NCBI GenBank assembly: GCA_038078835.1 | Contig: JBBTQI010000004.1 | Coordinates: 3,352 to 67,351, forward strand | Reading direction: 5' to 3' | DNA: 64,000 bases | DNA from: Patescibacteria group bacterium | GTDB lineage: Bacteria; Patescibacteriota; UBA1384; XYA2-FULL-43-10; 1-14-0-10-43-13 | In this document: in pieces, positions 1 through 64,000 of the stretch | How positions within the stretch are numbered: position 1 is the first letter of the stretch | Layout of the letters: every line of letters starts with the position of its first letter | The notes under the pieces: generated by a model | What the model was told of the DNA's origin: nothing | Databases searched by the model: none | Seen by the model: the letters and a program-made list of their open reading frames with translations, nothing else | Position numbers and translations under genes: made by a program

Positions 1-210
1 GGCAAATTAATTAAAACAGCGATTACCAATGAGATGGGAAAATTCTCCATCTTCGTCGCTAGAGGCATTTACAAAGTTGTTGTTTCTAAAACCGGACATG
101 AAAAAAGGGAGATCGTTCCCTTTGTTGTGTTAGCGCGCAAAAAGGCTTTGGATCATGATATTGAGCTTAAAGCTTCCACTCCTTGGCAACCTCGCAATGA
201 CTATCAGTAG
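1..210 (+). CDS. 3' end of a CDS (C-terminal ~69 aa); carboxypeptidase-regulatory-like beta-sandwich domain (..GKFSIFVARGIYKVVVSKTGHEKREI..); stop TAG at 208-210
   Basis: Frame-1 translation of the window start is open to a stop at 208-210; motif resembles the CarbopepD_reg fold. Confidence 0.35.
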   Translation, partial: GKLIKTAITNEMGKFSIFVARGIYKVVVSKTGHEKREIVPFVVLARKKALDHDIELKASTPWQPRNDYQ

Positions 211-260
211 ATTTCTGTTTCCACAGGAATGACAGACGCGGGAAGTGTGTGGACGATTTG

Positions 261-812
261 CTACTCAAGACAACAATCGATGGCGCGTTTGACGAGAGAG
301 TTCAGTTTGCCAAAGACGCCGGATTTAGTGGAGTCCTCTTTGTCAATTTTTTTGTCATCGATCTTATTAATCTTATCGATATCGACGGCTTTTAAGTTGA
401 TGCCCCAGAAAAGCGAGTAGAGGTTATAAGCCTTATTAAAAAAATCTTCTGCTTCCTTTTTCTTGCCGCGTCCAAGCTCTTTGGTACCGACCTCCATTAG
501 TCTCATCGAAGCGGCTAAGAGATGTTTGGAAATGCACCAGACCTCACCATCATAATCCTTCACAATCCGTTTTAAGAGATCTTTGCGCATTTCGCGGACC
601 TCTTTCAACAGGTCGAAGTATTTGTCCTTACCGGTCTTCTTGGCGGTAAAAAAGAAGTGCTCCTCAATGGAGATAAGATTCATAATAGCAATGGAGAGGT
701 CTTCGTCGGCCGAGAGATCAAGCTTATTCTCTTTGCTAAAGTTTATTTTTTTAAGTAGTTCATCCGGGTTGGCGATCATGGGATTCCTAAAGTACCAAGT
801 TTCAATATTCAA
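261..812 (-). CDS. hypothetical protein (183 aa), K/E/D-rich, no recognisable domain
   Basis: Long ORF with coding-like composition and no competing ORF. Confidence 0.45.
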   Translation of the reverse strand: MNIETWYFRNPMIANPDELLKKINFSKENKLDLSADEDLSIAIMNLISIEEHFFFTAKKTGKDKYFDLLKEVREMRKDLLKRIVKDYDGEVWCISKHLLAASMRLMEVGTKELGRGKKKEAEDFFNKAYNLYSLFWGINLKAVDIDKINKIDDKKIDKEDSTKSGVFGKLNSLVKRAIDCCLE

Positions 813-899
813 TGTTCAGTTAATGTTCAAGTCTCAATTCCTCAATTGATAATTGGTTACTTGATACTTAATTGATTATTGATATTTGATCATTGAAAA

Positions 900-1535
900 T
901 TATTTTGTGATTAGATACGCGATCACGCTTAAGATTAACAATGTTCCAATCGGCATAACAATCTTCTGGAAGGGGAACCGGGCGCGGCCGCCATTTTTAG
1001 CTTTAATTTTTTCATACCATTTGACGGCAAAGACAAAGGAGATTGTACCGACGATGATGGCAAGAATCAGTTTGTCAATGCCAATATAAGTGTTGCCGAG
1101 ATATTTGTTGCCGGGGTGATTAACAAGGTCGGAGTAGTAGAGAGGAATGACAACCAAGCCGTAATAAAGCAAGGCAACCAGAATTTTTCTGCCCTTAAAT
1201 CTGATTTCTTTGGCGTTGAGCCAGCTAATCGTCCAGCCGGTGACGGAGGCGAGGGCGCCGCCTATCCAGAGCCCGGAGACAAGATCATCAATGCCCAGCC
1301 AGCGCGACAGCCCGACTCCGCCGATAGCAGCGGCGGTGCAGACGGGACAGATAGCAGACGCAGGAGCAGCAAATAAAAAGTTGAAAGTTAAAAGTAAAAA
1401 GAGACAAAAAAGATATATCAATGTTTTAGTCTGCCTTGCCGCCAGGCGGACACGTTTAAAGCCACCGCCAAAAGAACTTTTCGTTTTGACCGAAGGATGT
1501 TTGGGATGGTTTTTCATATCTCCGATTATATACAA
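900..1535 (-). CDS. hypothetical integral membrane protein (several hydrophobic helices); start uncertain
   Basis: ORF with multiple hydrophobic segments (LIYLFCLFLLLTFNFLF.., ILVALLYYGLVVIPL.., LILAIIVGTISFVFAV..). Confidence 0.4.
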   Translation of the reverse strand: MYIIGDMKNHPKHPSVKTKSSFGGGFKRVRLAARQTKTLIYLFCLFLLLTFNFLFAAPASAICPVCTAAAIGGVGLSRWLGIDDLVSGLWIGGALASVTGWTISWLNAKEIRFKGRKILVALLYYGLVVIPLYYSDLVNHPGNKYLGNTYIGIDKLILAIIVGTISFVFAVKWYEKIKAKNGGRARFPFQKIVMPIGTLLILSVIAYLITK

Positions 1536-1653
1536 AGGAGCGGTTTTTTGCTAGAATTAAAAAGAATTGCGGCTGGAAATATAGTCGGGAGTGACAAAAC
1601 TGGGCACATCTTGCCGTGTTTTGGCTTTCAAGTTGCAAGATATTGGTATATGA

Positions 1654-1743
1654 GGAGAGATGGCTGAGTGGCCGAAAGCGCCTCACTGCTAACGAGGTAG
1701 GGGAGCAATCCTCTCGTGGGTTCAAATCCCACTCTCTCCGCCA
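1654..1743 (+). tRNA. tRNA-Ser (anticodon GCU), long variable arm, encoded CCA
   Basis: GGAGAGATGGCTGAGTGG...GGTTCAAATCCCACTCTCTCCGCCA; acceptor 7 bp, anticodon loop CTGCTAA, long extra arm, T-loop GGTTCAAATCC. Confidence 0.85.
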
Positions 1744-1779
1744 TGTACCGCGGCAAAACCTTCGGTTTTGACCTGGTAC

Positions 1780-2016
1780 ATGGCGACGCCACCGTTTTAC
1801 TATGCATACGTTCTGCTTTCTCGAAAAGACAATCTATTTTATATTGGCTCAACATCCAACCTCAAAACAAGACTTAGACAACACGAAAAAGGTTGGGTTA
1901 ATGCGACAAAAGGAAGATTACCAATTGAGCTGATATTCTATGAGGCCTATCTTAATAAATTTGATGCTTTGCGCAGAGAGGATTATTTAAAATCAGCTAA
2001 GGGTAAACAGACTTAA
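1780..2016 (+). CDS. GIY-YIG nuclease superfamily protein (UPF0213-like small endonuclease); alternative TTG start at 1768
   Basis: ..PFYYAYVLLSRKDNLFYIGSTSNLKTRLRQHEKG...IELIFYEAY... matches the GIY-YIG small-protein family; lies immediately 3' of tRNA-Ser. Confidence 0.7.
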   Translation: MATPPFYYAYVLLSRKDNLFYIGSTSNLKTRLRQHEKGWVNATKGRLPIELIFYEAYLNKFDALRREDYLKSAKGKQT

Positions 2017-2058
2017 GAAATATGCTGAAAGAATATCTGGATAAATTAAGGAGGGAGG

Positions 2059-2559
2059 ATGGCAGAGACAAAGGAGAAAAACAAGACTAAGCCGATTGGC
2101 AGCCGGCCGGTTTTTTCCTGGGAGTCGCCCGAATATGTTCATTACACTAAAGGTGCAGGCTGGTTTGTTGCGGTAGGCGCGGTTGCATTGGCGATCGCCG
2201 GTTTGCTTTACTGGCAGGGATTGGCCAGCGGTGCCATTGTGGCGGTTGCCGCCGGGGCCGTTTTTATGATAATATCCAAAGTTAAACCTAAACCGCTTCG
2301 TCTGGCTGTCTATCCCGACGGAGTGGTGGTTGGCGACAGGGTTTATCGCTACGGCCAATTTAAGTCTTTTGGTATTATCCGCGGCGAGATTGCCAAAGCC
2401 AAGCTTGATCTGGTGGGGCGATTTTCCGGCGAGGTCGTGCTGCCCCTGAAAAATATTGATCCGGAGCAGATCCGGCTGTATCTCAAGAAGCATTTGCCCG
2501 AGAACGAAGATATTAACGAAGATTTATCCGACATCGTCAATCGTCTGTTTAAGTTTTAA
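2059..2559 (+). CDS. hypothetical membrane protein (two N-terminal TM helices, soluble C-terminal domain)
   Basis: ORF with RBS GGAGGGAGG upstream of ATG; hydrophobic GWFVAVGAVALAIAGLLYW / AIVAVAAGAVFMII. Confidence 0.55.
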   Translation: MAETKEKNKTKPIGSRPVFSWESPEYVHYTKGAGWFVAVGAVALAIAGLLYWQGLASGAIVAVAAGAVFMIISKVKPKPLRLAVYPDGVVVGDRVYRYGQFKSFGIIRGEIAKAKLDLVGRFSGEVVLPLKNIDPEQIRLYLKKHLPENEDINEDLSDIVNRLFKF

Positions 2560-2566
2560 TATCTAG

Positions 2567-2604
2567 GCCCCTATAGCTCAGTGGATAGACCTGCCTGTCA
2601 TAAT
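2567..2604 (+). other. tRNA-like 5' fragment (acceptor + D-arm-like: GGCCCCTATAGCTCAGTGGATAGA...) directly abutting the next tRNA; probable tRNA remnant or partial duplication
   Basis: Sequence matches the D-arm of the downstream tRNA (TAGCTCAATGGATAGAGC) but cannot be folded into a complete cloverleaf. Confidence 0.3.
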
Positions 2605-2680
2605 GCCCTGGTAGCTCAATGGATAGAGCATCGGCTTGCGGAGCCGGAGGTTGGCCGTTCGAATCGGCCCCAGGGTACCA
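2605..2680 (+). tRNA. tRNA-Arg (anticodon read as GCG; Arg-like D-loop with A20, C35), encoded CCA; G1-U72 wobble at the acceptor end
   Basis: GCCCTGGTAGCTCAATGGATAGAGCATCGGCTTGCGGAGCCGGAGGTTGGCCGTTCGAATCGGCCCCAGGGTACCA folds as a cloverleaf (7/4/5/5 bp stems, T-loop TTCGAAT). Confidence 0.6.
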
Positions 2681-2711
2681 TCAATTCTATGTTACTTTAA
2701 GGAACGTCTTT

Positions 2712-3980
2712 ATGGTCGAAAAAGAGATACTGGATAACGGTTTACGTGTTATACTTATTCCAAATCAAGCCACTAATGTCCTCTCGGCTATGGTGATGTT
2801 TGGGGTGGGCAGCCGCTATGAATCGGATGAGCTGGCGGGAATCTCTCATATTCTTGAGCATATGAGTTACAAGGGAACTTCGAGGCGGCCGACACCGATC
2901 GAGGTGGCCGAAGCAATCGAGTCTGTCGGCGGGGAGCATAACGCCTTTACCGGCAAGGAGTACACAGGCTACTATACCAAGGTTGCCCCGAGGCATCTGG
3001 AGACGGCACTTGATTTTCTATCGGACATCTTGCTCAATTCCAACTATCACGAATCGGATTTAGAGCGGGAAAAGGGCGTCATCATCGAAGAGGTGAATAT
3101 GTATGAGGATACGCCCATGGACCTTGTCGGTAATAAATTCGAGGAGGCCCTCTTTGGGGCCAATGCTCTCGGGCGCGATGTTATTGGCACCAAGGAAACT
3201 ATTTCGGCTGTTACCCGGGCCGATCTGGTCAGCTATCGACAATCGCATTACACCGGGCCTAACACGACGCTGGTTCTGGCCGGCAACTTCGGTTCTCGCA
3301 CTCCGGCTGATCTGATGAGGCTAATCACCAAGTACTTTGCTTTTGCCGGCAAGACATCAGTCGATCTGTCGCCACTGACCTTTGCAGAGAAGAAGTCCTC
3401 GAAGATTATCACAAAAAAAACGGAGCAGTCGCATCTCGTCCTCGGTTTTTACGGCGCCCCCTTTGCCCACCCCGATCTCTATAAGCTCAAACTTTTGGCT
3501 GTTATTCTGGGCGGCTCAATGAGTTCGCGTATGTTTATCGAAATCAGGGAGAAGCGCGGTTTGGCTTATGCGGTCAGGACAACGGCGAACGGTTATAGTG
3601 ATACGGGAACGATTGAGACCCAGATCGGCGTCCCGCACAATAAGGTGGCCGAGACTATTAAGGCCGTCTTGGCTGAGTACCGCAAGATCAAACAGGAGTC
3701 AGTTGGCGAGGCGGAACTCAAAAAGGCCAAGGAAATCGCTCTAGGGCGAATGCTTATCTCCTTTGAAGATTCGCTAAACCTGGCGATGCATTATGCTACA
3801 GGCGAGACGATTGCCCGAGAGGTCGTGACGCCGGAGGAGTTGGCTCGTCTCTTCGAAAAAATCTCCTCACGTGATATAATGGATACGGCCAAGAAGTATT
3901 TGCGGGATGACCGAATGGCCCTGGCCTATATTGGACCGTCTTTATCTCAAGTCGAGCTAGAACCGATATTTACACTATAA
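2712..3980 (+). CDS. M16-family zinc metallopeptidase (pitrilysin/insulinase-like), HxxEH motif (HILEH); the upstream part of ORF 2619 overlaps the tRNA, so start at 2712
   Basis: Inverted zinc-binding motif HILEHMSYKGT; M16 N- and C-domain-like sequence; ATG 2712 (MVEKEILDNG). Confidence 0.75.
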   Translation: MVEKEILDNGLRVILIPNQATNVLSAMVMFGVGSRYESDELAGISHILEHMSYKGTSRRPTPIEVAEAIESVGGEHNAFTGKEYTGYYTKVAPRHLETALDFLSDILLNSNYHESDLEREKGVIIEEVNMYEDTPMDLVGNKFEEALFGANALGRDVIGTKETISAVTRADLVSYRQSHYTGPNTTLVLAGNFGSRTPADLMRLITKYFAFAGKTSVDLSPLTFAEKKSSKIITKKTEQSHLVLGFYGAPFAHPDLYKLKLLAVILGGSMSSRMFIEIREKRGLAYAVRTTANGYSDTGTIETQIGVPHNKVAETIKAVLAEYRKIKQESVGEAELKKAKEIALGRMLISFEDSLNLAMHYATGETIAREVVTPEELARLFEKISSRDIMDTAKKYLRDDRMALAYIGPSLSQVELEPIFTL

Positions 3981-3999
3981 TTTGATTTAGGAGAGCATT

Positions 4000-4605
4000 A
4001 TGTCTAAGGATCGAATTCCAAGCGTTGTCCTGGAACGGACATTTGTTATGATCAAGCCCGATGGGGTTGAGCGGGGGCTGGTCGGCGAGATTGTCAAGCG
4101 GTTTGAGTCGAGAGGACTAAAGATTATCGCTCTAAAGATGGTCAAACCTTCAGTCGAACACATCGATCTGCACTATCCCAAAGACGAGAGTTGGATTGAG
4201 CGCTTGGGTGAAAAGGGTTTTAATGTTTTTGCCGAGTACGGCTTAGACCCCAAGGAGTATATGGGTACCGGCGACAAGAAAGAGGCGGGAAAAATGGTGC
4301 GGGACTGGCTGGTGCAGTATATTGCCGATGCGCCGGTTGTGGCAATGGTGATCCAGGGGATTCATGCCGTTGATATGGTGCGCAAGATCGTGGGTTCAAC
4401 GTTGCCCAATAAAGCAGATATTGGTACCATTAGAGGTGATTACTCTATTGATTCACCTGCCGCCGCGAATTTAAGCAAAAGAGCGGTGAAGAACCTGATC
4501 CATGCTTCTGAAAACGCCGCTGAGGCCAAAAATGAGATCTCGCACTGGTTCTCGCAGGAGGAGATCTATGATTACGAGCGTGCCGACCACCGCTCTATGT
4601 TTTAG
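4000..4605 (+). CDS. ndk: nucleoside diphosphate kinase with an ~45-aa internal insertion
   Basis: ERTFVMIKPDGVERGLVGEIVKRFESRGLKI.. is the canonical NDK N-terminus; RBS AGGAGAG upstream. Confidence 0.85.
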   Translation: MSKDRIPSVVLERTFVMIKPDGVERGLVGEIVKRFESRGLKIIALKMVKPSVEHIDLHYPKDESWIERLGEKGFNVFAEYGLDPKEYMGTGDKKEAGKMVRDWLVQYIADAPVVAMVIQGIHAVDMVRKIVGSTLPNKADIGTIRGDYSIDSPAAANLSKRAVKNLIHASENAAEAKNEISHWFSQEEIYDYERADHRSMF

Positions 4606-4762
4606 CTGTAGCTAAAACATAGAAAGTCCGAAATCTTAAATCCGAAGGTCGAAACAATAATTGAATGCTCAAAATGCAAACAACAGGTCTTTTTGGAAAT
4701 TTGAGATTTTGGTCATTTGAATTTGTTTAGGGTTTAGAGATTAGATATTCGGATTTTTAATT

Positions 4763-5893
4763 GTGTTTTACATCCTGCCCTTTATCTTTTCTTTCCTGAT
4801 ATCGGTCTTTCTGACGGGAGTTGCCCGGCGGCTCGGTTGCTATTTTGGCATTGTTTCGGTGCCCCGGCCGCGCGATGTGCACAAAGTGCCGGTGCCCCGA
4901 ATCGGCGGTTTGGCAATATTTACAACGTTTATTCTGGTTGCCCTGGTTTATTTTTTGTACGTCGTGCCGGAGTGGGCCTTTGCTACTGGAAAAATTTGGG
5001 GCATCGACTATAGGCTGGGAGGCATAGCTGTCGGCGGGTTGATATTGGTTGTGGCGATGCTGGTTGATGATGTCCGGGGTCTTGGAGTGCGGCAAAAGTT
5101 TCTCTTCCAGTTCTTGAGTGTGGTTGCCGTGATTGGAGGGGGTGTCGGTATCGATTTCCTTTCCAACCCCTTTGGGGGAGTGATTAATCTTAATTCAGTT
5201 TATCTTCCAATTATGACAGTTGGAGGTACAACCTACCACTTTTCTCTCTGGTCTGATCTGTTAACGCTAGTCTGGTTGGTTGGAATGATGAATGTGATGA
5301 ACTTTATTGACGGTGTCGACGGCTTGGCGGGAGGGATCTCTATTATTGCCGCCTTCACGGTTTTTCTTCTCTCGGTCAGCATTATGGTTAATCAGCCGGG
5401 GACGGCGCTGTTGGCTATTATTCTGGCCGGAGCAACGGCGGGCTTCCTGGTCTGGAACTTTCCCCCGGCTAAGATCTTTATGGGTGATACCGGCAGCATG
5501 TTTCTGGGTTATATGCTGGGAACCCTGGCCTTAATCTCGGGGGGGAAATTGGCCACCGCCTTTCTGGTAATGGGCTTTCCGATTATCGACGGCATTCTGG
5601 TGGCCGGAGCGCGAATCATTCGGAGGCAAAACCCCTTTACCACGCCGGATAAAACCCATCTCCATCATCGTTTTCTGCGGGCCGGTTTCACGCCGCGCCA
5701 GGCCATCCTTTCGCTTTATATGATCGCCGTCGCCTTCGGTTATATGGCTATTTTCTTCAAGACAATGGACAAGGTTTTTGCCGCTTTTGTTCTGGTGGTG
5801 CTGGTGGTGGTGCTGGCCAAATTCTTAAATTATCTGGCCAATAAGAGACTTCAGATACAGGGCGCGGAGGGCGGCGATTGGTGTAAAAAATAG
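4763..5893 (+). CDS. glycosyltransferase family 4 (MraY/WecA-like polyprenyl-phosphate sugar-1-phosphate transferase), GTG start
   Basis: Multi-TM protein with the NFIDGVDGLAGG and DDV.GL motifs typical of MraY/WecA. Confidence 0.75.
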   Translation: MFYILPFIFSFLISVFLTGVARRLGCYFGIVSVPRPRDVHKVPVPRIGGLAIFTTFILVALVYFLYVVPEWAFATGKIWGIDYRLGGIAVGGLILVVAMLVDDVRGLGVRQKFLFQFLSVVAVIGGGVGIDFLSNPFGGVINLNSVYLPIMTVGGTTYHFSLWSDLLTLVWLVGMMNVMNFIDGVDGLAGGISIIAAFTVFLLSVSIMVNQPGTALLAIILAGATAGFLVWNFPPAKIFMGDTGSMFLGYMLGTLALISGGKLATAFLVMGFPIIDGILVAGARIIRRQNPFTTPDKTHLHHRFLRAGFTPRQAILSLYMIAVAFGYMAIFFKTMDKVFAAFVLVVLVVVLAKFLNYLANKRLQIQGAEGGDWCKK

Positions 5894-5935
5894 CAAAAAA
5901 GTCGAAAGTTGAAAGTAAGGCTTGGGGGTCAAAAT

Positions 5936-6418
5936 ATGGAGAAAGAATATTCATTTAACGGACAGAGAGCGAGAGAGGGGGTAGTGGCGGTGATTAAGAA
6001 TCACCCCTACGTTCTCTTTTTGCCGGGACTCAAGGCGATTGTTCTCTGGCTTCTGGCCGCCGCCTTAATCTTTTCCTGGTCGAATGAGTACTCTGGTTTA
6101 TTTGCCTTTATTTTGTTTGTTGTGGGTTTAAGTTTTCTGGGGAGGTCTTACTTTGTCTATTCACAAAGCACTCTTTTGATTACCAACCAGCGGGTGATCA
6201 ATATCGGTCAAACCGGTTTTTGGGTGCGGCGCATCACCGAAACCGAGCTGGCCAACATCCAGGATGTTTCTTCTCACACCTCCGGCGTTTTTCGTACCAT
6301 GCTTAAATTCGGCGATCTCATTATTCGCACCTCCGGCGCTGCTCAAGGGAGTGAGATTATCGTCAAAAACATCCCCAATCCCTACGAAGTCCAGCAGGTT
6401 ATTGCGGGGATCAAGTAA
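5936..6418 (+). CDS. bacterial PH-domain (bPH_2/YdbT-like, DUF304) membrane protein
   Basis: Two TM helices followed by a ..LLITNQRVI...IQDV...G.L.F.. pattern of membrane-flanked PH domains. Confidence 0.55.
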   Translation: MEKEYSFNGQRAREGVVAVIKNHPYVLFLPGLKAIVLWLLAAALIFSWSNEYSGLFAFILFVVGLSFLGRSYFVYSQSTLLITNQRVINIGQTGFWVRRITETELANIQDVSSHTSGVFRTMLKFGDLIIRTSGAAQGSEIIVKNIPNPYEVQQVIAGIK

Positions 6419-6436
6419 TCCCGTTTTTGCAGGCTC

Positions 6437-9400
6437 TTAGACCACATTCTCTGTGCCGACAAGTTCTTTGAGTTGCTTTAGGACCACCGGAGTCGGGTGG
6501 GTTTTTTGTTTGATCTTAATTTCTTTGTAACTCGAATCGTTATTGGGAATTTTAAGAATAATGCCGGCCTCGCCCGGGTGCTTGGTGATGACATCCTTGA
6601 TATCAGCTAAGATCGACTTATCGCAACCGGCAGGCAAAATAATGGTTAGCGGTTGGCGGTTAACAGTTAGTAGTTGGGGATTTTCTGCTGAAGGCTCCGG
6701 ACTTGAGGCCGAAGGTCCAAAAGTCCGAGATTCTTGTTTTCTCTCTTGCCTTCGGCCTTCGGCCTTCGGCCTATTGCTAAAAGCTCTAGCCTTTTTGCTT
6801 CGCGGCTCGAAGGCCGGTATTGACTTGCCCTCAGAGAGCTCCCGGATCGTTTCGGCGAGGATTTTGGGAGCGCCGTCCTTAAATGAGACGTATCCGTCAA
6901 CAGCGATAATTTTGTCGGTTTGCCACGGCTCCGGATTTGCTTCAAGCACCTTGGGAAAAGCAAGAACCTCAACATTGCCGGAGAGATCCTCCATTCGGGC
7001 GAAGATCATATTCTGGTTTGAGCGCGTCATTATCTTTTGAATGGTGGTAATGATGCCGGAAACGCGGACAAACTCACCCTCAATCTCCTCTCGGATTTCA
7101 TTTAAGGATTTGTTCCGGTTTGGTTCAAGGAGGTGGCCGACACCGGAGAGGGGATGCTCGGAAACATACATTCCCAGAAGCTCGCGTTCCCAGGAGAGAC
7201 GCTGCTTGCGATCGGCCGGCTTAGTCGGCTCCAGATCGATATTGCTGATCTCGATCTCGTCTCCTTCGCCGAAAAGAGAGCTCTGGCCGGCCACCTTATT
7301 TTTCTGAAAGGTGCCGGCAAAGGAGAGAATCTTATCCATATTATAGAGAAGTTCGGCCCGCTCGCCGAGATCATCCAGCGCGCCGGCCATCACCAGGGAC
7401 TCGAGCGATTTTTTATTGATAACCTTGGGGCCCAGACGGGTAATAAAATTTTTGAGGTCGGGATAGATTCCCTCCCGCTTTCGCTCCTCGACGATTTCCT
7501 CGGCCACGGCCAGGCCGACATTTTTGATGGCGGAGAGGCCAAACCGGACATTACTCGTGTCTTTGACAACACCAAAGTCGACGAACGACTCATTGACCGA
7601 GGGGGGCAAGACTTGAATACCCATGCGCTTGCACTCTTCGATCTCCATCGCCAGCTTGTCCAGATCGTCCTTGTTTGAGGTCATAAGCGCGGACATATAC
7701 TCCGGCGGGTAATTCGACTTGAGATAAGCGGTTTGATAAGCCACAATGCCGTAGCTGGCGGCGTGGGCCTTGTTAAAACCGTAGCCGGCAAAGGTCTCGA
7801 TTTGTTGCCAGAGTTCAGTGGCAACGTGTTTCTCCATTCCGCGCTCGATGATCTGTTTAAAGAACTTCTCTTTCTGGGCGGCCATCTCGGAGACAATTTT
7901 TTTACCGATTGCTTTGCGGAACTTGTCAACCTCCTGCCAGTTGTAGCCGGCCAGCTCGATGGCGATCATTAAAACATCATCTTGATAGACGATGAGGCCG
8001 AGCGATTTATCGAGGATCTTCTCCATCCGCGGATCGGCATAGGTGATGCGAGAAGGATTGTGTTTTCTGGCAACGTATTCGGGGATGAAGGCCATTGGCC
8101 CGGGCCGGTAGAGCGCCACCATCGCCATAATATCGTGAATGGTTGTCGGACGAAGTTCCTTAATATGTTTGCGCATACCCTCGCTTTCCAGCTGGAAGAT
8201 GCCGATTGTTTCGCCGCGCGACAGAAGCTCAAAGGCCTTTTTGTCATCAAGAGGGATCTCGTCCAGTTTGATATCAAGATCATGGGTCTTTCTGATAATG
8301 CGCAAAGCATTTTTGATAATCGAGAGGTTGGCCAGGCCCAAAAAGTCCATCTTGATTAGTCCGACACCATCCTCGCCGACGGCATGCATTTCGTACTGCG
8401 TGATCAGCCGCTCGTTTTTGGTATCCATCATGACGGGAGTGAAGTTGGTAATCTCCTCCGGCGCAATGACAACGCCGGCGGCGTGAACCGAGGCGTGGCG
8501 GACGACACCCTCCAGCTTTTTGGCGATGTCAATACACTCCTTAACCTGGGCGTTGGCGGCATAGAGATCCCGCAGTTCGGCAATGTTCCTCAGAGCCTCC
8601 TTCAGGTTCTGACCAAAGGGAATCAGCTTGGCGATAGCATCAACCTCGGCATAGGTCATACCCAGAACCCGGCCGACATCGCGCACCGCCATACGGGCGG
8701 CCATCGTGCCAAAGGTGATGATCTGGGCGACGTGATCTTTGCCGTATTTGTCAGCAACGTATTGAATAATGGCATCACGGCCGGAGTCGGCAATGTCGGC
8801 ATCAATATCCGGCGCGGAGGGGCGGAAGGGGTTTAAGAACCGCTCAAAGGGGAGGTTGTAGTCAAGCGGGTTTAGCTGCTTGGGTGTGATGCCGAGAGCA
8901 TAGGAGACAAAACAGCCGGCGGCCGACCCTCTGGTGTTGGTGGGGATGCCGTTTTCCTTGGCCCAGTTAAAGAAGTCCTGGACAATAAGAAAATAACCGA
9001 GATATCCTTTTTGCTTAATAACATCAAGCTCGTACTCCAGTCTCTCCTTCATTTGCGGCGTAATCTCCCTAACTCTTTGGGGCAGTCTTTCCCCAATGAG
9101 TTTGCGGAGATAGGTCTCGTAGGTTTCGCCTTGGGGCAGGGGAAATTGGGGAAACTTAAACCTTCCCAGTTCCATTTTAAGATTACATTTTTCGGCGATC
9201 TCCAGGGTGTTGGTGATGGTCTCGGGATGGTCAGAAAAAGCGGCCATCATCTGTTCGGCGGTTTTTAGGGAGTAGTCATCATCCTTCATCGAGAGACGAT
9301 TCGTATCATTCATCGTCCGGCCGGTTTGGAGACAGACAAGAGCGTCTTGGGCGATGGCGTCATCGGGATTGACGTAGTGAGTGTCGCAGGTGGCGACGAC

Positions 9401-10027
9401 CTTTAATTTGAATTCCTCGGCCAGCTTAAAGATGAGCTCGTTGGTCGGATCTTGTTCCGGGATCGAGGGGTGTTTTTGGACCTCAAGATAGAAATCACCC
9501 GGCGCAAAGACATCGAGATACTCTTTGAGCGCTTCCCGACCCTTCTCCAGGCTTTCGCGCGCCTTGTAGGGAATTTCGCCATGAAGGCAGGCCGAGAGAC
9601 CGATGAGACCGGCGGAGTGCTTCTTGAGCGTTGCTTTGTCAACCCGCGGCTTATAGTAATAACCCTCAAGATGAGCAATTGTCGTTAATTTTAAAAGGTT
9701 TCTGTAGCCCTCATCGTTTTTAGCGATGAGAACGAGGTGGTAAGGGTTAGCATCAATCCGCGGTGTTTTGTCCTTGAGTGTCCGCGGCGCAATGTACGTT
9801 TCCACACCGATCAAGGGCTTGACACCCTGTTTCTCGCACTGTTCGTAAAACTCAATCGCCCCGTGCATCACGCCATGATCGGTGAGAGCCAGCGCCGTCT
9901 GTCCGTCCGCCTTGGCCTTTTTGACCAGATCGGGAATCTTCCCCATACCGTCCAGCATCGAAAAATGGCTGTGCACATGGAGATGAACAAATTTATCCTC
10001 ATTTTCTTTTTTTTCGTTATCAGTCAT
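6437..10027 (-). CDS. dnaE: DNA polymerase III alpha subunit (PHP domain, pol core, OB fold) with an in-frame repeat-element insertion near the C-terminus
   Basis: N-terminal FVHLHVHSHFSMLDGMGKIPDLV..LTDHG (PHP); 1196 aa; conserved DnaE core motifs throughout. Confidence 0.92.
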   Translation of the reverse strand: MTDNEKKENEDKFVHLHVHSHFSMLDGMGKIPDLVKKAKADGQTALALTDHGVMHGAIEFYEQCEKQGVKPLIGVETYIAPRTLKDKTPRIDANPYHLVLIAKNDEGYRNLLKLTTIAHLEGYYYKPRVDKATLKKHSAGLIGLSACLHGEIPYKARESLEKGREALKEYLDVFAPGDFYLEVQKHPSIPEQDPTNELIFKLAEEFKLKVVATCDTHYVNPDDAIAQDALVCLQTGRTMNDTNRLSMKDDDYSLKTAEQMMAAFSDHPETITNTLEIAEKCNLKMELGRFKFPQFPLPQGETYETYLRKLIGERLPQRVREITPQMKERLEYELDVIKQKGYLGYFLIVQDFFNWAKENGIPTNTRGSAAGCFVSYALGITPKQLNPLDYNLPFERFLNPFRPSAPDIDADIADSGRDAIIQYVADKYGKDHVAQIITFGTMAARMAVRDVGRVLGMTYAEVDAIAKLIPFGQNLKEALRNIAELRDLYAANAQVKECIDIAKKLEGVVRHASVHAAGVVIAPEEITNFTPVMMDTKNERLITQYEMHAVGEDGVGLIKMDFLGLANLSIIKNALRIIRKTHDLDIKLDEIPLDDKKAFELLSRGETIGIFQLESEGMRKHIKELRPTTIHDIMAMVALYRPGPMAFIPEYVARKHNPSRITYADPRMEKILDKSLGLIVYQDDVLMIAIELAGYNWQEVDKFRKAIGKKIVSEMAAQKEKFFKQIIERGMEKHVATELWQQIETFAGYGFNKAHAASYGIVAYQTAYLKSNYPPEYMSALMTSNKDDLDKLAMEIEECKRMGIQVLPPSVNESFVDFGVVKDTSNVRFGLSAIKNVGLAVAEEIVEERKREGIYPDLKNFITRLGPKVINKKSLESLVMAGALDDLGERAELLYNMDKILSFAGTFQKNKVAGQSSLFGEGDEIEISNIDLEPTKPADRKQRLSWERELLGMYVSEHPLSGVGHLLEPNRNKSLNEIREEIEGEFVRVSGIITTIQKIMTRSNQNMIFARMEDLSGNVEVLAFPKVLEANPEPWQTDKIIAVDGYVSFKDGAPKILAETIRELSEGKSIPAFEPRSKKARAFSNRPKAEGRRQERKQESRTFGPSASSPEPSAENPQLLTVNRQPLTIILPAGCDKSILADIKDVITKHPGEAGIILKIPNNDSSYKEIKIKQKTHPTPVVLKQLKELVGTENVV
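6687..6775. repeat. RPE-like palindromic heptamer-repeat element (arms GAGGCCGAAGGTCC / GCCTTCGGCCTTCGGCCTTCGGCC) inserted in frame in dnaE
   Basis: Three tandem GCCTTCG units plus an inverted partner arm; the same family recurs at 11052, 36416, 61942, 12132 and 33818. Confidence 0.6.
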
Positions 10028-10349
10028 TGGGATTGAATAATTACTCGGAATATGGCAGAATTGACAGTATGGGAGATGAGCTATGACTGAGCAGAAAAGA
10101 GTAGTATCTGCCGCCCTGGCACCGTCAACTCCGCCGGCACTGGTGCGGCGAGACCCCTCTTATGGCTGGGAGGGAGAAGACGAGGAAGACTTGTGGGGAG
10201 GTCCGGGACAACACCCGCTCTACCATCCAACCCGTCGCAACCATAATGTTCCGGCGGGGCAGCCTGCCCCTCACATCGAGACCAGGCCATGATAGGTTTT
10301 GCTCAGGGCTCGGTGGCTGAGTGCTGCCGAGCCTGTTTTTTCTAAACTA

Positions 10350-11738
10350 ATGCTGAAACCAGACAACAAATATTTTTTTGTTTTGGGGCGGGAGCGGGAG
10401 ATTGCCCGGGAGGAGCTGAGGGCGGTTTTGCGCCGCCTTAATTTTGGTTTTGGTGATTTAAATGTAACCGATAATATCGCCTTTGCCAATCTTGACAGGG
10501 ACGAGGCAGAGGTGGCGAAGTTAAGCGGGATATTGGGGGGGACTACAAAGATATTCAGGGCAACCCAATCAAAAATGGACAACGAACAATACGAACAACG
10601 GACAACGGACAGAGAATATTGTTCCAAGTTGATTGCAGGGTTAACTGCCGAGTTGATACGGCGGAAGAAACGGGGTGTGACGGGTAAGATTAACTTCGGA
10701 ATTTCCGATTATTCTAAAACCTTATCCAAGGAAAAGATTAATACCTTGGGATTAGAGGTAAAGCGTGCCTTGAGAGGTGATTTATCTCTCCGCTTTGTGC
10801 CAATTCGAGAAGGCCGGGAACTCTCAACCATCCAATCACTCAAAGGTGACCTTGCCGGCCGAGGGGTTGAGGTTGGTTTATTCGATCAAGGAATCGGTAT
10901 TTTGATTGGTCTGTCAAATCCGGAGGAGTGGGCGCGGCGAGATTACCAAAAGCCGGCCGGGGACAAGTATTCCGGCATGACGCCACCCAAGTTGGCGAGG
11001 ATGATGATCAATTTAGCTTTAAGCCAAAGGCCTAAGGCCGGAAGCAGAAAAGTCGAAGGCCGAAGGCCGAAGGTCGGAGGCCGGATCGGAACTGCCTTCA
11101 GCCTTCAGCCTTCGGCTTGCGTCGTGGTTGATCCCTTTTGCGGTTCGGGAAATATCTTAATGGAAGCCTTGATGCTGGGATGCGATATGATCGGGTCAGA
11201 CATAAGCGAGAAGGCAGTGGCTGATTCAAAAGCCAATGTTGATTGGCTGCTCGAGCAAATCCGAAATTCTAAATCCGAAATCCTAAACAAATCCGAAATC
11301 CAAAATTCAAATGTCAAAATATTTCAAGCTGATGCGACAGAATTAGATTTCCCCCCTCTATTTGAAAATTACGATCACTTTGTGGTCGTTACAGAGCCCT
11401 ACCTTGGTCAACCCAAGAAGATGAAACCGAGTTTCAATGCTGTAAGGGGTGAGTACACTAAGATCAAAAAGTTATATTTAGACTTCTTAAAAAACTTAGC
11501 ACTTTCACACTTTCACACTTTCACACTCTGCCTTGTTTTTCCTCTCGTTGAGAGTGTCGATCGGGGTCGATTTAGCCTTTATGCCGAGTCTGTTGACGAA
11601 ATCAGGAAATTGGGCTATACTGAACTACGTTCACCGCTTGTGTACGGCAGAGACTATCAGGTGGTGAAGAGGGAAATAGTCTTTCTCAATTTCCAAGAAC
11701 CAAATACCAAATCACAAATAAATTCCAATAGCCAATAA
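10350..11738 (+). CDS. class I SAM-dependent RNA methyltransferase (Trm11/COG1041-like, DPFCGSG motif) carrying four distinct in-frame repeat insertions
   Basis: N-terminus KYFFVLGREREIAREELRAVL and ..VVVDPFCGSGNILMEAL...GSDIS.. match the Trm11-like family; start chosen at ATG 10350. Confidence 0.6.
   Translation: MLKPDNKYFFVLGREREIAREELRAVLRRLNFGFGDLNVTDNIAFANLDRDEAEVAKLSGILGGTTKIFRATQSKMDNEQYEQRTTDREYCSKLIAGLTAELIRRKKRGVTGKINFGISDYSKTLSKEKINTLGLEVKRALRGDLSLRFVPIREGRELSTIQSLKGDLAGRGVEVGLFDQGIGILIGLSNPEEWARRDYQKPAGDKYSGMTPPKLARMMINLALSQRPKAGSRKVEGRRPKVGGRIGTAFSLQPSACVVVDPFCGSGNILMEALMLGCDMIGSDISEKAVADSKANVDWLLEQIRNSKSEILNKSEIQNSNVKIFQADATELDFPPLFENYDHFVVVTEPYLGQPKKMKPSFNAVRGEYTKIKKLYLDFLKNLALSHFHTFTLCLVFPLVESVDRGRFSLYAESVDEIRKLGYTELRSPLVYGRDYQVVKREIVFLNFQEPNTKSQINSNSQ
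11052..11116. repeat. palindromic heptamer-repeat element (GTCGAAGGCCGAAGGCCGAAGGTCGGAGGCCGG ...loop... GCCTTCAGCCTTCAGCCTTCGGC), in frame inside the methyltransferase gene
   Basis: About 24 bp imperfect inverted arms of GGCCGAA-type heptamers separated by a 9 nt loop. Confidence 0.6.
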
Positions 11739-11827
11739 TCAAATATTCAGAAATTGATATTTTGGAGCTTGGATCTTATTTGGAATTTGACATTTGAGAT
11801 TCGTGATTTTACTCCAAGGGAGTTATC

Positions 11828-12112
11828 GTGGCTCATAAGAAAGCAGCCGGTAGTACAAGATTGGGTCGGGATTCAGCCGCCAAACGACTTGGCGTTAAGG
11901 TTTTTGGCGGCCAGTTTATCAATGCCGGCGGTATTATTGTCCGTCAGCGCGGGACCAAATTTCACCCCGGTTTGAATGTGGGCCAGGGGAAGGATGACAC
12001 TCTCTATGCCCTGGCAACCGGCAGTGTCAAGTTTCAGGAGAAGCGCGTCACTGCCTTTAACGGCAATAAAGACAAGCGAATGTTCGTTCACATCGTACCC
12101 AGCAATAATTAG
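11828..12112 (+). CDS. rpmA: 50S ribosomal protein L27 (GTG start)
   Basis: [29 protein letters not shown]... is the canonical L27 sequence. Confidence 0.92.
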
Positions 12113-12240
12113 CGATGCTAATTTACCCGTCTCGGCCTTCGGCTGAGCCAAGGTCGGACGAATGCATGTAAATGACGCGAATAAAAAATTAGTATCATTC
12201 GCATAATAATTCGCAATATCCGCATCGGATTTAGGTACTT

Positions 12241-12738
12241 ATGGAAAAGTTACTCGAAAAATATATCAAAAAGAATCCGCCCAAGGTTCAGTCCGGCGAT
12301 ACGGTTCGCGTTCACACTCTGGTACGTGAGGCGGGCAAGGAGCGCGTTCAGGTCTTTGAGGGTCTGGTGATCGCCGTTAAGCACGGTTATGGGCTCGATG
12401 GCGCTTTTACCGTTCGCAAAGAGTCCTTCGGGGTGGGGGTCGAGAGGGTTTTTCCGATCCACTCGCCCAAGATTGTCAAGGTTGAGCGCATTAAGCAGTC
12501 CAAGGTGCGCCGAAGCAAGCTTTACTTTATGCGAGAGCTCACCGGCAAAAACGCTCGTCTTAAGGAGCTAAATCGTACTCACAAAGTTTGGGAGGAGAAG
12601 GAAGCCGAGGAGGAGCTGGCTAAGATTGCCGCCGAGAAAGCCGAGGAAGCGGCTAAAGCCGAAGCCAAGAAGCAGGCCGAGCAGGCGGAGTTGGAGCGAA
12701 AAGCCAAAATGGCCGCCGGTGACCGGATTAAAAAATAG
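12241..12738 (+). CDS. rplS: 50S ribosomal protein L19 with a K/A/E-rich C-terminal extension
   Basis: ..VQSGDTVRVHTLVREAGKERVQVFEGLVIAVKHG..FTVRK.. is the canonical L19. Confidence 0.9.
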   Translation: MEKLLEKYIKKNPPKVQSGDTVRVHTLVREAGKERVQVFEGLVIAVKHGYGLDGAFTVRKESFGVGVERVFPIHSPKIVKVERIKQSKVRRSKLYFMRELTGKNARLKELNRTHKVWEEKEAEEELAKIAAEKAEEAAKAEAKKQAEQAELERKAKMAAGDRIKK

Positions 12739-12869
12739 CTTGCAAGCGAGCAAGCGTATAAGCGAGCAAAAATGCCCGTGAACTCTAATCCGGGTATTTT
12801 TTGTATGCACAAGATCGGCGATCGTATCCCAAGGGGTGTATAATGGTGACAGGAAAAAAGGAAAACAAG

Positions 12870-13232
12870 ATGAAATTTAACCGGCAGGAAAACAAGCGGA
12901 CGGGGAGTGAGGGCGAGGATGAGGCAGAGAGGCACCTTGTCAGTCTCGGCTATAAAATTCTGGGGCGGAATGTGACCCTGTCCTTTGGTGAGATTGATAT
13001 CTTGGTCCGGGACGGCAGGTCGATTGTTGTTGTTGAGGTTAAAACGGTTCGGGGGAGCGGCTTTGGCTTGGCCCAGGAGCTGGTGCGATTTAAAAAACAG
13101 CGAAAATTAAAGCTACTTGGCCGAGCTATCGAACAGCGTTATCCCAACCATCCGGTTCGCATTGATGTTATTGGCATCCATTACGATGCAAATGGGCCGC
13201 AACTTGAACACATAAAAAACGCAGTCTCATGA
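12870..13232 (+). CDS. YraN-family endonuclease (UPF0102); alternative start 12843
   Basis: GSEGEDEAERHL...GEIDILVRDGRSIVVVEVKTV... matches YraN/UPF0102. Confidence 0.7.
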   Translation: MKFNRQENKRTGSEGEDEAERHLVSLGYKILGRNVTLSFGEIDILVRDGRSIVVVEVKTVRGSGFGLAQELVRFKKQRKLKLLGRAIEQRYPNHPVRIDVIGIHYDANGPQLEHIKNAVS

Positions 13233-13366
13233 ACATTAATCGTAAATAGCGTATACATTGACTTCCGATCGGAAGTCAATGTATACATAATTCTACTGTC
13301 TAATATACCGGGGACTCAACAAAATAAGGGGGAGACAGGGGAAGAATGTTTTGCTATTGTAAAGCT

Positions 13367-14812
13367 ATGATACGAACACGATTTGCGCCGAGCCCAACGG
13401 GGGAACTTCACATCGGCGGTGCTCGCACCGCTCTCTTTTCTTATCTCTTTGCCAAGCATCACGGCGGCGAGTTTCTGCTGCGGATTGAGGACACCGATCG
13501 GGAGAGGCTGGTGGAGGGAGCAACAATCCGCATCATCGAGTCGCTTGAATGGCTGGGGCTCTTTCCGGATAACTACCACAGTATCGTTATCCAATCTGAT
13601 AGGCAGGAGATCTATAAAAAATATGCCCTGGAATTGGTGTCAAAGGGGGCGGCTTATCTTTGTACCTGTTCAAAGGAGCGGCTCGAGGAGTTGCGGCGGG
13701 AGCAGGAGGCAAAGAAATTGCCGCCACAGTATGATAGACATTGTAGGAACGTCAAATGTCAAAATCATACCCCCCCTACACCCCCCCTTTCTAAGGGGGG
13801 GGTTGAGAGGGGGTTAGAAGAACTATTAAAGGAGGGGGCGGTGGTTAGGTTGAAGATGCCGGAGACGGGGAGCATTGTTGTTGTTGATTTGATTCGGGGT
13901 AATGTCGAGTTTAGGGCAGATCTTCAGGATGATCCGGTTTTGCTCAAATCCGACGGCTGGCCGACATACCATCTGGCGGCGGTGGTCGATGATCACGAAA
14001 TGGAGATCAGCCACGTCATCCGGGCGGAGGAGTGGCTCTCCTCGACGCCCAAACACCTTACTTTGTATCAAGCATTCGGTTGGGCGGTGCCGCAATTTGC
14101 TCATCTGCCAATGATTTTGGGTCCGGACCGGAGCAAGCTCTCCAAGCGCCACGGCGCCACGGCGGTGCTGGATTATAAAAACCGGGGGTATCTGCCTCAC
14201 GCCATCATTAACTTTATCGCCCTTTTGGGCTGGAGTCCCAAGGATGAGCGGGAGGAGTTCAGCTTGGCTCAACTCATTCGGGATTTCCGGCTCGAACAGG
14301 TGAACCGGGCGCCGGCTGTTTTTAACATTGATAAATTAAACAGCATAAATGCCCGCTACATCCAAAAACGGGATCCCGGCAAACTAAAGCAGGAATTGGC
14401 CGAGTTTGGCCCGAGAGAGCCGCTGGCGGGGGAGATTACCCTGGCCCAGCGAGGCGGATATGCGACATTGGCCGAAATCAAAGAGGCAATTGAAGGTCTG
14501 CGGCAGAAACCAGTGTATAAGGCCGCCTTGCTCGTTTTTAAGAAATCGGATAAGCCCAAAACTCTCAAGGGTTTGCGGCTCGCCCGTCAAAAATTGGCGG
14601 GAGCCAATATCTGGAGCGCGGAGGAGCTGCAAAACGTCCTCGTCGAGGTGGTAAACGATCACAATCTCTCTAGCGGCGATGTTTTTTGGCCGGTGCGTGT
14701 TGCCTTATCGGGCCGGGAAAAGTCGCCCTCGCCGGCGGAACTATTGGTGGCACTAGATCGAGTTGAATCACTTAGACGGATCGACGCGGCGTTGGAAAAA
14801 CTGCAAGGATAG
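13367..14812 (+). CDS. gltX: glutamyl-tRNA synthetase, with an in-frame C7/G8 palindromic homopolymer insertion
   Basis: MIRTRFAPSPTGELHIGGARTALF..HHGGEFLLRIEDTD.. (HIGH region) and KLSKRHG (KMSKS). Confidence 0.92.
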   Translation: MIRTRFAPSPTGELHIGGARTALFSYLFAKHHGGEFLLRIEDTDRERLVEGATIRIIESLEWLGLFPDNYHSIVIQSDRQEIYKKYALELVSKGAAYLCTCSKERLEELRREQEAKKLPPQYDRHCRNVKCQNHTPPTPPLSKGGVERGLEELLKEGAVVRLKMPETGSIVVVDLIRGNVEFRADLQDDPVLLKSDGWPTYHLAAVVDDHEMEISHVIRAEEWLSSTPKHLTLYQAFGWAVPQFAHLPMILGPDRSKLSKRHGATAVLDYKNRGYLPHAIINFIALLGWSPKDEREEFSLAQLIRDFRLEQVNRAPAVFNIDKLNSINARYIQKRDPGKLKQELAEFGPREPLAGEITLAQRGGYATLAEIKEAIEGLRQKPVYKAALLVFKKSDKPKTLKGLRLARQKLAGANIWSAEELQNVLVEVVNDHNLSSGDVFWPVRVALSGREKSPSPAELLVALDRVESLRRIDAALEKLQG

Positions 14813-14829
14813 TTGAGGCAAATGTTTTT

Positions 14830-15963
14830 ATGCACTCCAATCAAGGGCGAAAAATTAAGGTTGTCCAGGTGATCGCTGACTCAGCCCCGGGCGGCGGTCC
14901 CAGTCATGTTTTGGGTCTCCTAAAGCATCTCGACAAACAGCGTTTTGAGTGTTTTTTAATTTGCCCGTCGGGCTATCTGGCCAGGGAGGCCAAAAAGATA
15001 GCGGCGGTTGAAGTAATTAACCTCCCTTTTCGTTCCAAGTTTGATCTCTGGTCGCTCTGGCAATTTAATCGGATATTGCAGCAAATCAGGGTTAAAGGTG
15101 ATCCGTTCGGTTCGATGATTGTTCACAGCCATGGTTCACGGGCCGGCCTGGCGGCCCGCTGGCGGCGCCTGACCTTGGTTAAGTATATCTACACCGAGCA
15201 TCGCTTTGATGCCGATTTTCATCTTAAAAATTCTTTAAACGAGAAAGTTCAACTTTGGCTGTTGGGAGTACTCAATCATAAAACGGATTGGATAGTAGCT
15301 GTTTCCACATCGGTGGCTAATTTTTTACTGAAAAACAATTTGGCTCCGCCGGGTCGTCTGACTGTTATTCCCAACGCAATCGAGGCGGAGAGAATTAAGC
15401 CGCCCAATCTCCATTCATTCGCTAAAGCGCCGGTTATCGGCACGATCGGCAATCTCAACACCCAAAAGGGCCACTGCTACTTGATCAAGGCCTTTGATTT
15501 ATTGTCGCAAAAATATCCGGAGTCGAGATTAGAGATTGTCGGCGGAGGAGATCAGGAGGACAATATCAAATATCAAATATCAAATATCAAAAATAAGAAA
15601 GGAATTACTTTGTTGGGGAGGCGGGAGGAGCCGGAAAAATTTCTGAAAAAGTGGGATGTGTTTGTTTTGCCCTCGGTTGCCGAAGCTTTTGGCATTGTAC
15701 TTCTGGAGGCGATGGCCGCCGGTGTGCCGATCGTTGCCGCCAATGTTGGCGGTATTCCCGATATCATTGAGAACAATAAAAATGGCGTTCTGGTGCCGCC
15801 GCGGCAGCCGGAGGCCCTGGCTAAAGCAATAGGCGAGATACTTGACAATCAGGCAAAAGCGAGAGAACTCTCGCGGAGGGGGTTAGCAAGGGTTCAAGTT
15901 TTCACTTGGCCCAAGATCATTTCCAGGTTCCATAATCTCTACTTTGACACTCTTGCTGGATGA
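14830..15963 (+). CDS. glycosyltransferase family 1 (GT4-type retaining glycosyltransferase) with an in-frame (ATATCAA)x4 repeat
   Basis: C-terminal ..VFVLPSVAEAFGIVLLEAMAAGVPIVAANVGGIPDII.. is the Glycos_transf_1 signature. Confidence 0.75.
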   Translation: MHSNQGRKIKVVQVIADSAPGGGPSHVLGLLKHLDKQRFECFLICPSGYLAREAKKIAAVEVINLPFRSKFDLWSLWQFNRILQQIRVKGDPFGSMIVHSHGSRAGLAARWRRLTLVKYIYTEHRFDADFHLKNSLNEKVQLWLLGVLNHKTDWIVAVSTSVANFLLKNNLAPPGRLTVIPNAIEAERIKPPNLHSFAKAPVIGTIGNLNTQKGHCYLIKAFDLLSQKYPESRLEIVGGGDQEDNIKYQISNIKNKKGITLLGRREEPEKFLKKWDVFVLPSVAEAFGIVLLEAMAAGVPIVAANVGGIPDIIENNKNGVLVPPRQPEALAKAIGEILDNQAKARELSRRGLARVQVFTWPKIISRFHNLYFDTLAG

Positions 15964-16006
15964 TGTATGATAAGATGCTTGCCAGTAATTATGCTAAAGG
16001 AGAGTT

Positions 16007-16273
16007 ATGAGTTGGATCATTGTGATCATCGTTGGCGCGCTTGTCGGTTGGTTGGCCAGTATTATGATGAAAACAGATGAACAGCAGGGACTATTAGCCA
16101 ATGTTATCGTTGGCGTTGTCGGAGCGCTCTTGGCCCAGTTAATTTTTGGTTTAATTTTGGGTATCGGCTCAGCTCAAGCGGCGGGAGATTTCAGTATTTG
16201 GGGCGTGGTTTGGGGTGTAATCGGCGCTGTGATCTTAATCTGGGTTCTTCGAGCCTTGAATTTATTCAAATAA
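16007..16273 (+). CDS. GlsB/YeaQ/YmgE-family stress membrane protein (transglycosylase-associated)
   Basis: [22 protein letters not shown]....[16 protein letters not shown] matches the family. Confidence 0.7.
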
Positions 16274-16295
16274 CCGCCATTAAAGAACAAGAAAA

Positions 16296-16344
16296 ACCAC
16301 CAGCAACCGTAGCGTGTCCATAATTTAGGGACTGGTGGTTTTTT
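16296..16344 (+). terminator. putative intrinsic terminator (CCACCAG...CTGGTGG + TTTTTT) after 16007..16273
   Basis: 7 bp GC-rich inverted repeat followed by a T6 run; loop unusually long (~28 nt). Confidence 0.4.
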
Positions 16345-16538
16345 GGTTACTTCAGGTTAATTTCCGCTTCACCGGCCATACTGCTATCGCCATTCGCCAC
16401 AAGAATACTCTTGGCTAGCGGGTTTATGGTTATCTCCAGGCCCTTGTTTGATTGGAGGGTCTGTTCAAGGTAGTCGTAGAGAGTTTCGGGGACCCTGACC
16501 TGAACCTGACTTAAGTAGGGCCTGGCTAAGCGTTTGTT

Positions 16539-16934
16539 TTAAATGACGAGATAGTCTTGGGGTTGGGCGCGATTCACAACAACAACTTTACGGGCGTATA
16601 TTTCGGTTGGAAAACTTCGCCGCAACCGGATGTTTCGTTTGAGCAAGCCGGCTTGCTCAAAAAGGTTCCTGTCGGTGTAGATTTTGCCTACGGGTGTACT
16701 GGAGCGAAGGGAGCTGATACTGCCCGAACTTGCCGAACGCTTCTTGTAATAATTTGCTTGATTATACTCATTCTTACTTTCATAGCGGCGATAGTGCACG
16801 CTGTCTTCGGCCTTGGTGCTTAGGGCTTGCTTTAAGCCAAAGCGCATAATATATTCTGTCGCCGGAACACTAAAATAGAGGAGCAGAAAGACAATCGCGA
16901 AGATTTTTTTAGTTAATTTGTTGATCTTTATCAC
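16539..16934 (-). CDS. hypothetical secreted protein (N-terminal signal/TM segment)
   Basis: ORF with MIKINKLTKKIFAIVFLLLYFSVPA signal-like N-terminus. Confidence 0.4.
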   Translation of the reverse strand: MIKINKLTKKIFAIVFLLLYFSVPATEYIMRFGLKQALSTKAEDSVHYRRYESKNEYNQANYYKKRSASSGSISSLRSSTPVGKIYTDRNLFEQAGLLKRNIRLRRSFPTEIYARKVVVVNRAQPQDYLVI

Positions 16935-17091
16935 CTCCTTTGCCTTAGTCTGATTTAATTATGGCAAACTCCCGAATCGGGATCATTGGCCAGACCGACC
17001 AAAAAGAGGTGCTTGCAGAAACCGCCAACCAGATAAAAGCAACAAACCGCCCCATCGCTGGCGGCGGTTTGTTCTTGTTCGATCGGTAATC

Positions 17092-17613
17092 TTAGTTGCG
17101 TGTCCTGACAACGATATCGCCGGTAGCCACATCACCGACAAGGAAGTTGCGCGAGACATCGTTGTTGCCGGTGTTGACACTGATGGTGTTAACGATGTTG
17201 TTGTTTACGGTACTGGTAACAATCGGAGTTGTTGTTCTGACGGGCACTGTTGATGTGAGCGGGCGTATTCGCGGGGAGAAGAAAGACTGACTAGCAAATG
17301 GCCGATAGTAGCTGGAGTATGGCTGATAATAGGGATTGAAATAATACGGGTTATAGCTTTGACTGTAGCCGGAATAAAAGAAGGGCGAGAAAGGTCGAAC
17401 AGACTGCCGCTGGAATTGGGTTTGACGTCCCCCTCGCTGCTGCTGGTATTGAAATTGAAAGGCGGTTGGTTGGCTATAGTATGAGCTGCCCGACCAGGCC
17501 AGGGCGCTTGGTACTGCGGTAAAGTTTTGCTCCGGTGTGCCTAATAAGGCAGAAAACACCGCTATCGCCATTGCCGTCAGGCAAAACGCACCTAATGTGA
17601 AAACTTTTTTCAT
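17092..17613 (-). CDS. secreted Tyr/Gln/Ser/Pro-rich low-complexity protein with the conserved C-terminal motif ..NTGNNDVSRNFLVGDVATGDIVVRTRN
   Basis: Signal peptide MKKVFTLGAFCLTAMAIAVFSALLG; strong RBS (AGGAGGTGAAGG) upstream; C-terminal motif shared with 18518..18982. Confidence 0.55.
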   Translation of the reverse strand: MKKVFTLGAFCLTAMAIAVFSALLGTPEQNFTAVPSALAWSGSSYYSQPTAFQFQYQQQRGGRQTQFQRQSVRPFSPFFYSGYSQSYNPYYFNPYYQPYSSYYRPFASQSFFSPRIRPLTSTVPVRTTTPIVTSTVNNNIVNTISVNTGNNDVSRNFLVGDVATGDIVVRTRN

Positions 17614-17868
17614 CTTTAATCCTTCACCTCCTTTACTTCTCTAACCTCACTTTTAATTCTGAACGCTTTCTTAGGGTTGTGTATCCGCAAGCAGAGCCGG
17701 GCGCATAATCCTCTCTGGGGGAGCGGGGAATACTGCTGAAAAAAGACTATTAGGGGGATGGATAATTCTTGAATAAGAATCATTTGTGCCAGCGGTAAAT
17801 AGAAAGCGACAGGAAAACTTGTTCTAATCGGACAAACGGGGTTTTAAGGCCCCGTTTGTGGGGGGCGG

Positions 17869-18432
17869 TTAGCGTCGGATGGTGATGTCGGCCAAAGCAG
17901 TTACAAAGTTGCCGGCGATGTTTTCAAAGGCAATAGTGTCGTTTCTGGCATCAAGGCGGATCTGAAAATCCTGATCGCGGAGGATTCGAGTGCCAAGCCG
18001 GCGATAGAAGTTGTCGCCAACTCTGGCAACGACCGTAACGCCGCCCCGGAATCCATCCTGGCGCTGGCGAATAAGCATATGATCACTGGTGCGATCCGCA
18101 TTTACAATGATCAGCCGGCGCACTGCCAATTGGTCTGTTCCCGGAATATGGAAGCGGTCAAACATTCTGTCGCGGTTCATCTGTTGGAGCCGGCTATCGC
18201 TGATAGTATCGCCCAGCAGGATAATGTCGGGTTCACGACCCTCGCTTTGCCAATTAAAGCGGAGTGTTCCTTGAGTTGCGGTCCGACCGAAAAAGTCACC
18301 ATTATCAAATTGCCCCCTCTCTAAAAGATTATCTTCATATTGAGCCTTGGCATCAGCCGGGTTGATTGCGCCAAGAAGGGCGAGAGTCAACACTACGACG
18401 CTGGCTCGAGCAATTAATTTTTTAATATTCAT
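17869..18432 (-). CDS. secreted hypothetical protein (signal peptide)
   Basis: MNIKKLIARASVVVLTLALLGAINPADA signal peptide; RBS GAGGAG upstream. Confidence 0.5.
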   Translation of the reverse strand: MNIKKLIARASVVVLTLALLGAINPADAKAQYEDNLLERGQFDNGDFFGRTATQGTLRFNWQSEGREPDIILLGDTISDSRLQQMNRDRMFDRFHIPGTDQLAVRRLIIVNADRTSDHMLIRQRQDGFRGGVTVVARVGDNFYRRLGTRILRDQDFQIRLDARNDTIAFENIAGNFVTALADITIRR

Positions 18433-18517
18433 CTTATCTCCTCAAGCTATGATTTTATCCGGCATCACCTCAGGGGGTTTTGTTTGCCCCCGAGGTGATT
18501 TAGCCGGCCTTTTAGTC

Positions 18518-18982
18518 TTACCAGACGCGAACGGAGACATCTCCGGTTATCAGGTCGCCGGCAATGGTATTGCCGTGAACCCTGTTCTTGCCGGTGTTGG
18601 CGCGAATATCGACATCGTTATCTATATCAATGCGATTATCGATATCAACTCGCTTGCGGTAATCTAAATCCAGGCGGTTGTGGCCGTACTCGTAATCTTT
18701 GCCGTGTTTGTAATCCTTGTCATGGTCTTTGCGATACTTCTTATCGTAATCGAAATCTTTGGCATACTTTTTGCTGTGATCGTACTTTTTATAATCGTAA
18801 TCTTTACGGTATTTCTTGTCGTAATCGTGTTTCTTGTATTTAGGGGCGTAAGAAACCTTCTTGTAATCACGGTGGTCCTTGGACTTGGAATAGCTGGCTT
18901 CGGCCTCGCTGACGCCCAAAAGTGCGACACTCACCACCAACCCCAAGGCAACAATTGACATCTTTTTTAATACGTTTGACAT
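18518..18982 (-). CDS. secreted Lys/Asp/Tyr-rich repeat protein (KDYDYKKY-type repeats) with C-terminal motif ..NTGKNRVHGNTIAGDLITGDVSVRVW
   Basis: Signal peptide MSNVLKKMSIVALGLVVSVALLGVSEA; RBS AGGAGGTGAG upstream; the repeat DNA produces long ORFs in several frames. Confidence 0.5.
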   Translation of the reverse strand: MSNVLKKMSIVALGLVVSVALLGVSEAEASYSKSKDHRDYKKVSYAPKYKKHDYDKKYRKDYDYKKYDHSKKYAKDFDYDKKYRKDHDKDYKHGKDYEYGHNRLDLDYRKRVDIDNRIDIDNDVDIRANTGKNRVHGNTIAGDLITGDVSVRVW

Positions 18983-19236
18983 TTATCTCACCTCCTTCTT
19001 TCTTGTACTTAATTTAAGTTTGGCAGAAAGAAGTCGGCTTGGAAGGGCGGCCGGGGCGAGGTGATTAATGCAGGCGCAAGCCAGATCGAATTTGCTTTCA
19101 AAAAGGGCGGGTGCAGGAGAGAACTATTCGGCCAGAAGAATCTAGACCCGTTTTTACTAATTGAATCGATAATATGGCGGACGATTTTTCTTTTTCGGCC
19201 AACAAAAAAAGACCGACTGCGGCCCATTCTTTAACT

Positions 19237-19310
19237 TGGCTGCCAGGGAAGGATTCGAACCTTCGTAAACGGATCCAGAGTCCGTTGTCCTGCCACTAGA
19301 CGACCTGGCA
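19237..19310 (-). tRNA. tRNA-Gln (anticodon CUG), U1-A72, encoded CCA
   Basis: Reverse complement TGCCAGGTCGTCTAGTGGCAGGACAACGGACTCTGGATCCGTTTACGAAGGTTCGAATCCTTCCCTGGCAGCCA folds as a cloverleaf. Confidence 0.8.
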
Positions 19311-19490
19311 ATAATTGGGGCGGGGTGACTTGATGCGACTATAATAGTATCATTAATAGTATCATTTTTCGCCCGATCAGACAAGATCAATGAGGGTCAA
19401 TGAGGGTCAGGGTGGAAATATGGATATTATCTCGAGCTGACAGGGGGTGCCAATGCTGCTACTATATTGATAGTCAACAAAGGAGGCAAG

Positions 19491-19997
19491 ATGGACAAAA
19501 CGGTACTTATGGTTATCGCCAACCAGGACTTTCAGGACACGGAATTTAGTGTGCCCCGGTCAATTTTAGCTGAACATGGCATCGGCATTAGGATCGCGGC
19601 GGCCGTGCCGGGGAATTGTCTCGGCATCAAGGGGACACAGGTGACAACAGATACAACTTTTGACGAGGTTAATGTGGGTGATTATGACGCGATTCTCTAT
19701 GTGGGCGGCGTCGGAGTTGAATCGTATTTTACGAACGAACAAGCTCTAGGGCTGGCGCGGGATTTTCTAGCCGCCGGAAAGCTTGTTTGCGCCATCTGCT
19801 GGGCGCCGGTTATTCTGGCCCGGGCCGGCTTGCTTGAGAGCAAGCGGGTGACAGCCTGGCCGGGGGCAAAGAATGATGTTGAGCGAGCCGGCGCGACCTA
19901 TACCGGCAATCCGGTGACCGTTGACGGTTTAATCGTGACGGCCAACGGGCCGGAGGCGGCCGAGAACTTTACCGAGGTAATTATCGGTTTGCTGTAG
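19491..19997 (+). CDS. DJ-1/PfpI-family protein (class I glutamine amidotransferase-like fold)
   Basis: ..VLMVIANQDFQDTEF.....AICWAPVILARAGLL.. with conserved Cys nucleophile elbow; RBS AAGGAGG upstream. Confidence 0.8.
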   Translation: MDKTVLMVIANQDFQDTEFSVPRSILAEHGIGIRIAAAVPGNCLGIKGTQVTTDTTFDEVNVGDYDAILYVGGVGVESYFTNEQALGLARDFLAAGKLVCAICWAPVILARAGLLESKRVTAWPGAKNDVERAGATYTGNPVTVDGLIVTANGPEAAENFTEVIIGLL

Positions 19998-20077
19998 GTT
20001 GTATTATGCAAGTGTGTATCGAGTAGGTGGGTTGTCTAAATTGGGATTTTTTGCTATCATAATCTTTGTATTAATAT

Positions 20078-20154
20078 GCCGCGTTCGTCTAGTGGTCCAG
20101 GACGCCGCCCTCTCACGGCGGAAATCATGGGTTCGACTCCCATACGCGGTACCA
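20078..20154 (+). tRNA. tRNA-Glu (anticodon CUC), encoded CCA; G1-U72 wobble
   Basis: GCCGCGTTCGTCTAGTGGTCCAGGACGCCGCCCTCTCACGGCGGAAATCATGGGTTCGACTCCCATACGCGGTACCA folds as a cloverleaf. Confidence 0.75.
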
Positions 20155-20200
20155 TCCCACGTTGCTCCACCGCGCCTTAATTTCATGTAAATGTAAAATT

Positions 20201-20503
20201 ATGAGCCAAGAAGAAATTATTTCAAAAGTTAAACAAGCAATTGAGACAGATCCGGATAAGGACTATATCCAGAGCGTTAGTCTTTTCGGTTCTTTTTTGC
20301 ATGGCAATACCAAATCTGATAGTGATGTCGACCTCTTTTTTGAGCAGCGCAAAGCCATGGGGTACTTCAAGCTTTTTGATATCCAACAGCGCTTAAAAGA
20401 AAAACTGGGCTGTGAAGTCGACTTAGTTCCTAAGGATTCACTCGATAAATATATCAGAGATGAAATAATTGCCGAAGGCAAGAAAATTTACGAACATGAA
20501 TAG
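20201..20503 (+). CDS. mntA: MntA-type minimal nucleotidyltransferase (Pol-beta superfamily) antitoxin
   Basis: ..VSLFGSFLHGNTKSDSDVDLFF.. is the GS...D.D nucleotidyltransferase motif; ATG at 20201. Confidence 0.7.
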   Translation: MSQEEIISKVKQAIETDPDKDYIQSVSLFGSFLHGNTKSDSDVDLFFEQRKAMGYFKLFDIQQRLKEKLGCEVDLVPKDSLDKYIRDEIIAEGKKIYEHE

Positions 20504-20831
20504 AGATAAATTACACTTGCTTCATATCAGAGATGATTTAGCCAAAATTGAGGAATACTCAAAGAGTTTAGACTGTACTAAATTTGCCGAGCGCGATCGA
20601 GAATTTGACGCTATCATGATGAGAGTAATAAAAATCGGCGAAGAAGTTAATTCCTTAAGTGAAGAACTCAAGGAAAAATATCGTGACTTGCCTTGGCATA
20701 AAGCCGTTGGTTTTAAGAACCAGGTTGCTCATGGTTATTTAGATATCAAACCAAGCCTTGCCTGGGAAACGATCACAAAGGATTTGCCTATTCTCAAGAA
20801 AGACATTGAGAATATTCTCAAGCAATATTAA
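20496..20831 (+). CDS. hepT: HepT/DUF86 HEPN-domain toxin (R-x4-6-H motif: FKNQVAHGY); start overlaps mntA stop (ATGAATAG)
   Basis: DUF86-like sequence with RxxxxH HEPN motif; 8 nt overlap with the upstream gene, typical of TA operons. Confidence 0.7.
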   Translation: MNRDKLHLLHIRDDLAKIEEYSKSLDCTKFAERDREFDAIMMRVIKIGEEVNSLSEELKEKYRDLPWHKAVGFKNQVAHGYLDIKPSLAWETITKDLPILKKDIENILKQY

Positions 20832-20907
20832 AGCTTTTTCTGATAGTATACTTGCCGTTTCTTGAATAGTTTCTCCAAGCACTTATTTTTGTGTTATTTG
20901 ATGTTTA

Positions 20908-21835
20908 CTATTGTACGGCGCGGGCGGCGTTGACGAGACCGGCGCCAAAGTTAGCATCCGGGCCGGGTTGTCCCAGGTCACTAGCTGAGGATTTCAGTTT
21001 ATTTTTGACCTCGGCGGCATCCCAGCGGCCATTGCCGTTATCGTCACTGCCGCCAACGGGGCGGGAGATAACCAGCGCGGCGACAACAGTGGCGCCGGCG
21101 TTATTGGCTCTGATGATGGCATCGCGGAAGGACTGGACCGGTGTGGGCGAGCCCAAGCTCAAGTTAATAACCTGCATCCTGTTGGCGACGGCCCAGTCAA
21201 TGCTGTCAATTAAATCGGAAAGATTGCCGGAACCGTTGCTGCCCCGGGCTTAGAGCGTTGTAGCCGCCCTTGATGTTGGCACTCAGGTCGGGGTGGCGCA
21301 GGTCAATACCGGTATCAATCACGGCGACTCTGACCGATTCGCCCGAGGTGGTGTTCCAGGCGGAGTTAGCGCCAATTTTGCTCACACCCCAGGGGACATT
21401 CTCATTGCCGGGCTGGGGTGTCGGGGTTGGTTGGGGCTCTGGTGTCGGCTCTGGAGTCGGATTGGGTTGAGGATAGGGTGACGGCCAAGGCCAGCGCCGA
21501 TGGCGGAGACTTTCGGCATTATCAGTTTCGAATGTCTTGATGACAATATCGTCATCCAGGCGCAGCACCTCCGGTTTTTGGGCCAGTTGGCGCTCGGTGT
21601 GACGATTGGCATAGACCGTTTTGCTGCGGCGGTGCCTCATATTCCTGATCTTTCGGGCTCCGGCCTGACTCAGGATTTCATCCTGAGCTTTTTCGTCGAG
21701 TGAGTTTTCCCGAAAGACTACTATCTTGCGTCGAGGCATCTCTTCCTCTGCTTGGGCCGCCAGAGGCAGGGCGCCAAGAATCATCGTAATCAAAAGAAGG
21801 AGGGAGAGGGCCAGTCGAGATTTGCTGTAGCTCAT
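20908..21835 (-). pseudogene. degraded subtilisin-like (S8) serine peptidase: signal peptide, Pro/Thr linker, Asp box (VAVIDTGID) retained; a frameshift near 21245 removes the His-box region and the Gly-Thr-Ser-Met-Ala catalytic Ser region is absent
   Basis: Two ORF fragments (21206..21835 and ~20908..21240) in different frames; ..GSNGSGNLSDLIDSIDWAVAN.. and ..NLSLGSP.. (oxyanion Asn) are present but the His and Ser motifs are missing. Confidence 0.55.
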
Positions 21836-21988
21836 ACTTCTCCAAGACTAATAATAGACTGTTCCCTCCGGTATCTCCGGCGATAATATCGCCATCGATC
21901 TTTGTGCAAATCACAATCGAGATTACAGCGAGGCTCAGCCCTTGTCAATGGAGTCTGGGATTGAGGACCTTAGACGCGAGAGTAGTAT

Positions 21989-22034
21989 TGAAAATAATAA
22001 AAAATATGTTCCAATTAGGCACAAGGAACATATT
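21989..22034 (-). terminator. intrinsic terminator for the minus-strand HK-RR operon (AATATGTTCC/GGAACATATT 10 bp stem + T-rich tract on the minus strand)
   Basis: Perfect 10 bp inverted repeat immediately downstream of the 22045 stop, followed on the minus strand by TTTTTATTATTTT. Confidence 0.5.
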
Positions 22035-22044
22035 TCTCTTGGGA

Positions 22045-22425
22045 TTAGGCTGGCCGGGTCGTTTGAGAGAAGATCTGGTTGGTCTTTTCAGCAATCCTTT
22101 CCGGGGTATTGTCCACTTTAACAAAGTAATCCCTAGCACCCAGAGAAGTCGCTTTGTCGGCCGAAGCCTCTTTGGGTAAATTTGTGAGCAGAATAACGGG
22201 GATATTTTGTGTTTCCTTGTTTTCCTTAAGCTTTTTTAAAACATCGAGACCATTAAGATGAGGCATAATAATGTCGAGATAGATAAGGTCGGGTTTTTCT
22301 TTCCTGGCTGTCTCGATGCCGCTCTCGCCGTCTTTGGCCGTCACAACCTGATATTTATCGGTGAGGGTGGCGGAGTACATCTTGAGGATGGGTTCTTCGT
22401 CATCGATGATAAGGATTTTTTTCAT
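22045..22425 (-). CDS. single-domain response regulator (CheY-like receiver)
   Basis: MKKILIIDDEEPILKMY...PDLIYLDIIMP..NGLDVLKKLK.. with phospho-accepting Asp. Confidence 0.8.
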   Translation of the reverse strand: MKKILIIDDEEPILKMYSATLTDKYQVVTAKDGESGIETARKEKPDLIYLDIIMPHLNGLDVLKKLKENKETQNIPVILLTNLPKEASADKATSLGARDYFVKVDNTPERIAEKTNQIFSQTTRPA

Positions 22426-22446
22426 CTTTCTCTCTCTATTTACTTT

Positions 22447-23730
22447 TTACTTTAGCGGAATTGAAATGATGAAGGTTGTGCCCTTGCCGACGACACTCTT
22501 TATCTCAAAGGCGCCGCCGTGCCTTTCGGTAATGGTTTTGGCAATAAACACACCCAGGCCGGTGCCATGGTTGTCAAGATCAATGGCGCTTTGTGAGCGG
22601 TAAAACTTATCGCCGACGTGTGGCTTATCTTCATCTGAGATGCCAATGCCTGTGTCGGCAATCTTGAAAACAGCATTTTCTTTAATGCTCTCAAAGCTGA
22701 CTGAAACACTGCCCTTGGGAGTGTATTTTAGGGCATTGTCAATCAGGTTTGATAGGGCCTGAAAGAGCTTGTCTTCATCAGCGTAGGCTAGGGCATTGCT
22801 GGCAACTTCGGAAAAAGCAAGTTTGAGGCCACGCTTATCGGCAGTATGAGCATAGATATGGTCAAGATTCTTAAACAGTTCAGCCACACTGATATCATTC
22901 TTCTCGAGCTTGATACTCTCTTGTTCGATGCGGGAAATTGAAAGCATATTGCCGGTAAGATTGATCATCTTAGAGACAGCGGCCTCAATTTCTCGCATAT
23001 AATTCTCCTGCTTTGGGGAGATTTTGCCGACTTTGCCCGAGAGAAAGAGAGAAACAAAGCCATTGATGATTGATAAGGGGGTGTTAAGTTGATGGGATGT
23101 TAGCGCAATAAACTCTTTATCTCGCCGGACAAGCTCATTTTCATAGGTAACATCTCGAATAATGGCCAGCGCCTTTTTGCCCTCACGGTCACTGCTGACC
23201 AGAGTTGAGCTTGCCTCAATGTCGATTAGATTGCCCTGTTTTGTTATTAACGAGTTCTTGACATAGGGTTGCTTTTTGAGGTTGGCGGGTAGAAACATAA
23301 TATCAGGCAAGAGACTGTTTTCGGAGTCGCCTTTAAATTTCAGAACGTCTTTGACCGGCTTATTTAAAACCTCATCAGTCTCGAAGCCGGAGATGCGCTC
23401 GAGTCCGGGAGAAAAGCTGATAATTTTTTGAAATTCATCAAGAATGATAATACCGTCAGCCGAATGTTCATAAATTAAGTCAAAAGTTTTTTGACGGCTG
23501 GCAAGCTCCCGTTGCTGGGAGGCAATGGCCCGATTTTTTTCCTGTGTTTCCAGATAGAGGCGGTTGCTCCTCAAATACCAAAACCCGCCGGCAATAATAC
23601 CGGCCGCCGCGAGATACCTCAACATACTTTCGGCTATATACCAGGGAAAGAAATAAATGGTGATAAAGGTGGCAATAATAATGAGCGACCAGGTTAGGAT
23701 CTCTAGCGGAGTACCTTGTTGCTTAATCAT
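22447..23730 (-). CDS. sensor histidine kinase (N-terminal TM, PAS domain, HisKA, HATPase_c)
   Basis: ..LTSHQLNTPLSII.. (H box) and ..ADTGIGIS....GTGLGVFIAKTITERHGG.. (G boxes). Confidence 0.8.
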   Translation of the reverse strand: MIKQQGTPLEILTWSLIIIATFITIYFFPWYIAESMLRYLAAAGIIAGGFWYLRSNRLYLETQEKNRAIASQQRELASRQKTFDLIYEHSADGIIILDEFQKIISFSPGLERISGFETDEVLNKPVKDVLKFKGDSENSLLPDIMFLPANLKKQPYVKNSLITKQGNLIDIEASSTLVSSDREGKKALAIIRDVTYENELVRRDKEFIALTSHQLNTPLSIINGFVSLFLSGKVGKISPKQENYMREIEAAVSKMINLTGNMLSISRIEQESIKLEKNDISVAELFKNLDHIYAHTADKRGLKLAFSEVASNALAYADEDKLFQALSNLIDNALKYTPKGSVSVSFESIKENAVFKIADTGIGISDEDKPHVGDKFYRSQSAIDLDNHGTGLGVFIAKTITERHGGAFEIKSVVGKGTTFIISIPLK

Positions 23731-23833
23731 ACGATCCCCTCAGTTAGTTTTAATTTTACAAACTAATTATACGCGATTTGGCCTGATTGGTGCAAACCTG
23801 ATATAATGGTGGGAGTAAAACCGGGGGCAAGAA

Positions 23834-24787
23834 ATGAAGAGGGGCTCGGCCATCATAATCTCTATTTTTTTGATCAGCGCTGCCACCAGTGTTATCTTTG
23901 GTGTCGGCCGCTTGATGTTTCAGGAAATTTCGACAGTGCCAATCTACGAAAAGGGTATAGCCGCTTATTATGCCGCCGAATCGGGGATAGAGGAGGGTTT
24001 TCTGCGCTATCGTTATAATAACGAAAACGAGGTGCCGATACAAGAGTGGAGTTTGGCAGAGTCGTCTCGAGTTTATCGAAGCAATATCAGTACCGGTGTT
24101 GTTGAGACCGGTGTTAATCTTGGCGGTATCAACCGGACCGTCAATCTTTCGAACAACAGAGATCAAATTTACGACCTCAGGATGGGCTCACAATCCGAGA
24201 GTTATGGTACCCTCACTGATCTTGGAGCGGGCTCCGATTCGCCTTACTATTTACCTCGAGATGAAGCGCGGAAGTTTAAAATACTTTTTCCCGCTCGTGA
24301 CATCGATCTTGCCTTTAGGCCAAGAGGCAATACCGGCGGCGGTGCGGCAACATTAAGAAATCAGAATTGTGTTCTTTTGGAGGCAAAGTTGGTTGGCCGG
24401 TTGACTCTGGCTGACTCACTCGAGGAACATAAGGCAATTTTTGGCAACAACACCTGTGATTACACCGGCTTGCTTGCCGCTGGTACTTATAAAACATATG
24501 ATCTTCAGGTTAGCGGCAATGCTGTCATCGATAACATGAGGGCTCAAATTTGGAACTCGGGTGATTTGGCGGAAGCCGAACTGATCCTAAAGCCAATCGG
24601 AGCCGATATCGGTTTTACCTTTGCCGACTCGGTTGACCCCGCCCGCTATCCCCTTTACGGTCCCTATTCAATCATCCAATCATATGGTTATTACGGCGGG
24701 GTGAGCCGACGCCTTGAAGCAAAGGTTGACCGGCAGTCGGGAACACTGTATGATTTATTTGATTATGTTGTCTATCAAAAGGAATAG
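23834..24787 (+). CDS. hypothetical protein with a single N-terminal hydrophobic anchor; possibly a non-canonical minor (pseudo)pilin-like protein
   Basis: MKRGSAIIISIFLISAATSVIFGVG... followed by a Gly/Thr/Asn-rich soluble domain; located beside the pilus and TCS genes. Confidence 0.35.
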   Translation: MKRGSAIIISIFLISAATSVIFGVGRLMFQEISTVPIYEKGIAAYYAAESGIEEGFLRYRYNNENEVPIQEWSLAESSRVYRSNISTGVVETGVNLGGINRTVNLSNNRDQIYDLRMGSQSESYGTLTDLGAGSDSPYYLPRDEARKFKILFPARDIDLAFRPRGNTGGGAATLRNQNCVLLEAKLVGRLTLADSLEEHKAIFGNNTCDYTGLLAAGTYKTYDLQVSGNAVIDNMRAQIWNSGDLAEAELILKPIGADIGFTFADSVDPARYPLYGPYSIIQSYGYYGGVSRRLEAKVDRQSGTLYDLFDYVVYQKE

Positions 24788-24835
24788 CGGACTAATTGGC
24801 TGTTCAATGGATAATTTAAAAGCAAGGAGGCGTTT

Positions 24836-25222
24836 ATGGCAAGTCCAGCGAAGATCTTAATCGTCGATGACGATATGATTTTGCGTGAAATGTATGAAGC
24901 GCGGCTCAAAGAGGAGGGTTACGAGATAAGTGTTGCCTCTGACGGCGAAGAGGCAATACAAAAAGTGGAGAAGGAACAGCCCGATCTCATCATTCTCGAT
25001 ATCATGATGCCCAAGATAAACGGTATCGATGTGATGAGAAAAATTCGCAGCAACGACGCGATTGCGAACATTCCGATTATTCTACTCACGGCGCTGGTTC
25101 GGGAAATCGATAAAGTCAAGGAGATGATGAAGGAGTACGACTCCTATCTTATCAAGAGTGATATTATGCCCGGCGAGGTTGTCGAAAAGATCAAGGCCGC
25201 TCTTGAAAAAACGCAGTCCTAA
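24836..25222 (+). CDS. single-domain response regulator (CheY-like receiver)
   Basis: KILIVDDDMILREMY...PDLIILDIMMPKINGIDVMRKIR.. Confidence 0.8.
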   Translation: MASPAKILIVDDDMILREMYEARLKEEGYEISVASDGEEAIQKVEKEQPDLIILDIMMPKINGIDVMRKIRSNDAIANIPIILLTALVREIDKVKEMMKEYDSYLIKSDIMPGEVVEKIKAALEKTQS

Positions 25223-25247
25223 CTCTACTCCGGCGATGTTTTCCAAA

Positions 25248-25280
25248 TAAAAAAACCGCCGGTTTATGAGGCGGTTTTTT
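25248..25280. terminator. bidirectional intrinsic terminator between convergent genes (AAAAAACCGCC...GGCGGTTTTTT)
   Basis: GC stem CCGCC/GGCGG flanked by an A-tract and a T-tract. Confidence 0.55.
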
Positions 25281-25530
25281 ATTTGTAATCGCTAAAGGGG
25301 TTGTCACGGCCATATCCATCAGAGTCTTTGGGCTTTTCGGGTAAGCCTCGTTCTTTGATAAGGCGCTCGTAAACGTTTCTCTTTACTTTGAGTGTCGGAG
25401 CAGAAGTTACGGATACCTCTTTGTTTACTTTGGGTTTTAAAAAATAAAAGTAACTAAAAACGCCGGCACTGATTAAGATGCAGATAAAGGCTATCGTTAG
25501 AGTAAGGCTGATTTTCTTTTCACTTTGCAT
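25279..25530 (-). CDS. small single-pass membrane protein at the distal end of the pil operon (function unknown)
   Basis: 83 aa ORF with TM segment LTLTIAFICILISAGVFSYFYFL; overlaps the pilO stop. Confidence 0.4.
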   Translation of the reverse strand: MQSEKKISLTLTIAFICILISAGVFSYFYFLKPKVNKEVSVTSAPTLKVKRNVYERLIKERGLPEKPKDSDGYGRDNPFSDYK

Positions 25531-26137
25531 AAAATTGTCCGTTAATTTTAAGACTTAGACCGTCTGTATTTGAGCTTCGGCCGATAGTGAGAGTGTCGAG
25601 GGAGTTAAAACGAGGGAAATTCTCCAGGTCGAGCATAATTTGCGTTAAGGTGTTGTAGCTGGCTGAGGTATCAAAGGAGAATTTCGTTCCGGCCTCGGTT
25701 TTAGCTTGGGTTTTTGGGGTTGCGGCATCACTATTTTTACCGGTTCCCTCCTCCTCTTTTGTTTCAGTACCCGTTGATTTGGTTTCCTTAACGATTGACT
25801 CGGTAATGGAGAGGCTATTTAAAATAACCCCGTTCTTTTGGGCCATTGCCTCAAGTTGGACAATAAAGTCGCTCACATTATCCTGGTCGGGCCACATCTT
25901 ATCAACCCTGTCAATCATCTCTTGGGTGGTATTCCAGTTTTTCTTTGTGTTCTCCAGAATGGCCAGTTTATCTTTGTGCTGGTTCAAGTTATATTGTTTT
26001 TCGTTGAGGGTGTTTTGGCGGGCGTTAAAGGTCTTAATCTGGGGCAGGAGACCAAACCAGATAACCATCCCGGCCAGACCAAAAGAGAGGAGTAGCTTAA
26101 CAAATATTTTTTCCATAAAAGCGGTACTTGAATTCAT
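25520..26137 (-). CDS. pilO: type IV pilus assembly protein PilO-like
   Basis: N-terminal TM + coiled coil + C-terminal domain; immediately downstream of pilN with a 4 nt overlap. Confidence 0.55.
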   Translation of the reverse strand: MNSSTAFMEKIFVKLLLSFGLAGMVIWFGLLPQIKTFNARQNTLNEKQYNLNQHKDKLAILENTKKNWNTTQEMIDRVDKMWPDQDNVSDFIVQLEAMAQKNGVILNSLSITESIVKETKSTGTETKEEEGTGKNSDAATPKTQAKTEAGTKFSFDTSASYNTLTQIMLDLENFPRFNSLDTLTIGRSSNTDGLSLKINGQFYAK

Positions 26138-26691
26138 TGAACTTTCTCCAATTGGGCGGTTAGGGAGAAGGTGTAGTTGCCGCCCTGTTCGCTATACGAA
26201 GAGGTTGTGAATCGGACGGATTTAAAATAATCGGAATTCTCAAGTTTGTCCTTGAATTTAGCGATCTCTTGGCGGCTTTCCGCTTTACCGGTGATGCTTA
26301 CCGCCTGTTGCTCGCCGGTGAAACTGACACTTTCGATTACAAGTTGCTTGGGGGTGGAGTAGGCGAGCTGGGCCATGATTGTGCTCCAGTAGACCTTTTT
26401 CTTGTTAACGGCATCTACCTTGTCAAGCTTGGCATTAAGGTCGTTAATGGCTTTTTCGACATCACTCAGGGCAATAATTCTTTTTTCGGTTTCACTCGTT
26501 TCCTCCTCAATGCGTTTTACCTGAGCTTTTTTTGTATTGTTAAAACCGTAGAGGGAGAGAGCGCCTAAGCCAATCAAGAAGGCCAGGACAACAACACCGC
26601 CGCAAAAACTGCCGACGATTCTCTTGGTCTTGTTTTGTCTCTTTAGTTCCGGAGGAATAAGATTGATCGCCATTTGAATTCTTCCTGACAT
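26134..26691 (-). CDS. pilN: type IV pilus assembly protein PilN (INLIPPE motif)
   Basis: MAINLIPPELKRQ.. followed by a TM helix and a coiled-coil region, typical of PilN. Confidence 0.65.
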   Translation of the reverse strand: MSGRIQMAINLIPPELKRQNKTKRIVGSFCGGVVVLAFLIGLGALSLYGFNNTKKAQVKRIEEETSETEKRIIALSDVEKAINDLNAKLDKVDAVNKKKVYWSTIMAQLAYSTPKQLVIESVSFTGEQQAVSITGKAESRQEIAKFKDKLENSDYFKSVRFTTSSYSEQGGNYTFSLTAQLEKVQ

Positions 26692-26769
26692 TCTACGTTG
26701 TTGGTTTTGTTAGCGTTGATACCATCTGGCTGTGGCACAGTATCGGTGCCGGTACGAGAGGCAGCGGCA

Positions 26770-27762
26770 TTAATCACTGCGCCACAGAGCGAGTCCGTAA
26801 GCAGTACTAAAATCAGTGTTTAGATGATGTTTCCCGGCTAGTTTCGGAACGACAACTTCACAATTTATTCCAATTTGCTCAGTCATTATCTGATCGATCT
26901 TGGCAAGACAGGCGCCGGATCCGCAGAGTATAATCTTACTCACCGGTTTTGGCTGATAATCACGGTTCTGGTGGTATTTGATTGCATTTAAGGCCTCCTC
27001 AACTATTGGCGCAACCGTCTTGGCGCTGATTGCGGTTTCGGTTGCGCCCGAGTCAGCCTTATTTTCAGTCGGTAGGGCCTCACTTTTGGCGGGAGTTTCT
27101 TGCAGTTGGTTTTTGCCGACACTTACGGTTGTAATGAGCCTGATGCTGCCCATATCCCAGATTGAGATGCGTGTTATCTCCGTTCCGATCTGGGCGACAA
27201 GAAAACAATCCTTGCTGTTGGCGGGAATAAGGGCTCGCCCAACCGCTAACGGTTTGGTTTCCAGGGCAGCTAACTCAAGGTTGGCCATTCGCGCCATCTC
27301 CGCATAATCGTCAACAAGTTTATTGGGAGCGGCTACCACCAGGATATCGACCAGCGATTCATTGGGATGAACGATCAGGACCTGATAATCAAGATAGACC
27401 TCATCAACTGACACGGGCAGGAACTGAGCGACTTCGGCGGCAATGGCGGAGTTATAATCGCCATTTTCCCGTTTTGGAATTTGGATAGTTTTTGAAAAGA
27501 CAAAGGTTTCGGGCAGTGTTGAGACGATCTGCCGCGCCCGGATGGGGTTTGGCTGGGCCCGGCGGCAGGCCTCAATAATTATTTTGGCGGTTGTTGCCTT
27601 GTCTTTAAAGTGGTCCTTTTCCAGAATGCGATCAGAGAGGATAAAATTGCAGGCACCATGGAGATAATGGCTGCTCCCGGCAATATCAAGCTGAACAAGC
27701 TTTAGGGTCTCAAAGCCGATATCAAGGCCAAAAACTTCACTTTTGTTCGCCAGAGGCCACAT
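26770..27762 (-). CDS. pilM: type IV pilus assembly protein PilM (actin-like ATPase fold)
   Basis: ..FGLDIGFETLKLVQLD... N-terminus and length/organisation typical of PilM. Confidence 0.75.
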   Translation of the reverse strand: MWPLANKSEVFGLDIGFETLKLVQLDIAGSSHYLHGACNFILSDRILEKDHFKDKATTAKIIIEACRRAQPNPIRARQIVSTLPETFVFSKTIQIPKRENGDYNSAIAAEVAQFLPVSVDEVYLDYQVLIVHPNESLVDILVVAAPNKLVDDYAEMARMANLELAALETKPLAVGRALIPANSKDCFLVAQIGTEITRISIWDMGSIRLITTVSVGKNQLQETPAKSEALPTENKADSGATETAISAKTVAPIVEEALNAIKYHQNRDYQPKPVSKIILCGSGACLAKIDQIMTEQIGINCEVVVPKLAGKHHLNTDFSTAYGLALWRSD

Positions 27763-27815
27763 TGGCAGTCCGCTCCTTAATCATCTCTTATAATTATATA
27801 AGATCGTTCACAATC

Positions 27816-29039
27816 TTACAAAGCATTAACAAGGCCATAGATTGGCTGAAGTACGGAAATAATAATTCCGCCAATGCCAATACCCATCATTATCATCAAA
27901 AACGGTTCAAGCAGAGTGGAGAGATTGGAGGTAATGGTGTCAACATCACGATCGAAAAAATCGGCCATATTTTCAAAAACCGTATCCAGGCTGCCGGATT
28001 TTTCTCCGACTGACGCCAATTGCCCGATAACCTTTGGGAACAGCTTGCTTTCTTTGAGTGTCGCGGAAACAAGGGCGCCGTTTTTGACCTTGGCTGACAT
28101 CGCGACGATCTCTTCCTGGTAGAGAACATTTCCCACGACGTTGCTGGAGGTTCTAAAAACCTCAAGCAACGGCAAGCCGGAAGCGGTAAGGGAAGAGAAT
28201 GTCCGGGTAAATCTCGCCATGTAAGTTTTTTTCATAAGGAGACCGATAATGGGTATCTTTAAGATAAGTCTGTCAAAGAAGCGCCGTCCCAGGGCAGTTT
28301 TTTTCCAGCGAAGGATCAATACGGATGCGATGGCCGCCCCAAAGGCAACAAAAACACCAAAATCCTTAATGACGGAGCTTATAAAAAGAACGATTCTGGT
28401 TGAGAGGGGTAGGGGAACGCCTGTTTCCTCAAAGATTGCTTGGAGTTGAGGAATGATAATTACCAAGACTAGAACGGTAACGGCAATCAGGGCAATTGTC
28501 ACCAGTATGGGATACGCCATAGCGCTGCGAACTTTACGATTTAATTCATAATCTTTTTGGAGCTGCTGAGTCATACGCCGGAGAACCATGTCAACATTAC
28601 CCGACTTTTCGCCCGAACGGATCATATTGACATAAATCTCGTTAAAATCCTGAGGGTTCTTGGCCAGTGCTGTTGAAAGCGGGGTTCCACCACTGACATC
28701 GTCAATTACCTGATCAAGCAATTTGGCGAAATGTTTGTTTTCGGTTTCGTCTCGAAGCGATTTGAGAGCGTCGATTATTGAAAGGCCGGAACGAATCATA
28801 ATCTCCATCTGTTCCGTAAAGATGATTTTATCTTTTAGTGAAAGTTTATTTTCAAAAACCGAGAGAAAACTTCGCTTTGAGGAAGTTCCTGTCGGATTTC
28901 GCTTTGGTTCTGTGCCGATGACCGGTTTGGGCTGTGCCTCCACCTTGGCATCAGCTGTTTCAGCCAAAGAGAGTCCGTCCTTGCCGGTTGCGGCGCTGTT
29001 TGATTCCGGTATTTTGATAAAGTTTTTTACATCTTCCAT
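27816..29039 (-). CDS. pilC: type IV pilus inner-membrane platform protein PilC (GspF family, two T2SSF domains)
   Basis: ..MIRSGLSIIDAL.... and ..MIRSGEKSGNVDMVL.. repeated GspF motifs, 3 TM segments. Confidence 0.8.
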   Translation of the reverse strand: MEDVKNFIKIPESNSAATGKDGLSLAETADAKVEAQPKPVIGTEPKRNPTGTSSKRSFLSVFENKLSLKDKIIFTEQMEIMIRSGLSIIDALKSLRDETENKHFAKLLDQVIDDVSGGTPLSTALAKNPQDFNEIYVNMIRSGEKSGNVDMVLRRMTQQLQKDYELNRKVRSAMAYPILVTIALIAVTVLVLVIIIPQLQAIFEETGVPLPLSTRIVLFISSVIKDFGVFVAFGAAIASVLILRWKKTALGRRFFDRLILKIPIIGLLMKKTYMARFTRTFSSLTASGLPLLEVFRTSSNVVGNVLYQEEIVAMSAKVKNGALVSATLKESKLFPKVIGQLASVGEKSGSLDTVFENMADFFDRDVDTITSNLSTLLEPFLMIMMGIGIGGIIISVLQPIYGLVNAL

Positions 29040-29047
29040 CTTTATTC

Positions 29048-31723
29048 CTAATCTTTAGTAACGCGCCAGATCTCTTCGAGGGAGGTCAGTCCTTTGGAGG
29101 CCTTTAGTATGCCGTCTTGAATCATTGTGACCATACCGTTCTCGACGGCCGCTTCCTGAATTTTGGAGGCGGAGACTTTTTGGATGACCAGGCTTTTTAT
29201 CTCCTCGGTAATGCCTAAAACCTCAAATAAGCCGACTCGGCCCCGATAGCCGGTATCCTCGCAAACTTTACACCCCTTGCTTTTGCTGAATTTGGTTTCA
29301 TGATCTCTAAACAACTTCTTCTCATTCTCCGGCATCCTCTCGATGATTTCATTTACCCTTTGCATCTCAATATCGCCGGGTTTGTACTCCTGCCGACATT
29401 CGTCGCAAAGACGCCGGGCGAGGCGTTGGGCAATAATAATGTTTGTTGATGACGTCAACAGGAAAGGTTCGACGCCCATATCGATTAAGCGCGGCGCCGC
29501 GCCGGCCGCATCATTGGTGTGCAGGGTGGAGAGAACGATATGACCGGTTAGGGCTGACTGTACTGCCATCTCTGCCGTTTCTCCGTCGCGAATCTCGCCG
29601 ATCATAATTATGTCGGGATCCTGGCGCACAATCGAGCGTAAACCGGAAGCAAAGGTGTAGTTGATTTCCGGATTGACCTGGCTTTGATTAACGCCGGGCA
29701 TTTGATATTCAATCGGGTCCTCGAGGGTAACGATATTAACACCCTCATGGAAGAGGCGATCGATTAAGGCGTAAAGCGTTGTCGTTTTGCCGGAGCCGGT
29801 TGGGCCGGTCACCAGAATCATTCCGTGAGATCGATCGAGGTTTGCCTCAAGATTTTTTAGGCCGATTCCGTCCAGTCCGAGTTGCTCGATGGTCAATATA
29901 CCCTGAGACTTATCCAGGAGGCGCATCACAACTTTTTCGCCGTAAGCAGTAGGCATGGTCGAGACGCGAAAGTCAACTCTGCGGGTATCTATATTAATAC
30001 TGAAGCGGCCATCTTGAGGAACTCTTTGTTCATCAATTTTGAGCTCTGAAAGAATCTTGATGCGAGAAACAACTGCCAGCTGTACATCTTTCGGCAGGGC
30101 GACCTTCTTGCGAAGCACGCCATCAACGCGAAAGCGAACAGTTACCTCGCCCTCAAGCGGCTCAATGTGGATATCGGAGGCTTTGTCGCGAATTGCTCGT
30201 CTGAGGAGAGAGGTGACGATACGGGCCGCCGGCGCGTCGTCAGAGGCCGACTCCATTAGCGCTTTGGTTACCTCTTCCTTTTTCTCTCCCCCCTCCTCAT
30301 TAACTTCTTCGATCGCTTTTTCAACTTCAGATTCGAGGCCCTGATATTGGTCCAGGATATGACTCAAGTCGCTCTCAGTCGTTATCTTTGTTACCAGCGG
30401 CATCTGAGCATTTTTCTTGATTATCTCTTTGGCTTCAATATCCTCGGGATCGATCATGGCGATTACAAGCTTGTTCTCTTCGCGCGCCACCGGAACCGTC
30501 TTGTAGCGTCTGGCAATCTTTTCCGGAATCAGTTGGAGAATTTCTTTTGGCACGGTTGTCTTAGACAGGTCAATATAGGAGATTTCCGATTTCGGCATAG
30601 GAAAGGGTCCCATCTCAGAGCTAACAAGCATTTTTTCAATTCCAGGAACACCGGTTTTGCTTACCGGGGATGTTGTGTCGCTTTGGCCTGGTTTTGTCTC
30701 AGTCTCAATTTTTGCCGCATTTTTATTGTCTTTTTCGTTTTTCGCCCCGGCAACTTCGCCGTTTTGTTTTGCGGGCAGTTGAGGCAGAAGTTCGGCCGGT
30801 ATGGGACCATTTTGCTGATGGGGCGCTGAGGCGGGAATTTGCGCCCGGCTTGTATCAAGGGGGTTAGAACTTTTCACGTCAAAAAAGCCTTCCCCGATGG
30901 TCGAGCCCTTCTCTTCCGGTTTGGGGACGATCGGGTGATCCTTTGGTTTATTTTCAACTGATTTAGCTGTCTCCTTTACGGGTGGCGGAGCTTCAACCTT
31001 GATTGTTTCTTCCTCTTTTTTCTCCAACTTTTTCTTGGCTGATTCTTCGCCTTCTTTTTCCGCCGGGCCGAAGATCCGTGCCCAAAAAGATTGGCGATCT
31101 TTTTTCGGAACCCGAATGACGCCATTAAAAGTTGATTCCTCTTTTGTGCCGTCGCCCATCAACTCCTCGTAGATACTAATCCGCTCACTATCTTTTTCTG
31201 CCGCCCGAACGGCGCCGGTTGACTTTCCTTTATCCAGGGAGGACTCTTTCTTTTCTTTCTTGGGTGTCGGAGGCAGGAGGGAGGCCTGATCTTTTGAGTG
31301 GTTCACTATAATAGGAATGGCAATATTGTTTTTGGCCGGCACATTTTTATCTTGCCCCAGAACAACCGATGTGTTGGCGGGTTTTGTTAACTGCCGGTTC
31401 TTTTTGCGGGTGCCGTGGAGAGTAATTCCCTCGACGCTCCGGCCGGTTTTCACTGCCTGTTTGATGTTGTCTGCCGGCATCCATTTAGCGACATTTGTCG
31501 GCAACATGATCATCTTTTTGGCCTTGCCCAATTTGGGATGGGTGATCACCCGGGAGGGATAATGAACAGTATAAAAAGTGCCAAAGTTGGAGTAAATTAC
31601 TTTGTCACTTTTATCTAGAGCACCGGTGATTGTTTCTTCAAGCGCAACAATTAAATCTTCCGCTTGAGCAATAGTCAAACGAACCTTTTTGGCCACTATG
31701 CGAGCCAACTCTTTGCGTGTCAC
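29048..31723 (-). CDS. pilB: PilB/GspE-family pilus extension ATPase (T2SSE_N + Walker A GPTGSGKTTT + Asp/His boxes) fused in frame to an N-terminal HU/IHF-like DNA-binding domain via an ~450 aa low-complexity K/E/P-rich linker; GTG start with GGAGGGG RBS
   Basis: N-terminal MTRKELARIVAKKVRLTIAQAEDLIVALEETITGAL..GDKV....FGTF is the HU/IHF fold; C-terminal ILVTGPTGSGKTTTLYAL...GEIRD.ETA is GspE; one uninterrupted ORF. Confidence 0.8.
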   Translation of the reverse strand: MTRKELARIVAKKVRLTIAQAEDLIVALEETITGALDKSDKVIYSNFGTFYTVHYPSRVITHPKLGKAKKMIMLPTNVAKWMPADNIKQAVKTGRSVEGITLHGTRKKNRQLTKPANTSVVLGQDKNVPAKNNIAIPIIVNHSKDQASLLPPTPKKEKKESSLDKGKSTGAVRAAEKDSERISIYEELMGDGTKEESTFNGVIRVPKKDRQSFWARIFGPAEKEGEESAKKKLEKKEEETIKVEAPPPVKETAKSVENKPKDHPIVPKPEEKGSTIGEGFFDVKSSNPLDTSRAQIPASAPHQQNGPIPAELLPQLPAKQNGEVAGAKNEKDNKNAAKIETETKPGQSDTTSPVSKTGVPGIEKMLVSSEMGPFPMPKSEISYIDLSKTTVPKEILQLIPEKIARRYKTVPVAREENKLVIAMIDPEDIEAKEIIKKNAQMPLVTKITTESDLSHILDQYQGLESEVEKAIEEVNEEGGEKKEEVTKALMESASDDAPAARIVTSLLRRAIRDKASDIHIEPLEGEVTVRFRVDGVLRKKVALPKDVQLAVVSRIKILSELKIDEQRVPQDGRFSINIDTRRVDFRVSTMPTAYGEKVVMRLLDKSQGILTIEQLGLDGIGLKNLEANLDRSHGMILVTGPTGSGKTTTLYALIDRLFHEGVNIVTLEDPIEYQMPGVNQSQVNPEINYTFASGLRSIVRQDPDIIMIGEIRDGETAEMAVQSALTGHIVLSTLHTNDAAGAAPRLIDMGVEPFLLTSSTNIIIAQRLARRLCDECRQEYKPGDIEMQRVNEIIERMPENEKKLFRDHETKFSKSKGCKVCEDTGYRGRVGLFEVLGITEEIKSLVIQKVSASKIQEAAVENGMVTMIQDGILKASKGLTSLEEIWRVTKD

Positions 31724-32190
31724 TATCCCCTCCAAGCAATTTTCTGCCGCTTTGTTTAATTGTATCACTATTAACCAAAAAGAAACAAGGCACAACTTAA
31801 CCGGTCCGGTCGGGAACGGATAGCTTGCCTGGTTGGACTGTGTGTAACTATGTGGACAGAGTGTGGACAAGATCGGGCAATTTTAACCGGTCAGCAATGT
31901 TATCATCGCCAGAACTTATAAAGTTGATAAAGTTTTCGAGGTGTGGCCAATGCCGATATAATACAATTAGCTCACCTTACGCACCAGAGAACAAACTTTA
32001 GTTTGTTAGGATAAAATATACTTTCTGCGTGCCAGCCCTGCTTTCACGTGCTAAAGCGTGGTCTCTGAGTGGTGCGTAAGGTGACACAGTTAATTCAAAT
32101 GTTAGATGTCAGAAGCCAAATTTACATCAAGGATTTTTGGTCTGTGTCTTTGTCTTTGACATTTAACATTTAATTTTTGACTTAACCGTG

Positions 32191-33786
32191 ATGTCTTTTT
32201 ACCAAAAATATCGTCCGCAAAAGTTCGCCGATCTGGTGGGGCAGGATCATATCAGTCAAACCCTTCGGGAGTCAATCAAGAGGGACTGTTTAACTCATGC
32301 CTATCTTCTGACCGGCCCCCGCGGTATTGGCAAGACCACAACAGCGCGCCTCTTAGCCAAAGCAATTAATTGCCGGGACTCAACTGACCGGGCCAAGAGC
32401 GGCGAACCCTGCAATCAATGTGATTACTGCGTATCGATAAGCGGCGGTCGGGCCTTGGATGTTATTGAGATTGATGCCGCGTCTCACACAAGTGTTGACG
32501 ACATTCGGGACCTGATCGAAAAGGCTCGGCTGGCGCCGGCCAGTGCCAGAAAAAAAGTCTATATTATTGATGAGGTTCATATGCTCTCCAAGAGCGCTTT
32601 TAATGCCCTGCTCAAAACACTGGAGGAGCCGCCCCCCCATGTTGTTTTTATCCTGGCGACAACCGAAGTCCAGCGTTTGCCGGAGACGATCCTGTCCCGG
32701 ACTCAACGCTATGATTTTCGCCGGGCCAGCCAGAGTGATATTATAGCCAACTTGAAGCGGGTGGCGGCGGCAGAGGACATTGCGGTCGATACTGAGTCGC
32801 TCGAAATTCTGGCCGTGTTGGCTCGCGGAGCACAGCGTGATGCCGTTGGCTTGCTGGAGCAGGTCGCCGGCTACACAAATCAAATTACGATTGCAAGCAC
32901 CAGGGCAATTCTTGGGCTATCAAGCCAAGAGGAGACCTTTTCTTACTTGCGAGCTGTTTTTAATAACTTGACGGAGGAGGGATTAAAAATTGCTCATCGG
33001 CTCTACGATCAGGGAAGCGATATGGCCGTCTTTTATGCTGATGTTCTGGAGTTGCTCCGAAAAATCCTCCTGTATCGAGCCAGCGGTGAAGTGCTCTTTG
33101 AGGAGACCGAATCCAACGTGAAAAAGATCAAGGAACTGGGCGGTCGCGTCGCGACGGCAAATTTGATCAAGGCGGTCGGGTGCTTTATTGCTAACAGCAA
33201 ACTTCTCAAAGAGGTGTCTAACCCAGTCTTGCCGCTCGAGATGGCGACAGTGGAGGCGGCGCAGTTTTTCTCGGAACCCGGAACTCAGAATATCGAACTC
33301 AGATCGAACTCAGAACGAACTCAGAACACAGGGGCCGAAAAGAAGGAGACCAAATTGGAAACCCGGGCTCCAAGCGCCAAGTCTCGGACTCCTGAGCCGG
33401 CGATTCCGGATCCGGGAACGGCGGTAGACGAGAGTGTGGTGAAATCTCCTGCTCCGACACCGGTTTTAGAGATGACCGATGATCTTTGGTTGAGGCTTAC
33501 CCAAGCGGTTAAAGAGAAAAATTCAACACTGGCGGCCCTCTTGCGTGATGCCAAGCCGATTGAGGTTAGTCAGAAGAAGATGGTGCTGGGTGTTAAATTC
33601 CCCTTTCATCGGGATCGGATTTCGGACGCTAAGAATCGCCAAGTGTTGGAGAGTATTTTAAAGGATGCTGTCGGTGCGGAGTATCATCTGGAGTGCCGCT
33701 TAGTTGCGCCGGAGAAAAGAAAGTCGACCAAGACGGATGACCTTAATCTGGAGAAAGCGGTAGGGGAGGTGTTTGAGACGGAATAG
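32191..33786 (+). CDS. dnaX: DNA polymerase III subunit gamma/tau, with an in-frame (CGAACTCAGA)x4 repeat
   Basis: MSFYQKYRPQKFADLVGQDHI...LLTGPRGIGKTTTARLLAKAINC (AAA+ clamp loader, zinc module CxxC). Confidence 0.88.
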   Translation: MSFYQKYRPQKFADLVGQDHISQTLRESIKRDCLTHAYLLTGPRGIGKTTTARLLAKAINCRDSTDRAKSGEPCNQCDYCVSISGGRALDVIEIDAASHTSVDDIRDLIEKARLAPASARKKVYIIDEVHMLSKSAFNALLKTLEEPPPHVVFILATTEVQRLPETILSRTQRYDFRRASQSDIIANLKRVAAAEDIAVDTESLEILAVLARGAQRDAVGLLEQVAGYTNQITIASTRAILGLSSQEETFSYLRAVFNNLTEEGLKIAHRLYDQGSDMAVFYADVLELLRKILLYRASGEVLFEETESNVKKIKELGGRVATANLIKAVGCFIANSKLLKEVSNPVLPLEMATVEAAQFFSEPGTQNIELRSNSERTQNTGAEKKETKLETRAPSAKSRTPEPAIPDPGTAVDESVVKSPAPTPVLEMTDDLWLRLTQAVKEKNSTLAALLRDAKPIEVSQKKMVLGVKFPFHRDRISDAKNRQVLESILKDAVGAEYHLECRLVAPEKRKSTKTDDLNLEKAVGEVFETE

Positions 33787-33891
33787 TTAAATCTTTCGCG
33801 GGAAATTAAATCACATATTCGGCCTTCGGCTGATTATCTGTGAGGCGAAGCTTTTGACTTACTATTCATAATTTCACGGTAGGGGAGTTGA

Positions 33892-35328
33892 ATGGCGAGG
33901 GATTCAGCCAAAAAAGGTCGAGGGGAGGAGCGGGATAGGAGATCTCAATTTTCCGGTGTGCGCATTCCGCCCCAGAATACCGAAACAGAACGGAGCGTTT
34001 TGGGGTCGGTACTGATCGATCCGGAGGCATTAGTGAAGGTTGTTGACATTGTCACCCCCGATGATTTTTATGATGAACGTCATGCTCTCGTTTACGGTGC
34101 TATGCTTCGCCTCTTTGACAAGCGGGTGCCGATTGATCTTGTGACGCTCTCGGAGGCGCTTGAGGCGGAGGGCAAGATTAAAGCTGTCGGCGGCACAACC
34201 CATCTGGTGGAGATAGTTAACACGACGCCATCGGCTTCGAACATTATTCCTTACGCCCAAATTGTCAGGGAAAAGGCGGTCTTGCGCCGGCTGATCTCGG
34301 CCGGGAGCAACATTGCCGAGATGGGCTACGATGAGGAGGGCGAGTTAGCGGAGACGCTGGACAGGGCGGAGCAGTCGCTCTTTGCCGTCTCGCAAAAGTT
34401 TTTGAAGAATAAATTTATTCCGATTCGGGAGATCGTTGGCGAGGCCTTTGATCGCATTGATCGCATTCATCAGGATCGCGACAAGGGGGCATTGCGCGGG
34501 GTATCGAGCGGATTTCGCGATTTGGATAATATGACAGCCGGTTTTCAGAAGTCGGATTTAATTATTTTGGCGGCTCGTCCCTCGATGGGCAAAACCTCCT
34601 TTGCTCTTAATCTGGCGGAGTATGCCTCAATTGAGAACAAGGTTCCCGTCGCCGTTTTCTCACTGGAGATGAGCAAGGAACAGCTGGTTGACCGCTTGCT
34701 CTGCTCCCAGGCCGGTGTTGATTCCTGGAAGTTGCGGACCGGCAATCTGAGCGAGGATGATTTTCATCGCCTGGGACCGGCGATGGGCTACCTTTCGGAG
34801 GCGCCACTCTACATTGACGACTCGCCGGGTTGTAACGTGATGGAGGTGCGGGCCAAGTCTCGCCGGCTTCAGATGGAGCATGGCCTCGGCCTTGTCATTG
34901 TCGATTATCTTCAGTTGATGGAGGGCCGGGCTCGGTCGGGGGATTTTAATCGTGTCCAGGAGATCTCGGAGATCTCGCGCGGGCTCAAGAGTTTGGCCCG
35001 GGAGTTGGAGGTACCGGTGATCGCTCTCTCTCAGCTCTCTCGGGCGGTCGAGCATCGCGATAATAAACGGCCCCAGCTGTCCGATTTGCGGGAATCTGGC
35101 TCGATCGAACAGGACGCCGACCTGGTGATGTTTCTCTACCGCGAGGACTACTACAAGCCGGAGACGGAGAACAAGGGGATCACCGAGGTTCTTCTGCGCA
35201 AACACCGCAACGGCCCGACCGGCGAGGTCAAGGTCTTCTTTACTCCGGCCCAGATGCGCTTTGCTAATCTGGAACTCAACCGCTCCCACACCGGCAACAC
35301 GCCGGTGATGGAGATGAACGTGGGATAG
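33892..35328 (+). CDS. dnaB: replicative DNA helicase DnaB
   Basis: N-terminal DnaB domain (ERSVLGSVLIDPEAL..), Walker A (ARPSMGKTSFAL), H4 motif LSQLSR. Confidence 0.88.
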   Translation: MARDSAKKGRGEERDRRSQFSGVRIPPQNTETERSVLGSVLIDPEALVKVVDIVTPDDFYDERHALVYGAMLRLFDKRVPIDLVTLSEALEAEGKIKAVGGTTHLVEIVNTTPSASNIIPYAQIVREKAVLRRLISAGSNIAEMGYDEEGELAETLDRAEQSLFAVSQKFLKNKFIPIREIVGEAFDRIDRIHQDRDKGALRGVSSGFRDLDNMTAGFQKSDLIILAARPSMGKTSFALNLAEYASIENKVPVAVFSLEMSKEQLVDRLLCSQAGVDSWKLRTGNLSEDDFHRLGPAMGYLSEAPLYIDDSPGCNVMEVRAKSRRLQMEHGLGLVIVDYLQLMEGRARSGDFNRVQEISEISRGLKSLARELEVPVIALSQLSRAVEHRDNKRPQLSDLRESGSIEQDADLVMFLYREDYYKPETENKGITEVLLRKHRNGPTGEVKVFFTPAQMRFANLELNRSHTGNTPVMEMNVG

Positions 35329-35387
35329 GCTTGTTTTCTGGACGCAAGGTGAGATAATAGGAGTGCAATTAGCGCTCCTATTATAGT

Positions 35388-36536
35388 ATGAAAAAATTGG
35401 TTTTAATTGATTCCAATGCCATTATCCATCGGGCATATCATGCCCTGCCGGCAAACCTCTCAAACTCCAAGGGCGAGCCGACCAATGTTACCTATGGTTT
35501 TGCCCTGGCCCTCATTAAAATCCTTGAGGAGATCAAGCCGGATTACATCGCCGCCGCCTTTGATCTGGCTGGCCCGACCTTCCGGCACATTGAATATAAA
35601 GAATATAAGGCCAAGCGGGTCAAAGCCCCTCAGGAGCTCTACGATCAGATTCCCAGAGTCAAGGAGATGCTTTCGGTTTTCGGCGTGCCCATTTATGCTG
35701 TGGCGGGATTCGAGGCTGATGATGTGATTGGAACGATTGTAGAACAGTGTAAGGATGGGGACACAATGGTCTATATCGCTTCAGGTGACCGTGATGTCTA
35801 TCAATTGTTAAATGGTCATGTTAGGGTTTTAATGCTTCATCGTGGCTTTTCGGAAGCGGAGATTTTTGACCACGACCACCTGCGGGAGAAATATAACTTA
35901 GACCCGGAGGACTTTATCGATCTCAAGGCCTTGATGGGCGATGCATCCGATAATATCCCCGGTGTGCCGGGAATTGGACCGAAAACTGCCACGGACTTGA
36001 TACAAAAATTTGATACGTTAGAAAAGCTTTATGTTGCTCTAGATTGTCATTCTGAACCCATTCGACAAGCTCAGGGCAAGCTCCGCGAAGAATCTAGCGG
36101 AGTGTCCGATGCGGTCGCCAAAGGCGACCTAGATCCTTCGGCTACGCCTCAGGATGACAGCGGTAAAAGATTGAGTGACACATATATTAAAGAAACCTCT
36201 AAACGGTTGGGTATCAAGGAAAGAATAGTGCGATTACTATGCCAACACGAAAACCAGGCTTTTCAGTCGAAGATGCTGGCTACTATCCGGCGAGATGTGC
36301 CGATTGAGTTTGATCTGGCCAAGGCCCGCTGGGGGCAGTATGATAAGGACAAAGTCCGCCGATTATTCGAAGAGCTGGAGTTCAAGTCATTGCTGAGAAG
36401 ATTTTCCAAGGATTATGAAGAGGCCGAAGGCCCAAGGCCTGTCCTGAGCGGAGTCGAAGGGCCGAAGGCTGAAGATGAGAAAAAGATCACCGAAGAGCAA
36501 AAGAAAAAAGATGAGCAGTTGAAGTTAGAATTATAA
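35388..36536 (+). CDS. polA: DNA polymerase I 5'-3' exonuclease domain (FEN-like) - first of two polA pieces; ends in a low-complexity tail containing GGCCGAA-type repeats
   Basis: MKKLVLIDSNAIIHRAYHALP....IAAAFD...FRHIEYKEYKAKR.. and LEFKSLLRRF match the PolA N-terminal nuclease. Confidence 0.8.
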   Translation: MKKLVLIDSNAIIHRAYHALPANLSNSKGEPTNVTYGFALALIKILEEIKPDYIAAAFDLAGPTFRHIEYKEYKAKRVKAPQELYDQIPRVKEMLSVFGVPIYAVAGFEADDVIGTIVEQCKDGDTMVYIASGDRDVYQLLNGHVRVLMLHRGFSEAEIFDHDHLREKYNLDPEDFIDLKALMGDASDNIPGVPGIGPKTATDLIQKFDTLEKLYVALDCHSEPIRQAQGKLREESSGVSDAVAKGDLDPSATPQDDSGKRLSDTYIKETSKRLGIKERIVRLLCQHENQAFQSKMLATIRRDVPIEFDLAKARWGQYDKDKVRRLFEELEFKSLLRRFSKDYEEAEGPRPVLSGVEGPKAEDEKKITEEQKKKDEQLKLEL

Positions 36537-36965
36537 CCAAAGTCAAAGATCAAAACGATAGTCTAAAAAGCAAAAAGAAAAGGGCGACCGAATGAGTGAT
36601 CGCCCGATGAGTGCAGCCGCCGCCGAAGGCGGCGACCGGTCGTTCGTGTTCAGGGCCTGAGCCGAGGCTTGCAGAGGATGCTTGTCCGAGCTTCATTGGG
36701 AATTTCGTAAGAACCCAATTATTGCCCGGACAGCTGTAATGTAACAAAATCTGGCAATAATGTCAAATTTTTTCTTCTGCCTTTATCAATTTTGACTTTT
36801 AACTTTTGATAGTTGACCTCATACATATGTGGAGTCATTTGAAGGAAAAGGGTATTGGTTTGACTAAAATAGCATAGCCAAAGAGGCACCGATAAATAAA
36901 TCAAATTGGTTTTATGAATCAATTTCAATATTGACATTGTTAACCATCGTATATACAATGTAAAT

Positions 36966-37256
36966 ATGAAAAAGATGAAGACAATCATTAATATTAAAAC
37001 TGATGCAGAGACAAAGAAAAAGGCTCAGGAACTGGCTAATGAGCTTGGCGTGCCTCTGAGTACTGTTATCAATGTTTATTTGCGCCAGTTTATCCGAACA
37101 CGCGAATTTTCCTTCTCCCTGGCTTATTCGATGAGCCCCAAACTGGAAAAGATTATCGCCGAAGCGGAGAGAGACATAGCTGAAGACAAAAATCTTTCTC
37201 CGACTTTTACTAAAGCTGACGAGGCGATCAACTGGCTAAAGAATGCCAAGGGATGA
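36966..37256 (+). CDS. RelB/DinJ-family (ribbon-helix-helix) type II antitoxin
   Basis: ..INIKTDAETKKKAQELANELGVPLSTVINVYLRQFIRTREFSF.. matches DinJ/RelB; 4 nt overlap with the downstream toxin. Confidence 0.7.
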   Translation: MKKMKTIINIKTDAETKKKAQELANELGVPLSTVINVYLRQFIRTREFSFSLAYSMSPKLEKIIAEAERDIAEDKNLSPTFTKADEAINWLKNAKG

Positions 37257-37513
37257 AAGTTCGTTTTCGTAAAAGTTTTTCCAAAGATTTTGCTTGTCTC
37301 GACTCAAAAATTAGTCACGCTTTTGAAATGCGGCTGAAGGTTTTTTTTCAAAATCCTTATGATGCCAAATTGAGTAATCATCCTCTAAAAGGAAGATGGC
37401 AAGGCTATCGCAGCATTAATATTTCCGGCGACTTTCGGGCGGTTTATAAAGAAATTGATGATGAAACAGTCATTTTTGCGGCCATCGGCAGCCACAGTCA
37501 ACTTTATGGCTAA
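37253..37513 (+). CDS. RelE/ParE-superfamily (YafQ-like) type II toxin
   Basis: ..LKGRWQGYRSINISGDFRAVYKEIDDETVIFAAIGSHSQLYG matches YafQ/RelE. Confidence 0.7.
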   Translation: MKVRFRKSFSKDFACLDSKISHAFEMRLKVFFQNPYDAKLSNHPLKGRWQGYRSINISGDFRAVYKEIDDETVIFAAIGSHSQLYG

Positions 37514-38820
37514 TGGGTTGGTTATCTGTTATGTGGTCACATCTTAAGGAAAAGGGTGTGGTTTTGCCCAAAATAACGGCGGAGGAGATCTCCAAAAAGG
37601 TGGAGCCGGTTTTGCGTGAGATGGAGAGAGTTGGCGTGATGATCGATGCTTCGATTCTTGAGGGGCTAGAAGATAAACTCGAGACTCGGATATCGAAACT
37701 CGAAACTAAAGTACATAGGTTGGCGGGCCGGGAGTTTAACATCAATTCACCGCTGCAGCTGGCAGAGGTGTTGTTTCGAGATCTTCGTTTACCCTCAACC
37801 GATCTCAAACGGACCAAGACGGGCGTCTCCACGGCGGCGGGCGAACTGTTAAAGCTTAAAAGCCGCCATCCGATTATCGAGCCGATCCTGGAGTATCGGG
37901 AATTAGCTAAGCTGGTCTCAACATATTTAAAGCCCCTGCCCCGGATGGTTGATGCCGACTCCCGGATTCACACCACCTACGGCCAGGAGACCTCGACCGG
38001 CCGCATCACCTCGGCCAACCCGAATCTGCAGAACATCCCCATCAAGGGGGAATACGGCCCGGAGATCCGGCGGGCTTTTGTGGCGGCGCCGGGATGCAAG
38101 CTGGTGGCAGGGGATTACTCTCAGATTGAGTTGAGGATTGTGGCTTGCCTGGCCCAGGACAAGACAATGATGGCGGCTTTTGCCGGCGGCGAAGATATTC
38201 ACGCCCAAACTGCCTCGGAGATATTTAATGTGCCGCTAAATAGAGTCACTTCGGATCAGCGCCGGGTAGCCAAGACCGTTAACTTTGGTGTTCTCTATGG
38301 TATGAGCGCTTATGGCCTCGCACAGGCGCTGGGCATCTCGCGCGAACAGGCGGCTGATTATATTAAACGCTACTTTGAGATTCATGAAGGTATTAAAAAG
38401 TATTGCCATGATGTTATTGCCAAGGTCGCTAAGGATAAGTACACTGAGACTCTCTTTGGCTTCCGCCGGTCATTTGAAAACTTTAACCGCTACAATCACA
38501 ATTTGGTTGAGGCGGAGGAGCGGATGGCGATCAATGCGCCGGTTCAGGGGACAGCGGCGGAGATTCTCAAATTGGCGATGGTTGAATTGATCAAGAAACT
38601 GAAGGAAGTCCCTCACCCCAACCCTCTCCCTGCAGACAGGGCGAGGGAGTCTGCAAGGTTGATATTGACGGTGCATGATGAGATCGTTGTCGAGGTGCCG
38701 GCAAGGTCTGCGGAAGAGATGGCAAGACTTGTTAAAGAGACAATGGAGAGCGTGGTAAAATTATGTGTTCCGCTCAAGGCGGAGGTTGGTATCGGTCGGA
38801 ATTGGGCGGAAACTAAATAG
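37513..38820 (+). CDS. polA: DNA polymerase I polymerase (palm/fingers/thumb) domain - second polA piece; start ATG 37513 (overlaps the toxin stop, TAATG) or 37531; contains an in-frame palindromic insert
   Basis: ..DYSQIELRIVA.. (motif A), ..RRVAKTVNFGVLYG.. (motif B), ..VHDEIVVEV.. (motif C). Confidence 0.8.
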   Translation: MGWLSVMWSHLKEKGVVLPKITAEEISKKVEPVLREMERVGVMIDASILEGLEDKLETRISKLETKVHRLAGREFNINSPLQLAEVLFRDLRLPSTDLKRTKTGVSTAAGELLKLKSRHPIIEPILEYRELAKLVSTYLKPLPRMVDADSRIHTTYGQETSTGRITSANPNLQNIPIKGEYGPEIRRAFVAAPGCKLVAGDYSQIELRIVACLAQDKTMMAAFAGGEDIHAQTASEIFNVPLNRVTSDQRRVAKTVNFGVLYGMSAYGLAQALGISREQAADYIKRYFEIHEGIKKYCHDVIAKVAKDKYTETLFGFRRSFENFNRYNHNLVEAEERMAINAPVQGTAAEILKLAMVELIKKLKEVPHPNPLPADRARESARLILTVHDEIVVEVPARSAEEMARLVKETMESVVKLCVPLKAEVGIGRNWAETK

Positions 38821-38880
38821 AGTACTAAGTGTGAAAGTGAATACCGTCCCCTTTCACACTTAGTACTTTCACACTTTCAC
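38821..38880 (+). terminator. 17 bp perfect hairpin (AGTACTAAGTGTGAAAG...CTTTCACACTTAGTACT) followed by TTTCACAC heptamer repeats, immediately after polA
   Basis: Perfect inverted repeat 38821-38837 / 38851-38867; the heptamer TTCACAC also occurs in frame in the methyltransferase gene (11500-11530). Confidence 0.4.
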
Positions 38881-38891
38881 ACTTGTAAACC

Positions 38892-39851
38892 ATGTATTAC
38901 TTATTCTACGGCGAGGATACTTACTCAATACAGGAAAAGGCTTGGGCACTGGCGGCAAAGCTGCGTCAAAATCCCCAAGGTGAGTTTGGTATTGAAAAGA
39001 TTGAGGGCGTTTCTCTGACCCGCGAGATTTTCCTCGGGGCCGTTCTCTCAACCTCGCTTTTTACCGCAAAAAAATTAATCATCATTAAGAGTTTTCTCAG
39101 AGAGAATCCGGATAACGACCTGAAAAAATTTGTGGCGGAGAATCTGGGTCGAATTCCTAAAGAGACTGTTGTTCTTTTTTGGGAGGAGGGAGTTCCCGAC
39201 AAGCGGAGTGCGCTTTGGCGCGCCCTGAACCGGCCTGGACGCACCCAGTATTTCCCGGCTGTAAGCGGCACGGCGCTCAGCCAATGGATTAAAAAAAATG
39301 TCGAGATGCAGGGAGTTAAAATTTCTCCGGCGGCGGTGACAAAACTGGAGGTTTTTGTCGGCGGCGATCTCTGGCGGCTGAATCAGGAGATTCAGAAGAC
39401 GGCAAATTATTGCCGATCGGCCGGCCGGGACAAAATTGAAGTAGAGGATGTTGAGATTCTGGTAGCGGCGGCGGACAATACTACCGTTTTTAACTTAACC
39501 GATGCGGCGGCGGCAAGAGATTTGGCTCGAGCACTCCGGTCAATGTATCAGTTGCTTCGGGCCGGGGAGGATGAGATTAAGATTTTGGCGATGATTGTCT
39601 ATCAATTTCGGAACCTTCTTATTGTCTCTGATTTAGTAGCGGCCGGCTGTCAGCCGGCCGAGATCGCCAAAAAGGCCGGCTTGCACCCCTATGTGGTCCA
39701 AAAAGCTCAAGCCGCGCTTCGCGATTATCGCTCCGGAGATCTGGAGGCGATTTACCGCCGGCTGGAACAGTGCGATATTGATATCAAGAGCGGGGTGGCC
39801 TCGCCGAACCTCCTGCTTGACTTGTTGGTGACAGAGATTTGCGAAAAATGA
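38892..39851 (+). CDS. holA: DNA polymerase III delta subunit (HolA-like clamp-loader subunit)
   Basis: MYYLFYGEDTYSIQEKA... N-terminus and AAA+-like lid organisation typical of delta. Confidence 0.65.
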   Translation: MYYLFYGEDTYSIQEKAWALAAKLRQNPQGEFGIEKIEGVSLTREIFLGAVLSTSLFTAKKLIIIKSFLRENPDNDLKKFVAENLGRIPKETVVLFWEEGVPDKRSALWRALNRPGRTQYFPAVSGTALSQWIKKNVEMQGVKISPAAVTKLEVFVGGDLWRLNQEIQKTANYCRSAGRDKIEVEDVEILVAAADNTTVFNLTDAAAARDLARALRSMYQLLRAGEDEIKILAMIVYQFRNLLIVSDLVAAGCQPAEIAKKAGLHPYVVQKAQAALRDYRSGDLEAIYRRLEQCDIDIKSGVASPNLLLDLLVTEICEK

Positions 39852-39873
39852 TAAAATAAAAGCGATAATAGGG

Positions 39874-41373
39874 GTGGAGGGTGTTTTGGTTGAGACAAAA
39901 TATAAAAAGTCGGGTATTTTTGGCTTCTATCGGCGGAAAGCGATTTTCTTTGCCATCGTATTAGCCGCCGGCTTTTTGGGTTGGCGAGGTTTAACCGGCA
40001 ATCTCTTTTTGGCCGACAGGAACGCAACTCTGACTTCCACCATCAGCCAGGAAGCGGCAATTTTAGTGACGGTTGATCATAGCGGCCAAATCTTCATCAA
40101 TGGTAAAAGGTCCGGCAAGCGGGTCTCGGCTCTTAGTGACTATGATGAGGTTCGATTACCTGTCGTTGATGAATCGGGCCAATACTACGATCGGGTGGTT
40201 ATTACTCTCAAGCTGCCCGCCGCCGTTGCTTACGAAACCGAGCATGAGCTTCTGGTGATTCATGGTGTCGACAATAGCCGCTCCTACACTTCTGACGGCA
40301 GCACAATCGTTTATGAGGCAAACGGTGTCTCGGGTTACGCCACCCTCTCAATTGTCGCCAAACTTCCCAAGGGCTATATTGATTTTCCCCTGACCGAGAA
40401 AGCAAAACAGGTTCTCCTAAGGATTCAAGCCAATGTTTGGGTTGGCATTGCAATTGCCTTGCCGCTTCTGACGCTAATCTTTATGCTTCTCTTTATTTTG
40501 CGGCAGCGGAGATCGGGGCGGATTGATTTGCCCGGCGAAGAAATTACGGCGCCGCCAATGCTTATCCCGCCGGCAATTGTGGGTGTGTTAATGAATCAGC
40601 ACGTACGGGCACGCGAGGTAGCGGCAACGCTGGTTGATTTGGCCGTCAGGGGCGATATCGTTATTCTGGATAGAGATCGCGACTTTGCTTTTGGCAAGGG
40701 CAGGTTTGACCAGCGCTTGCTTGGCTATGAGAAGATTTTGTTGACAAAAATTTTCCGGGAAAGCTTGAGCTCCGATCGTCTTGAAATTGAGAAGCGAATC
40801 AATAACCATTTCTACAGCAAGAAGATCTCTCTGGTTTCTGCCGGTGTTTATGCCGTGGCGACGCGCCTGGGGTATTTTAAAGTGAATCCTCAGCGTCTTT
40901 TTGCCCAATATCGGCTGATCGGTATACTTGCCTTCTTGGTTGGCGCCGGCGGTTTTGCCCTGAGCTTACTTTATATGGCTCAGCCGCCGTATATTATTTT
41001 CTTCTGGGCAGGGATGATGATCTCGGCCCTGGTGGTTGCTTTTAGTGCCTCCAGTATTCCAATCAGGACCCCTCTGGGTCGGGAAACGATGAGCAACTGG
41101 CTGGCTTTCAAAAGATATCTCTCAAGCGCCGAGCCCATTCCATATTCAGAGAATCTGCCCCGGATTTTTGAAAAATATCTGCCCTATGCTATCGTGATGG
41201 ATTGCGAGGCGGCCTGGGCAAGGCGCTTTATTGAGCACAACTTTACTCTTCCCGGTTGGTTTCTGACTGACAAATCTGGCCTGGGGCTGGATGATTTTTG
41301 TCTCTCGCTCTTTCCCATTATCTCTTATGTCAGTCGAAGCCTGGTTGCCTTGCGCGAGCCGGGGTTTGAGTAA
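39874..41373 (+). CDS. DUF2207-family membrane protein
   Basis: N-terminal TM, extracytoplasmic domain, multi-TM C-terminal region with ..YLPYAIVMDCEAAWARRF.. as in DUF2207. Confidence 0.55.
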   Translation: MEGVLVETKYKKSGIFGFYRRKAIFFAIVLAAGFLGWRGLTGNLFLADRNATLTSTISQEAAILVTVDHSGQIFINGKRSGKRVSALSDYDEVRLPVVDESGQYYDRVVITLKLPAAVAYETEHELLVIHGVDNSRSYTSDGSTIVYEANGVSGYATLSIVAKLPKGYIDFPLTEKAKQVLLRIQANVWVGIAIALPLLTLIFMLLFILRQRRSGRIDLPGEEITAPPMLIPPAIVGVLMNQHVRAREVAATLVDLAVRGDIVILDRDRDFAFGKGRFDQRLLGYEKILLTKIFRESLSSDRLEIEKRINNHFYSKKISLVSAGVYAVATRLGYFKVNPQRLFAQYRLIGILAFLVGAGGFALSLLYMAQPPYIIFFWAGMMISALVVAFSASSIPIRTPLGRETMSNWLAFKRYLSSAEPIPYSENLPRIFEKYLPYAIVMDCEAAWARRFIEHNFTLPGWFLTDKSGLGLDDFCLSLFPIISYVSRSLVALREPGFE

Positions 41374-41384
41374 CACAAACACAG

Positions 41385-41933
41385 ATGAAATCTTCTTTGC
41401 CAAGTAAAATTCTGTACAGTAGCGGAGTGATTTTCGACGTGGCGCGCTGGGTGATTTTGATTGCCGTTATTTTGGCCTTAGTGAATACTTTCTGGTTAAC
41501 CCTGTTTTTTGTTGACGGCGTCTCGATGGAAACAAATATGCATGACGGGGAGTTGGCCCTCTTGCAGAAGAACGGTTACGCCGGCAAGAGCGAGCCGGCG
41601 CGCGGCGACATTGTTGTCGTTCAGTATCCGGGCGACCCGGAGCATCGGCGTTATGTCAAGCGGGTAGTCGGCTTACCGGGGGAGGCATTGTCTGTTTCTG
41701 CCGGCCGCGTTCTTGTTAACAACAAGGAGATCGACGAAGATTATTTGCCGGTGGATGTCACAACCGAACCGGCGGGCAGCTGGACAATTGGACCGAATGA
41801 ATATTTCCTAATGGGCGACAACCGTTTTGCCTCAAATGACAGCCGCTACTTTGGTTCGGTGGAGAAGCGTTTCTTTTTGGGCAAGGTTCTTGCCGTTGTC
41901 TTTCCGCGATTGAGATCGGCTGATGATCTGTAA
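41385..41933 (+). CDS. lepB: signal peptidase I (S26 family)
   Basis: ..VDGVSMETNMHDGELAL.. (Ser box), ..YVKRVVGLPGE.. (Lys box), ..FLMGDNRFASNDSRYFG.. Confidence 0.82.
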   Translation: MKSSLPSKILYSSGVIFDVARWVILIAVILALVNTFWLTLFFVDGVSMETNMHDGELALLQKNGYAGKSEPARGDIVVVQYPGDPEHRRYVKRVVGLPGEALSVSAGRVLVNNKEIDEDYLPVDVTTEPAGSWTIGPNEYFLMGDNRFASNDSRYFGSVEKRFFLGKVLAVVFPRLRSADDL

Positions 41934-41982
41934 AAAATGAGAACCTTATAAGTATTTAAGTTTTTAGCATTGGTTTAGAGCT

Positions 41983-42465
41983 ATGTCCAATACTACACTG
42001 GTTATTATCGCGGCACTGCTGATGCTGCCGGGGGTGGCCGGAGTTTTCCTGCCCATTTTGCCGAGCATACCGTTTATGTTTATTGTTGCCCTGATCTTTG
42101 GCGCGATTGATCACTTTGTTCATCTCTCCGGCCGGGAACTCTCAATTCTGGGAGCGATAGCTATTTTCTCGCTTGTCGTAGATTACCTCTCCGGCGTTAT
42201 CGGCGCCAAGCTGGGCGGTGCTTCGCGAGAGGCGATCTTTTACGGCCTCGCCGGTTTAATTATCGGCCTGGTTATCTTTCCGCCGCTTGGCGGCATTGCC
42301 GGTCTCTTACTTGGAGTCATCTTTGCCGAACTCCGCCGCACCGGTAATCGGCAGAAAGCACTCCGGGCCGCCGCCGGCAGTCTTATCGGCACGTTGACCG
42401 GCATGGTCATTAACTTTATTCTTGCCGTCACCTTCATCGTCCTCTTTATCTGGTTTGCAATATAG
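41983..42465 (+). CDS. DUF456-family membrane protein
   Basis: Four TM helices with the LPGVAGVFLPILP / GxxGxxxG pattern of DUF456. Confidence 0.6.
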   Translation: MSNTTLVIIAALLMLPGVAGVFLPILPSIPFMFIVALIFGAIDHFVHLSGRELSILGAIAIFSLVVDYLSGVIGAKLGGASREAIFYGLAGLIIGLVIFPPLGGIAGLLLGVIFAELRRTGNRQKALRAAAGSLIGTLTGMVINFILAVTFIVLFIWFAI

Positions 42466-42609
42466 GGCAACAACGCAAAAAGTTCCCGGTAAGGGAACTT
42501 TTTGCAATAGGTTATGTTAATAATATTGTTCGAAGCGAAGTCGAGAACTCTAAGCTAAAAACTTCTCGGCCGTCGCCGACCTCGAAGAATATTCACGAGC
42601 CTAAATGAC

Positions 42610-42957
42610 CTATTTGGCTGGTTTCCGGCGGGTGGTTTTCTTCGCCGCAGTTTTCTTCGCGACTGTCTTTTTAACAATCTTTTTGGTTTCAGACGGTAAT
42701 TCGGCTTTGGCCAAAGATTGGGCGAGTCGTGATTTCAGGCGGGCGGCTTTATTTTTGTGGATGACATGTTTCTTGGCGGCAATATCGAGCTCGTGATAAG
42801 CCTGACCAAGCTTGCTTGCCATGCCATCTTCACCCAGGCGAATACCGATTTTAACCGCCTTGGTTGCACCCTTAACCTTGGCTCGAACGAGATCATTTTC
42901 GGCTTTGCGACGATGCGAAACGATTAAAGCTTTTTTGGCTGATTTTGTTAGAGGCAT
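42610..42957 (-). CDS. rpsT: 30S ribosomal protein S20 with a Lys-rich C-terminal extension
   Basis: MPLTKSAKKALIVSHRRKAEN....HKNKAARLKSRLAQ.. matches S20. Confidence 0.85.
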   Translation of the reverse strand: MPLTKSAKKALIVSHRRKAENDLVRAKVKGATKAVKIGIRLGEDGMASKLGQAYHELDIAAKKHVIHKNKAARLKSRLAQSLAKAELPSETKKIVKKTVAKKTAAKKTTRRKPAK

Positions 42958-43045
42958 AAGACTCCTTCGGAGTAAAATTCAAAATCCAAATTACAAATGT
43001 CAAATTGTGGAGATTTAAACATTAGTTAGATTAACACAGATTGAT

Positions 43046-43074
43046 TTGACAATCAAGTCCGCATTAGCTATATT
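43046..43074 (+). promoter_or_regulatory. sigma70-like promoter (TTGACA - 17 nt - TATATT) ~135 nt upstream of the DHH phosphoesterase gene
   Basis: Near-consensus -35 and -10 hexamers with ideal 17 nt spacing. Confidence 0.4.
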
Positions 43075-43210
43075 AGAGCATCCGCGATTGTCTCTACACC
43101 TTAATTCCAATGTAAGCCACCCGATTTGCGATGCCTCTTTTAAGAGAGATAGCGGTTACTTAAAAACTATATGGTGTAACGGTGCGAGGGGTCTAGCAGG
43201 AGATTCCGCG

Positions 43211-44428
43211 ATGGAGCTCACACCAAAACAACAGGTTGTCGATATTTTTCGCAGTAAAAACAAGTTCTTACTATTGACCCATAAAAATCCCGATGGCGAC
43301 GCCATCGGTAGCTTGTTGGCGCTAAGCCTTTCTTTGCGCAAGCTGGGCAAGGAGGCAATCGCGATTTGCGGCGATACGATTCCATCTGTATATAATTATC
43401 TGCCGCAAACCGGGGAGATAGCTTGCGATCTTGGCAATATCCGGGACTTTATTATCGCTCTCGACATCAGCAAAGTGGCGGCCGACAAGGTGATGTACAA
43501 GGTGAGAGATAGCATCTTGGAGATTGTCGTTACGCCCAAATCCGGCCGTTTTGAATCTAAAATGGTTTCCTTTCCGGAGGGAAACTTGTGTTACGACGCC
43601 ATTATTGTTCTGGACGCTCCCGATCTGGAGAGGTTGGGGCCGATTTGCGAGAAGAACGCTGACGTTTTTTACGAGTTGCCGGTGGTGAATATTGACCACC
43701 ATGCCACCAACAGCCACTTCGGCCAAATCAATCTGGTGGATATTACCGCCACCTCAACCTCGGAGATTCTTGTTTCACTGCTCGAGGCGTTAACCGGCGA
43801 CCCCAAATTTATTACCGAGGAGATCGCCACGGCGCTTCTGACCGGCATCATCTCCGACACCAATTCGTTTCAGAACGCCAACACCACGCCCAAATCTCTC
43901 ACCGTGGCGGCGCAGTTGGTCGCCGCCGGCGGGCGCCAGCAGGAGATTATTCGCCATATCTACAAGACCAAGCCGCTCTCCACTTTGCGCTTGTGGGGCC
44001 GGGCCCTCTCCAATCTTCATGACGAGAAGGATTACCGCTTTGTCTGGTCGGTGCTGCACAAAAAGGATTATCTTGAAGTTGGGGCTTCTGAGGCCGAATC
44101 GGGCGGGGTGATTGACGAGCTCTTAAAAACTGCTTCCGGTATTGATTTTGCCCTCCTGCTCTCAGAGAAGAACGGCGATCTGCACGGCTCGCTTCGTTCC
44201 ACCAATCCGACCACTGATGTTTCCGAGGTTGCCAAGCTCTTCTCGGGCGGAGGCCACCCGATGGCGGCCGCTTTTCAGTTGGAGAAGACTAATCTCTTAG
44301 AGAGTGCTAACATTGTCATCCAACGGATTCGAGAATTCCAGCAGGAGCGCTACAAAGCAAATCGTTTACCGAACCTGGGAGACCAGTCTATGATTGAGCA
44401 GACGCAATCTGCCAAAGAGTCAGCGTAA
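43211..44428 (+). CDS. nrnA: DHH/DHHA1 phosphoesterase (NrnA-like oligoribonuclease / pAp phosphatase)
   Basis: ..THKNPDGDAIGS.. (DHH motif I), ..NIDHHATN.. (DHH), ..GGGHPMAAAF.. (DHHA1). Confidence 0.75.
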   Translation: MELTPKQQVVDIFRSKNKFLLLTHKNPDGDAIGSLLALSLSLRKLGKEAIAICGDTIPSVYNYLPQTGEIACDLGNIRDFIIALDISKVAADKVMYKVRDSILEIVVTPKSGRFESKMVSFPEGNLCYDAIIVLDAPDLERLGPICEKNADVFYELPVVNIDHHATNSHFGQINLVDITATSTSEILVSLLEALTGDPKFITEEIATALLTGIISDTNSFQNANTTPKSLTVAAQLVAAGGRQQEIIRHIYKTKPLSTLRLWGRALSNLHDEKDYRFVWSVLHKKDYLEVGASEAESGGVIDELLKTASGIDFALLLSEKNGDLHGSLRSTNPTTDVSEVAKLFSGGGHPMAAAFQLEKTNLLESANIVIQRIREFQQERYKANRLPNLGDQSMIEQTQSAKESA

Positions 44429-44492
44429 AATCACTCTTGTTTTTTTAGGGGCAATGTTGTAATATTCATAGTGTTGATAAAAAGGAAGAAGA

Positions 44493-44765
44493 ATGACAGA
44501 GAAGAAGACAACTGGCAAAGAGGACCTTGTTAGCAAATATCAGACTCACAAGAATGATACCGGTTCAACCGAGGTTCAGGTTGCCGTTATGACCAAAAAG
44601 ATCTCTGATTTAACCAAGCACCTAAAGGAGCACCAGAAGGACTTTGATTCGCGGCGCGGTCTTTTGATGATGGTGGGCAAACGGCGGCGTCTTTTAAACT
44701 ACCTCCACAAAATCGGCGCTGAGAATTACGCGAAAATCATCACTGATTTGGGTTTAAGAAAATAA
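44493..44765 (+). CDS. rpsO: 30S ribosomal protein S15
   Basis: ..HKNDTGSTEVQVAVMTKKISDLTKHLKEHQKDFDSRRGLLMMVGKRRRLLNYL.. is canonical S15. Confidence 0.9.
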   Translation: MTEKKTTGKEDLVSKYQTHKNDTGSTEVQVAVMTKKISDLTKHLKEHQKDFDSRRGLLMMVGKRRRLLNYLHKIGAENYAKIITDLGLRK

Positions 44766-44772
44766 TTACAAG

Positions 44773-44882
44773 AATGGATAGCAGATTGTAACAGATAGCA
44801 GATAATCTCTCTCCTGGGATGGGGAGGCAAGGCGGGGTATGAATATTCGTTATCTGTCATCTGTGATATTTGCCATCCATTC
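44773..44882 (+). promoter_or_regulatory. long imperfect hairpin (~34 bp arms) in the rpsO-pnp intergenic region; candidate RNase III processing / pnp autoregulatory leader
   Basis: GAATGGATAGCAGATTGTAACAGATAGCAGATAATC ... GTTATCTGTCATCTGTGATATTTGCCATCCATTC are near-reverse-complements. Confidence 0.45.
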
Positions 44883-44896
44883 CTGGTTGGGATGCA

Positions 44897-47029
44897 ATGA
44901 TAAAGAAAAAGGAATTTGATATCAAAAGTTATGAGATTGATTTTGCCGGCAAAAAACTTGTTCTCGAAACCGGCAAGCTGGCTGAGTTTGCTGACGGTTC
45001 AGTTACCGCTATCTGCAATGATACTGTTGTGTTAGCGACGGTCGTGGTGGCGGATGAACCCAAAGATGGGGCCGACTTCTTCCCCCTCCTCGTTGACTTT
45101 GAGGAGCGTTTTTACGCCGCCGGGAAGATCTCCGGCAGCCGTTTCATTAAGCGGGAGGGCCGGCCCTCCGATGCCGCCGTTCTGGCGGCGCGCAAGATTG
45201 ATCGGCCGCTGCGTCCCTTGTTCCCGAAGAGCTACCGTAACGACATTCAGGTTGTTATTACCGTTCTCTCTTATGACGGCTCGGTTGATCCGGACATTTT
45301 GGCGATAATTGCTTCATCGGCTGCTCTCCAGCAGACCAAGGCGCCCTTTGCCGGTCCCATCGGCGCGCTTCAGGTTGGCATCGTTCACGGCGAATTTGTT
45401 TTCAACCCCACGGATGCTGAACTTGAGCAGTCTGACCTTAATCTCTCTCTGGCCGCTACTTCCGACCGGGTGATGATGCTGGAAGTGGAGTCCAAGGAGG
45501 TTCCGGAGGAGAAGATTATTGCCGCCATCGAACAGTCACTGGCCAAAATCGCGCCCCAAATCGATGTTCAAAACCGGATCAGGGCCGACCACGTCACCGA
45601 AGAGGCTGCTGAAACACCGGCCGAGGTGATTCTGGATCAGGTGCACGCCGATGTTTCAGCCTTGATCAGCGAGAAGATCAAAACGGCAATGACGGAGATG
45701 GAGAAGTCAGCCCGAGAGGAGATGTTGCGCCAGTTTGAAGAGCAGGTCCTCTCCCAGCTTGAGGGCACCTATAAGCAGGTGGATATTAAGGGTGCCTTTG
45801 CTAAAATTGTCGAAAAAGAAGTACGTAATCTTATCTTGGACAAAGGGATTCGTCCCGACGGGCGGACTACTGATGAAATCAGGCCGCTCAGTATTGAGGT
45901 TGGCTTACTGCCCCGGACTCACGGCTCCGCGCTCTTTACCCGCGGCCAAACCCAGGCGCTAACGGTCGCCACCCTGGCTTCGCCCGGCATGGAGCAGTTT
46001 ATTGACACAATGGAGGGCGAATCAACCAAGCGTTTTATGCACCACTATAATTTCCCGCCCTTCTCCACCGGCGAGGTTAAGCCTCTGCGCGGTGCCGGCC
46101 GGCGGGAGATCGGTCACGGTTATCTAGCCGAAAAGGCGCTTAAGCCGGTTATCCCGTCTCAGGATGAATTTCCCTATACGATTCGTTTGGTGTCCGAGAT
46201 CTTGAGCTCCAACGGTTCGAGTTCGATGGCGGCAACTTGCGGCGGAACCCTGGCTCTTATGGATGCCGGTGTGCCGATCAAGAAGCCGATCACCGGCATC
46301 GCTATGGGCTTAGTCGCTAACGGGGACGCCAGCCAGTACCGGATTTTAACTGATCTTCAGGGCATCGAAGATTTCGCCGGCGATATGGATTTTAAGGTGG
46401 CCGGGACAAAAGACGGCGTGACGGCTGTTCAGATGGATACCAAGATCACCGGTCTTACGATGACGATTATTCGTGAAACCTTTGCCCAAGCTCACGCCGG
46501 ACGAATGGAGATTCTGGCCGCGATGCAGGCGGTTATCAGCCAGCCCAGAGAGGAGATCAGTCAGTTTGCCCCGAAGATCGAGGTAATCAAGATTAATCCG
46601 GACAAGATCGGCGAATTGATTGGGCCGGGCGGCAAAAATATTAAAAAAATTGTTGATGCGAGTGGCGGCAGAGAGGTAATATCAATTGACATCGAGGATG
46701 ATGGCAGCGTAATGATCTCCTCAATCGATCCCAAACAGGCGGAGAAAGCGATATCGACCATCAAGGCGATGACGCGCGAGATTGTTCCGGGTGAGACGAT
46801 CACCGGAGAGGTCATCGAGATTAAGAGGGACCGGATGACCGGCAAAGAGATCGGGGCGATTGTTGCTATTACGCCGAGAATTGACGGCATGGTTCACATT
46901 TCTCAAATTTCAAAACAGCGGGTCGAGAGAGTTTCTCAAGTGCTCAAGGTGGGTGATGTTGTCACGGCTAAGGTAGTTGATGTTGATCCGGAGAAGGGTC
47001 GCATCAGCTTATCAATGAAGGATGCTTGA
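44897..47029 (+). CDS. pnp: polynucleotide phosphorylase (two RNase PH domains, KH, S1)
   Basis: ..FDIKSYEIDFAGKKLVLETGKLAEFADGSV.., ..FSTGEVKPLRGAGRREIGHG.. and the C-terminal KH/S1 region. Confidence 0.9.
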   Translation: MIKKKEFDIKSYEIDFAGKKLVLETGKLAEFADGSVTAICNDTVVLATVVVADEPKDGADFFPLLVDFEERFYAAGKISGSRFIKREGRPSDAAVLAARKIDRPLRPLFPKSYRNDIQVVITVLSYDGSVDPDILAIIASSAALQQTKAPFAGPIGALQVGIVHGEFVFNPTDAELEQSDLNLSLAATSDRVMMLEVESKEVPEEKIIAAIEQSLAKIAPQIDVQNRIRADHVTEEAAETPAEVILDQVHADVSALISEKIKTAMTEMEKSAREEMLRQFEEQVLSQLEGTYKQVDIKGAFAKIVEKEVRNLILDKGIRPDGRTTDEIRPLSIEVGLLPRTHGSALFTRGQTQALTVATLASPGMEQFIDTMEGESTKRFMHHYNFPPFSTGEVKPLRGAGRREIGHGYLAEKALKPVIPSQDEFPYTIRLVSEILSSNGSSSMAATCGGTLALMDAGVPIKKPITGIAMGLVANGDASQYRILTDLQGIEDFAGDMDFKVAGTKDGVTAVQMDTKITGLTMTIIRETFAQAHAGRMEILAAMQAVISQPREEISQFAPKIEVIKINPDKIGELIGPGGKNIKKIVDASGGREVISIDIEDDGSVMISSIDPKQAEKAISTIKAMTREIVPGETITGEVIEIKRDRMTGKEIGAIVAITPRIDGMVHISQISKQRVERVSQVLKVGDVVTAKVVDVDPEKGRISLSMKDA

Positions 47030-47233
47030 CAAAATATTTTCTCTCTGCTATAATCTGATTAAATAAAGGTAGGGGTGCGAACTATTTACATAGAAATGCC
47101 GGAGAAGGACTCTTAAATAAATGTTTTTGGTGTTCTCTTTCGGCTCGCAACTGATCAACAATTATTGAAAGAACTTTTTTTGTTCTACGACTCGGCCTTG
47201 TTTTTAATATTTAAGGTCGCAAGAAAGGAAAAA

Positions 47234-49120
47234 ATGAATAGAACTAAGACAAATGCTTCGCCTGAAATTGCGACGAATGGGCGAGCGGACGCACTGCGTC
47301 ACATTAGAGATCACAGCAAGAGAGCGTCGCGCCGCCCCAAAAGCGTCGTCGCTTCCCGACGGGAAGCACCCGCAGAGAGGCGCGAAGAGCCGCGCTATAC
47401 GGCGCAGAGAGCGCCGGCAATTCAGGGCAAGGGATTCTTTGAGTCTCGGCTTCGTATTATCCCGCTGGGCGGCGTTGAGGAAACCGGCGGCAAAAACACG
47501 ACTGTGATCGAGTATAAAAACGACATCATTATAATCGATATGGGTTTTATGTTTCCGGATGAGACGATGCCGGGAGTTGATTATGTTATTCCCGATGTTT
47601 CTTATTTGGAGCAAAACAAGCACAAGATTCGCGGTTTGGTTGTGACTCACGGCCACCTCGATCACATTGGCGGTATCCCTTATGTTTATGAGCGAATCGG
47701 TTCACCAACCATCTACTCCGCACCCCTCTCTATCGGCCTGATTCGAAGCAAGTTGGAGGAGATGGGGCTTGATCGCGGGGCGAAACTCCAGACGCTAAAG
47801 ATCGGCGAGGATGTTTTGCAGTTGGGTGTTTTTCGAGTTTCGACCTTTCGTCTAACTCACAGCATTCCTCAAGCGATGGGTCTGGCAATTGAAACGCCGG
47901 AGGGTCTCTTGGTTTATGCTACAGACTGGAAATTTGACCACACACCGGCCGATGGCAAGCCGGCCGATTTCTCAACTCTGGCAATGTTGGGCGCCCAAAA
48001 GCCCCTGGCTCTGTTTTCGGAGTCAACCAATGTTGAAAAGCCCGGCATTTCTATCTCCGAGCGCGAGATTGAGGATTCACTTTTCAAGATTATAGAACGG
48101 GCCAGGGGCCGGGTGATTGTTTCCACCTTCTCCACGCAAATCTCGCGGCTCCAGCAGGTTATCAATGTTTCCCGGCGACTCAATCGTAAGGTGGTTTTTG
48201 TCGGGCGGAGTATGGTTTCAACGGTGGAGATCGCCCTCTCGCTCGAGGCCCTGATAGTGCCGCCGGACATTCTGGTCGATATTAAAGACATCGGCAAATA
48301 TGCCGACGACCGCATCACCATAATGTGTACCGGCAGTCAGGGGGAGGATAAGGCGGCTCTGACGCGGATTGCTGCCGGCGAGCATCACCAGATTCGCATC
48401 AAAAAGGGTGATTTGGTCATTCTCTCCTCCTCGCCGATTCCGGGCAATGAACGGAGTGTTTCTGGTCTGATGGACAATCTTTATCGCCAGGGTGCCCGGG
48501 TGATCTATCAGAAACTGATGGATGTTCACACCTCCGGCCACGCTAACCAGGAGGACTTAAAGCTGATGCTGGCTCTGATCCGGCCGCAGTACTTTATTCC
48601 GATTCACGGCGAGCGGCACCGCTTAATGCTGCACTCCCAGATCGCCCAGGATATGGGTATTGTTGATGAGGATCACTGTTTGGTGGTCGATGACGGCCAA
48701 GTAATTGAATTTGCCAATGGTCGCGGCGAGGTGACAAACAAGCGCGTGCCCGCTTCCTATGTCATGGTTGATGGTCTGGGCGTGGGTGATGTCGGCAACA
48801 TTGTTTTGCGCGACCGCAAAGCGATGGCGCAGGATGGCATCTTTGTGATTATTGTTACCGTCGATCATGAGACGGGGGAGGTTGTCACTTCGCCTGATAT
48901 TATCTCGCGGGGTTTCATCTATATGCGGGAGAACGAACAATTGGTTCACAAGGCTCGCGCGGAGATCAAAAAAATCTTTGGCCGGCATGCGCCGGAGCGA
49001 ACCGGCCCCAAGGTAGACTGGGGTTTGGTTAAGCAGAAACTGCGCGACGAGATGGGCGAGTTCCTCTTTACCGAGACCGAACGCCGCCCCATGGTAATCC
49101 CGGTAGTGATTGAAGTCTAG
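47234..49120 (+). CDS. rnj: ribonuclease J (metallo-beta-lactamase / beta-CASP family) with an Arg-rich N-terminal extension
   Basis: ..VVTHGHLDHIGGIPYV.. (HxHxDH), beta-CASP and C-terminal domain organisation. Confidence 0.85.
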   Translation: MNRTKTNASPEIATNGRADALRHIRDHSKRASRRPKSVVASRREAPAERREEPRYTAQRAPAIQGKGFFESRLRIIPLGGVEETGGKNTTVIEYKNDIIIIDMGFMFPDETMPGVDYVIPDVSYLEQNKHKIRGLVVTHGHLDHIGGIPYVYERIGSPTIYSAPLSIGLIRSKLEEMGLDRGAKLQTLKIGEDVLQLGVFRVSTFRLTHSIPQAMGLAIETPEGLLVYATDWKFDHTPADGKPADFSTLAMLGAQKPLALFSESTNVEKPGISISEREIEDSLFKIIERARGRVIVSTFSTQISRLQQVINVSRRLNRKVVFVGRSMVSTVEIALSLEALIVPPDILVDIKDIGKYADDRITIMCTGSQGEDKAALTRIAAGEHHQIRIKKGDLVILSSSPIPGNERSVSGLMDNLYRQGARVIYQKLMDVHTSGHANQEDLKLMLALIRPQYFIPIHGERHRLMLHSQIAQDMGIVDEDHCLVVDDGQVIEFANGRGEVTNKRVPASYVMVDGLGVGDVGNIVLRDRKAMAQDGIFVIIVTVDHETGEVVTSPDIISRGFIYMRENEQLVHKARAEIKKIFGRHAPERTGPKVDWGLVKQKLRDEMGEFLFTETERRPMVIPVVIEV

Positions 49121-49152
49121 TATTCAGAAATGGACGACAGATATTTTACACG

Positions 49153-49190
49153 AAAAACGACCCGAGATAGCATCAAAGGTCGTTTTTTTA
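49153..49190 (+). terminator. intrinsic terminator after rnj (ACGACC...GGTCGT + TTTTTT)
   Basis: Stem-loop followed by a T-run directly after the stop codon. Confidence 0.55.
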
Positions 49191-49242
49191 AAAAAACAGA
49201 CGGGAGAATCCCGCCTGTGGGTACGGACTGTTGCGAGTGATT

Positions 49243-49683
49243 TCACTCACAGTAATCGAAGGGGAGGCGCATCTGGCCGATCGCCTCGAGTTCGGACGGG
49301 GTGATGGCCAGCGGGCCGTAAAAGTCCTCAATATCACCCCCGTCCTGATGAGAACAAGGGCTTGCTGTAATAGAGATGACTATACCATCTCCAAAAGAAA
49401 GGTAGCCTCCAGGCCAGGAGAAGTCAGGTGGCGGACACCCCCGAGCCAGGACACAGCCCCCAAAGAGATGCTGGCAGTTACCGCAGTGGCGGTGCAGTTG
49501 AACTTGCCGCAGGCGGCTCCGATAGAGTATCCTCGCCTCATTCGGATCCCGAAGAGGACGGAGGAGCAAGGTCAAGACGGACTGCTTGCCTTCATCGTAG
49601 ATATCGACTCGATAGACGTCATCGATGCCGGATTCAACCCGGGGGAATTCTTCATGGGTGTCGCCATATTCGTCAGCGAACAT
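49243..49683 (-). CDS. hypothetical protein (146 aa, Cys/His-containing, GC-rich)
   Basis: ORF preceded by a strong RBS (AAGGAGGGAAGTA-ATG); overlapping plus-strand ORFs are judged spurious. Confidence 0.45.
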   Translation of the reverse strand: MFADEYGDTHEEFPRVESGIDDVYRVDIYDEGKQSVLTLLLRPLRDPNEARILYRSRLRQVQLHRHCGNCQHLFGGCVLARGCPPPDFSWPGGYLSFGDGIVISITASPCSHQDGGDIEDFYGPLAITPSELEAIGQMRLPFDYCE

Positions 49684-49811
49684 TACTTCCCTCCTTGTTG
49701 CTTTAAAGTATAAGAACTGGGGCAGAAGAAGTAAAGGGCGGTAAAGTTTGCGCCCCTAAGTGGTATGGCGTATAATAGTGGCAGAATGAACATCCGATTT
49801 CTGTTTTTGGC

Positions 49812-52100
49812 GTGAATTCGCGGGTCTTATTCGTGATTATTAGTGTTCTTGGAGGGCAGGTGGGACGGAAGCGGAAACACCCGAAACACAAGCAAAAGAA
49901 ACCAAAGTGGTACCAGCGGGAAAACGACTGGGGTGATTATGTCTTTGACTGGTCGCTCGGCCTCTCGGGCGAAGCCTGGCGGGAGATCTTTGCTTTTTTG
50001 ATTGTTATCGCCGCCTCTGTTGTCTTGCTGGGTTTCTTTGATTCGGCCGGAGTCGTGGGAGAGCGGGCCGTTGCGGTTACCCGCGGACTCTTTGGGCCGA
50101 TTGGCGCTTATATTTTTACCCTCATCTTTCTTTATGCGGGGATAATTATGGTTATTCCCCAAAAGAGGTATCGACTCTCTAAGTTTATCGGCCTCTTTCT
50201 TTTCGTGGCGGCGATCACAACTTTTATCCACCTTTTTATTCCGGTTGAGGAGTCGGCGGGAGCGGCGGCGGAGTCGCGCGGCGGAGGGTACTTGGGCTAT
50301 TTGGTCTCAACGCCGCTGCGTCAGGCTATCGGTCTTTTCCCCACCTTCCTTTTCTCTATCTCTCTTCTGGTTATCTCTTTTCTGCTGACTTTTAATTTTT
50401 CCATCAGTCAGTATCTGGGTTGGGACAAAAAGAAGAGTGAGGAGGAGGAAGGGGCTGAGACCCGGTCTCAGGTTCACGCTTCGACGCGGGTTTCTGTCTT
50501 TGAGGCGGTCCGGCGGCGGATTACGGCTATTCGCCAGGCCCACGGCAGTCGGGCCAAGGCGCCGGTTCTTGAGGTTGAAAACCCGCTTGAACGCCGCTTG
50601 CCGGCGGGAAGGCAGAATCTGGCTTGGGAGTATCCGCCGATCGAGATGCTCAAGGACTCCGATGAGGTTGCCAGCTCGGGCAACATTCAGAAGAATGCTG
50701 AGACTATCGGCAAGACCTTGAAGAATTTTAATATTGAGACAACGATGGGTGATGTTAACATCGGTCCGACCGTTACCCAGTACACCTTAAAGCCGAGTGA
50801 GGGGGTGAAGTTAAACCAGATCGTTGCCCGTCAGAATGATCTCGCCTTGGCCCTCTCGGCCAAGAGTATCCGGGTCGAAGCGCCAATCCCGGGTAAAAAT
50901 GCTGTCGGCATCGAGATCCCCAACAAAGTGGCAGCCAAGGTAACTTTGCGCGAAGTGTTGATCTCCAAGGAGTTTAAAAATATTAAAAGCAAATTGGCAC
51001 TCTCGCTCGGCCGGGATGTGGCGGGTGAACCTGTGGCCATTGACTTGGATCGGATGCCGCATCTTCTTATTGCCGGCGCGACCGGATCGGGCAAATCGGT
51101 TTGTATTAACTCGATTATTATTACTCTGCTCTACAACAATGCCCCGGATGATTTGCGCCTGCTTTTGGTCGATCCCAAACGGGTAGAGCTGACCGGATAT
51201 AATGGTATACCGCATTTGCTGGCACCGGTTGTGACAGAGGTCGACAAGACGGTTTCAACCCTAAAGTGGGCAGTGCACGAGATGGAGCGGCGCTATGACC
51301 TCTTCTCTCGACTTGGGCGGCGCAACATTGCCGCTTACAACACCGCACCCGCGCCCGAGGAGGGTCCTCTGCCCTACATTGTGATCGTTATCGATGAGTT
51401 GGCTGATCTGATGGCCAGTTCAGCCAAGGAGGTTGAGGGTTCAATTGTCAGACTGGCTCAGATGGCGCGGGCAATTGGGATTCATCTGATTGTCGCCACC
51501 CAGCGTCCCTCGGTTGATGTGATTACCGGTTTAATCAAGGCCAATATCCCTTGCCGCGTTGCCTTTGCGACCGCCTCCCAGGTTGATTCCCGGACGATTT
51601 TGGATGTAACCGGCGCCGAGAAGTTGTTGGGCAATGGCGATATGCTCTTTATGGGCAACGGTGTCGAAAAACCGCGGCGCGTTCAGGGCTGCTATGTTTC
51701 CGATAATGAGATTGAGGAGGTTAACAGTTTTCTGCGGAGCAAGGGAGAGGCGCAATACGATGAATCGATACTGACTTTCAGGACCGGCAGCAAGAGCGTC
51801 GGTGCCTTTGGCGGCGATGGTTCAGCCGAGGATGGTCTCTATGACGAAGCAATTGAAACGGTGCTGAACGCCGGCAAAGCCTCTGCTTCGCTCTTGCAGC
51901 GGCGCTTGCGTATTGGCTATGCCCGGGCGGCGCGCTTGCTTGATATACTCGAAGAAGCCGGAGTAATCGGTCCGGCCGAGGGCGCCAAGCCGCGCGATGT
52001 CCTGATCGCCGGCACCGGCCGGGAGACGTTCCAGCCGCACGGGGAGGGGGCGGCGCTTAACAATTCGGATTATGGCCGAGACAACAGTGAGTACATGTAG
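49812..52100 (+). CDS. ftsK: DNA translocase FtsK/SpoIIIE (basic N-terminus, 4 TM, linker, motor domain, C-terminal winged-helix gamma domain); exact start uncertain (GTG 49812 or 49857)
   Basis: ..LLIAGATGSGKSVCINSIIITLLY.. (Walker A), ..VIVIDELADLM.. (Walker B), gamma domain ..LLQRRLRIGYARAARLLDILE.. Confidence 0.85.
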   Translation: MNSRVLFVIISVLGGQVGRKRKHPKHKQKKPKWYQRENDWGDYVFDWSLGLSGEAWREIFAFLIVIAASVVLLGFFDSAGVVGERAVAVTRGLFGPIGAYIFTLIFLYAGIIMVIPQKRYRLSKFIGLFLFVAAITTFIHLFIPVEESAGAAAESRGGGYLGYLVSTPLRQAIGLFPTFLFSISLLVISFLLTFNFSISQYLGWDKKKSEEEEGAETRSQVHASTRVSVFEAVRRRITAIRQAHGSRAKAPVLEVENPLERRLPAGRQNLAWEYPPIEMLKDSDEVASSGNIQKNAETIGKTLKNFNIETTMGDVNIGPTVTQYTLKPSEGVKLNQIVARQNDLALALSAKSIRVEAPIPGKNAVGIEIPNKVAAKVTLREVLISKEFKNIKSKLALSLGRDVAGEPVAIDLDRMPHLLIAGATGSGKSVCINSIIITLLYNNAPDDLRLLLVDPKRVELTGYNGIPHLLAPVVTEVDKTVSTLKWAVHEMERRYDLFSRLGRRNIAAYNTAPAPEEGPLPYIVIVIDELADLMASSAKEVEGSIVRLAQMARAIGIHLIVATQRPSVDVITGLIKANIPCRVAFATASQVDSRTILDVTGAEKLLGNGDMLFMGNGVEKPRRVQGCYVSDNEIEEVNSFLRSKGEAQYDESILTFRTGSKSVGAFGGDGSAEDGLYDEAIETVLNAGKASASLLQRRLRIGYARAARLLDILEEAGVIGPAEGAKPRDVLIAGTGRETFQPHGEGAALNNSDYGRDNSEYM

Positions 52101-52103
52101 CTT

Positions 52104-52190
52104 AAAGCTTGAAACCTGAAACTTGAAACCTGAAGAGATAAAGTTTCAAATATTAAGCTACAAGTTTCAAGTTTCAGGTTTTAACTATTT
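52104..52190 (+). terminator. long imperfect inverted repeat built from GAAACYTGAAAC units after ftsK (hairpin/terminator-like)
   Basis: CTTGAAACCTGAAACTTGAAACCTGAAG ... CAAGTTTCAAGTTTCAGGTTTT. Confidence 0.4.
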
Positions 52191-52222
52191 GACTTGAGTT
52201 CAAGTTTAGACTAACCTGATTA

Positions 52223-52942
52223 ATGATGATCCCCGGTTTCTCAACGCGAAAAATTGCCAGTTTTGATTCACTTGGGGAAAGGCTAAAGAAGGCAAGAGAG
52301 GAGAAGGGTGTTTCCCTGGTTGAAGCGGAGGGCGCGACAAAGGTCCGGGCGAAGTTTTTGGCGGCTTTGGAAAATGGCAACTGGGAAATTTTGCCCCAAA
52401 GAGTCTATACGCGCGGCTTTCTTTTGGCTTACATTCGCTTTCTGAGCTTGTCGTTCCAAAAAACCATACCCTTATTTGAGCACGAGGCAAATAACTTTGC
52501 CCTAAAAGAATCAAGAAGCTTGGTTTATAATCAGTCGATTCGTGAAAACCGCGTTTTGATCACACCCAAACTTCTGGCTTACTCTGCCGTCTCGCTTTTT
52601 GTGGTTTTGATGTTTTCCTATATCATCTACCAGGTTGCCGGTTTTACCGGGAGCCCCGAGCTTAAAATTATCAAGCCAAACAACAACATACTGGTTGAGA
52701 TTGATACGGTTGAACTTGAGGGATTAACGGACAACGACTCATTTATAACCATCAATGATGAGCGTGTTCCGGTTACCGGCGAGGGAAAATTTGCTCTGCC
52801 GCTAAAGCTCCATCGTGGTGTTAATGTGATCAGTATCCGGGCGACGAATAAGGCCAAAAAGGAGAGCACGGCTACGTACACTATCGAGTACCAGCCCAAG
52901 ACGGCCGCGGCATCCGAGAACAGACTTGATAATAGTTTTTAG
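52223..52942 (+). CDS. RodZ-like protein (N-terminal XRE-type HTH, TM segment, C-terminal DUF4115-like domain)
   Basis: ..LGERLKKAREEKGVSLVEAEGATKVRAKFLAALENGNWEILP..VYTRGFL..Y.. matches the RodZ HTH; TM helix AYSAVSLFVVLMFSYIIY. Confidence 0.6.
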   Translation: MMIPGFSTRKIASFDSLGERLKKAREEKGVSLVEAEGATKVRAKFLAALENGNWEILPQRVYTRGFLLAYIRFLSLSFQKTIPLFEHEANNFALKESRSLVYNQSIRENRVLITPKLLAYSAVSLFVVLMFSYIIYQVAGFTGSPELKIIKPNNNILVEIDTVELEGLTDNDSFITINDERVPVTGEGKFALPLKLHRGVNVISIRATNKAKKESTATYTIEYQPKTAAASENRLDNSF

Positions 52943-52951
52943 GGAGAATTT

Positions 52952-54028
52952 ATGCCCAAGAAAATGACTGAGAAGGAGGGAGTTGCGGTGGGAGTGGCGG
53001 AGGGTAATGTTGGCGGTCGGGGCGAGGCGTTGAAGGCGGCGCTGGTGTCGATTGAAAAACAGTTTGGCAAGGGTGCGATTATGAGTCTGGGGGGGTCAGC
53101 CAGACTCAAGGTAGATACAGTTCCAACCGGCTCTCTCTCGCTTGATTTGGCCTTGGGCGTCGGCGGTTTTCCCCGCGGTCGCGTCGTTGAGATTTACGGT
53201 CCCGAGTCATCGGGCAAGACAACTCTGGCTCTCCATGCGATCGCTGAGGCTCAGCGGAGGGGCGGGAATGCCGCATTTATCGATGCTGAGCACGCCTTTG
53301 ATCCGGACTACGCCAGAAAGCTGGGTTTGGATTTGGACAACCTCTTAATCTCGCAGCCGGACACAGGAGAGCAGGCCCTGGAGATTACGGAAACACTGGT
53401 CCGGTCCAATGCGCTCGATGTCATTGTGATTGACTCGGTGGCCGCTCTGGTGCCGCGGGCGGAAATTGAGGGCGAAATGGGCGACGCCATGATGGGGGTG
53501 CAGGCTCGTCTGATGAGTCAGGCTCTACGGAAGCTGACCGGCATTGTGGCTAAATCAAAAACCATTCTGATTTTTATTAACCAGATTCGGATGAAGATTG
53601 GCGTGATGTTTGGCAATCCCGAGACCACAACGGGAGGGAACGCACTGAAATTCTACTCCTCCGTTCGTCTTGACATCCGTCGCAAAGCCGTCCTAAAACG
53701 CGGGGACGAAGTTGTCGGCAGCCATGTTGCGGTCAAGGTGGTGAAAAATAAAGTTGCTCCGCCGTTTCGGATAGCGGAATTCGATATTTTATACAATGGC
53801 ATTGACCGGATCGGCGAATTGGTTGACTTAGGGGTGCATTTCAATATTATCGAAAAAGCCGGCTCCTGGCTTTCTTATCGCGGTGAAAAGATCGGTCAGG
53901 GTCGGGAGAGCGCTAAAGTCTTTCTCGGGGATCATCCGGAGATCGCCGCGGAAATTGAAAAAACGGTTGTGAGCGGAGAAGGACAGGGAGGTGGAGATGT
54001 TGAGGCGGCGGTGGAGGCTCACTCTTAG
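52952..54028 (+). CDS. recA: recombinase RecA
   Basis: ..[17 protein letters not shown].. (Walker A), ..IDAEHAFDP.., ..IVIDSVAAL.., L2 loop ..[15 protein letters not shown].. Confidence 0.95.
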
Positions 54029-54212
54029 TACTCTGGCTATAATCTTTGGCGGGGCGTTGGCGGCCTTGGGTCAGAGTATCGCCGGCGCCGACCAAACGGT
54101 GATTTCGAGCGGAGTGGATCCGGTATTGCTGGCGTTTATCGTTATGATGGCAGGCTCGATACTTTTTATGGTGGGTTTTTTTGCTCTCGTGATTGTGGTA
54201 ACATCAAAGTAG
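53991..54212 (+). CDS. possible small two-TM membrane protein overlapping the recA 3' end by 38 nt
   Basis: 73 aa ORF filling the recA-recX gap with two hydrophobic helices; no homology recognised. Confidence 0.25.
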
Positions 54213-54215
54213 AAT

Positions 54216-54695
54216 ATGCCCAGAAAACAACCCCTTGATTACGCCTTCTCGCTGTTGGAATTGCGTGACCGGAGTACGGGAGAGATCCGTCGCAAGATGC
54301 AGCAGAAGGGTTATTTGGAGGTGGAGATAAACGCCGCTGTCGAGCGGCTGTCCGAGTTAGATTTTCTTAACGACCGCCGTTTTGCCGAAAGTTACCTAAG
54401 GGCGCAACTGGGAATCAGACCGCGCGGTCGTTTTGAGCTTCAGGCTAAATTGCGCCAACTCTATCTGCCCGAGGATCTGATTATGGAGACGCTCGAGGGC
54501 TACGGCAGCGAAGCGGAGGAGGTACAGGCACGGGAAGCGGCCCGGCGCTGGCTCTCTCGCAAAAGTGATCTGCCGCCGCCGGAGCAACGGGAGAAGCTGG
54601 CTCGTTTTCTGGCCGGCCGGGGGTTTGGCTGGGAAGTCATTAAGAGAACGTTAGATCAAATGTTAAGCGTCAAAGATCAAAATGGTAAAGGATAA
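54216..54695 (+). CDS. recX: RecA regulator RecX
   Basis: ..DYAFSLLELRDRSTGEIRRKMQQKGY....RFAESYLRAQL.. matches RecX three-helix repeats; conserved recA-recX synteny. Confidence 0.8.
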   Translation: MPRKQPLDYAFSLLELRDRSTGEIRRKMQQKGYLEVEINAAVERLSELDFLNDRRFAESYLRAQLGIRPRGRFELQAKLRQLYLPEDLIMETLEGYGSEAEEVQAREAARRWLSRKSDLPPPEQREKLARFLAGRGFGWEVIKRTLDQMLSVKDQNGKG

Positions 54696-54878
54696 ATCAA
54701 TAAATCCTAAATCCTAATTTCTAAATCCTAAAGAAATCCAAATGTTCAAATTCCTAAACTTTAAAAAACCTTTGGTTATTGGAAATTGTTTAGGATTTAG
54801 TGCTTGGAATTTAGGGTTTTAACTGTTTATCATTTTGCATTTTGACTTTTGCATTTTGATTTAATACTAGGAGGGTTT

Positions 54879-57242
54879 GTGCTGAACAAAAAGAGGAGAG
54901 GGGACCAACATATTTTATGGTTCTCTGAGATAGACCGGGATGACATACCGCTGGTTGGCGGCAAGGGGGCAAATTTAGGTGAGCTGATCAAGGCCGGTAT
55001 TCCCGTTCCTAACGGTTTTTGCGTGACGGCGGCGGCTTACTATTACTTTTTGGAGAAATCGGGACTCAAAAAGGCGATTGCCCGGCTGTTGGCCAACTTA
55101 AACCCGGAGGATTCAAAGAAACTAAACCAGGTCTCCAAGGAGATCAAGAAGAAGATTATGGCGGCCAAGATGCCGGCTGATCTCTTGCGAGAGATTGGCG
55201 AGGCTTACAAGAAGCTCGGTGGCGGCTTACTGGTGGCGGTTCGCTCCTCGGCTACGGCCGAGGATTTGCCCGATGCTTCATTTGCCGGCCAGCAGGCAAC
55301 ATTTCTCAATATCCAGGGATATACGGAGGTGGCCGATGCGGTCCAGCGTTGTTACGCCTCGCTCTTTGAGGCGCGAGCAATCTATTATCGCATTGTCAAC
55401 AAGTTTGATCATATGAAGGTTGGCATTGCCGTGCCCGTGCAGAGTATGGTCGAGTCGGAACAGTCGGGGATTCTCTTTACGGTTGACCCGGTGACGGAGG
55501 AACAGAATCATCTGGTAATCGAGGCCGGCTTTGGTTTGGGTGAGGCGATTGTTTCCGGCTCTGTCACACCCGATCGTTATATTGTTGACAAGGCGGCGCA
55601 GGGGATTGTTGATAGGGAGATCAACAGCCAAGAGTGGAAAATCGTTCGGGACCCCAAGGGCGGCGACCGCCACGTGAATGTGCCGCCGGCGGACCGGAGG
55701 GCGCAAAAAATCAGCGATGATCTGATTTTAGCCTTGGCTAAGATTGGCACTAACATCGAAAAGCATTACGGCAAACCGCAAGACACGGAGTGGGCGGTAG
55801 AGGGCGGCAAGATCTACTTTGTTCAGAGCCGGCCGATCACGACACTGGGGAAAAGCAAGACAGCTGGGGATGAATATTCTTCGAACAATAACAATGCTGA
55901 CCTGCTAGCTAGCTTACCTGCTGATCAGCTGAAATTCGAAGTTTTGCTTAAAGGGGCGGCGGCCTCGATGGGGCAAGCGGCCGGCCCCGTTAAAATTATT
56001 TACAAACCGACGGAGATTGACAAGATCTTGGCGGGTGATGTTCTGGTGACGGAGATGACAACCCCTGATTATGTTCCGGCGATGCGCCGGGCGGCGGCAA
56101 TTGTCACCGATACCGGCGGACGCACCTGTCATGCCGCCATCGTCTCGCGCGAGTTGGGGATTCCCTGCGTTGTTGGCACCGGCACGGCCACCAGCGTGCT
56201 TAAAACCGGCCAAATGGTGACGGTAGACGGGGGCAAGGGCCTGGTCTACAAAGGCAAGGTGGCAGTGGCGGCAAAGCCGGAGGAGATTGCGCCGGCTAAA
56301 AGCGGAATAAGCGGTTCGGCGCTGGCAGAGGAGGTGCCGGTCACCGGCACTAAAGTCTACGTCAATTTAGGCGAGCCTCACCTGGCGGCGGAGGTGTCAA
56401 AGATGCCGGTAGATGGTGTCGGCTTGCTTCGGGCCGAGTTTATGATTGCCGAGATTGGCGAGCATCCCCGAGCGATGGTGGAGGCCGGCCGGGGGGAGGA
56501 TTATGTGAAAAAGCTGGCCGAAGGTTTGGAGACAATTGCCGCCGCCTTTGCGCCCCGCCCCGTGGTTTATCGCGCCACCGATTTTAAAACCAACGAATAC
56601 CGCAACCTAAAAGGCGGCGACAAATATGAGCCGCGGGAGAACAACCCGATGATCGGTTATCGCGGCGCCTCGCGGTATGTTAAGGAGCCGGATCTCTTTG
56701 CCCTGGAGCTGGAGGCGATTAAGCGGGTGCGGGAAACACTTGATTTGAAAAACCTCTGGCTAATGATTCCCTTTGTCCGAACCGTGGACGAAATGCGCCA
56801 GGTGATTGCTCTGGTTGAGAGCAATGGTCTTAAGCGCTCGCCCGACTTTAAACTCTGGATGATGGTTGAGATCCCCTCCAACGTTATCTTGCTGGAGAAA
56901 TTTATAGCGCTGGGCATTGACGGTGTTTCAATCGGTTCAAACGATCTGACCCAATTAACACTCGGTGCCGATCGCGACAATGAAACCCTGGCCAAAGTTT
57001 TTGATGAACGCGATGAATCGGTTGTGCTCTCTATTCAATATGTGATCAAAACTTGCCGCAAGCACAACATCACCTGTTCAATTTGCGGCCAGGCACCCTC
57101 AGTCTACCCCGAGATTACCGAGATGATGGTGAGGGCGGGGACAACCTCGGTTTCGGTTAGTCCCGATATGATCATCGGGAGCCGCAAACTGATTGCCTCG
57201 GTTGAGAAAAGACTGATGCTCTCCCGCGTCATTGATCGATAA
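54879..57242 (+). CDS. ppsA: phosphoenolpyruvate synthase (pyruvate, water dikinase); GTG start after RBS AGGAGGG
   Basis: ..ILWFSEIDRDDIPLVGGKGANLGEL.. (ATP-grasp N-domain), ..TDTGGRTCHAAIVSRELGIPCVVGTG.. (phospho-His domain), C-terminal PEP-utilising TIM barrel. Confidence 0.85.
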   Translation: MLNKKRRGDQHILWFSEIDRDDIPLVGGKGANLGELIKAGIPVPNGFCVTAAAYYYFLEKSGLKKAIARLLANLNPEDSKKLNQVSKEIKKKIMAAKMPADLLREIGEAYKKLGGGLLVAVRSSATAEDLPDASFAGQQATFLNIQGYTEVADAVQRCYASLFEARAIYYRIVNKFDHMKVGIAVPVQSMVESEQSGILFTVDPVTEEQNHLVIEAGFGLGEAIVSGSVTPDRYIVDKAAQGIVDREINSQEWKIVRDPKGGDRHVNVPPADRRAQKISDDLILALAKIGTNIEKHYGKPQDTEWAVEGGKIYFVQSRPITTLGKSKTAGDEYSSNNNNADLLASLPADQLKFEVLLKGAAASMGQAAGPVKIIYKPTEIDKILAGDVLVTEMTTPDYVPAMRRAAAIVTDTGGRTCHAAIVSRELGIPCVVGTGTATSVLKTGQMVTVDGGKGLVYKGKVAVAAKPEEIAPAKSGISGSALAEEVPVTGTKVYVNLGEPHLAAEVSKMPVDGVGLLRAEFMIAEIGEHPRAMVEAGRGEDYVKKLAEGLETIAAAFAPRPVVYRATDFKTNEYRNLKGGDKYEPRENNPMIGYRGASRYVKEPDLFALELEAIKRVRETLDLKNLWLMIPFVRTVDEMRQVIALVESNGLKRSPDFKLWMMVEIPSNVILLEKFIALGIDGVSIGSNDLTQLTLGADRDNETLAKVFDERDESVVLSIQYVIKTCRKHNITCSICGQAPSVYPEITEMMVRAGTTSVSVSPDMIIGSRKLIASVEKRLMLSRVIDR

Positions 57243-57243
57243 A

Positions 57244-57280
57244 CAAAAAAGAACCCCGCCTAAGCGGGGTTCTTTTTTTA
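57244..57280. terminator. bidirectional intrinsic terminator (GAACCCCGC-CTAA-GCGGGGTTC flanked by an A-tract and a T-tract)
   Basis: Perfect 9 bp GC-rich stem, 4 nt loop, T7 tract; lies between convergent genes. Confidence 0.65.
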
Positions 57281-57284
57281 TCAA

Positions 57285-57971
57285 TCAAGCGGCGTTAGGG
57301 ACAAGATCGGCTTGGCTGATTTGGGCCGGACCCGTTGTCTCTGCCGGTTCGGATGCCGCTCCGAGCTGGCGATAAATATGAGCGCCGGCGAGAGCGGCGA
57401 TCGGTATGGTTACGATAACGCCGACAATAGTGAGAATACCGTAGAGATTCAAAAGGCCGATAATGATAAAGAAGAAGAGGAGGTCGCCGGTGTGGCCGCG
57501 CGTCATAATCCAGCTTTCCCGGAGAGCCTCATCGGCTTTGAGATTTTTTTCAATGACCAGATAACCGTACTGGCTGAACCTTAGGGCGGCGATGACGCCG
57601 GGGACAATAAAAAGGATTGTGCCGGCGACGACCAGGGAGAGATAGGCGGCGGAGGCAACCAGATAGCGGAACCAGACGCCGCCGATATCAAAGAGGTCAA
57701 GCGGTTTGACCTTCTTTTCATCGATGATTTTAAGCGCAAGCTTGAGCAGGCCGACGGAGACAATAAAGCTCGCCGCATAAAGCAGGGTGTTCATGCCAAA
57801 GTAGGCCGGTATCGAGAGCAGATGTTCATATGTCTCGGTGAGAGAGGCGACAACCTGGATGGAGATAGTCGCGATGACGGCTAGCAGAATAGGCTGCCAA
57901 TTTTGCTTGGACAACTGCCAGCCCGCCCGCAGAGCGCTAAGTGTCGAGAAATTTCTATTTTTCATTCCCAC
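57285..57971 (-). CDS. multi-TM membrane protein (DUF975-like)
   Basis: 228 aa ORF with ~5 TM helices; no catalytic motif recognised. Confidence 0.5.
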   Translation of the reverse strand: MGMKNRNFSTLSALRAGWQLSKQNWQPILLAVIATISIQVVASLTETYEHLLSIPAYFGMNTLLYAASFIVSVGLLKLALKIIDEKKVKPLDLFDIGGVWFRYLVASAAYLSLVVAGTILFIVPGVIAALRFSQYGYLVIEKNLKADEALRESWIMTRGHTGDLLFFFIIIGLLNLYGILTIVGVIVTIPIAALAGAHIYRQLGAASEPAETTGPAQISQADLVPNAA

Positions 57972-58075
57972 TCCTTACCTCTTAACTTGGAGTATTTTAT
58001 ACCAAGCGATAGGTTTTTAGTTCATTAATTTAATACTGTTATAATTATAGCAAATTGTTTTTGCGATGCAAATTC

Positions 58076-58813
58076 TCAGATGTAATACCTCTGAATTAAG
58101 GGGTTGAGGCGGGTGAGGAGTTCGTAGTGGGAGACTCCGGCGAGTCCGGATAATTCCGGGGCGGTGACCGTGTTGTTCTCGTCCTTGCCAATCAGCGTCG
58201 CAACATCGCCAACCTTAATATCACCGGCATCAGTCACATCAACTGTTACCATATTCATACAAACGCGGCCCAGGACGGGGCATTGTCGCCCGTTGATCAG
58301 AACGGCGCCCTTGTTTGAGAGCGCGCGGGGAAGGCCATGCCAGTAACCAATGGGCAGAACCGCGATTGTGGAATCCCGCTTTAATTCGGCAGTTAGATCA
58401 TAACCGATTTTCACTCCCTTGGACAAATTTTTTACCTCCGAGACGATTGTCCGCCAGGATAGTATCGGCCAAAGGTTGAAGGCTAGAGGCTGAAGGTCGG
58501 GGGATGGTTTTACTCCAAACAGGCCAATCCCGATCCTAACCATATCAAAGTAAGCTTTAGGATAATAAAGCGTTCCGGCCGTGGCTGCGGCGTGTTTGGT
58601 CAATTGAGGGTAATCGGCCAGGAGGCGGTCGCATACTATATTAAACCGGTCGACTTGTTTTTCGGTATAACTCCGGTTGCGGTTGTCTGTGGCGGCGGCA
58701 AAGTGAGTATAGACGCCCTGAACCTCAATCTGAGGCAGATCTCTTAGTCTCAGGATTAACCGGTCAACGTCGGACAATAAAAACCCCTGGCGGTGCAGTC
58801 CGGTATCGATTTT
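58076..58813 (-). pseudogene. alr: 5'-truncated alanine racemase: retains ..KIDTGLHRQGF.. onward and the C-terminal beta domain but lacks the N-terminal ~125 aa including the PLP-binding Lys; in-frame stop upstream
   Basis: Translation aligns with alanine racemase from the KxDTGMxRxGF motif to the C-terminus; the upstream frame hits a stop at 58814-58816 and no N-terminal alr sequence is found. Confidence 0.55.
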
Positions 58814-58970
58814 TAAGCAAAGAAGGGGAGAGGCAGGTTAGCTCGGGACAGGTGGAAAAAGATTAATTATTTTGTTTGCTTGTCCTTAAATCGGAGACAT
58901 TAAAATAGCCACTGAAACCTCGCTTTAATCGGCTTGGTTTTTTTAGTGCCGTCGGTCTCCCCCGTTCCAA

Positions 58971-59333
58971 TTAGAACTTGAAGTTCTCGGCGTACTGGCC
59001 GATGAGCGGCAGGGGCTGCTCCTTGCCATTGAGGGCGTTGACAATACCCAGAATAAAGAGAATTAGGGCAATAAGACTGCCGATCGGCGCAATAATAAAC
59101 CAGCCGAGAACCGGTATGACACTGCCCAAGACGGAGACCAAAATCGAGAAGATGAGCAATGTTAGCCCCTGCTTCACATGGAACTTCACAAAGGGGTCAT
59201 CTTTGGCATCAGTCAAGAGCGGCAGGAAAAAGATGATATAGGCGATGACCGCCATACCAATATTTTTGCCGCTACTCGACTTTGTCTTCGGTTTTGCCTC
59301 CGACTTGACCTCGGTTTTCTCCTCTTCTGCCAT
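58971..59333 (-). CDS. DUF4870-family small membrane protein
   Basis: ..IGMAVIAYIIFFLPLLTDAKDDPFVKFHVKQGLTLLIF.. matches DUF4870. Confidence 0.6.
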   Translation of the reverse strand: MAEEEKTEVKSEAKPKTKSSSGKNIGMAVIAYIIFFLPLLTDAKDDPFVKFHVKQGLTLLIFSILVSVLGSVIPVLGWFIIAPIGSLIALILFILGIVNALNGKEQPLPLIGQYAENFKF

Positions 59334-59678
59334 ACTCTCCTTTCTTTAATGTTAATTCCATCTTATCACTTCTTGTTTGGCTTATCTAGCCGGGAGTTGA
59401 AAAAAAGATGGTTATAGTGTAACATTGAGCGGTGGAGGTGGAGGATGAGCCAGGGGGTTGATCGCGAGGATGTTCTGGGCTGGCCGCTGAAATGTCCCAC
59501 AGTCAGTGTCACTTTCGCTGTTACTTGGCAAGAGCTGGAGAGCTCTCGGGTAGTCGACGAATTCGACCGCCGCCATATCGAGATGTCCTGTCCGCACTGC
59601 CCGGCTCTGATCCGCTTTAAACGGTGCATCGTCAATGGAGCGAGGTACAGCGAACACATCGGGTCCGCTTGAGCATTA

Positions 59679-60248
59679 TCAGGCGGACTTATCTTTTAGC
59701 AACAACATCGCGGCTTTGTGCTTGGGCTCAATTATTTTTTTCGACTTGGCAAAGTGGAGCTGCTGCCACTTGCGTTCCAGTTTCTGCCGGACGGAGTCCC
59801 GGGCTTCGCCTTGGGTTTTACCCTCGTAGACGAGAGCGGCTTTGAATAAACCGGCAAAGTTATCAAAAGCGCTCATGGCATCGGCCTCGGCGATAATCTG
59901 TTCTTCGATGTTTCCCCTCTCGCTCGCTTGCGAGCCGCGGTGGTTTAAGATGCATTTTACAACTTGAGTGATTTTTTCCGGCGGATAATTTAGTTCCTGC
60001 AGTTTTTGCTTGGCAATGCGAGCGCCGCTTAAGTGATGGTTTCCCCGGCCCTCTATAATGGAGCCGATGTCGTGAAGCCAGGCGGCGAGGAGAACGACTT
60101 CCCTGTCCCCACCTAATTCATCAACTAATTTGGCGGCGTATTCCACCACCGGGGCGAAGTGATAAGCAAAGGGCTCGGCGCCGTACTTACTCCCCGGCTT
60201 CTCGCATTCGCTTCGGACAAACTCTTTTATCTCTTCGACAATGTTCAT
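59679..60248 (-). CDS. HD-domain metal-dependent phosphohydrolase
   Basis: ..LLAAWLHDIGSII..GNHHLSGARIA.. (H..HD motif). Confidence 0.7.
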   Translation of the reverse strand: MNIVEEIKEFVRSECEKPGSKYGAEPFAYHFAPVVEYAAKLVDELGGDREVVLLAAWLHDIGSIIEGRGNHHLSGARIAKQKLQELNYPPEKITQVVKCILNHRGSQASERGNIEEQIIAEADAMSAFDNFAGLFKAALVYEGKTQGEARDSVRQKLERKWQQLHFAKSKKIIEPKHKAAMLLLKDKSA

Positions 60249-60366
60249 ACTAAAACCCTCTATAACCCCGTCGTTTTTTGGCCAGGTTTTCGCTGCAGCC
60301 GCCTGGTTTTTTATTGGCCAAATTAGATATATTGATCAATCGGTCTTATTGGACTTATTAAATTAT

Positions 60367-60456
60367 TGGCGGAAGGGGCGAGATTCGAACTCGCGGGCCG
60401 ATTGCTCGGCCACAGTCTTTCCAGGACTGCCAGTTAAACCACTCCTGCACCCTTCC
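60367..60456 (-). tRNA. tRNA-Ser (anticodon GGA), long variable arm, encoded CCA
   Basis: Reverse complement GGAAGGGTGCAGGAGTGGTTTAACTGGCAGTCCTGGAAAGACTGTGGCCGAGCAATCGGCCCGCGAGTTCGAATCTCGCCCCTTCCGCCA folds as a cloverleaf. Confidence 0.78.
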
Positions 60457-60523
60457 GCGATGAGATCATATTAGCAAATTTTGAGGCTAAAAGATAGAGA
60501 TTGGACTTTACCGGCAAGACGAA

Positions 60524-61072
60524 TCAATCTTGCCCCTTCCTTAAAAAACTTAAACAGAAGATAACACCAGAAAAAAGTATTAGATTTGGCAACAGGGAAG
60601 GCGAGTTGGAGAGATAAAAAAGGCCCGGCGGCGGAGGCCGTCGGGCGCAGATGGAGTATCGGTGGTGCGCCAAGACGCTACCGGTACTCGACGGTGAGGC
60701 AGTAGATGGTTCGGTCACCGAACCCTCCCGATCATACTCGACGGTGCGCCGCTTGACCTTGCCTGGCGACTTGGCCAGCCTCTCGGTATGTCTTTTCTCG
60801 GTATACCGGAGAGTGGCGTCAACCGACGCCTCGCCTAGGTAATCCTGGTGCTCTGTCCAGAAGCGGCAAATCTTGCCGCCCGGCTCCGCTTCGACGTTGG
60901 GCCGTTCGGGGTCCCAGGTCTGCAGGTCGGCCAGCCTGGCCGATACCGGCACGGCTTGCCTCTTAACCTCTTTGTGGAACCGGTCGTAGACCAGGAATAC
61001 GGGGAGACTGGTAATAACTATGATCACCACTACTGCCCCCAGCTCTACCAGTGTGAAACCCCTCTTCTTCAT
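60524..61072 (-). CDS. type IV pilin / pseudopilin (prepilin N-terminal cleavage-methylation motif GFTLVEL); the annotated C-terminal tail reads through a terminator-like hairpin, so the true 3' end is doubtful
   Basis: MKKRGFTLVELGAVVVIIVITSLPVFLV.. is a class III signal peptide; start ATG overlaps the upstream gene stop (ATGA). Confidence 0.5.
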   Translation of the reverse strand: MKKRGFTLVELGAVVVIIVITSLPVFLVYDRFHKEVKRQAVPVSARLADLQTWDPERPNVEAEPGGKICRFWTEHQDYLGEASVDATLRYTEKRHTERLAKSPGKVKRRTVEYDREGSVTEPSTASPSSTGSVLAHHRYSICARRPPPPGLFYLSNSPSLLPNLILFSGVIFCLSFLRKGQD

Positions 61073-61581
61073 TTCTCGTTTCCTTCCGTTTGTAGCTCCT
61101 CCCCTGCCCAGAAGAACCAGAGAGCAGAGAAGAGAAGGCCGGACCAGACAGTACTGATTAGGGCTACTGATGCCGCGCGCCTCGCGATCTCGGATCGCCG
61201 CCATCTTTTCTCTTTTGCTGTTTGCTCGCAGTCGATAGTCCAGAGCGTTATAGCGCAGATAAAGACAAACTGGACATAGTAGTGGAGTGACATACTGGCG
61301 GCAAGGAAGAAGGTCATCACTGTCAGGAAGACCCCAAGGTAGCGGAAAATGGTCTCGTTGTTAGACCACTGGTCCTGGATTGTCTCGTTTATCACATACC
61401 ATGTAGCCAGGAAGAGACTAGCGATAATTGCCACCCACCAAGGGGTAACTACCAGTTCGAAAAGCTGGACCGTGATCGCCATGATCACAACCAGCTCAAC
61501 CATCAATGCCGCTTTGAGCCAGATACGGTATTCCAAACTGATGTCTTCCAGCTTGGTGCTGAGCATTGACCAGGTCTTCAT
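61069..61581 (-). CDS. hypothetical 5-TM membrane protein, translationally coupled to the pilin gene
   Basis: ORF with several hydrophobic helices; locally higher GC than surrounding genes. Confidence 0.45.
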   Translation of the reverse strand: MKTWSMLSTKLEDISLEYRIWLKAALMVELVVIMAITVQLFELVVTPWWVAIIASLFLATWYVINETIQDQWSNNETIFRYLGVFLTVMTFFLAASMSLHYYVQFVFICAITLWTIDCEQTAKEKRWRRSEIARRAASVALISTVWSGLLFSALWFFWAGEELQTEGNEK

Positions 61582-61752
61582 CTCGATCTCCTTGTTGGTG
61601 TGCGTCTGGGGCACTCTTGGCGCCACAGTTGATATGATAGTATCATAATTTGAAAATAATGCAAGGCAGGAAAGCTCGATCGATTGGCAAGTTGGCCTGA
61701 AACGTGTAGCATCGAACATAGAACATAGAACACTAAATATAGTGGAGATATT

Positions 61753-63027
61753 ATGGCTGAAGTGGAAAAGCTACGAATTATCTGTCCCAAATGCCAAGCG
61801 GAGATCTCTATTGACGAGGCTTTGCGGGGCCAGTTGGTTCAAGGCGAAAAAGACAAAGCCGAAAAGGAATATCAGGGTAAGCTGGAAGCGGAGAAGAAAA
61901 AGCTCTGGGCGATGGCGCTTGTGAAAGCGGAGGAAAGATCAAAGGCCGAAGGCCGAAGGCAGAATAAGGAGCTGGAATTTTTAAAGGAACAACTGGAGAT
62001 CCAGAAGAAGAAAAGAACCGAGGCAGAGGAGGTAGAGCGGAAACTTCGAAAGGAAAAGTTAGAACTTGAAGAGTCTAAAAAATCATTTGAGCTAGAGAAA
62101 CAGCGCCAACTAGATGAGGAGCGGGCGAAAATTCGGGAGGAGACATCAAAGAAAGCTGACGAAGATCATCGCTTGAAAGAGGCCGAGTGGCAGAAAAAAT
62201 TTGAAGATATGAAAAAGTCATACGACGATGTTAAGCGTAAAATGGAACAGGGTTCCCAGCAGACCCAGGGTGAGGTGTTGGAGCTGGAACTCGAGGAGAT
62301 GCTCCGGGCCGAATTTGCTATCGACGAGATCACGCCGGTGTCCAAGGGGATCACCGGCGCCGATATCATTCAGGTTGTCCGCGATCAGACCGGACACCGT
62401 TGCGGGCTTATTGCCTGGGAACTCAAGCGGACTAAGGCTTGGAGCGAGGGGTGGGTAATCAAGCTAAAGGATGATATGCGCAAAGTCCGGGCGGAGATTG
62501 CCATTCTGGTGACGGAGGTTCTACCCGATGGTATTGTCGAGTCGGGCTATTATAATGGTATCTACGTGAGTGTGCCGCGGTCAGCTCTCTCGTTGGCGAA
62601 GATGCTCCGCCTTTATATCATCAAACTCTCCGCTCTCTCGGCAATTGAGGAGGGTAAGAGCGAAAAAAAGGATGTGATCTATAACTACCTTTGCGGGACG
62701 GAGTTCCGGGGGCGAGTCGAGGCGATCGTCGAATCAACCGTTGCCCTCAAGGAGTCGTTGGATCGGGAGAGGCGGGCATATCAAAAGCTGTGGTCGGAGC
62801 GGGAGAAGCAGATTGAGCGGGTCGAGAGCAATATGATCGGGATGTACGGCGATATGCAGGGCATTGCCGGCCGAACCCTGCCCCAGATTAAAAGCCTGGA
62901 GCTGGAACCGGAGCGAGATCCAAAGATGATAGCAGCCAAGCCGGTGAAGCAAGATAGGCCCAAAGAAAGCGGGACCGCCCAGCAGCTGCACTTTGCGCAG
63001 CCAGGAATGGACGACGAACAATACTAA
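61753..63027 (+). CDS. DUF2130-family protein (N-terminal zinc ribbon CPKC, long coiled coil, C-terminal nuclease-like domain), with an in-frame GGCCGAA repeat
   Basis: MAEVEKLRIICPKCQAEISIDEAL.. plus K/E-rich coiled coil and ..GADIIQVVRDQTGHRCGLIAWELKRTKAWSEGWVIKLKDD.. as in DUF2130. Confidence 0.65.
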   Translation: MAEVEKLRIICPKCQAEISIDEALRGQLVQGEKDKAEKEYQGKLEAEKKKLWAMALVKAEERSKAEGRRQNKELEFLKEQLEIQKKKRTEAEEVERKLRKEKLELEESKKSFELEKQRQLDEERAKIREETSKKADEDHRLKEAEWQKKFEDMKKSYDDVKRKMEQGSQQTQGEVLELELEEMLRAEFAIDEITPVSKGITGADIIQVVRDQTGHRCGLIAWELKRTKAWSEGWVIKLKDDMRKVRAEIAILVTEVLPDGIVESGYYNGIYVSVPRSALSLAKMLRLYIIKLSALSAIEEGKSEKKDVIYNYLCGTEFRGRVEAIVESTVALKESLDRERRAYQKLWSEREKQIERVESNMIGMYGDMQGIAGRTLPQIKSLELEPERDPKMIAAKPVKQDRPKESGTAQQLHFAQPGMDDEQY

Positions 63028-63151
63028 CGACGAATCGCTAACCAAATAACCTAATTTCTAATTGACCTGATTGATCTAAACAAATCCTAAAATCTTAGAT
63101 AGGGTTAGAAACTGGAGCTTGGAAATCGTTTAGATTAATTAGAAATTAGAG

Positions 63152-63324
63152 TAATTACCAGTGTTGCGCAATTAATTGGCGATTCCTCGAATTGTCATCT
63201 CGAATCCGCCAACCGGCGGATGAGAGATCTCCGCTGTAGCAGCAAACTAATTCGAAGATTTCTCGCCTCCAAGGCCTCGAAATGACAGATTGTGGGCAGG
63301 ATTGCGCAACACTGGTAGTAATTA
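63152..63324. repeat. ~175 bp element bounded by ~22 bp terminal inverted repeats (TAATTACCAGTGTTGCGCAAT / ATTGCGCAACACTGGTAGTAATTA) with internal hairpins; MITE-like element or structured ncRNA upstream of dnaG
   Basis: 15 bp perfect + 7 bp imperfect TIR; flanking direct AT-rich TAATTAGAAATT on both sides; internal stems TCCGCC-AACC-GGCGGA and CGGA...TCCG. Confidence 0.45.
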
Positions 63325-63383
63325 GAAATTGTCTTAGTTGTTCGTTGTTGGAACGATTAGTTGTTCCTTTATGGTTGGTAAAC

Positions 63384-64000
63384 ATGGATGAAGTCCAAGA
63401 GATAAAACACCGCCTTGATATCGTCGAGGTGATATCAAGCTATCTTACCTTAAAGAAAGCCGGAGTGAACTATAAAGGGCTCTGTCCTTTTCACAATGAA
63501 AAAACACCCTCCTTTATGGTCTCGCCCGAGCGCCAGACCTTTAAGTGTTTCGGCTGTTCCGAGGGCGGCGACATTTTTACCTTTATTGAAAAAATGGAGG
63601 GTTTGGACTTCTATAACGCCTTGAAGATCTTGGCCGACCGGGCCGGGGTTCAGCTCAAGAGCCGGTCGGTGCGCCGGGGCGAGCAGGAGCACAAGGCCGA
63701 TCGCAAAACCCGCCTCTTTGAAATTAATGACTGGGCAAGGCGGGTTTATTATAAGCTGCTTCTCGATCATCCCAAGGCCGACACCGCCCGCTCTTACTTA
63801 AAAAAACGCGGCTTAGACCAAAAGACGATTACCGATTTTCAGATCGGCTATGCTCCGGACTCCTGGGATTTCTTAATCAGATTTCTAAAGAGCAAGGAGT
63901 ATACCGAGGAGGAGATGCTGCAGGCAGGCCTGGTTGTCCGCAACGATCGGGGCAAATATTACGACCGCTTCCGCGGCCGGGTGATGTTTCCGATTAGCAA
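63384..64000 (+). CDS. dnaG: DNA primase DnaG, N-terminal zinc-binding and TOPRIM portion (continues beyond the window)
   Basis: ..IVEVISSYLTLKKAGVNYKGLCPFHNEKTPSFMVSPERQTFKCFGCSEGGDIFTF.. is the canonical DnaG zinc ribbon. Confidence 0.92.
   Translation, partial: MDEVQEIKHRLDIVEVISSYLTLKKAGVNYKGLCPFHNEKTPSFMVSPERQTFKCFGCSEGGDIFTFIEKMEGLDFYNALKILADRAGVQLKSRSVRRGEQEHKADRKTRLFEINDWARRVYYKLLLDHPKADTARSYLKKRGLDQKTITDFQIGYAPDSWDFLIRFLKSKEYTEEEMLQAGLVVRNDRGKYYDRFRGRVMFPIS

Follow-up and report, generated by a model that had tools for sequence, protein, structure and literature searches.

Heptanucleotide tandem arrays in genes and intergenic DNA of a Patescibacteria genome, with GGCCGAA as one unit type among many

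Copies of a palindromic repeat built from GGCCGAA heptamers lie in frame within dnaE and other housekeeping genes of the DNA studied here, which raises the question of whether they are a discrete selfish element comparable to the palindromic elements of Rickettsia (RPEs), as a sequence-only reading had proposed, or part of a more general repeat population. The stretch analyzed (the window) comprises 64,000 nucleotides from the genome of a groundwater member of the Patescibacteria that is Berkelbacteria-like. All of the sequences on which the proposal was based were present as given, and the recurrence of the heptamer was borne out. GGCCGAA matched 30 times on both strands of the window, compared with 14.1 ± 3.7 times in dinucleotide shuffles, and a count of 30 was reached in none of 100 shuffles. 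Perfect tandem runs were present at only three sites, namely, 6748 to 6772 (3.6 units), 11054 to 11073 (2.9 units), and 61942 to 61960 (2.7 units). Pfam domains confirmed the assignments of dnaE, the 5'-3' exonuclease, DUF2130, L27, and dnaX. The coding copies also preserve the reading frame, as had been stated: the reading frames of dnaE and of the methyltransferase, 5'-3' exonuclease, and DUF2130 genes continue uninterrupted through their arrays, and conserved domains follow downstream.

In dnaE, which is encoded on the minus strand, the first arm to be read is a perfect (GGCCGAA)x3.6 array (6748 to 6772; 100% matches in TRF) that encodes RPKAEGRRQ (DnaE amino acids 1086 to 1094). It pairs with a degenerate complementary arm at 6687 to 6720, also read on the minus strand, with about five units that resemble GCYGAAG on the plus strand and encode FGPSASSPEPSA (amino acids 1103 to 1114). 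A perfect arm thereby adjoins a decayed one, and the RNA fold of positions 6680 to 6780 reached -39 kcal/mol (z = -4.0). A separate (GGTTAGC)x3.9 array detected by TRF in the same linker (6644 to 6670, minus strand) encodes LTVNRQPLT (amino acids 1120 to 1128). Translation confirmed the peptide SNRPKAEGRRQERKQE, as well as KAEGRRQ.

All three DnaE arrays map to the low-confidence segment of the AlphaFold2 model (amino acids 1079 to 1123; pLDDT, 31 to 36), which lies between the OB fold and the C-terminal domain. This linker is 13 to 68 amino acids long and unalignable across 61 orthologues, and that of the window falls into the same length class as the linkers of its relatives. As the linker is present in all relatives, the repeat fills an existing linker and adds no segment. 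The DnaE linker of P0002 holds the related peptides WQLAVS/QPTANS. Likewise, NIKYQIS, a peptide encoded in the window by a glycosyltransferase array, recurs in the methyltransferase P0257 and in P0019, where it lies in the DnaE linker.

A second GGCCGAA-type hairpin with inverted arms was found in the methyltransferase gene on the plus strand. Its left arm, (GCCGAAG)x8.6, spans 11023 to 11083 with a perfect core at 11054 to 11073 and encodes SQRPKAGSRKVEGRRPKVGGR (amino acids 225 to 245 of P0123). The right arm (11094 to 11121, plus strand) consists of (GCCTTCA)x2.9 plus GCCTTCGGC, encodes AFSLQPS, and carries one C.A mismatch per unit relative to the left arm. An inverted-repeat search returned arms of 28 nucleotides (11054 to 11081 and 11094 to 11121) that are 79% complementary and separated by 12 nucleotides. 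Units are 100% identical within each arm, while complementarity between arms is 79 to 86%, with GCCGAAG facing GCCTTCA. The hairpin folds at -54.5 kcal/mol (z = -4.4). The protein loop at this site precedes motif I, varies from 0 to about 50 amino acids in 76 orthologues, and has a pLDDT of 43 to 54; it measures 33 amino acids in the window versus 16 in a close relative (L001).

Three further plus-strand arrays were found in the same gene: (GGACAAC)x4.7 at 10577 to 10611 (MDNEQYEQRTTDR, amino acids 76 to 88; pLDDT, about 68) in a region of 0 to 38 amino acids across orthologues, AAATCCG/AAATCCT at 11257 to 11306 (QIRNSKSEILNKSEIQN, amino acids 303 to 319) in a region of 0 to 27 amino acids, and (ACCAAAT)x3.1 at 11699 to 11720 (EPNTKSQI) in the C-terminal tail, where pLDDT is low. 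The methyltransferase model has an overall pLDDT of 89; the array-encoded segments are low-confidence coils that coincide with the variable-length regions in the 76 orthologues. The expectation that the copies occupy sites tolerant of insertion, that is, loops and linkers of variable length and low pLDDT, was therefore upheld when mapped onto the structures. Pfam matches to the protein itself were weak (N6_N4_Mtase/UPF0020), and the label "Trm11-like" attached to it derives only from the JGI name of some homologues. A 192-amino-acid methyltransferase fragment was considered as the product of a repeat-induced frameshift, but array length is unchanged, and the fragment reflects a cluster of four point differences in another part of the gene.

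The remaining coding copies are of a different kind. The 5'-3' exonuclease has a degenerate direct GGCCGAA/GCTGAAG array (36416 to 36475, plus strand; YEEAEGPRPVLSGVEGPKAED) in its variable C-terminal tail, and this array folds only weakly (z = -2.6). P0127 (L115) has an orthologous degenerate array and P0126 has none; the exonuclease tail encoded in the window is longer than that of P0126, but the extra sequence is shared with P0127. In DUF2130, a direct (AAGGCCG)x3.3 array (61942 to 61964, plus strand; KAEGRRQN) lies in the N-terminal coiled-coil region and forms no hairpin (fold z = +0.1). Palindromic elements had been proposed for all four genes; inverted arms that form hairpins are present in dnaE and the methyltransferase but not in these two. 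In the DUF2130 alignment, the array overlies a conserved KKAEE of the same length, and a 62%-identical orthologue carries KAEGRGR at this position. Because the conserved segment is there without a length change, the DUF2130 copy is not an insertion, and the claim of an inserted repeat had itself named such a shared peptide in orthologues as grounds for its rejection. Comparison with orthologues is thus compatible with added sequence in the methyltransferase loop, which is longer than that of L001, but not in DUF2130 or in the preexisting DnaE linker. Other units were also found in coding DNA, including a perfect (AATATCA)x4.3 array in the GT4 glycosyltransferase gene (15562 to 15591, plus strand; NIKYQISNIK) and an (AAACTCG)x4.7 array near the N terminus of a DNA_pol_A protein (37675 to 37707, plus strand; KLETRISKLET).

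Small GGCCGAA-type hairpins follow rpmA, which encodes L27 (12132 to 12157, plus strand; 1.5 to 2 units), and dnaX (33818 to 33833, plus strand). Both had been predicted, and both fold better than shuffles (z = -3.0 and -3.4, respectively). Each is a two-unit mini-hairpin, and the two have the exact 15-mer TCGGCCTTCGGCTGA in common, for which 0.17 matches were expected. Two larger intergenic hairpins have inverted arms of other, unrelated units: (TGAAACC)n followed by (AAGTTTC)n after ftsK (52109 to 52184; arms 89% complementary; z = -5.25) and (TAAATCC)n followed by (GGATTTA)n after recX (54702 to 54819; 49-nucleotide arms; z = -4.6). TRF also detected (CATTTTG)x4.7 just upstream of and overlapping the ppdK start (54831 to 54862), (CATAGAA)x3.3 in the spacer upstream of DUF2130 (61710 to 61732), and a degenerate intergenic (AATTGAT)x8.6 array (844 to 901).

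The hairpins could be kept by selection for a role in RNA or DNA, as mRNA stabilizers, terminators, translation pauses, or protein-binding sites, or because the charged peptides that they encode are functional linkers, and the intergenic ones do lie just downstream of rpmA, dnaX, ftsK, and recX. In RNA folding, four elements folded far better than shuffles (z = -4.0 to -5.25), as did the elements of a second relative, L002 (z = -5.2 to -5.4), and KAE(E/G) is conserved in DUF2130. However, inverted repeats give high fold z-scores by construction, and half of the arrays lack an inverted partner. None of the intergenic hairpins matched the intrinsic-terminator pattern of a stem plus T tract (the post-rpmA hairpin lacks a terminator-like T tract), and an Rfam search of the window returned four tRNAs only, with no array in any Rfam family. 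Furthermore, no site is sequence conserved among orthologues, L001 has no arrays at all, and the encoded peptides lie in low-confidence, length-variable segments. Selection for structure or peptide is therefore quite unlikely to account for the arrays.

Membership of the RPEs proper or of some other MITE family, with insertion by transposition, is more improbable still. It would agree with the in-frame position of the copies in housekeeping genes and with the palindromic form of two of them. RPEs are families of about 150 bp with a conserved consensus and encoded peptide (PMC10969869), however, and neither was recovered here. When the heptamers were masked, an all-against-all blastn comparison of the six GGCCGAA sites gave a best match of 9 nucleotides (E = 0.4); the sites share nothing beyond the heptamer, and the proposed arm-loop-arm consensus was not found. 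The GGCCGAA unit has no stop codon in any of its six frames and reads as RPKAEGR on one strand and PSAFGLR on the other, and predicted array-encoded peptides include RPKAEGRR and GPSASSPEPSAE. Only cyclic permutations of RPKAEGR and PSAFGLR recur between copies, because the 7-nucleotide period forces them, and there is no longer common peptide. In addition to the evidence from DUF2130 and the DnaE linker, the host is a Patescibacterium, and the window has no parent insertion sequence; Pfam scans of its approximately 66 open reading frames revealed no transposase, RAYT, Y1 transposase, or reverse transcriptase. On the evidence of the window, the arrays do not belong to the RPE, MITE, or REP types of discrete mobile element, and their likeness to RPEs is one of outcome only, that is, in-frame palindromes in housekeeping genes.

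What the sites do share is their period. Eight exact period-7 tandem runs of at least 17 nucleotides were observed in the window against 0.1 expected; the same scan found three exact period-8 runs and none of period 5, 6, or 9. Together, TRF and the exact-run scans identified approximately 27 arrays of period 7 built from about 18 distinct units, including an AAATCCK unit at three positions (11257, 54701, and 54771). GGCCGAA is thus one unit type among many, accounting for 8 of the approximately 27 arrays at six loci. Intergenic DNA makes up 9% of the window, yet 13 of the 27 arrays are intergenic or at intergenic edges, and array density is approximately 10-fold greater in intergenic than in coding DNA. 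Several arrays are inverted arms that form hairpins.

On this evidence, the GGCCGAA sites are probably heptanucleotide simple-sequence repeats (SSRs) that belong to a genome-wide population and are tolerated in permissive protein segments, with the STRR repeats of cyanobacteria as the closest precedent. Heptameric SSRs are overrepresented in many bacteria, and a footprint of polymerase slippage has been hypothesized (PMC4692102); for the general excess in bacteria, that paper cites Mrazek et al. (2007). Inverted heptamer copies have been seen in Xanthomonas (PMC4692102). In the window, 7-nucleotide units may expand locally through replication slippage, as suggested by perfect runs that adjoin decayed units and by methyltransferase arms that are more uniform internally than they are complementary to each other. 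Inverted duplication or template switching would then probably convert some arrays into inverted, hairpin-forming pairs, and point mutation would later erode the arrays. They persist at sites where the harm is slight, namely, intergenic spacers and, within genes, disordered linkers, loops, and tails of variable length. In these gene segments, units without stop codons, GGCCGAA for example, are simply translated, and the arrays thereby supply fast-evolving linker sequence in DnaE, the methyltransferase, the 5'-3' exonuclease, and other proteins.

In relatives, the same protein sites hold other heptamer units or none, and array density among close relatives is patchy (0 to 0.5 per kb), a pattern suggestive of a factor particular to individual genomes. 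Peptides of the AAATCCG type were seen in many orthologues of the exonuclease and the methyltransferase, and period-7-compatible hexapeptides were present in 53 of 120 exonuclease orthologues (7.7 in shuffles) and in 59 of 120 methyltransferase orthologues (11.6 in shuffles). Beyond these relatives, 111 stretches with (GGCCGAA)3 were found in many unrelated phyla (Acidobacteriota, Verrucomicrobiota, Myxococcota, Planctomycetota, Actinomycetota, and others). The 110 such loci of other phyla contained 235 runs of period 7, compared with 38 of period 6 and 8 of period 8, and units other than GGCCGAA made up 92 of the 235. The units AAATCCG, AATATCA, and GGCCGAA recur across genomes and phyla. No difference in array length was found between two independent assemblies of the window's population that are 99.97% identical over 12.6 kb, and clusters at 90% identity contained only the window's own proteins and no unit-number variants.

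Independent slippage leaves several of these observations unaccounted for. It does not explain the preference for period 7, nor the dominance of one unit family per genome (GGCCGAA-type in 8 of 27 arrays of the window and GAGTACC-type in 4 of 9 arrays of L002). A stop-codon filter was rejected as the cause of unit choice; it is too weak, as half of the heptamer unit classes (590 of 1,170) are open on both strands. Given this weak filter and the recurrence of units across genomes and phyla, a further bias or copying is needed. Self-pairing of the arms, for example through a GGCC...GGCC mini-hairpin, was also rejected as a general driver of slippage; DNA folds were weak and nonsignificant for GGCCGAA and absent for AAATCCG and AATATCA. 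GAGTACC arrays are found in the dnaE and methyltransferase genes of L002, two loci 4.5 kb apart that have an identical 26-nucleotide left arm, CAAGTACC(GAGTACC)2GAGT, and right arms made of the same GGAACTN units, each with one A.A mismatch. Identical left arms combined with the same imperfect right arm at two loci are likewise not explained by independent slippage.

A copy-paste family, in which whole arms spread between loci of one genome by a process other than slippage and thereby give each genome its own dominant unit, would fit the paired arms of L002. The spread could result from ectopic gene conversion, from repair with insertion of templated patches, or from a mobilizing enzyme. This is the nearest defensible form of the selfish-element idea. 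The share of GGCCGAA-type arrays in the window is far from random given 1,170 unit classes, the post-rpmA and post-dnaX sites have an exact 15-mer in common, different palindromic sequences have repeatedly hit the same protein loops, and densities from 0 to 0.5 per kb would be expected if a factor were active in some genomes only. However, the window copies have no common loop, terminus, or flank, and no transposase, RAYT, or reverse transcriptase is encoded within the 64 kb. The loop of the L002 methyltransferase hairpin is 44 nucleotides of conserved host coding sequence, so this hairpin did not arrive as one unit. Perfect inverted two-unit GGCCGAA arms were almost absent from 241 million metagenome records, with no matches and a single one to a looser pattern, and the presence of identical units in unrelated phyla makes common descent of a mobile element implausible. 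We therefore regard arm copying as a possible but doubtful alternative to heptameric SSRs as the overall explanation.

A broader proposal is that in some bacteria, patchily in Berkelbacteria and in several other phyla, an active process writes genome-specific 7-nucleotide arrays, often as imperfect inverted arms, and copies arms between loci, while selection keeps stop-free arrays in disordered loops. We put this forward only tentatively and expect that it may well prove wrong. If it were true, heptamer arrays would be a main generator of linker and loop sequence in the essential proteins of these reduced genomes.

Interpretation as heptameric SSRs moves an apparent selfish element in essential genes to the much more general class of bacterial heptamer repeats. 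A literature search for heptamer or simple-sequence repeats in the candidate phyla radiation found no reports; here, such repeats are translated, and in core proteins of replication and RNA modification they make up linkers and loops that are hypervariable. This matters for annotation, as low-complexity inserts and length variation in Patescibacteria proteins are repeat derived, and for the alignment and phylogeny of marker genes. The findings also bear on why period 7 is favored and why unit families are genome specific, and the density contrast among close relatives offers a comparative handle on the responsible factor.

Among known systems, the phase-variable contingency tracts, such as the heptanucleotide tracts of Haemophilus, switch surface or restriction genes by frameshift. 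They resemble the window in having short tandem units within or upstream of genes, in which slippage could change the length. In contrast, the window tracts have only 2.7 to 4.7 units and a fixed reading frame, are found in housekeeping genes, and did not vary in length between the two assemblies. REP/REPIN sequences are extragenic palindromes of 20 to 40 bp that follow a family consensus and are associated with a RAYT gene. Like the window arrays, they are short, hairpin-forming, dispersed, abundant, and often downstream of genes; however, the window copies also lie inside genes, their arms are tandem without a fixed sequence, and no RAYT was found within the window. The terminal inverted repeats of MITEs were not found either, as the arms are tandem arrays without fixed termini. 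RPEs are also in-frame palindromic repeats in unrelated housekeeping genes, at fold-compatible positions where they add a surface or linker peptide. Unlike RPEs, the window elements (15 to 100 nucleotides) share only the 7-nucleotide unit, are built from many units, include copies that are not insertions, and reside in an unrelated host.

Heptameric SSRs are a closer match. The GGGAATC and GGGGA(T/C)T repeats of Xanthomonas and Nostoc form heptamer arrays that are mostly intergenic, with some inverted stem-loop pairs, and arrays at a given intergenic position differ in length and sequence from one close relative to another, as in the window (PMC4692102). Their units are G rich, form G-quadruplexes, and were described as intergenic (PMC4692102), whereas the window units are not G-quadruplex forming and also occur in coding loops. 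The STRR repeats of heterocystous cyanobacteria (Calothrix/Nostoc) share with the window short tandem 7-nucleotide arrays of several unit families at many dispersed loci. STRR and heptameric SSRs in general also show a strong period-7 excess, intergenic enrichment, and sequence and length differences between relatives, and slippage is only hypothesized as their mechanism. The window differs from STRR in its small-genome Patescibacteria host, in the location of about half of its arrays within genes (dnaE among them), where they are translated in frame, and in that many of its arrays form inverted arms, with GGCCGAA, AAATCCG, AATATCA, and others as their units.

The heptamer GGCCGAA occurred 30 times in the window compared with 14.1 expected, a count reached by no shuffle, and every sequence quoted in the sequence-only reading was recovered at its reported position. 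The sites were heterogeneous, comprising perfect runs, a decayed array, hairpins, and a copy that does not fold. Perfect tandem runs were present at three sites (6748-6772, 11054-11073, and 61942-61960). Palindromic arms, which had been proposed for the family as a whole, were confirmed in dnaE and the methyltransferase gene, which carry genuine inverted-arm hairpins (fold z of -4.0 and -4.4 relative to shuffles, respectively), and in the two intergenic copies, each a mini-hairpin of two units. The latter have the exact 15-mer TCGGCCTTCGGCTGA in common (0.17 matches expected). The DUF2130 copy showed no folding in the fold test, and the copy in the exonuclease tail was a decayed direct array.

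GGCCGAA is one among many heptamer units. The window contained 8 exact period-7 runs with a length of 17 nt or more versus 0.1 in shuffles, while periods 5, 6, and 9 yielded none and period 8 yielded three (0 expected). Tandem Repeats Finder and a separate scan together gave approximately 27 period-7 arrays with approximately 18 different units, including AATATCA, GGACAAC, AAATCCG, GGTTAGC, TGAAACC, CATTTTG, and CATAGAA. These tandem repeats of period 7 are concentrated in intergenic DNA and disordered protein segments; the noncoding 9% of the window holds, inside or at its edge, 13 of the 27 arrays, a roughly ten-fold enrichment. Two purely intergenic elements, (TGAAACC)n/(AAGTTTC)n at 52109-52184 (z = -5.25) and (TAAATCC)n/(GGATTTA)n at 54702-54819 (z = -4.6), have the inverted-arm architecture of the GGCCGAA hairpins with unrelated units. 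Repeats of other kinds were also present. An octamer array within the methyltransferase gene (CACTTTCA, 3.5 copies, 11500-11527) shares its unit with an intergenic array (ACTTTCAC, 2.5 copies, 38821-38884) that adjoins a perfect 17-nt inverted repeat (38821-38867). In dnaX, an 11-mer array (CGAACTCAGAA, 3.1 copies, 33270-33331; peptide SEPGTQNIELRSNSERTQNTG) lies in the linker that joins domain III to the C-terminal domain, and the spacer upstream of gltX contains a perfect 36-nt palindrome (GTATACATTGACTTCCGA/TCGGAAGTCAATGTATAC, 13251-13286).

DnaE (6437-10027, minus strand) has an identical counterpart at NCBI, encoded by a metagenome-assembled genome labelled 'Patescibacteria group bacterium' (197-kb contig), and most relatives at 50 to 79% identity were named Candidatus Berkelbacteria. 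Pfam bore out the earlier domain assignments for dnaE, the stand-alone 5'-3' exonuclease, DUF2130, L27, and dnaX. The 'Trm11-like' gene likewise encodes a class I methyltransferase according to Pfam; its N6_N4_Mtase/UPF0020 matches were weak, and Trm11 is the JGI name for some of its homologues. Elsewhere in the window, a 940-aa PilB/T2SSE-type secretion ATPase (29048-31870, minus strand), adjoined by pilC/M/N/O-like genes, has an HU-like Bac_DNA_binding domain (aa 50 to 141) at its N terminus, an unusual fusion. A 233-aa alanine racemase ORF (58076-58777, minus strand) retains the C-terminal domain and only the final third of the N-terminal one and may be truncated or frameshifted.

As claimed in the sequence-only reading, the coding copies keep the reading frame; they are read through, since conserved domains follow in frame. 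The DnaE arrays encode aa 1086 to 1094, 1103 to 1114, and 1120 to 1128 and were assigned to low-confidence residues 1079 to 1123, the longest stretch with pLDDT <50 in an otherwise confident AlphaFold2 model (mean, 83.9); the OB fold lies on one side of this stretch and a small C-terminal domain on the other. Across 61 orthologues this linker was 13 to 68 aa long, unalignable, and mostly N/G/S rich, and the linkers of approximately six orthologues contained peptides that are telltale of other heptamer arrays (WQLAVS, NIKYQIS, and TEYRVPS...LGTRNSE). Therefore, the repeat fills a pre-existing linker and adds no segment. The conserved ~70-aa alpha/beta domain that follows this linker at the C terminus of Berkelbacteria DnaE (6437-6650, aa 1127 to 1196) was confidently predicted (pLDDT 83 to 90) and had no Pfam match.

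In the methyltransferase model (pLDDT 89, pTM 0.90), the array-encoded segments aa 76 to 88, 225 to 255, 303 to 319, and 450 to 457 form low-confidence coils. The first three correspond to variable-length regions of a 76-sequence alignment (0 to 38, 0 to ~50, and 0 to 27 aa, respectively). The loop before motif I (VVDPFCGSGN) is 33 aa long in the window versus 16 aa, with no repeat, in a close relative (L001), and hairpin-type peptides of other sequence, such as the AAATCCG-type NPKSEILNPK...SDLDIRDLDF, occupy it in many further orthologues. The exonuclease tail is hypervariable between RRFSK and EQKKKD. An orthologue at 68% identity (P0127) has a decayed, orthologous GCYGAAG array, which the DNA of the relative L115 confirmed; another (P0126) has no such array, and KSEIRNSNIETNSKSQI was found in the tails of a dozen orthologues. 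Array content thus varies among orthologues. The DUF2130 copy, which had been counted among the inserted repeats, is not an insertion: distant orthologues read KKAEE(S/G) there with unchanged length, and a representative at 62% identity reads RAEGTRLKAEGRGR. The window's polA is in two pieces, the exonuclease gene (35388-36536) and a DNA_pol_A-only gene (37513-38820), with a RelB/YafQ toxin-antitoxin pair between them (36966-37513); in L115 an Apyc1-like metallo-beta-lactamase gene takes the place of this pair.

Tolerance of repeat-derived inserts looks like a general trait of the lineage, as the window has further in-frame palindromic inserts. A ~120-nt segment (TGTCATTCTGA...TCAGGATGACA, 36045-36165; z = -3.5) in the exonuclease H3TH domain encodes HSEPIRQAQGKLREESS...DPSATPQDDSGKR at a position occupied by 0 to 30 aa in most orthologues. 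It is single copy in the window, and related peptides (QAQGKLREES and DPSA(V/T)PQDD) were found in P0126, P0166, and several methyltransferase orthologues; it may belong to a dispersed palindromic family nearer to Rickettsia palindromic elements (RPEs) or miniature inverted-repeat transposable elements than the heptamers are. In glutamyl-tRNA synthetase, a C7/G8 palindrome (ACCCCCCCTACACCCCCCCTTT/AAGGGGGGGGTTGAGAGGGGGT, 13769-13814) encodes a ~17-aa insert (PPTPPLSKGGVERG) missing in five relatives; in L003 its loop has an AAATCCG-type heptamer peptide instead.

RPEs form families of ~150 bp with a conserved encoded peptide (PMC10969869). In contrast, after masking of GGCCGAA-like heptamers, the six sites had nothing in common, flanks included (best match, 9 nt; E = 0.4). 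The proposed RPE reading captures the outcome, palindromic repeats in frame at permissive sites of housekeeping genes, but mistakes the kind of element. Pfam scans of the ~66 window ORFs detected no transposase, REP-associated tyrosine transposase, or reverse transcriptase. A search covering a single genome from each species returned 111 (GGCCGAA)3 stretches, in Acidobacteriota, Verrucomicrobiota, Myxococcota, Planctomycetota, Actinomycetota, Chloroflexota, Bacteroidota, Pseudomonadota, and an archaeon, on up to eight contigs in some metagenome-assembled genomes. The 806 kb of these loci contained 235 period-7 runs versus 38 of period 6 and 8 of period 8; 92 of the 235 had units other than GGCCGAA, foremost AAATCCG, a unit present as well in the window, L002, and L003. 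Perfect two-unit inverted GGCCGAA arms had 0 matches in 241 million metagenome records, and a looser pattern had 1. The motif therefore does recur, but what recurs is a heptamer simple-sequence repeat of a generic kind rather than a lineage-specific mobile palindrome. A Myxococcota contig (L092, 1285-2073) carries a ~800-nt satellite of (TTCGGCC)n and (GCCTTCT)n blocks with TTGTT between them, a much larger expansion than any in the window.

The methyltransferase arms are each perfect internally and differ from one another at one fixed position per unit (GCCGAAG versus GCCTTCA), and in dnaE a perfect 3.6-unit arm lies opposite a decayed arm. These patterns fit expansion local to each arm, probably by slippage, with mutational decay afterwards; they fit neither a single insertion event nor selection on arm pairing. 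The arms at 52109-52184 are mirror images, internal unit variants included, which suggests that an existing array was duplicated in inverted orientation. GGCCGAA has six open frames (RPKAEGR from one strand, PSAFGLR from the other); however, a stop-codon filter alone cannot account for unit choice, given that every second heptamer class is free of stops on both strands.

Several observations misfit simple slippage, and copy-paste spread of arrays between loci is retained on their account, although we consider it rather unlikely. A single unit family dominates each genome (GGCCGAA-type, 8 of 27 arrays in the window; GAGTACC-type, 4 of 9 in the relative L002). The L002 dnaE and methyltransferase elements have an identical 26-nt left arm and right arms of common GGAACTN units that carry one A.A mismatch each, despite unrelated loops, that of the methyltransferase being conserved host coding sequence with a length of 44 nt. 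Such sharing is predicted neither by independent slippage nor by insertion of a unitary hairpin; array-to-array copying might explain it. Array density ranged from 0 to 0.5 per kb across Berkelbacteria (one syntenic region sampled), and array length did not differ between the window and a second assembly of its population, a Hainich H43 contig (L119) 99.97% identical across 12.6 kb. The only four differences in these 12.6 kb lie inside 300 nt of the methyltransferase gene (window 10544-10842, L119 5385-5683), where the ORF is broken in L119 and called as 181- and 192-aa pieces; they represent either a pseudogenized allele or low-coverage errors.

Overall, the sequence-only observation was real but incomplete, and the arrays are best described as a heptanucleotide simple-sequence-repeat population, similar to short tandemly repeated repetitive (STRR) sequences, in a Patescibacterium, with stop-free arrays translated as protein linkers. 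For the candidate phyla radiation, or for the coding parts of essential genes, we found no literature on such heptamer repeats. Heptameric simple-sequence repeats are known to be overrepresented in many bacteria, and the repeat period has been hypothesized to reflect the polymerase footprint (PMC4692102). The period-7 arrays of the window resemble the STRR heptamers of Calothrix, and their inverted arms resemble the inverted heptamer arrays of Xanthomonas, both on record (PMC4692102).

Follow-up and report, generated by a model that had tools for sequence, protein, structure and literature searches.

In the window, by which we mean the whole 64,000-nt stretch of DNA analysed here, a conserved methyltransferase gene carries five translated tandem arrays, with a period of 7 in four cases and of 8 in one, as detected by TRF and a lag-7 scan. 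The arrays belong to a DNA-level class that is specific to period 7 and pervades the host genome and most related Berkelbacteria-like Patescibacteria, and that is strongly depleted in coding DNA generally. Our verdict is that the arrays in the methyltransferase (MTase) gene are a variant of the STRR-like heptamer repeats and of the RPE-like in-frame insertions. The original prediction, which was made from the letters of the DNA, had placed four repeat segments in this gene; TRF confirmed all four in the positions given for them and added a fifth in the C-terminal tail. The features discussed below are collected in Table 1.

Table 1. Positions of the methyltransferase gene, its repeat segments and related elements in the window
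Feature	Position	Strand	Description
Imperfect ~130-nt hairpin between ndk and the GT4 gene	4624..4760	+	Outer arms AAGTCCG/AAATCTT/AAATCCG, related to repeat (c); z -2.0
GGCCGAAGG array and partner arm in DnaE	6675..6780	-	Variable C-terminal linker, RPKAEGRRQ...FGPSASSPEPSAE; z -1.8
MTase ORF, 462 aa	10350..11738	+	THUMP-like N-terminal domain and class-I SAM methyltransferase domain, Trm11-like predicted fold
Repeat (a)	10577..10611	+	GGACAAC-type heptamers, ~4.7 units, one 2-nt indel; residues 76-88 (DNEQYEQRTTDR); TRF
Repeat (b)	11023..11121	+	Hairpin with complementary heptamer arms, (G)GCCGAAG x8.6, then GCCTTCA/GCCTTCG; residues 225-258
Motif I, DPFCGSG (SAM binding)	11130..11150	+	Intact, in frame, downstream of repeats (a) and (b)
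Repeat (c)	11257..11306/20	+	AAATCCG/AAATTCT/AAATCCA (also AAATCCT) heptamers, ~7.6 units, period 7/14; residues 303-324 (QIRNSKSEILNKSEIQNSNVK); TRF
Motif IV position, EPYLG	11394..11408	+	Residues 349-353; conserved family-wide; not the canonical (D/N)PP(Y/F)
Repeat (d)	11500..11527	+	Perfect CACTTTCA x3.5, 8-nt unit; residues 384-393 (ALSHFHTFTL); TRF
Long hairpin across the MTase stop codon	11697..11803	+	35-nt arms, 74% complementary; upstream of rpmA
Fifth array	11699..11720	+	ACCAAAT x3.1; encodes the C-terminal tail (pLDDT 43-57); TRF
Small hairpin ACUCC-AAG-GGAGU	11805..11827	+	Predicted to sequester the Shine-Dalgarno sequence immediately preceding GTG 11828, the start of rpmA
Hairpin after polA	38821..38887	+	Repeat (d) unit CACTTTCA in the stem and in a 3' extension; 17-bp perfect stem, z -5.8

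The methyltransferase and its predicted fold

The gene encodes a conserved CPR protein with THUMP-like and Rossmann-fold SAM methyltransferase domains. Its host is an uncultured groundwater member of the Patescibacteria (CPR), known as a MAG, and the protein is 100% identical to one from a Patescibacteria MAG (P0001). The start codon is ATG 10350 rather than the upstream TTG 10299: the N-termini of the orthologues agree with the ATG, and a terminator at 10306-10334 falls within the longer, TTG-started ORF. The gene order dnaE - MTase - rpmA - rplS is conserved.

An AF2 model of the protein (pLDDT 84.6, pTM 0.87) gave archaeal Trm11 as its best Foldseek matches (6zxv/5e71, E 5e-18, target TM 0.68), with full-length matches also to Trm14 and RlmKL. 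Judging from this model, the name 'Trm11-like' holds at the level of the fold only. The MTase has the two-domain architecture in common with archaeal and eukaryotic Trm11 (the tRNA m2G10 methyltransferase), Trm14 and RlmKL, over full-length alignments, and its motif I is likewise of the DxFxGxG form; it differs from these relatives in being only 14-16% identical to them, in having ~70 extra residues encoded by repeats, and in having EPYLG at the motif IV position. The protein falls under the curated thresholds, with 21.3 against 22.3 bits for PF01170 and 43 against 316.6 bits for TIGR01177, the latter match covering motif I alone.

The DPFCGSG sequence had been described as an intact catalytic motif. 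It is intact, but it is the SAM-binding motif I, in which columns D261, P262, F263, C264, G265 and G267 are invariant in an alignment of 28 sequences. At the motif IV site, E349, L352 and G353 are invariant in the same alignment and P350 is nearly so. (T)EPYLG is family-invariant where the (D/N)PP(Y/F) of amino-methyltransferases would be expected, an equivalence judged by position only.

Five repeat segments in one reading frame

In the alignment, the reading frame and the conserved motifs run on across every repeat segment, and in the AF2 model the segments are predicted to be loops, linker or tail; their sites are rich in indels. The peptides originally quoted for the segments proved correct on translation.

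Repeat (a) was found where it had been placed, with a unit of 7 nt according to TRF and not of 8 nt as proposed. A mismatch search with this unit gave 3 matches at the site, against 0.31 expected window-wide. The segment forms a low-confidence stretch of the THUMP-like domain (pLDDT ~60), and the site is indel-rich in the orthologues, where L018, L029 and L031 have arrays of their own. Repeat (b), predicted as a palindromic element, is indeed a hairpin, although it begins ~30 nt further 5' than had been thought. TRF resolves it into GCCGAAG x8.6 at 11023-11083 and GCCTTCA at 11094-11113/21; its 28-nt arms are 79-88% complementary, with fold z-scores of -3.2 as DNA and -4.4 as RNA. It occupies the linker between the THUMP and MTase domains, directly before beta-1 and motif I, and is disordered in the model (pLDDT ~41). 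Its unit has 17 matches window-wide, against 0.92 expected, and its site is the commonest array site in the orthologues, with 22 arrays. A search for known RNA families gave no match at the gathering threshold, only spurious matches of miRNA hairpin type to repeat (b) (E ~0.2-1).

Repeat (c) lies in a loop of the Rossmann domain (pLDDT 75-80), at a site with 12 orthologue arrays. Repeat (d), in which three units make 24 nt or 8 codons, lies in another loop of that domain and extends from a helix end into the beginning of a conserved strand (pLDDT 83-95); there are 8 arrays of period 7 or 8 at this site, counting that of the window, and the orthologues have different units. Repeats (a), (c) and (d) showed no fold of their own beyond that of shuffled sequences, repeat (b) being the only palindromic one.

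Assembly and array length

The source is a metagenome assembly, and repeats are prone to misassembly, so an assembly or sequencing artefact in the form of a repeat-induced chimera had to be weighed, as had already been raised with the original prediction. However, the NCBI MAG, a Logan contig (ERR3858118) and ENA contigs of two Hainich assemblies agree in sequence over 3.2-7.4 kb with no indel, and eight independent contigs are identical. Moreover, every array is at most ~100 nt long and thus shorter than a read pair, the frame and the conserved motifs are unbroken through all arrays, and the same phenomenon is present in 35 other assemblies of unrelated studies. We regard the probability of an artefact as practically nil.

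It had also been proposed that the gene is a contingency locus. Slippage by one unit would then turn the methyltransferase ON or OFF, as with AAGACTC in E. coli neuO. Units of 7 and 8 nt do shift the frame upon slippage, the in-frame heptanucleotide arrays of neuO are both phase-variable and functional (PMC13001214), and one Hainich assembly contains an inactivated MTase allele (L061). This allele, however, appears as a point nonsense mutation, A>T at 10842, and not as a change in repeat length. The arrays were identical in the eight independent contigs, and we found no copy-number variants either among these or in two flank-anchored metagenome scans. The arrays are also short and mostly imperfect, with a median of 3.7 units and a maximum of 8, compared with 3-53 units and most commonly 20 in neuO, and the reading frame is kept in 36 of 36 orthologues, as against neuO, which is OFF in 66% of genomes (PMC13001214). 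Finally, five independent switches would leave the gene OFF most of the time. The lack of length variation over eight contigs, together with 36 intact orthologues, therefore argues that the locus is neither misassembled nor, on present evidence, phase-variable, and we consider a contingency locus very unlikely.

Period-7 bias and array density

Approximate repeat runs in the window were dominated by period 7, with 11 runs against 0.07 in shuffles, followed by period 8 with 3 against 0.1, while period 6 had none; 4 of these 14 runs fall within the 1.39-kb MTase ORF (p = 2e-4). The same bias was seen in 36 MTase genes, which contain 45 arrays of period 7 (0.05 expected), 8 of period 8, and at most 1 each of periods 6, 9 and 12. 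Since periods 6, 9 and 12 are absent or nearly so inside these genes, we rejected selection for protein-level repeats; the repeats are a property of the DNA and not of the protein. Among the peptides of 119 further homologues, a period of 7 residues was found in 11 runs against 0.9 expected, the next most frequent periods being 9 and 11 with 3 runs each. Period 7 tops the repeat spectrum in ~27 of 37 related loci; neither the window nor related genomes have an excess of periods 6, 9 and 12.

Array densities were determined for arrays of period 7 or 8 (n = 129) in the window and 35 orthologous loci. The MTase gene has 1.09 arrays per kb, other coding DNA 0.063 and intergenic DNA 0.49, which makes the gene 17 times as dense in arrays as other coding DNA (p = 1e-35) and 2.2 times as dense as intergenic DNA (p = 7e-5). 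Of the 129 arrays, 87 are in ORFs, and 54 belong to the MTase orthologues, which make up ~7.5% of the DNA. The gene is thus a hotspot for simple repeats of intergenic type, as had been claimed, and is so beyond the host genome as well. The gene carries arrays in at least 26 of 35 related species, and none was detected in 10 of 36 MTase genes (the window being counted among the 36; examples are L008, L009 and L010). Close to the gene, within 250 nt, array density is 0.73 per kb, and past 500 nt it is ~0.03-0.15 per kb.

Two-thirds of the intergenic arrays are paired with a complementary array to give long hairpins. Among 105 arrays we counted 62 different units; units are A/T-rich, with an average GC content of 28%, although those in the window are GC-rich. 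Of the 46 arrays inside the MTase genes, 16 are perfect. Arrays are equally short in coding and non-coding DNA, which is not predicted by simple slippage.

Comparison of orthologues

The orthologues vary in length from 386 to 608 aa around a core of ~400 aa, all 36 ORFs being intact, and the shortest (386-403 aa) are without long loop insertions. Arrays fall at ~8 protein positions, which correspond to the indel-rich columns of the alignment. Identical segments in orthologues, a possibility raised with the original prediction, did not emerge: where they could be aligned, the arrays of the window have a nucleotide identity of 0.19-0.62 to those of the orthologues, to which they are unrelated in sequence, and they are unique to their lineage. 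The nearest orthologue is ~50% identical, and no closer relative was found among genome contigs or in two metagenome scans with flank-anchored patterns. At these sites the orthologues also have unrelated inserts that encode low-complexity peptides, such as AEAGIQ and CHSERSEES, which we take to be typical of translations of palindromic elements.

Some arrays are nevertheless ~95% identical in nucleotide sequence between orthologues with saturated third codon positions, and the AATTAGA/AATTGAA unit types are confined to the MTase locus in at least 11 genomes. An array is the most conserved nucleotide window in 5 of 57 orthologue pairs (L001/L005, L007/L016, L004/L016, L021/L031 and L031/L037). 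The notion that arrays generally form the most conserved part of the gene was rejected, as it applies to these five pairs only and is untrue for the window. Between L022 and L004 we observed a clean insertion of 21 nt, or three heptamers.

Coding arrays are in frame and enriched for units that are stop-free in any rotation. A stop-free consensus unit on the sense strand was found in 61-77% of coding arrays versus 24% of intergenic ones, and 66 arrays have an A-rich sense strand, as against 19. In addition, in-ORF arrays of the AATTAGA/AATTGAA type have TTG/TGG in place of TAG/TGA ('escape' substitutions). From these in-frame arrays, either stop-free or escape-substituted, and from the conservation of the reading frame, we infer that the arrays are probably translated into hydrophilic low-complexity loops.

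Related arrays elsewhere in the window

Two segments had been said to recur outside the gene, and both do. AAATCC-type units like those of repeat (c) are present at 4624-4643 within the hairpin of the ndk-GT4 intergenic region, and again at 54701-54740, and the repeat (d) unit CACTTTCA occurs in and beside the hairpin after polA at 38824-38839 (-) and 38864-38887 (+). In total, four coding loci contain GGCCGAAGG and two loci contain CACTTTCA, far more than chance would give. The unit families of repeats (b) and (d) are also represented in dnaE, a 5'-3' exonuclease gene, a DUF2130 gene and the hairpin after polA. The DnaE linker that contains the array is different in every orthologue in a DnaE alignment.

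Such dispersed copies would be expected of a mobile element resembling a MITE, a REP/REPIN or a Rickettsia RPE, which a transposase would carry to permissive sites where its insertions are retained in frame. The recurrence of unit families at dispersed loci, the common hairpin architecture and the other low-complexity peptides inserted at the same sites in orthologues are all consistent with this, and in-frame insertion of hairpins in housekeeping genes is the hallmark of RPEs (PMC10969869). However, when the four GGCCGAAGG loci were aligned, the array alone was common to them: they share neither ends nor a spacer, and terminal inverted repeats and target-site duplications are lacking. Repeats (a), (c) and (d) consist of a single arm without structure, and the 62 units among 105 arrays yield no consensus for a family. 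Units also become less related with distance. In-gene units are within 1 mismatch of units no more than 300 nt away in 35% of pairs; for distant arrays in the same genome the share is 16%, and for other genomes 8%, which fits local copying better than transposition. A mobile origin in general seems rather improbable to us. As to specific candidates, a defined mobile element behind repeat (b) was rejected because ends and spacer are not shared at the four GGCCGAAGG loci, a MITE because the dispersed copies have no terminal inverted repeats, common ends or duplicated flanks, and an RPE-type element of defined length with a consensus because only the array is shared and only repeat (b) folds.

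Hairpins at the 3' end of the gene and in the rpmA leader

The 5' arm of the long hairpin across the MTase stop codon is built of ACCAAAT, CACAAAT and AAATTCC units, among them the fifth array, and encodes the C-terminal tail EPNTKSQINSNSQ, while its 3' arm (TTGGAGC...GAATTTG ACATTTG) is intergenic. The RNA fold has a predicted energy of -32.3 kcal/mol (z -2.9 to -4.1). Where the spacer between MTase and rpmA is at least 40 nt long, most orthologous loci have a comparable long hairpin there, those of L005, L007 and L016 being nearly identical. Repeat (c) is directly similar to 11694-11717, in the 5' arm, and 72% complementary over 25 nt to 11779-11804, with a perfect complementary match of 12 nt between 11307-11318 in repeat (c) and 11786-11797 in the 3' arm; on this similarity, repeat (c) is most probably a copy or paralogue of the 5' arm. 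The stem of the small hairpin that follows covaries over 15 loci, with UA/CG/AU/UG at one pair and 15 of 15 paired.

A selected function would be another explanation: either the peptides encoded by the arrays are useful as flexible linkers, or the arrays within the ORF act as RNA elements whose pairing with the rpmA-leader hairpin couples translation of the MTase to rpmA expression. This would agree with an array density above that of intergenic DNA, with the link of AATTAGA/AATTGAA to the locus in at least 11 genomes, with some arrays being the top-conserved nucleotide stretch of the gene between distant orthologues, with the predicted pairing between repeat (c) and the leader hairpin's 3' arm, and with the conserved leader architecture including the SD-sequestering stem. 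It is harder to reconcile with arrays that at shared sites are mostly unrelated and are top-conserved in 5 of 57 pairs only, with the 10 of 36 genes in which no array was detected and the shortest orthologues that lack long loop insertions, with the restriction of the window's arrays to one lineage, or with the structureless state of the main insert, repeat (b), in the AF2 model. Selected function is an unlikely explanation, with an appreciable residual chance of being right.

Origin of the arrays

The explanation that we favour combines slippage, local copying, tolerant loops and a local donor, and as a whole we judge it moderately probable. Arrays would arise by slippage-type errors of replication with a preferred register of 7 nt, and would then be copied among nearby, and occasionally distant, arrays through template switching or gene conversion. 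The loops of the MTase would accept insertions of almost any sequence. The conserved array-hairpin at the 3' end of the gene and in the rpmA leader would serve as the local donor, with repeat (c) and the tail as its copies or arms, while repeats (b) and (d) would derive from the unit families shared with dnaE, the exonuclease gene, the DUF2130 gene and the post-polA hairpin. The MTase gene would thus be a hotspot because its loops tolerate insertions and the array-hairpin donates locally. Once in frame, an array would be protected against slippage by single units, since the protein does not survive a change of 7 or 14 nt (a 'frame ratchet'), and this protection may account for the persistence of arrays in the MTase above intergenic density.

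Tolerance and a local donor may not fully explain why the density exceeds that of intergenic DNA. The locus-confined AATTAGA/AATTGAA units and the ~95% identical arrays hint at a sequence-specific constraint or factor that lies outside the model. One such possibility is that the MTase-rpmA locus is an actively maintained 'nursery' of heptamers throughout a CPR clade, in which the conserved and sequence-specific leader hairpin seeds the in-ORF arrays and continues to homogenise them, and these may in turn pair with it to tie rpmA expression to MTase translation; another is a dedicated heptamer-specific factor that generates or binds the repeats. We consider a nursery or such a factor doubtful, with a small but real chance of being correct. 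If true, it would explain the density above intergenic, the confinement of units to the locus in at least 11 genomes, and arrays that are nearly identical despite saturated synonymous sites.

The lineage offers a natural experiment on how non-triplet repeats come into genes of essential type and stay there: one class of non-triplet repeat is found both in intergenic hairpins and in conserved genes, and the reading frame records the events that survive. Because one gene has captured them repeatedly across dozens of species, metagenomes allow a direct measurement of rates of gain and loss, of the unit of change (7 versus 21 nt), of which arrays act as donors and which as recipients, and of what it costs to translate junk. 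There are practical consequences as well. In this clade the inserts inflate and diversify otherwise conserved proteins, one enzyme varying between 386 and 608 aa, they lower profile-HMM scores, leaving the MTase under Pfam and NCBIfam thresholds, and they may be mistaken for misassemblies or pseudogenes.

Relation to known repeat systems

Heptanucleotide STRR repeats were reportedly described in cyanobacteria by Mazel and colleagues in 1990, and Mrazek and colleagues are said to have found in 2007 that heptamer repeats are over-represented in many bacteria. Our own literature search brought up no relevant report on heptamer or palindromic repeats in CPR/Patescibacteria. In other bacteria, heptamer simple-sequence repeats are over-represented and polymerase slippage has been proposed, their origin being unexplained (PMC4692102). 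Examples are the STRR heptamers of heterocystous cyanobacteria and the GGGAATC / GGGGA(T/C)T heptamers of Xanthomonas and Nostoc (PMC4692102). The arrays described here have in common with STRR-like heptamers the tandem 7-nt units, the genome-wide over-representation of period 7, the occurrence of several unit types, and the inverted pairs or stem-loops. However, the STRR, Xanthomonas and Nostoc repeats are G-rich and reported essentially from intergenic DNA, whereas those studied here are A/T-rich on average and short (3-5 units), a large share of them lies in frame inside conserved genes with a concentration in one, and the host belongs to the CPR.

The neuO gene of the E. coli K1 phage CUS-3 has one long, perfect and hypervariable AAGACTC array of 3-53 units that switches the gene (PMC13001214). 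The likeness lies in heptanucleotide repeats within a coding region, whose translation passes through all three frames to yield a peptide repeat of 7 residues, with a product only when the frame is kept; the difference is that the MTase gene has five short, mostly imperfect arrays in which no length variation was seen.

RPEs are ~100-150 bp long and have a family consensus and a conserved encoded peptide (Ogata et al., 2000, as summarised in PMC10969869). Unlike RPEs, the present repeats have no element-length consensus, comprise many kinds of 7-mers, and are one-armed in three of five segments. What they have in common with RPEs is repeated and translated hairpin DNA in frame in unrelated housekeeping genes, at tolerant sites that leave the catalytic motifs untouched, in a reduced genome, and in these respects the behaviour of repeat (b) and of the insert in DnaE is exactly that of an RPE.

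The methyltransferase and its repeat segments

The THUMP and class-I SAM methyltransferase gene (hereafter MTase) encodes a product of 462 aa, with 100% identity to a protein from a 'Patescibacteria group bacterium' MAG; the surrounding gene order is dnaE(-) - MTase - rpmA - rplS. Pfam and NCBIfam matches to it were sub-threshold only and near motif I, and an MTase profile run against the PDB matched archaeal Trm11 across the same short stretch. An AF2 model with 28 homologues as input was confident (pLDDT 84.6, pTM 0.87), and Foldseek aligned this model over its full length with archaeal Trm11 (E 5e-18, target TM 0.68), Trm14 and RlmKL coming next; judged from the model, the original prediction of a Trm11-like methyltransferase is thus right at fold level. 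The 28-sequence alignment shows no variation in motif I (DPFCGSG) and has EPYLG at the motif-IV position.

The same prediction had placed four in-frame repeats, (a) to (d), in this gene. TRF and a repeat scan recovered every one of them, and a fifth array is located in the C-terminal tail. Only (b) forms a hairpin (DNA z -3.2, RNA z -4.4), the folds of (a), (c) and (d) being no better than shuffled sequence. In the AF2 model, (b) is the disordered THUMP-MTase linker (pLDDT ~41), (d) runs from a helix end into a conserved strand, and the tail (residues 450-462) has low model confidence. Units of (c) and (d) do recur, as had been noted, in the ndk-GT4 spacer and at the polA-terminal hairpin, respectively.

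Positions of the repeat arrays, hairpins and neighbouring features in the window
Feature	Position	Unit or structure	Protein or RNA context
MTase ORF	10350-11738 (+)		
Repeat (a)	10577-10611	GGACAAC, period 7, 4.7 copies, one indel	residues 76-88, pLDDT ~60
Repeat (b)	11023-11083, facing 11094-11121	GCCGAAG x8.6, facing GCCTTCA/GCCTTCG	residues 225-258
Repeat (c)	11257-11306/20	AAATCCG/AAATCCT	residues 303-324, pLDDT 75-80
Repeat (d)	11500-11527	CACTTTCA x3.5, perfect	residues 384-393
Fifth array	11699-11720	ACCAAAT	MTase C-terminal tail
GGCCGAAGG locus	6749-6771		DnaE linker
GGCCGAAGG locus			MTase, repeat (b)
GGCCGAAGG locus	36422-36475		5'-3' exonuclease tail
GGCCGAAGG locus	61937-61966		DUF2130 protein
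In-frame repeat		AATATCA x4.3	GT4 glycosyltransferase, NIKYQISNIK
In-frame repeat		11-mer x3.1	DnaX
In-frame repeat		non-triplet	5'-3' exonuclease tail
In-frame repeat		AAACTCG	PolA
In-frame repeat		non-triplet	DUF2130 protein
In-frame repeat		non-triplet	DnaE C-terminal linker
ndk-GT4 spacer hairpin	4624-4760	AAATCC-type units	
AAATCC-type units	54701-54740		
polA-terminal hairpin	38821-38887	CACTTTCA within and beside	
Intergenic array fold	38815-38890		z -5.8
Intergenic array fold	52100-52190		z -5.0
Long MTase-rpmA hairpin	11697-11803	35-nt arms	straddles MTase stop codon, RNA z -2.9 to -4.1
Small rpmA hairpin	11805-11827	ACUCC-AAG-GGAGU	directly 5' of rpmA (L27)
Candidate small RNA	10060-10345	GC-rich (~60%)	between dnaE and MTase, RNA fold z-score -1.9
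Terminator, intrinsic	10306-10334	plus a T6 run	
NDK ORF	4000-4605		201 aa

Across the window, approximate lag-7 runs numbered 11 against 0.07 in Markov shuffles and lag-8 runs 3 against 0.1, with no lag-6 runs; 4 of the 14 runs fall in the 1.39 kb of the MTase ORF (p = 2e-4). Selection of the repeats at the protein level would give periods of 3n, and since these are absent we rule it out. The unit of (b), GGCCGAAGG, has 17 matches against 0.9 expected, at four loci, each within a coding sequence and in sense orientation. Housekeeping genes other than MTase likewise contain in-frame non-triplet repeats (15562-15591, 33270-33331, 36421-36475, 37675-37707, 61937-61966 and 6644-6772).

Two other features were observed nearby. 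The non-coding interval between dnaE and MTase opens with a promoter-like TTGACA...TATGAC and closes with a strong terminator; gene callers report a 69-aa ORF there, without a Pfam match, Rfam gave no match to the interval, and we regard it as a candidate unknown small RNA. The Pfam NDK profile matched two stretches of the nucleoside diphosphate kinase ORF. The best of them begins at residue 93, aligned to profile position 49, which suggests an N-terminal extension or insert.

A clade-wide hotspot at recurrent sites

A scan of GTDB species representatives recovered orthologues at 37 loci of Berkelbacteria-like Patescibacteria, with 34-50% identity, and 35 full-length genes went into the analysis. 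In most of these loci the tandem-repeat spectrum is dominated by period 7, which the distant matches almost entirely lack (3 runs in 21 loci, L038-L058). The window gene and its 35 full-length orthologues together carry 45 period-7 and 8 period-8 arrays, where 0.05 and 0.1 would be expected; periods 6, 9 and 12 each account for no more than one array. Among 119 further homologues, available as proteins only, clear enrichment is confined to a period of 7 residues (11 runs vs 0.9). The idea that the MTase is a repeat hotspot is borne out by array densities in the window and 35 loci: 54 arrays in 49.3 kb of MTase orthologues (1.09/kb), compared with 33 in 526 kb of other ORFs (0.063/kb, p = 1e-35) and 42 in 85 kb of intergenic DNA (0.49/kb, p = 7e-5). 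The loci had been picked by gene and not by repeats, so this test is unbiased; the gene is a hotspot across the whole clade.

All segments lie in indel-rich columns of the alignments (28 and 36 sequences), orthologue length ranging from 386 to 608 aa around a core of ~400 columns. Arrays cluster at about eight sites (window residues 71-84, ~181, 229-254 with 22 arrays, 305-320 with 12, ~339, 387-389 with 8, and both termini), so that the window's four sites are recurrent. The orthologue alignment, proposed originally as a check, showed that the window's units are not common to orthologues, with identity of 0.19-0.62 where arrays align. In other lineages the same sites hold unrelated low-complexity inserts (...AEAGIQ..., ...DPRVKPEDD, CHSERSEES..., VIPSEVEESF...; proteins P0005, P0011, P0023, P0028, P0036, P0075 and loci L005, L011, L016, L029, L031, L034), which we take to resemble translated widespread palindromic repeat elements and which argue for a general structural tolerance.

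Two heptamers one base apart, AATTAGA (L004, L005, L007, L016, L024, L030) and AATTGAA (L001, L002, L005, L018, L023, L037), occur almost exclusively at the MTase locus, in at least 11 genomes, either within the gene or 52-61 nt 3' of its stop. The MTases of these genomes are just 40-55% identical; some of the arrays have 94-97% nucleotide identity between orthologues with saturated third codon positions.

Signs of a translation filter

For arrays in ORFs the A-rich strand is mostly the sense strand (66 arrays vs 19). The consensus unit is stop-free in every rotation for 61% of MTase, 77% of other coding and 24% of intergenic arrays; this is relevant, since reading through three 7-mers takes in all rotations. 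Within ORFs, AATTAGA and AATTGAA arrays carry TTG or TGG exactly at the would-be TAG or TGA; the resulting peptides include LKLEIRNY and WKLKIGNY. These features are signs of a translation filter. Between the orthologous loci L022 and L004 we found a clean insertion of 21 nt, that is, three heptamers. The DnaE C-terminal linker behaves in the same way, and is low-complexity and different in every orthologue.

Hairpins and local sharing of units

A complementary array within 150 nt accompanies two thirds of intergenic, 37% of MTase and 19% of other ORF arrays, and strong folds occur at two intergenic arrays of the window. In the long MTase-rpmA hairpin, the 5' arm is formed by the fifth array. 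Where the spacer of an orthologous locus measures 40 nt or more, an equivalent long hairpin followed by the small rpmA stem is in most cases present; the long hairpins of L005, L007 and L016 are nearly identical. The small hairpin is predicted to sequester the Shine-Dalgarno of rpmA. Elsewhere its pattern is NNCC-GAA-GGNN (L001, L002, L003, L005, L007, L014, L016, L020, L023, L024, L034); the stem covaries (UA/CG/AU/UG, 15/15 paired), is always preceded by the long heptamer-arm hairpin, and is possibly an undescribed ribosomal-protein leader.

Repeat (c) resembles the 5' arm of the long hairpin in direct orientation and is 72% complementary to its 3' arm over 25 nt, including a perfect 12-mer (11307-11318 / 11786-11797). 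Across genomes, 35% of comparisons between in-gene units and units within 300 nt show at most one mismatch, compared with 16% for distant arrays in the same genome and 8% for other genomes. Arrays number 0.73/kb up to 250 nt from the MTase and ~0.03-0.15/kb past 500 nt, and MTase-adjoining spacers hold 1.34 arrays/kb vs 0.44/kb in other spacers (p = 0.013).

Assembly and length variation

In the window protein's cluster the ORF is called from an upstream TTG on six contigs; the cluster also includes a Logan contig, plus an ENA contig on which the ORF is split. Misassembly and copy-number variation between strains had both been raised for these repeats; three contigs of the cluster (L059, L060, L061) aligned to the window with zero indels over 3.2-7.4 kb, which rules out misassembly, and no copy-number variation was seen among them. 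No further relatives turned up in JGI metagenomes, which were scanned twice with flank-anchored patterns. Heptamer repeats can be phase-variable, as in the neuO heptanucleotide array (PMC13001214), but array length, purity and invariance among contigs argue against a phase-variable MTase locus, as do the 36/36 intact orthologues. Arrays comprise 3-5 units, alike in coding and non-coding DNA.

L061 (ENA ERZ1292629, a 184.8-kb contig of a Hainich assembly) has three private SNPs, all inside the MTase within 58 nt (10785, 10806, 10842). The last, A>T, turns the codon of the nearly invariant Lys165 into a TAA stop, and gene calling therefore yields two pieces, of 181 and 192 aa; either some members of the population can do without the MTase or the change is an error in the consensus sequence.

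Discussion

All five segments belong to a period-7 class of DNA repeat. The arrays are lineage-specific and are kept in frame at permissive sites that recur in a conserved enzyme; from the conservation of frame, they are probably translated into loops. We propose that a slippage-type error in a 7-nt register gives rise to the arrays, which would spread, chiefly over short range, by template switching or conversion. Unusual loop tolerance together with the array-hairpin at the MTase 3' end could account for the hotspot, and in-frame arrays may be shielded from slippage by one or two units because this destroys the protein. A polymerase-slippage-type origin of heptamer repeats has already been proposed in other bacteria (PMC4692102).

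We found no literature report of the heptamer-repeat phenomenon in CPR bacteria. At the DNA level the closest known systems are the STRR of cyanobacteria and the heptamer repeats of Xanthomonas and Nostoc, which are intergenic and G-rich (PMC4692102). Closest in consequence are the Rickettsia palindromic elements, which have an element-length consensus (PMC10969869), whereas the repeats described here are without one.

Follow-up and report, generated by a model that had tools for sequence, protein, structure and literature searches.

In this study, a locus of four minus-strand ORFs, designated P1 to P4, was found by sequence comparison to consist of four paralogs, arranged in tandem and diverged long ago, that belong to a "short" subfamily of repeat proteins. 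The C-terminal module shared by two of these proteins is the last half of a repeat unit of approximately 85 aa (N..TG..S.N … ANTG.N….NT..G…TGD), and the family built from this unit is an uncurated one of secreted repeat proteins, mostly labelled as Patescibacteria. All positions given below refer to the window, that is, the whole 64-kb stretch of DNA that was analysed.

The four ORFs were located on the minus strand exactly where the initial annotation had placed them. P4 (18518..18982, 154 aa), P3 (17869..18432, 187 aa), and P2 (17092..17613, 173 aa) each had the sequence features of a secreted protein, and P1 (16539..16934) encoded a paralog of 131 aa. The N-termini of P1–P4, when read by eye, contained a basic n-region, a hydrophobic core, and an A-x-A-like site, and a crude hydrophobicity rule agreed with this reading; from these features we infer that all four are probably exported via Sec. 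In P4, a signal peptide (aa 1–29; cleavage between AEA and S, judged by eye) was followed by a K/D/Y low-complexity region (aa 30–110) and a C-terminal half-unit (aa 111–154), the module RVDIDNRIDIDNDVDIRANTGKNRVHGNTIAGDLITGDVSVRVW being encoded at 18521..18652 on the minus strand and corresponding to positions 36–88 of the unit profile. P2 consisted of a signal peptide or anchor (aa 1–39), a prion-like region rich in Y/Q/S/P/F (aa 40–128), and a C-terminal half-unit (aa 130–173), with the module PIVTSTVNNNIVNTISVNTGNNDVSRNFLVGDVATGDIVVRTRN at 17095..17226 (minus strand). Composition counts of the mature low-complexity regions, K27/Y20/D20 % for P4 (18518-18982) and S17/Y15/Q15/P11/F11 % for P2 (17092-17613), bore out the extreme compositions first reported for these two genes. 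P3 had a signal peptide (cleavage between AKA and Q, judged by eye), was not of low complexity, and carried at about aa 104–187 a complete but degenerate unit, in which NTGNN was replaced by DARND and TGD by LAD. In P1 the N-terminus is still hydrophobic and the pre-unit segment (…RRSFPTEIYARKVVVVNR) is retained, and the stop codon precedes the module.

The C-termini read …TGDVSVRVW in P4, …ALADITIRR in P3, …TGDIVVRTRN in P2, and …QPQDYLVI in P1, none with a hydrophobic tail. The stop codon followed TGD after 6 residues in P4 and 7 in P2, and the degenerate LAD after 6 in P3; this early stop was missing in P1, which is without the module.

Shine-Dalgarno sequences were read from the minus strand for three of the genes: AAGGAGG 8 nt 5′ of the P4 ATG (18991..18997), GAGGAG 5 nt 5′ of the P3 ATG (18438..18443), and the region AAGGAGGTGAAGGA (AAGGAGG/GAAGGA) 5′ of the P2 ATG (17620..17633). 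The strong ribosome-binding site claimed for every gene was thus present at P2, P3, and P4; at P1 an AAGGAG abuts the annotated GTG (16934), and the start codon is therefore uncertain. Each gene had a Shine-Dalgarno sequence and a 3′ hairpin of its own. On the same strand, a G+C-rich stem-loop, TCACCTCGGGGG…CCCCCTGAGGTGA, lies directly 3′ of the P4 stop (18465..18498), has no T-run, and was not picked up by the terminator scan; a second stem-loop, ACAAACGGGG…CCCCGTTTGT, lies directly 3′ of the P3 stop (17832..17859); and the scan detected a terminator-like hairpin with a T-rich tail 3′ of the P2 stop (17046..17065). Just upstream of the array a subtilisin gene is split, and an MNT/HepT pair and two tRNA genes are also present there. 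The source genome is that of a groundwater member of the Patescibacteria, and an identical locus was assembled from several samples.

BLASTP alignment of P2 and P4 gave E=8e-7 over a C-terminal module some 44 aa long, 15 of 44 columns being invariant; the similarity between these two C-termini is therefore real, as first described. No further copy of the combined motif turned up when the window was translated in all six frames. At the DNA level, tandem-repeat analysis showed nothing beyond a weak 6-nt periodicity within the D-I-D-N stretch of the module.

Word-index homology searches returned 0 candidates for the two-module alignment, one match for a 69-unit alignment, and for full-length P2 only P2 itself, the Patescibacteria MAG protein AAB360_01050; almost nothing was found because the family is too divergent for such an index. 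An exhaustive HMMER scan succeeded, recovering the module in 139 proteins at E<=1e-3 and in 45 at E<=1e-10. The C-terminal element can thus be recovered elsewhere, and it is not the stand-alone C-terminal domain that had been proposed: it forms the terminal half of the approximately 85-aa unit, which is present in 3–9 tandem copies in most of the 139 proteins. Of these, 46 formed a class in which the number of tandem units, each about 90 aa long, was exactly three. The unit consensus, from 414 copies, had near-invariant N/T/G positions and three conserved T-G turns (N..TG(P).S.N.N … N.A.I.N.I.I.ANTG.N.I..NT.VG.V.TGD) and was all-beta-looking. In the short and 3–4-unit classes the module occupied the extreme C-terminus, and its ending, TGD-x-[IV]-x-[IV]-[RQ], varied little. 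When the canonical unit profile, made from these 414 copies from other proteins, was run against the 811 ORFs of the window, P4 (E=1e-19) and P2 (E=3.3e-8) were matched; P3 and P1 were not.

The relationship of P3 and P1 to the other two emerged with a profile of the short subfamily, for which five members found in other samples (P0072, P0081, P0106, P0111, and P0130) were used. Against the same 811 ORFs this profile matched P4 (2.3e-13), P3 (1e-12), P1 (6.6e-7), and P2 (6.1e-6) and no further ORF at E<=1; all four are therefore regarded as paralogs. P2 and P4 aligned through the terminal half-unit only, P1 over profile positions 14–109 only (the N-terminal two-thirds), and P3 nearly full length (ORF residues 18–189). 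In BLASTP, P3 matched the short relative P0111 (E=3e-8; QIRLDARNDTIAFENIAGNFVTALADITIR aligned with RIRVNTGNNTVAFNTAAGDLVTGDVTISVR) and P1 matched P0072 (E=4e-6), and the closest analogue of P4 from another sample was P0074, which has the same architecture. The "weaker version" of the module that the initial annotation saw at the end of P3, although missed by the canonical profile, is thus supported by the matches to P0111 and to the short-subfamily profile. Its description of a tandem secreted family of three to four genes stood as to the tandem, secreted family, with the correction that not two or three but all four genes are paralogs. Judged from the alignments, P1–P4 are diverged paralogs, in which the unit of P3 has degenerated and P1 has lost the module.

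The layout of the short subfamily was a signal peptide, a low-complexity region, [FY]ARR(I/V)V..DRD, N..TGP.S.N, ..FF.., the half-unit, and a stop. Members from other samples showed a signal peptide, an aromatic or charged low-complexity region, the unit, and a stop about 6 aa past TGD (range 6–12 aa). No conserved partner was found beside these members, their neighbourhoods being variable, and no adjacent multi-unit gene was found there.

Searches of Pfam, NCBIfam, and PHROGs with P1–P4 and ten relatives gave nothing above noise, and sequence and profile searches of the PDB gave no match, in agreement with the earlier remark that the motif was not a recognised one. Nor did P1–P4 have a relevant match at E<=10 in Pfam/NCBIfam to a described sorting domain, including the curated PEP-CTERM, GlyGly-CTERM, T9SS CTD, and other domains. 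Two candidates were rejected: a CsgF match (E=0.011) seen in only 1 of 11 short members, and DUF7155 on P2, below the cutoff and covering the signal peptide only. No account of the family was found in literature searches on sortase or surface-repeat proteins in Patescibacteria. AlphaFold2 gave a mean pLDDT of 50.5 for a 3-unit paralog (38 sequences) and 47.7, with no secondary structure, for the P4 module (69 units); since both models are of low confidence, no fold is claimed. A Foldseek search with the better model (pLDDT 50) returned nothing at E<=0.001, and its top ranks, FapC (probability 0.08, TM-score 0.08) and then beta-solenoid proteins, were discarded as not significant.

In GTDB genomes, a search with the two-module alignment yielded 50 pattern matches, 0 of them confirmed. 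Hand-written degenerate DNA patterns gave 94 loci, 86 of which carried family ORFs. At least two such ORFs were present in 66 of the 86 loci, and 45 of the 86 had an adjacent pair consisting of an unanchored and then a tailed gene. The usual cassette was an unanchored 3–4-unit gene ending at the last unit, followed by a 4–8-unit gene whose product continued through a linker into a hydrophobic, basic C-terminal anchor. Among the C-terminal tails, 126 of 143 closed with a hydrophobic segment and basic residues, and the motif [LFIVMY][PA]x[TAS]G (LPXTG/LPXAG/FPXAG-like) occurred in 29 of these 126 (23% vs 3% background). A sortase gene (PF04203, E=1.2e-19) was the commonest non-family neighbour; it lay nearby in 25 of the 86 loci, its start often only a few bases from the stop codon of the long gene. 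Enrichment of sortase in CPR bacteria has been published (PMC6744442). The 86 loci carried mostly Patescibacteria labels, with some Gammaproteobacteria or Nanoarchaeia (labels as given in GTDB). Occurrence in Firmicutes, which the initial annotation had suggested as a place to search, was not borne out, the pattern matches in Clostridia and Lachnospiraceae being without a family ORF.

These cassettes bear on the suggestion of a shared C-terminal anchoring domain. Anchoring does occur in the family, by way of a separate hydrophobic, basic tail that is sometimes LPXTG-like and has a neighbouring sortase; a role of the shared module in anchoring is conjectural. The window proteins do not appear to be anchored in this manner, an LPXTG-like motif with a hydrophobic segment and basic tail being absent from all four C-termini. 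A co-located sortase, which had been envisaged as a partner, was not found within the 64-kb window; when sortase, a DUF4352 protein, and other cassette partners were sought there, only the S8 peptidase remnants matched, and none of its ORFs encoded a multi-unit paralog. Another contig of the same MAG (locus tags AAB360_) carried a canonical pair of a 3-unit (304 aa) and a 4-unit (614 aa) protein, and a second genome (CAZGWE01) likewise had a short member and a canonical pair. The secreted paralogs together with the sortase-linked cassettes point to what would be an undescribed cell-surface system.

The reading that we favour, although tentatively and at somewhat less than even confidence, is that the window proteins dock through the terminal half-unit onto anchored paralogs, so that their low-complexity tails are displayed and act as adhesives. 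The window proteins, which are probably exported via Sec, retain one degenerate unit (P3), a half-unit (P2 and P4), or none (P1), and the half-unit of P2 and P4 is fused to a compositionally extreme Tyr-rich region. The half-unit would act as a homotypic beta-strand docking element, pairing with the units of paralogs, anchored or multi-unit, whose genes lie at other places in the same genome; the small proteins would thereby be retained on the cell surface, where the K/D/Y or Y/Q/S/P/F tails could be displayed as adhesive or matrix-forming material. A half-unit may, however, be too little to fold or dock, and at least one member, P1, with no module and a doubtful start, may be decaying. Docking is also disfavoured by the low-confidence models and the lack of a significant Foldseek match, by the variable neighbourhoods of short members in other samples, where no multi-unit gene is adjacent, and by the absence of a sortase or multi-unit paralog from the window.

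Anchored paralogs would not be needed if the proteins assembled by themselves into a matrix or fibre, with the half-unit, rich in Asn/Gly/Thr, nucleating a cross-beta, functional-amyloid-like association and the prion-like region of P2 or the Tyr/Lys/Asp region of P4 forming an extracellular gel or coat. Consistent with this are the strands of the module, in which hydrophobic and polar residues alternate, and its conserved N, G, and T positions, the richness of the P2 region in Q/Y/S/P/F, the existence of short members without an adjacent multi-unit gene, and the low-confidence monomer models, which are expected if folding is templated. FapC, a functional amyloid, also ranked first in Foldseek, with beta-solenoid proteins next, but the rank is non-significant and meaningless by its own statistics. 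Curlin, Fap, TasA, and chaplin had no Pfam match even at E<=1, CsgF matched in a single member, and multi-unit paralogs are also encoded in both genomes where this could be checked. Self-assembly of this kind is considered rather unlikely.

The unit could instead be a non-covalent cell-wall-binding repeat, comparable to SLH, CWB2, LysM, or GW, in which case the small proteins would be tethered through the half-unit to peptidoglycan or a secondary wall polymer. SLH and CWB2 wall-binding modules occur in a three-copy arrangement, and the commonness of the class with three tandem units would fit such a role, as would the position of the module at the extreme C-terminus of unanchored members. However, no sequence match to SLH, CWB2, LysM, or another Pfam wall-binding family was obtained, and a complete binding site is unlikely to be formed from half a unit. 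In the long paralogs, moreover, a wall-binding role would be redundant, because a separate C-terminal membrane or sortase anchor lies far from the N-terminal units. Wall binding appears improbable.

The four genes could also be eroding fragments of former multi-unit genes, lying in a variable region and having little or no current function, a reading favoured by the flanking tRNA genes, toxin-antitoxin pair, and broken peptidase gene, by the loss of the module in P1 and the overlap of its Shine-Dalgarno sequence with the start codon, and by the lost signature residues of P3. Against such decay, all four ORFs are intact, with signal-peptide-like N-termini, Shine-Dalgarno sequences, and 3′ hairpins; the short architecture, including the stop about 6 aa past TGD, recurs in unrelated samples; and the locus was identical in the several samples from which it was assembled. 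We give decay a distinctly low probability. LPXTG, PEP-CTERM, and T9SS C-terminal domains are processed or attached by a dedicated enzyme, and the alternative left by the initial annotation, that the module acts as a novel sorting signal at the C-terminus and is recognised, cleaved, or ligated in this way, is very improbable: it would suit the extreme C-terminal position and fairly fixed ending in the short and 3–4-unit classes and the genetic link of the wider family to sortase, but the same sequence is internal in 3–9 copies per protein, which makes it a structural repeat and not a tag at the terminus, the module has no hydrophobic helix or basic tail, the anchoring signals of the family are separate tails, no NCBIfam sorting domain matched at E<=10, and no conserved partner enzyme lies beside short members.

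As a long shot, the NTGxN…TGD unit might build a Patescibacteria-specific surface fibre or coat by templated beta-strand addition, with a membrane- or sortase-anchored long paralog as base or nucleator, unanchored paralogs added to it, and half-unit proteins decorating or capping it; the unanchored, unit-ending paralogs would join the anchored one as CsgA joins CsgB in curli, and through the adhesive low-complexity tails the cells could attach to hosts or to minerals.

The Patescibacteria (CPR) account for a large part of bacterial diversity, and their lifestyle is one of attachment to other cells. To our knowledge, almost nothing is known of their surface molecules apart from type IV pili, and we know of no described substrates in these bacteria for sortase, enriched as it is there. 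The four ORFs lead to a family of repeat proteins that occurs widely in Patescibacteria-labelled genomes, has no counterpart in Pfam, NCBIfam, or the PDB, and is genetically tied to sortase through its canonical cassette. Should a surface fibre or coat be formed by the family, its members would be concrete, testable candidates for a role in host attachment or in the structure of the envelope; the fibre or coat itself would be an unrecognised major envelope structure of ultra-small bacteria, and the small Tyr-rich half-unit proteins of the window would be its simplest accessory components. Even if the window proteins are inert, the family definition could be used for annotating hundreds of "hypothetical proteins".

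Among known systems, the sortase-anchored surface proteins of Gram-positive bacteria (LPXTG, Gram_pos_anchor, PF04203) resemble the long paralogs in their signal peptide, tandem repeats, linker, and hydrophobic, basic C-terminus, as well as in the LPXTG-, LPXAG-, or FPXAG-like tails and the frequent neighbouring sortase. They differ in that the repeat unit has no curated match, most long paralogs are without a strict LPXTG, and the window proteins have neither tail nor motif and no sortase within 64 kb. SLH and CWB2 proteins are similar in having tandem repeats of similar length, commonly in three copies, but share no sequence similarity with the family, the anchored members of which carry their units distal to the wall. 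Mussel foot proteins and prion-like Q/Y/S domains are adhesive or low-complexity Tyr/Lys-rich proteins, to which P4, with its K, Y, and D, and P2, with its S, Y, Q, P, and F, may be likened in composition alone and not by homology. In curli, the secreted subunit CsgA and the surface nucleator CsgB consist of the same imperfect repeat of about 22 aa and depend on CsgG/F outer-membrane machinery. The cassettes would be analogous in having adjacent paralogous genes made from one Asn/Gly-rich repeat, one product free and the other tethered, and monomer structure prediction is similarly poor. This is different from curli in that the unit is about 85 aa long and shows no match to Curlin_rpt, or to CsgF beyond the one chance-level match, and that tethering would use a membrane or sortase anchor instead of the outer-membrane machinery.

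The cluster, located in a Patescibacteria MAG from Hainich groundwater, consists of four neighbouring minus-strand genes, P1 (16539-16934, 131 aa), P2 (17092-17613, 173 aa), P3 (17869-18432, 187 aa) and P4 (18518-18982, 154 aa), and is bounded by a small Transgly_assoc-like gene (16007-16273, +) and tRNA-Gln (19237-19310, -). The P4 product is encoded on ENA contig Hain_H43_01um_R2_194, with identical copies in several runs, and the P2 product is named 'MAG: hypothetical protein AAB360_01050 [Patescibacteria group bacterium]' in NCBI. Judged visually and with a crude rule, all four N-termini run from basic to hydrophobic residues and then to an A-x-A-like site. The low-complexity region is rich in K, Y and D (27, 20 and 20%) in P4 and in S, Y, Q, P and F (17, 15, 15, 11 and 11%) in P2, and the last 44 aa or so are common to both (BLASTP E = 8e-7, 15 invariant columns). 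Normally spaced Shine-Dalgarno sequences precede P4, P3 and P2, and stem-loops are present 3' of the same genes. The Shine-Dalgarno of P1, AAGGAGG (16923-16941, -), overlaps the annotated GTG start with a spacing of zero; because AAGGAG abuts this GTG, where translation truly begins is uncertain. At proper spacing, the only candidate would be a non-canonical AUC or AUA a few bases downstream, and starting at the next ATG would eliminate the hydrophobic N-terminus. These observations therefore bear out the initial annotation, which had described tandem secreted low-complexity proteins with a C-terminal similarity between P2 and P4.

Searches of Pfam, NCBIfam and PHROGs gave no match for any of P1-P4. 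An exhaustive HMMER search of 1.84 billion representative proteins, using a two-sequence profile of the P2/P4 C-terminal module, had hits in 139 proteins at E ≤ 1e-3, of which 45 reached E ≤ 1e-10; several matched stretches were present in most of the 139. Local re-analysis revealed 467 copies, and 414 of these, when extended, defined a unit of approximately 85 aa with near-invariant positions N..TG(P).S.N.N, two strands N.A.I.N.I.I.A, NTG.N.I..NT.VG.V.TGD and then ..V.N.AN; the module shared by P2 and P4 corresponds to the final half of the unit (profile positions 36-88 and 53-88). Three architectures were distinguished: proteins of about 290 aa with 3 units, the last of which forms the very end of the protein (n = 46), proteins of about 625 aa with 4 units and a roughly 150-aa tail (n = 54), and short members of 140-175 aa whose only unit is terminal (n = 11, those of the window among them). 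None of ten relatives matched a curated family, and the unit profile had no match in PDB.

The canonical unit profile detected only P4 (1e-19) and P2 (3e-8) in the window. When P3 was compared with the collected loci by phmmer, it matched the short member P0111 (3e-7); in BLASTP (E = 3e-8), its C-terminus aligned with the P0111 module, the P3 unit being degenerate with DARND in place of NTGNN and LAD in place of TGD. P1 matched the pre-unit region of P0072, another family protein (E = 4e-6). A profile of five short members, all from other samples, was then searched against the 811 six-frame ORFs of the window, and at E ≤ 1 exactly P4 (2.3e-13), P3 (1e-12, nearly full-length), P1 (6.6e-7, N-terminal two-thirds, ending at ARKVVVVNR) and P2 (6.1e-6) were retrieved. 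Since only these four were retrieved, the cluster is shown, by sequence comparison, to be a tandem array of four paralogs that belong to a single subfamily and differ in their state: the unit of P3 is complete but degenerate, P2 and P4 combine a half-unit with an expanded low-complexity region, and P1 has lost the module. Three further short members with the full layout were found in JGI metagenomes by a degenerate-DNA scan (module, then stop 6 codons after TGD), and P0074, from another sample, mirrors P4 in having an R/D/Y/K-rich region and a half-unit.

Scanning GTDB species genomes with a degenerate pattern for N-T-G-x-N-x4-N-T-x2-G-x3-T-G yielded 94 stretches, with family ORFs at 86. These were labelled Saccharibacteria, Gottesman-, Woyke-, Andersen- and Berkelbacteria, Parcubacteria and 'Patescibacteria group', together with some MAGs deposited as Gammaproteobacteria and one as Nanoarchaeia, showing that the family resides mostly in genomes labelled Patescibacteria. 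Typical family cassettes were observed in the 'uncultured Gammaproteobacteria' MAGs (L014, L041, L049, L065, L079 and others), one with a 915-kb chromosome, and in the 'Nanoarchaeia' locus (L036); either these MAGs are mislabelled Patescibacteria or the family is wider than the other labels suggest. At the other eight loci no family ORF was present, and all eight were taken as chance matches; seven are labelled Clostridia (two), Lachnospiraceae, Eubacteriales, Obscuribacteraceae, Armatimonadales and Alphaproteobacteria, and the label of L101 is not listed.

At least two family genes were present in 66 loci, and in 45 an unanchored gene ending at a unit was directly followed by a tailed gene. 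Among the 143 tails, 126 terminated in a hydrophobic segment with basic residues; [LFIVMY][PA]x[TAS]G lay just upstream in 29 of those 126 (23%, compared with 3% of control windows), and other tails had PVAG or FFPAG variants. After clustering of all neighbouring ORFs, a sortase (PF04203, E = 1.2e-19) was the most recurrent non-family neighbour (25 loci), its start often within a few bases of the stop codon of the long gene. An upstream DUF4352-like membrane protein (20 loci), an S8 peptidase (11) and a PucR-like regulator (9) were also recurrent. Sortases are enriched in CPR genomes (PMC6744442). In its canonical form, the sortase-linked cassette pairs an unanchored with an anchored protein. 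It recurs across CPR-labelled lineages in a common order: an anchored 2-unit gene where one is present, a 3-4-unit unanchored gene, a 4-8-unit gene with a hydrophobic, basic C-terminal anchor, and sortase (for example, among the GTDB loci L012-L105, L018 1881-6603, L042 2849-7472, L062 723-5398 and L072 3535-8000), frequently with the DUF4352-like gene upstream and the peptidase or regulator gene downstream. No curated family was found for the cassette, and no paper describing it or the NTGxN...TGD repeat family was found in the literature.

The 64-kb window contains neither a sortase nor a multi-unit gene, and P1-P4 have no anchor signal. On another contig of the same MAG (Hain_H43_01um_R1_321; L005, 1-14491), a canonical pair was found, the 304-aa 3-unit P0003 (AAB360_02410) followed by a 614-aa 4-unit protein, flanked by the usual divergent small gene and PucR-like regulator. 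At its C-terminus, the 614-aa protein has a hydrophobic stretch but not the basic tail that usually follows it. This locus also encodes two small KGG-motif stress proteins, a 904-aa Calx-beta/CarboxypepD_reg surface protein (4288-7002) and, near the contig end, a LAGLIDADG endonuclease ORF. In a second genome, a very large CarboxypepD_reg-repeat protein (1210 aa) likewise lies near a family member (L007 4154-9082), with a type IV pilin-like (N_methyl) gene adjacent.

Near the four-gene cluster, a DJ-1/PfpI gene (19467-19997) lies between tRNA-Gln and tRNA-Glu (20078-20154), the latter immediately followed by an MNT-HepT (nucleotidyltransferase/HepT-like) toxin-antitoxin pair (20162-20831, +). 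A subtilisin (S8) gene (20908-21835, -), probably a pseudogene, is broken into two ORFs, an N-terminal one of 209 aa that has a signal peptide and the Asp motif VAVIDTGID, and one of 89 aa without the catalytic Ser region; both match the S8 cluster recurring beside family cassettes in other CPR genomes. Together, these genes look like a variable region adjoining the cluster. Type IV pilus assembly genes (PilO-, PilN-, PilM-like and T2SSF/PilC-like; 25520-29039, -) are situated about 6.5 kb from the cluster, with a histidine kinase (22447-23730) and two response regulators between.

AlphaFold2 predicted only beta strands for P0003 with 37 homologues (mean pLDDT 50.5) and no secondary structure for the P4 C-terminus with 68 units (pLDDT 47.7). 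Foldseek gave no PDB match at E ≤ 0.001; the top entries (FapC amyloid, SufD, adhesin and antifreeze beta-helices) had probabilities ≤ 0.08 and TM-scores < 0.1 and were not counted as evidence. Because of the low pLDDT and lack of a significant match, no fold was assigned.

P1-P4 may be exported by Sec, and their terminal unit or half-unit may pair by beta strand with units of anchored or multi-unit paralogs, which would retain these small proteins on the surface and display their Tyr-rich tails. As a whole, this docking model is tentative, being quite possible but short of probable. Autonomous amyloid-like self-assembly of P1-P4 appears unlikely. Non-covalent wall binding by the module is less likely than self-assembly, given that the long paralogs carry separate anchors. 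Gene decay, most plausible for P1, is more doubtful again as a general explanation, since the short architecture recurs in unrelated samples. A novel cleaved sorting signal is very improbable, because the module is internal and multi-copy rather than a terminal tag.

In comparison with known systems, P1-P4 fall outside the LPXTG substrates, the curated sorting domains and the curli/Fap families. In kind, they belong with the secreted, sortase-linked surface repeat proteins, a known category. The finding is therefore unsurprising in principle, but it brings to light a widespread envelope gene family that lacks annotation, in a lineage with largely unknown surface biology, and supplies directly testable candidates. 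The repeat itself is without a curated or structural counterpart, and the proteins combining a half-unit with low-complexity sequence are a further variant.
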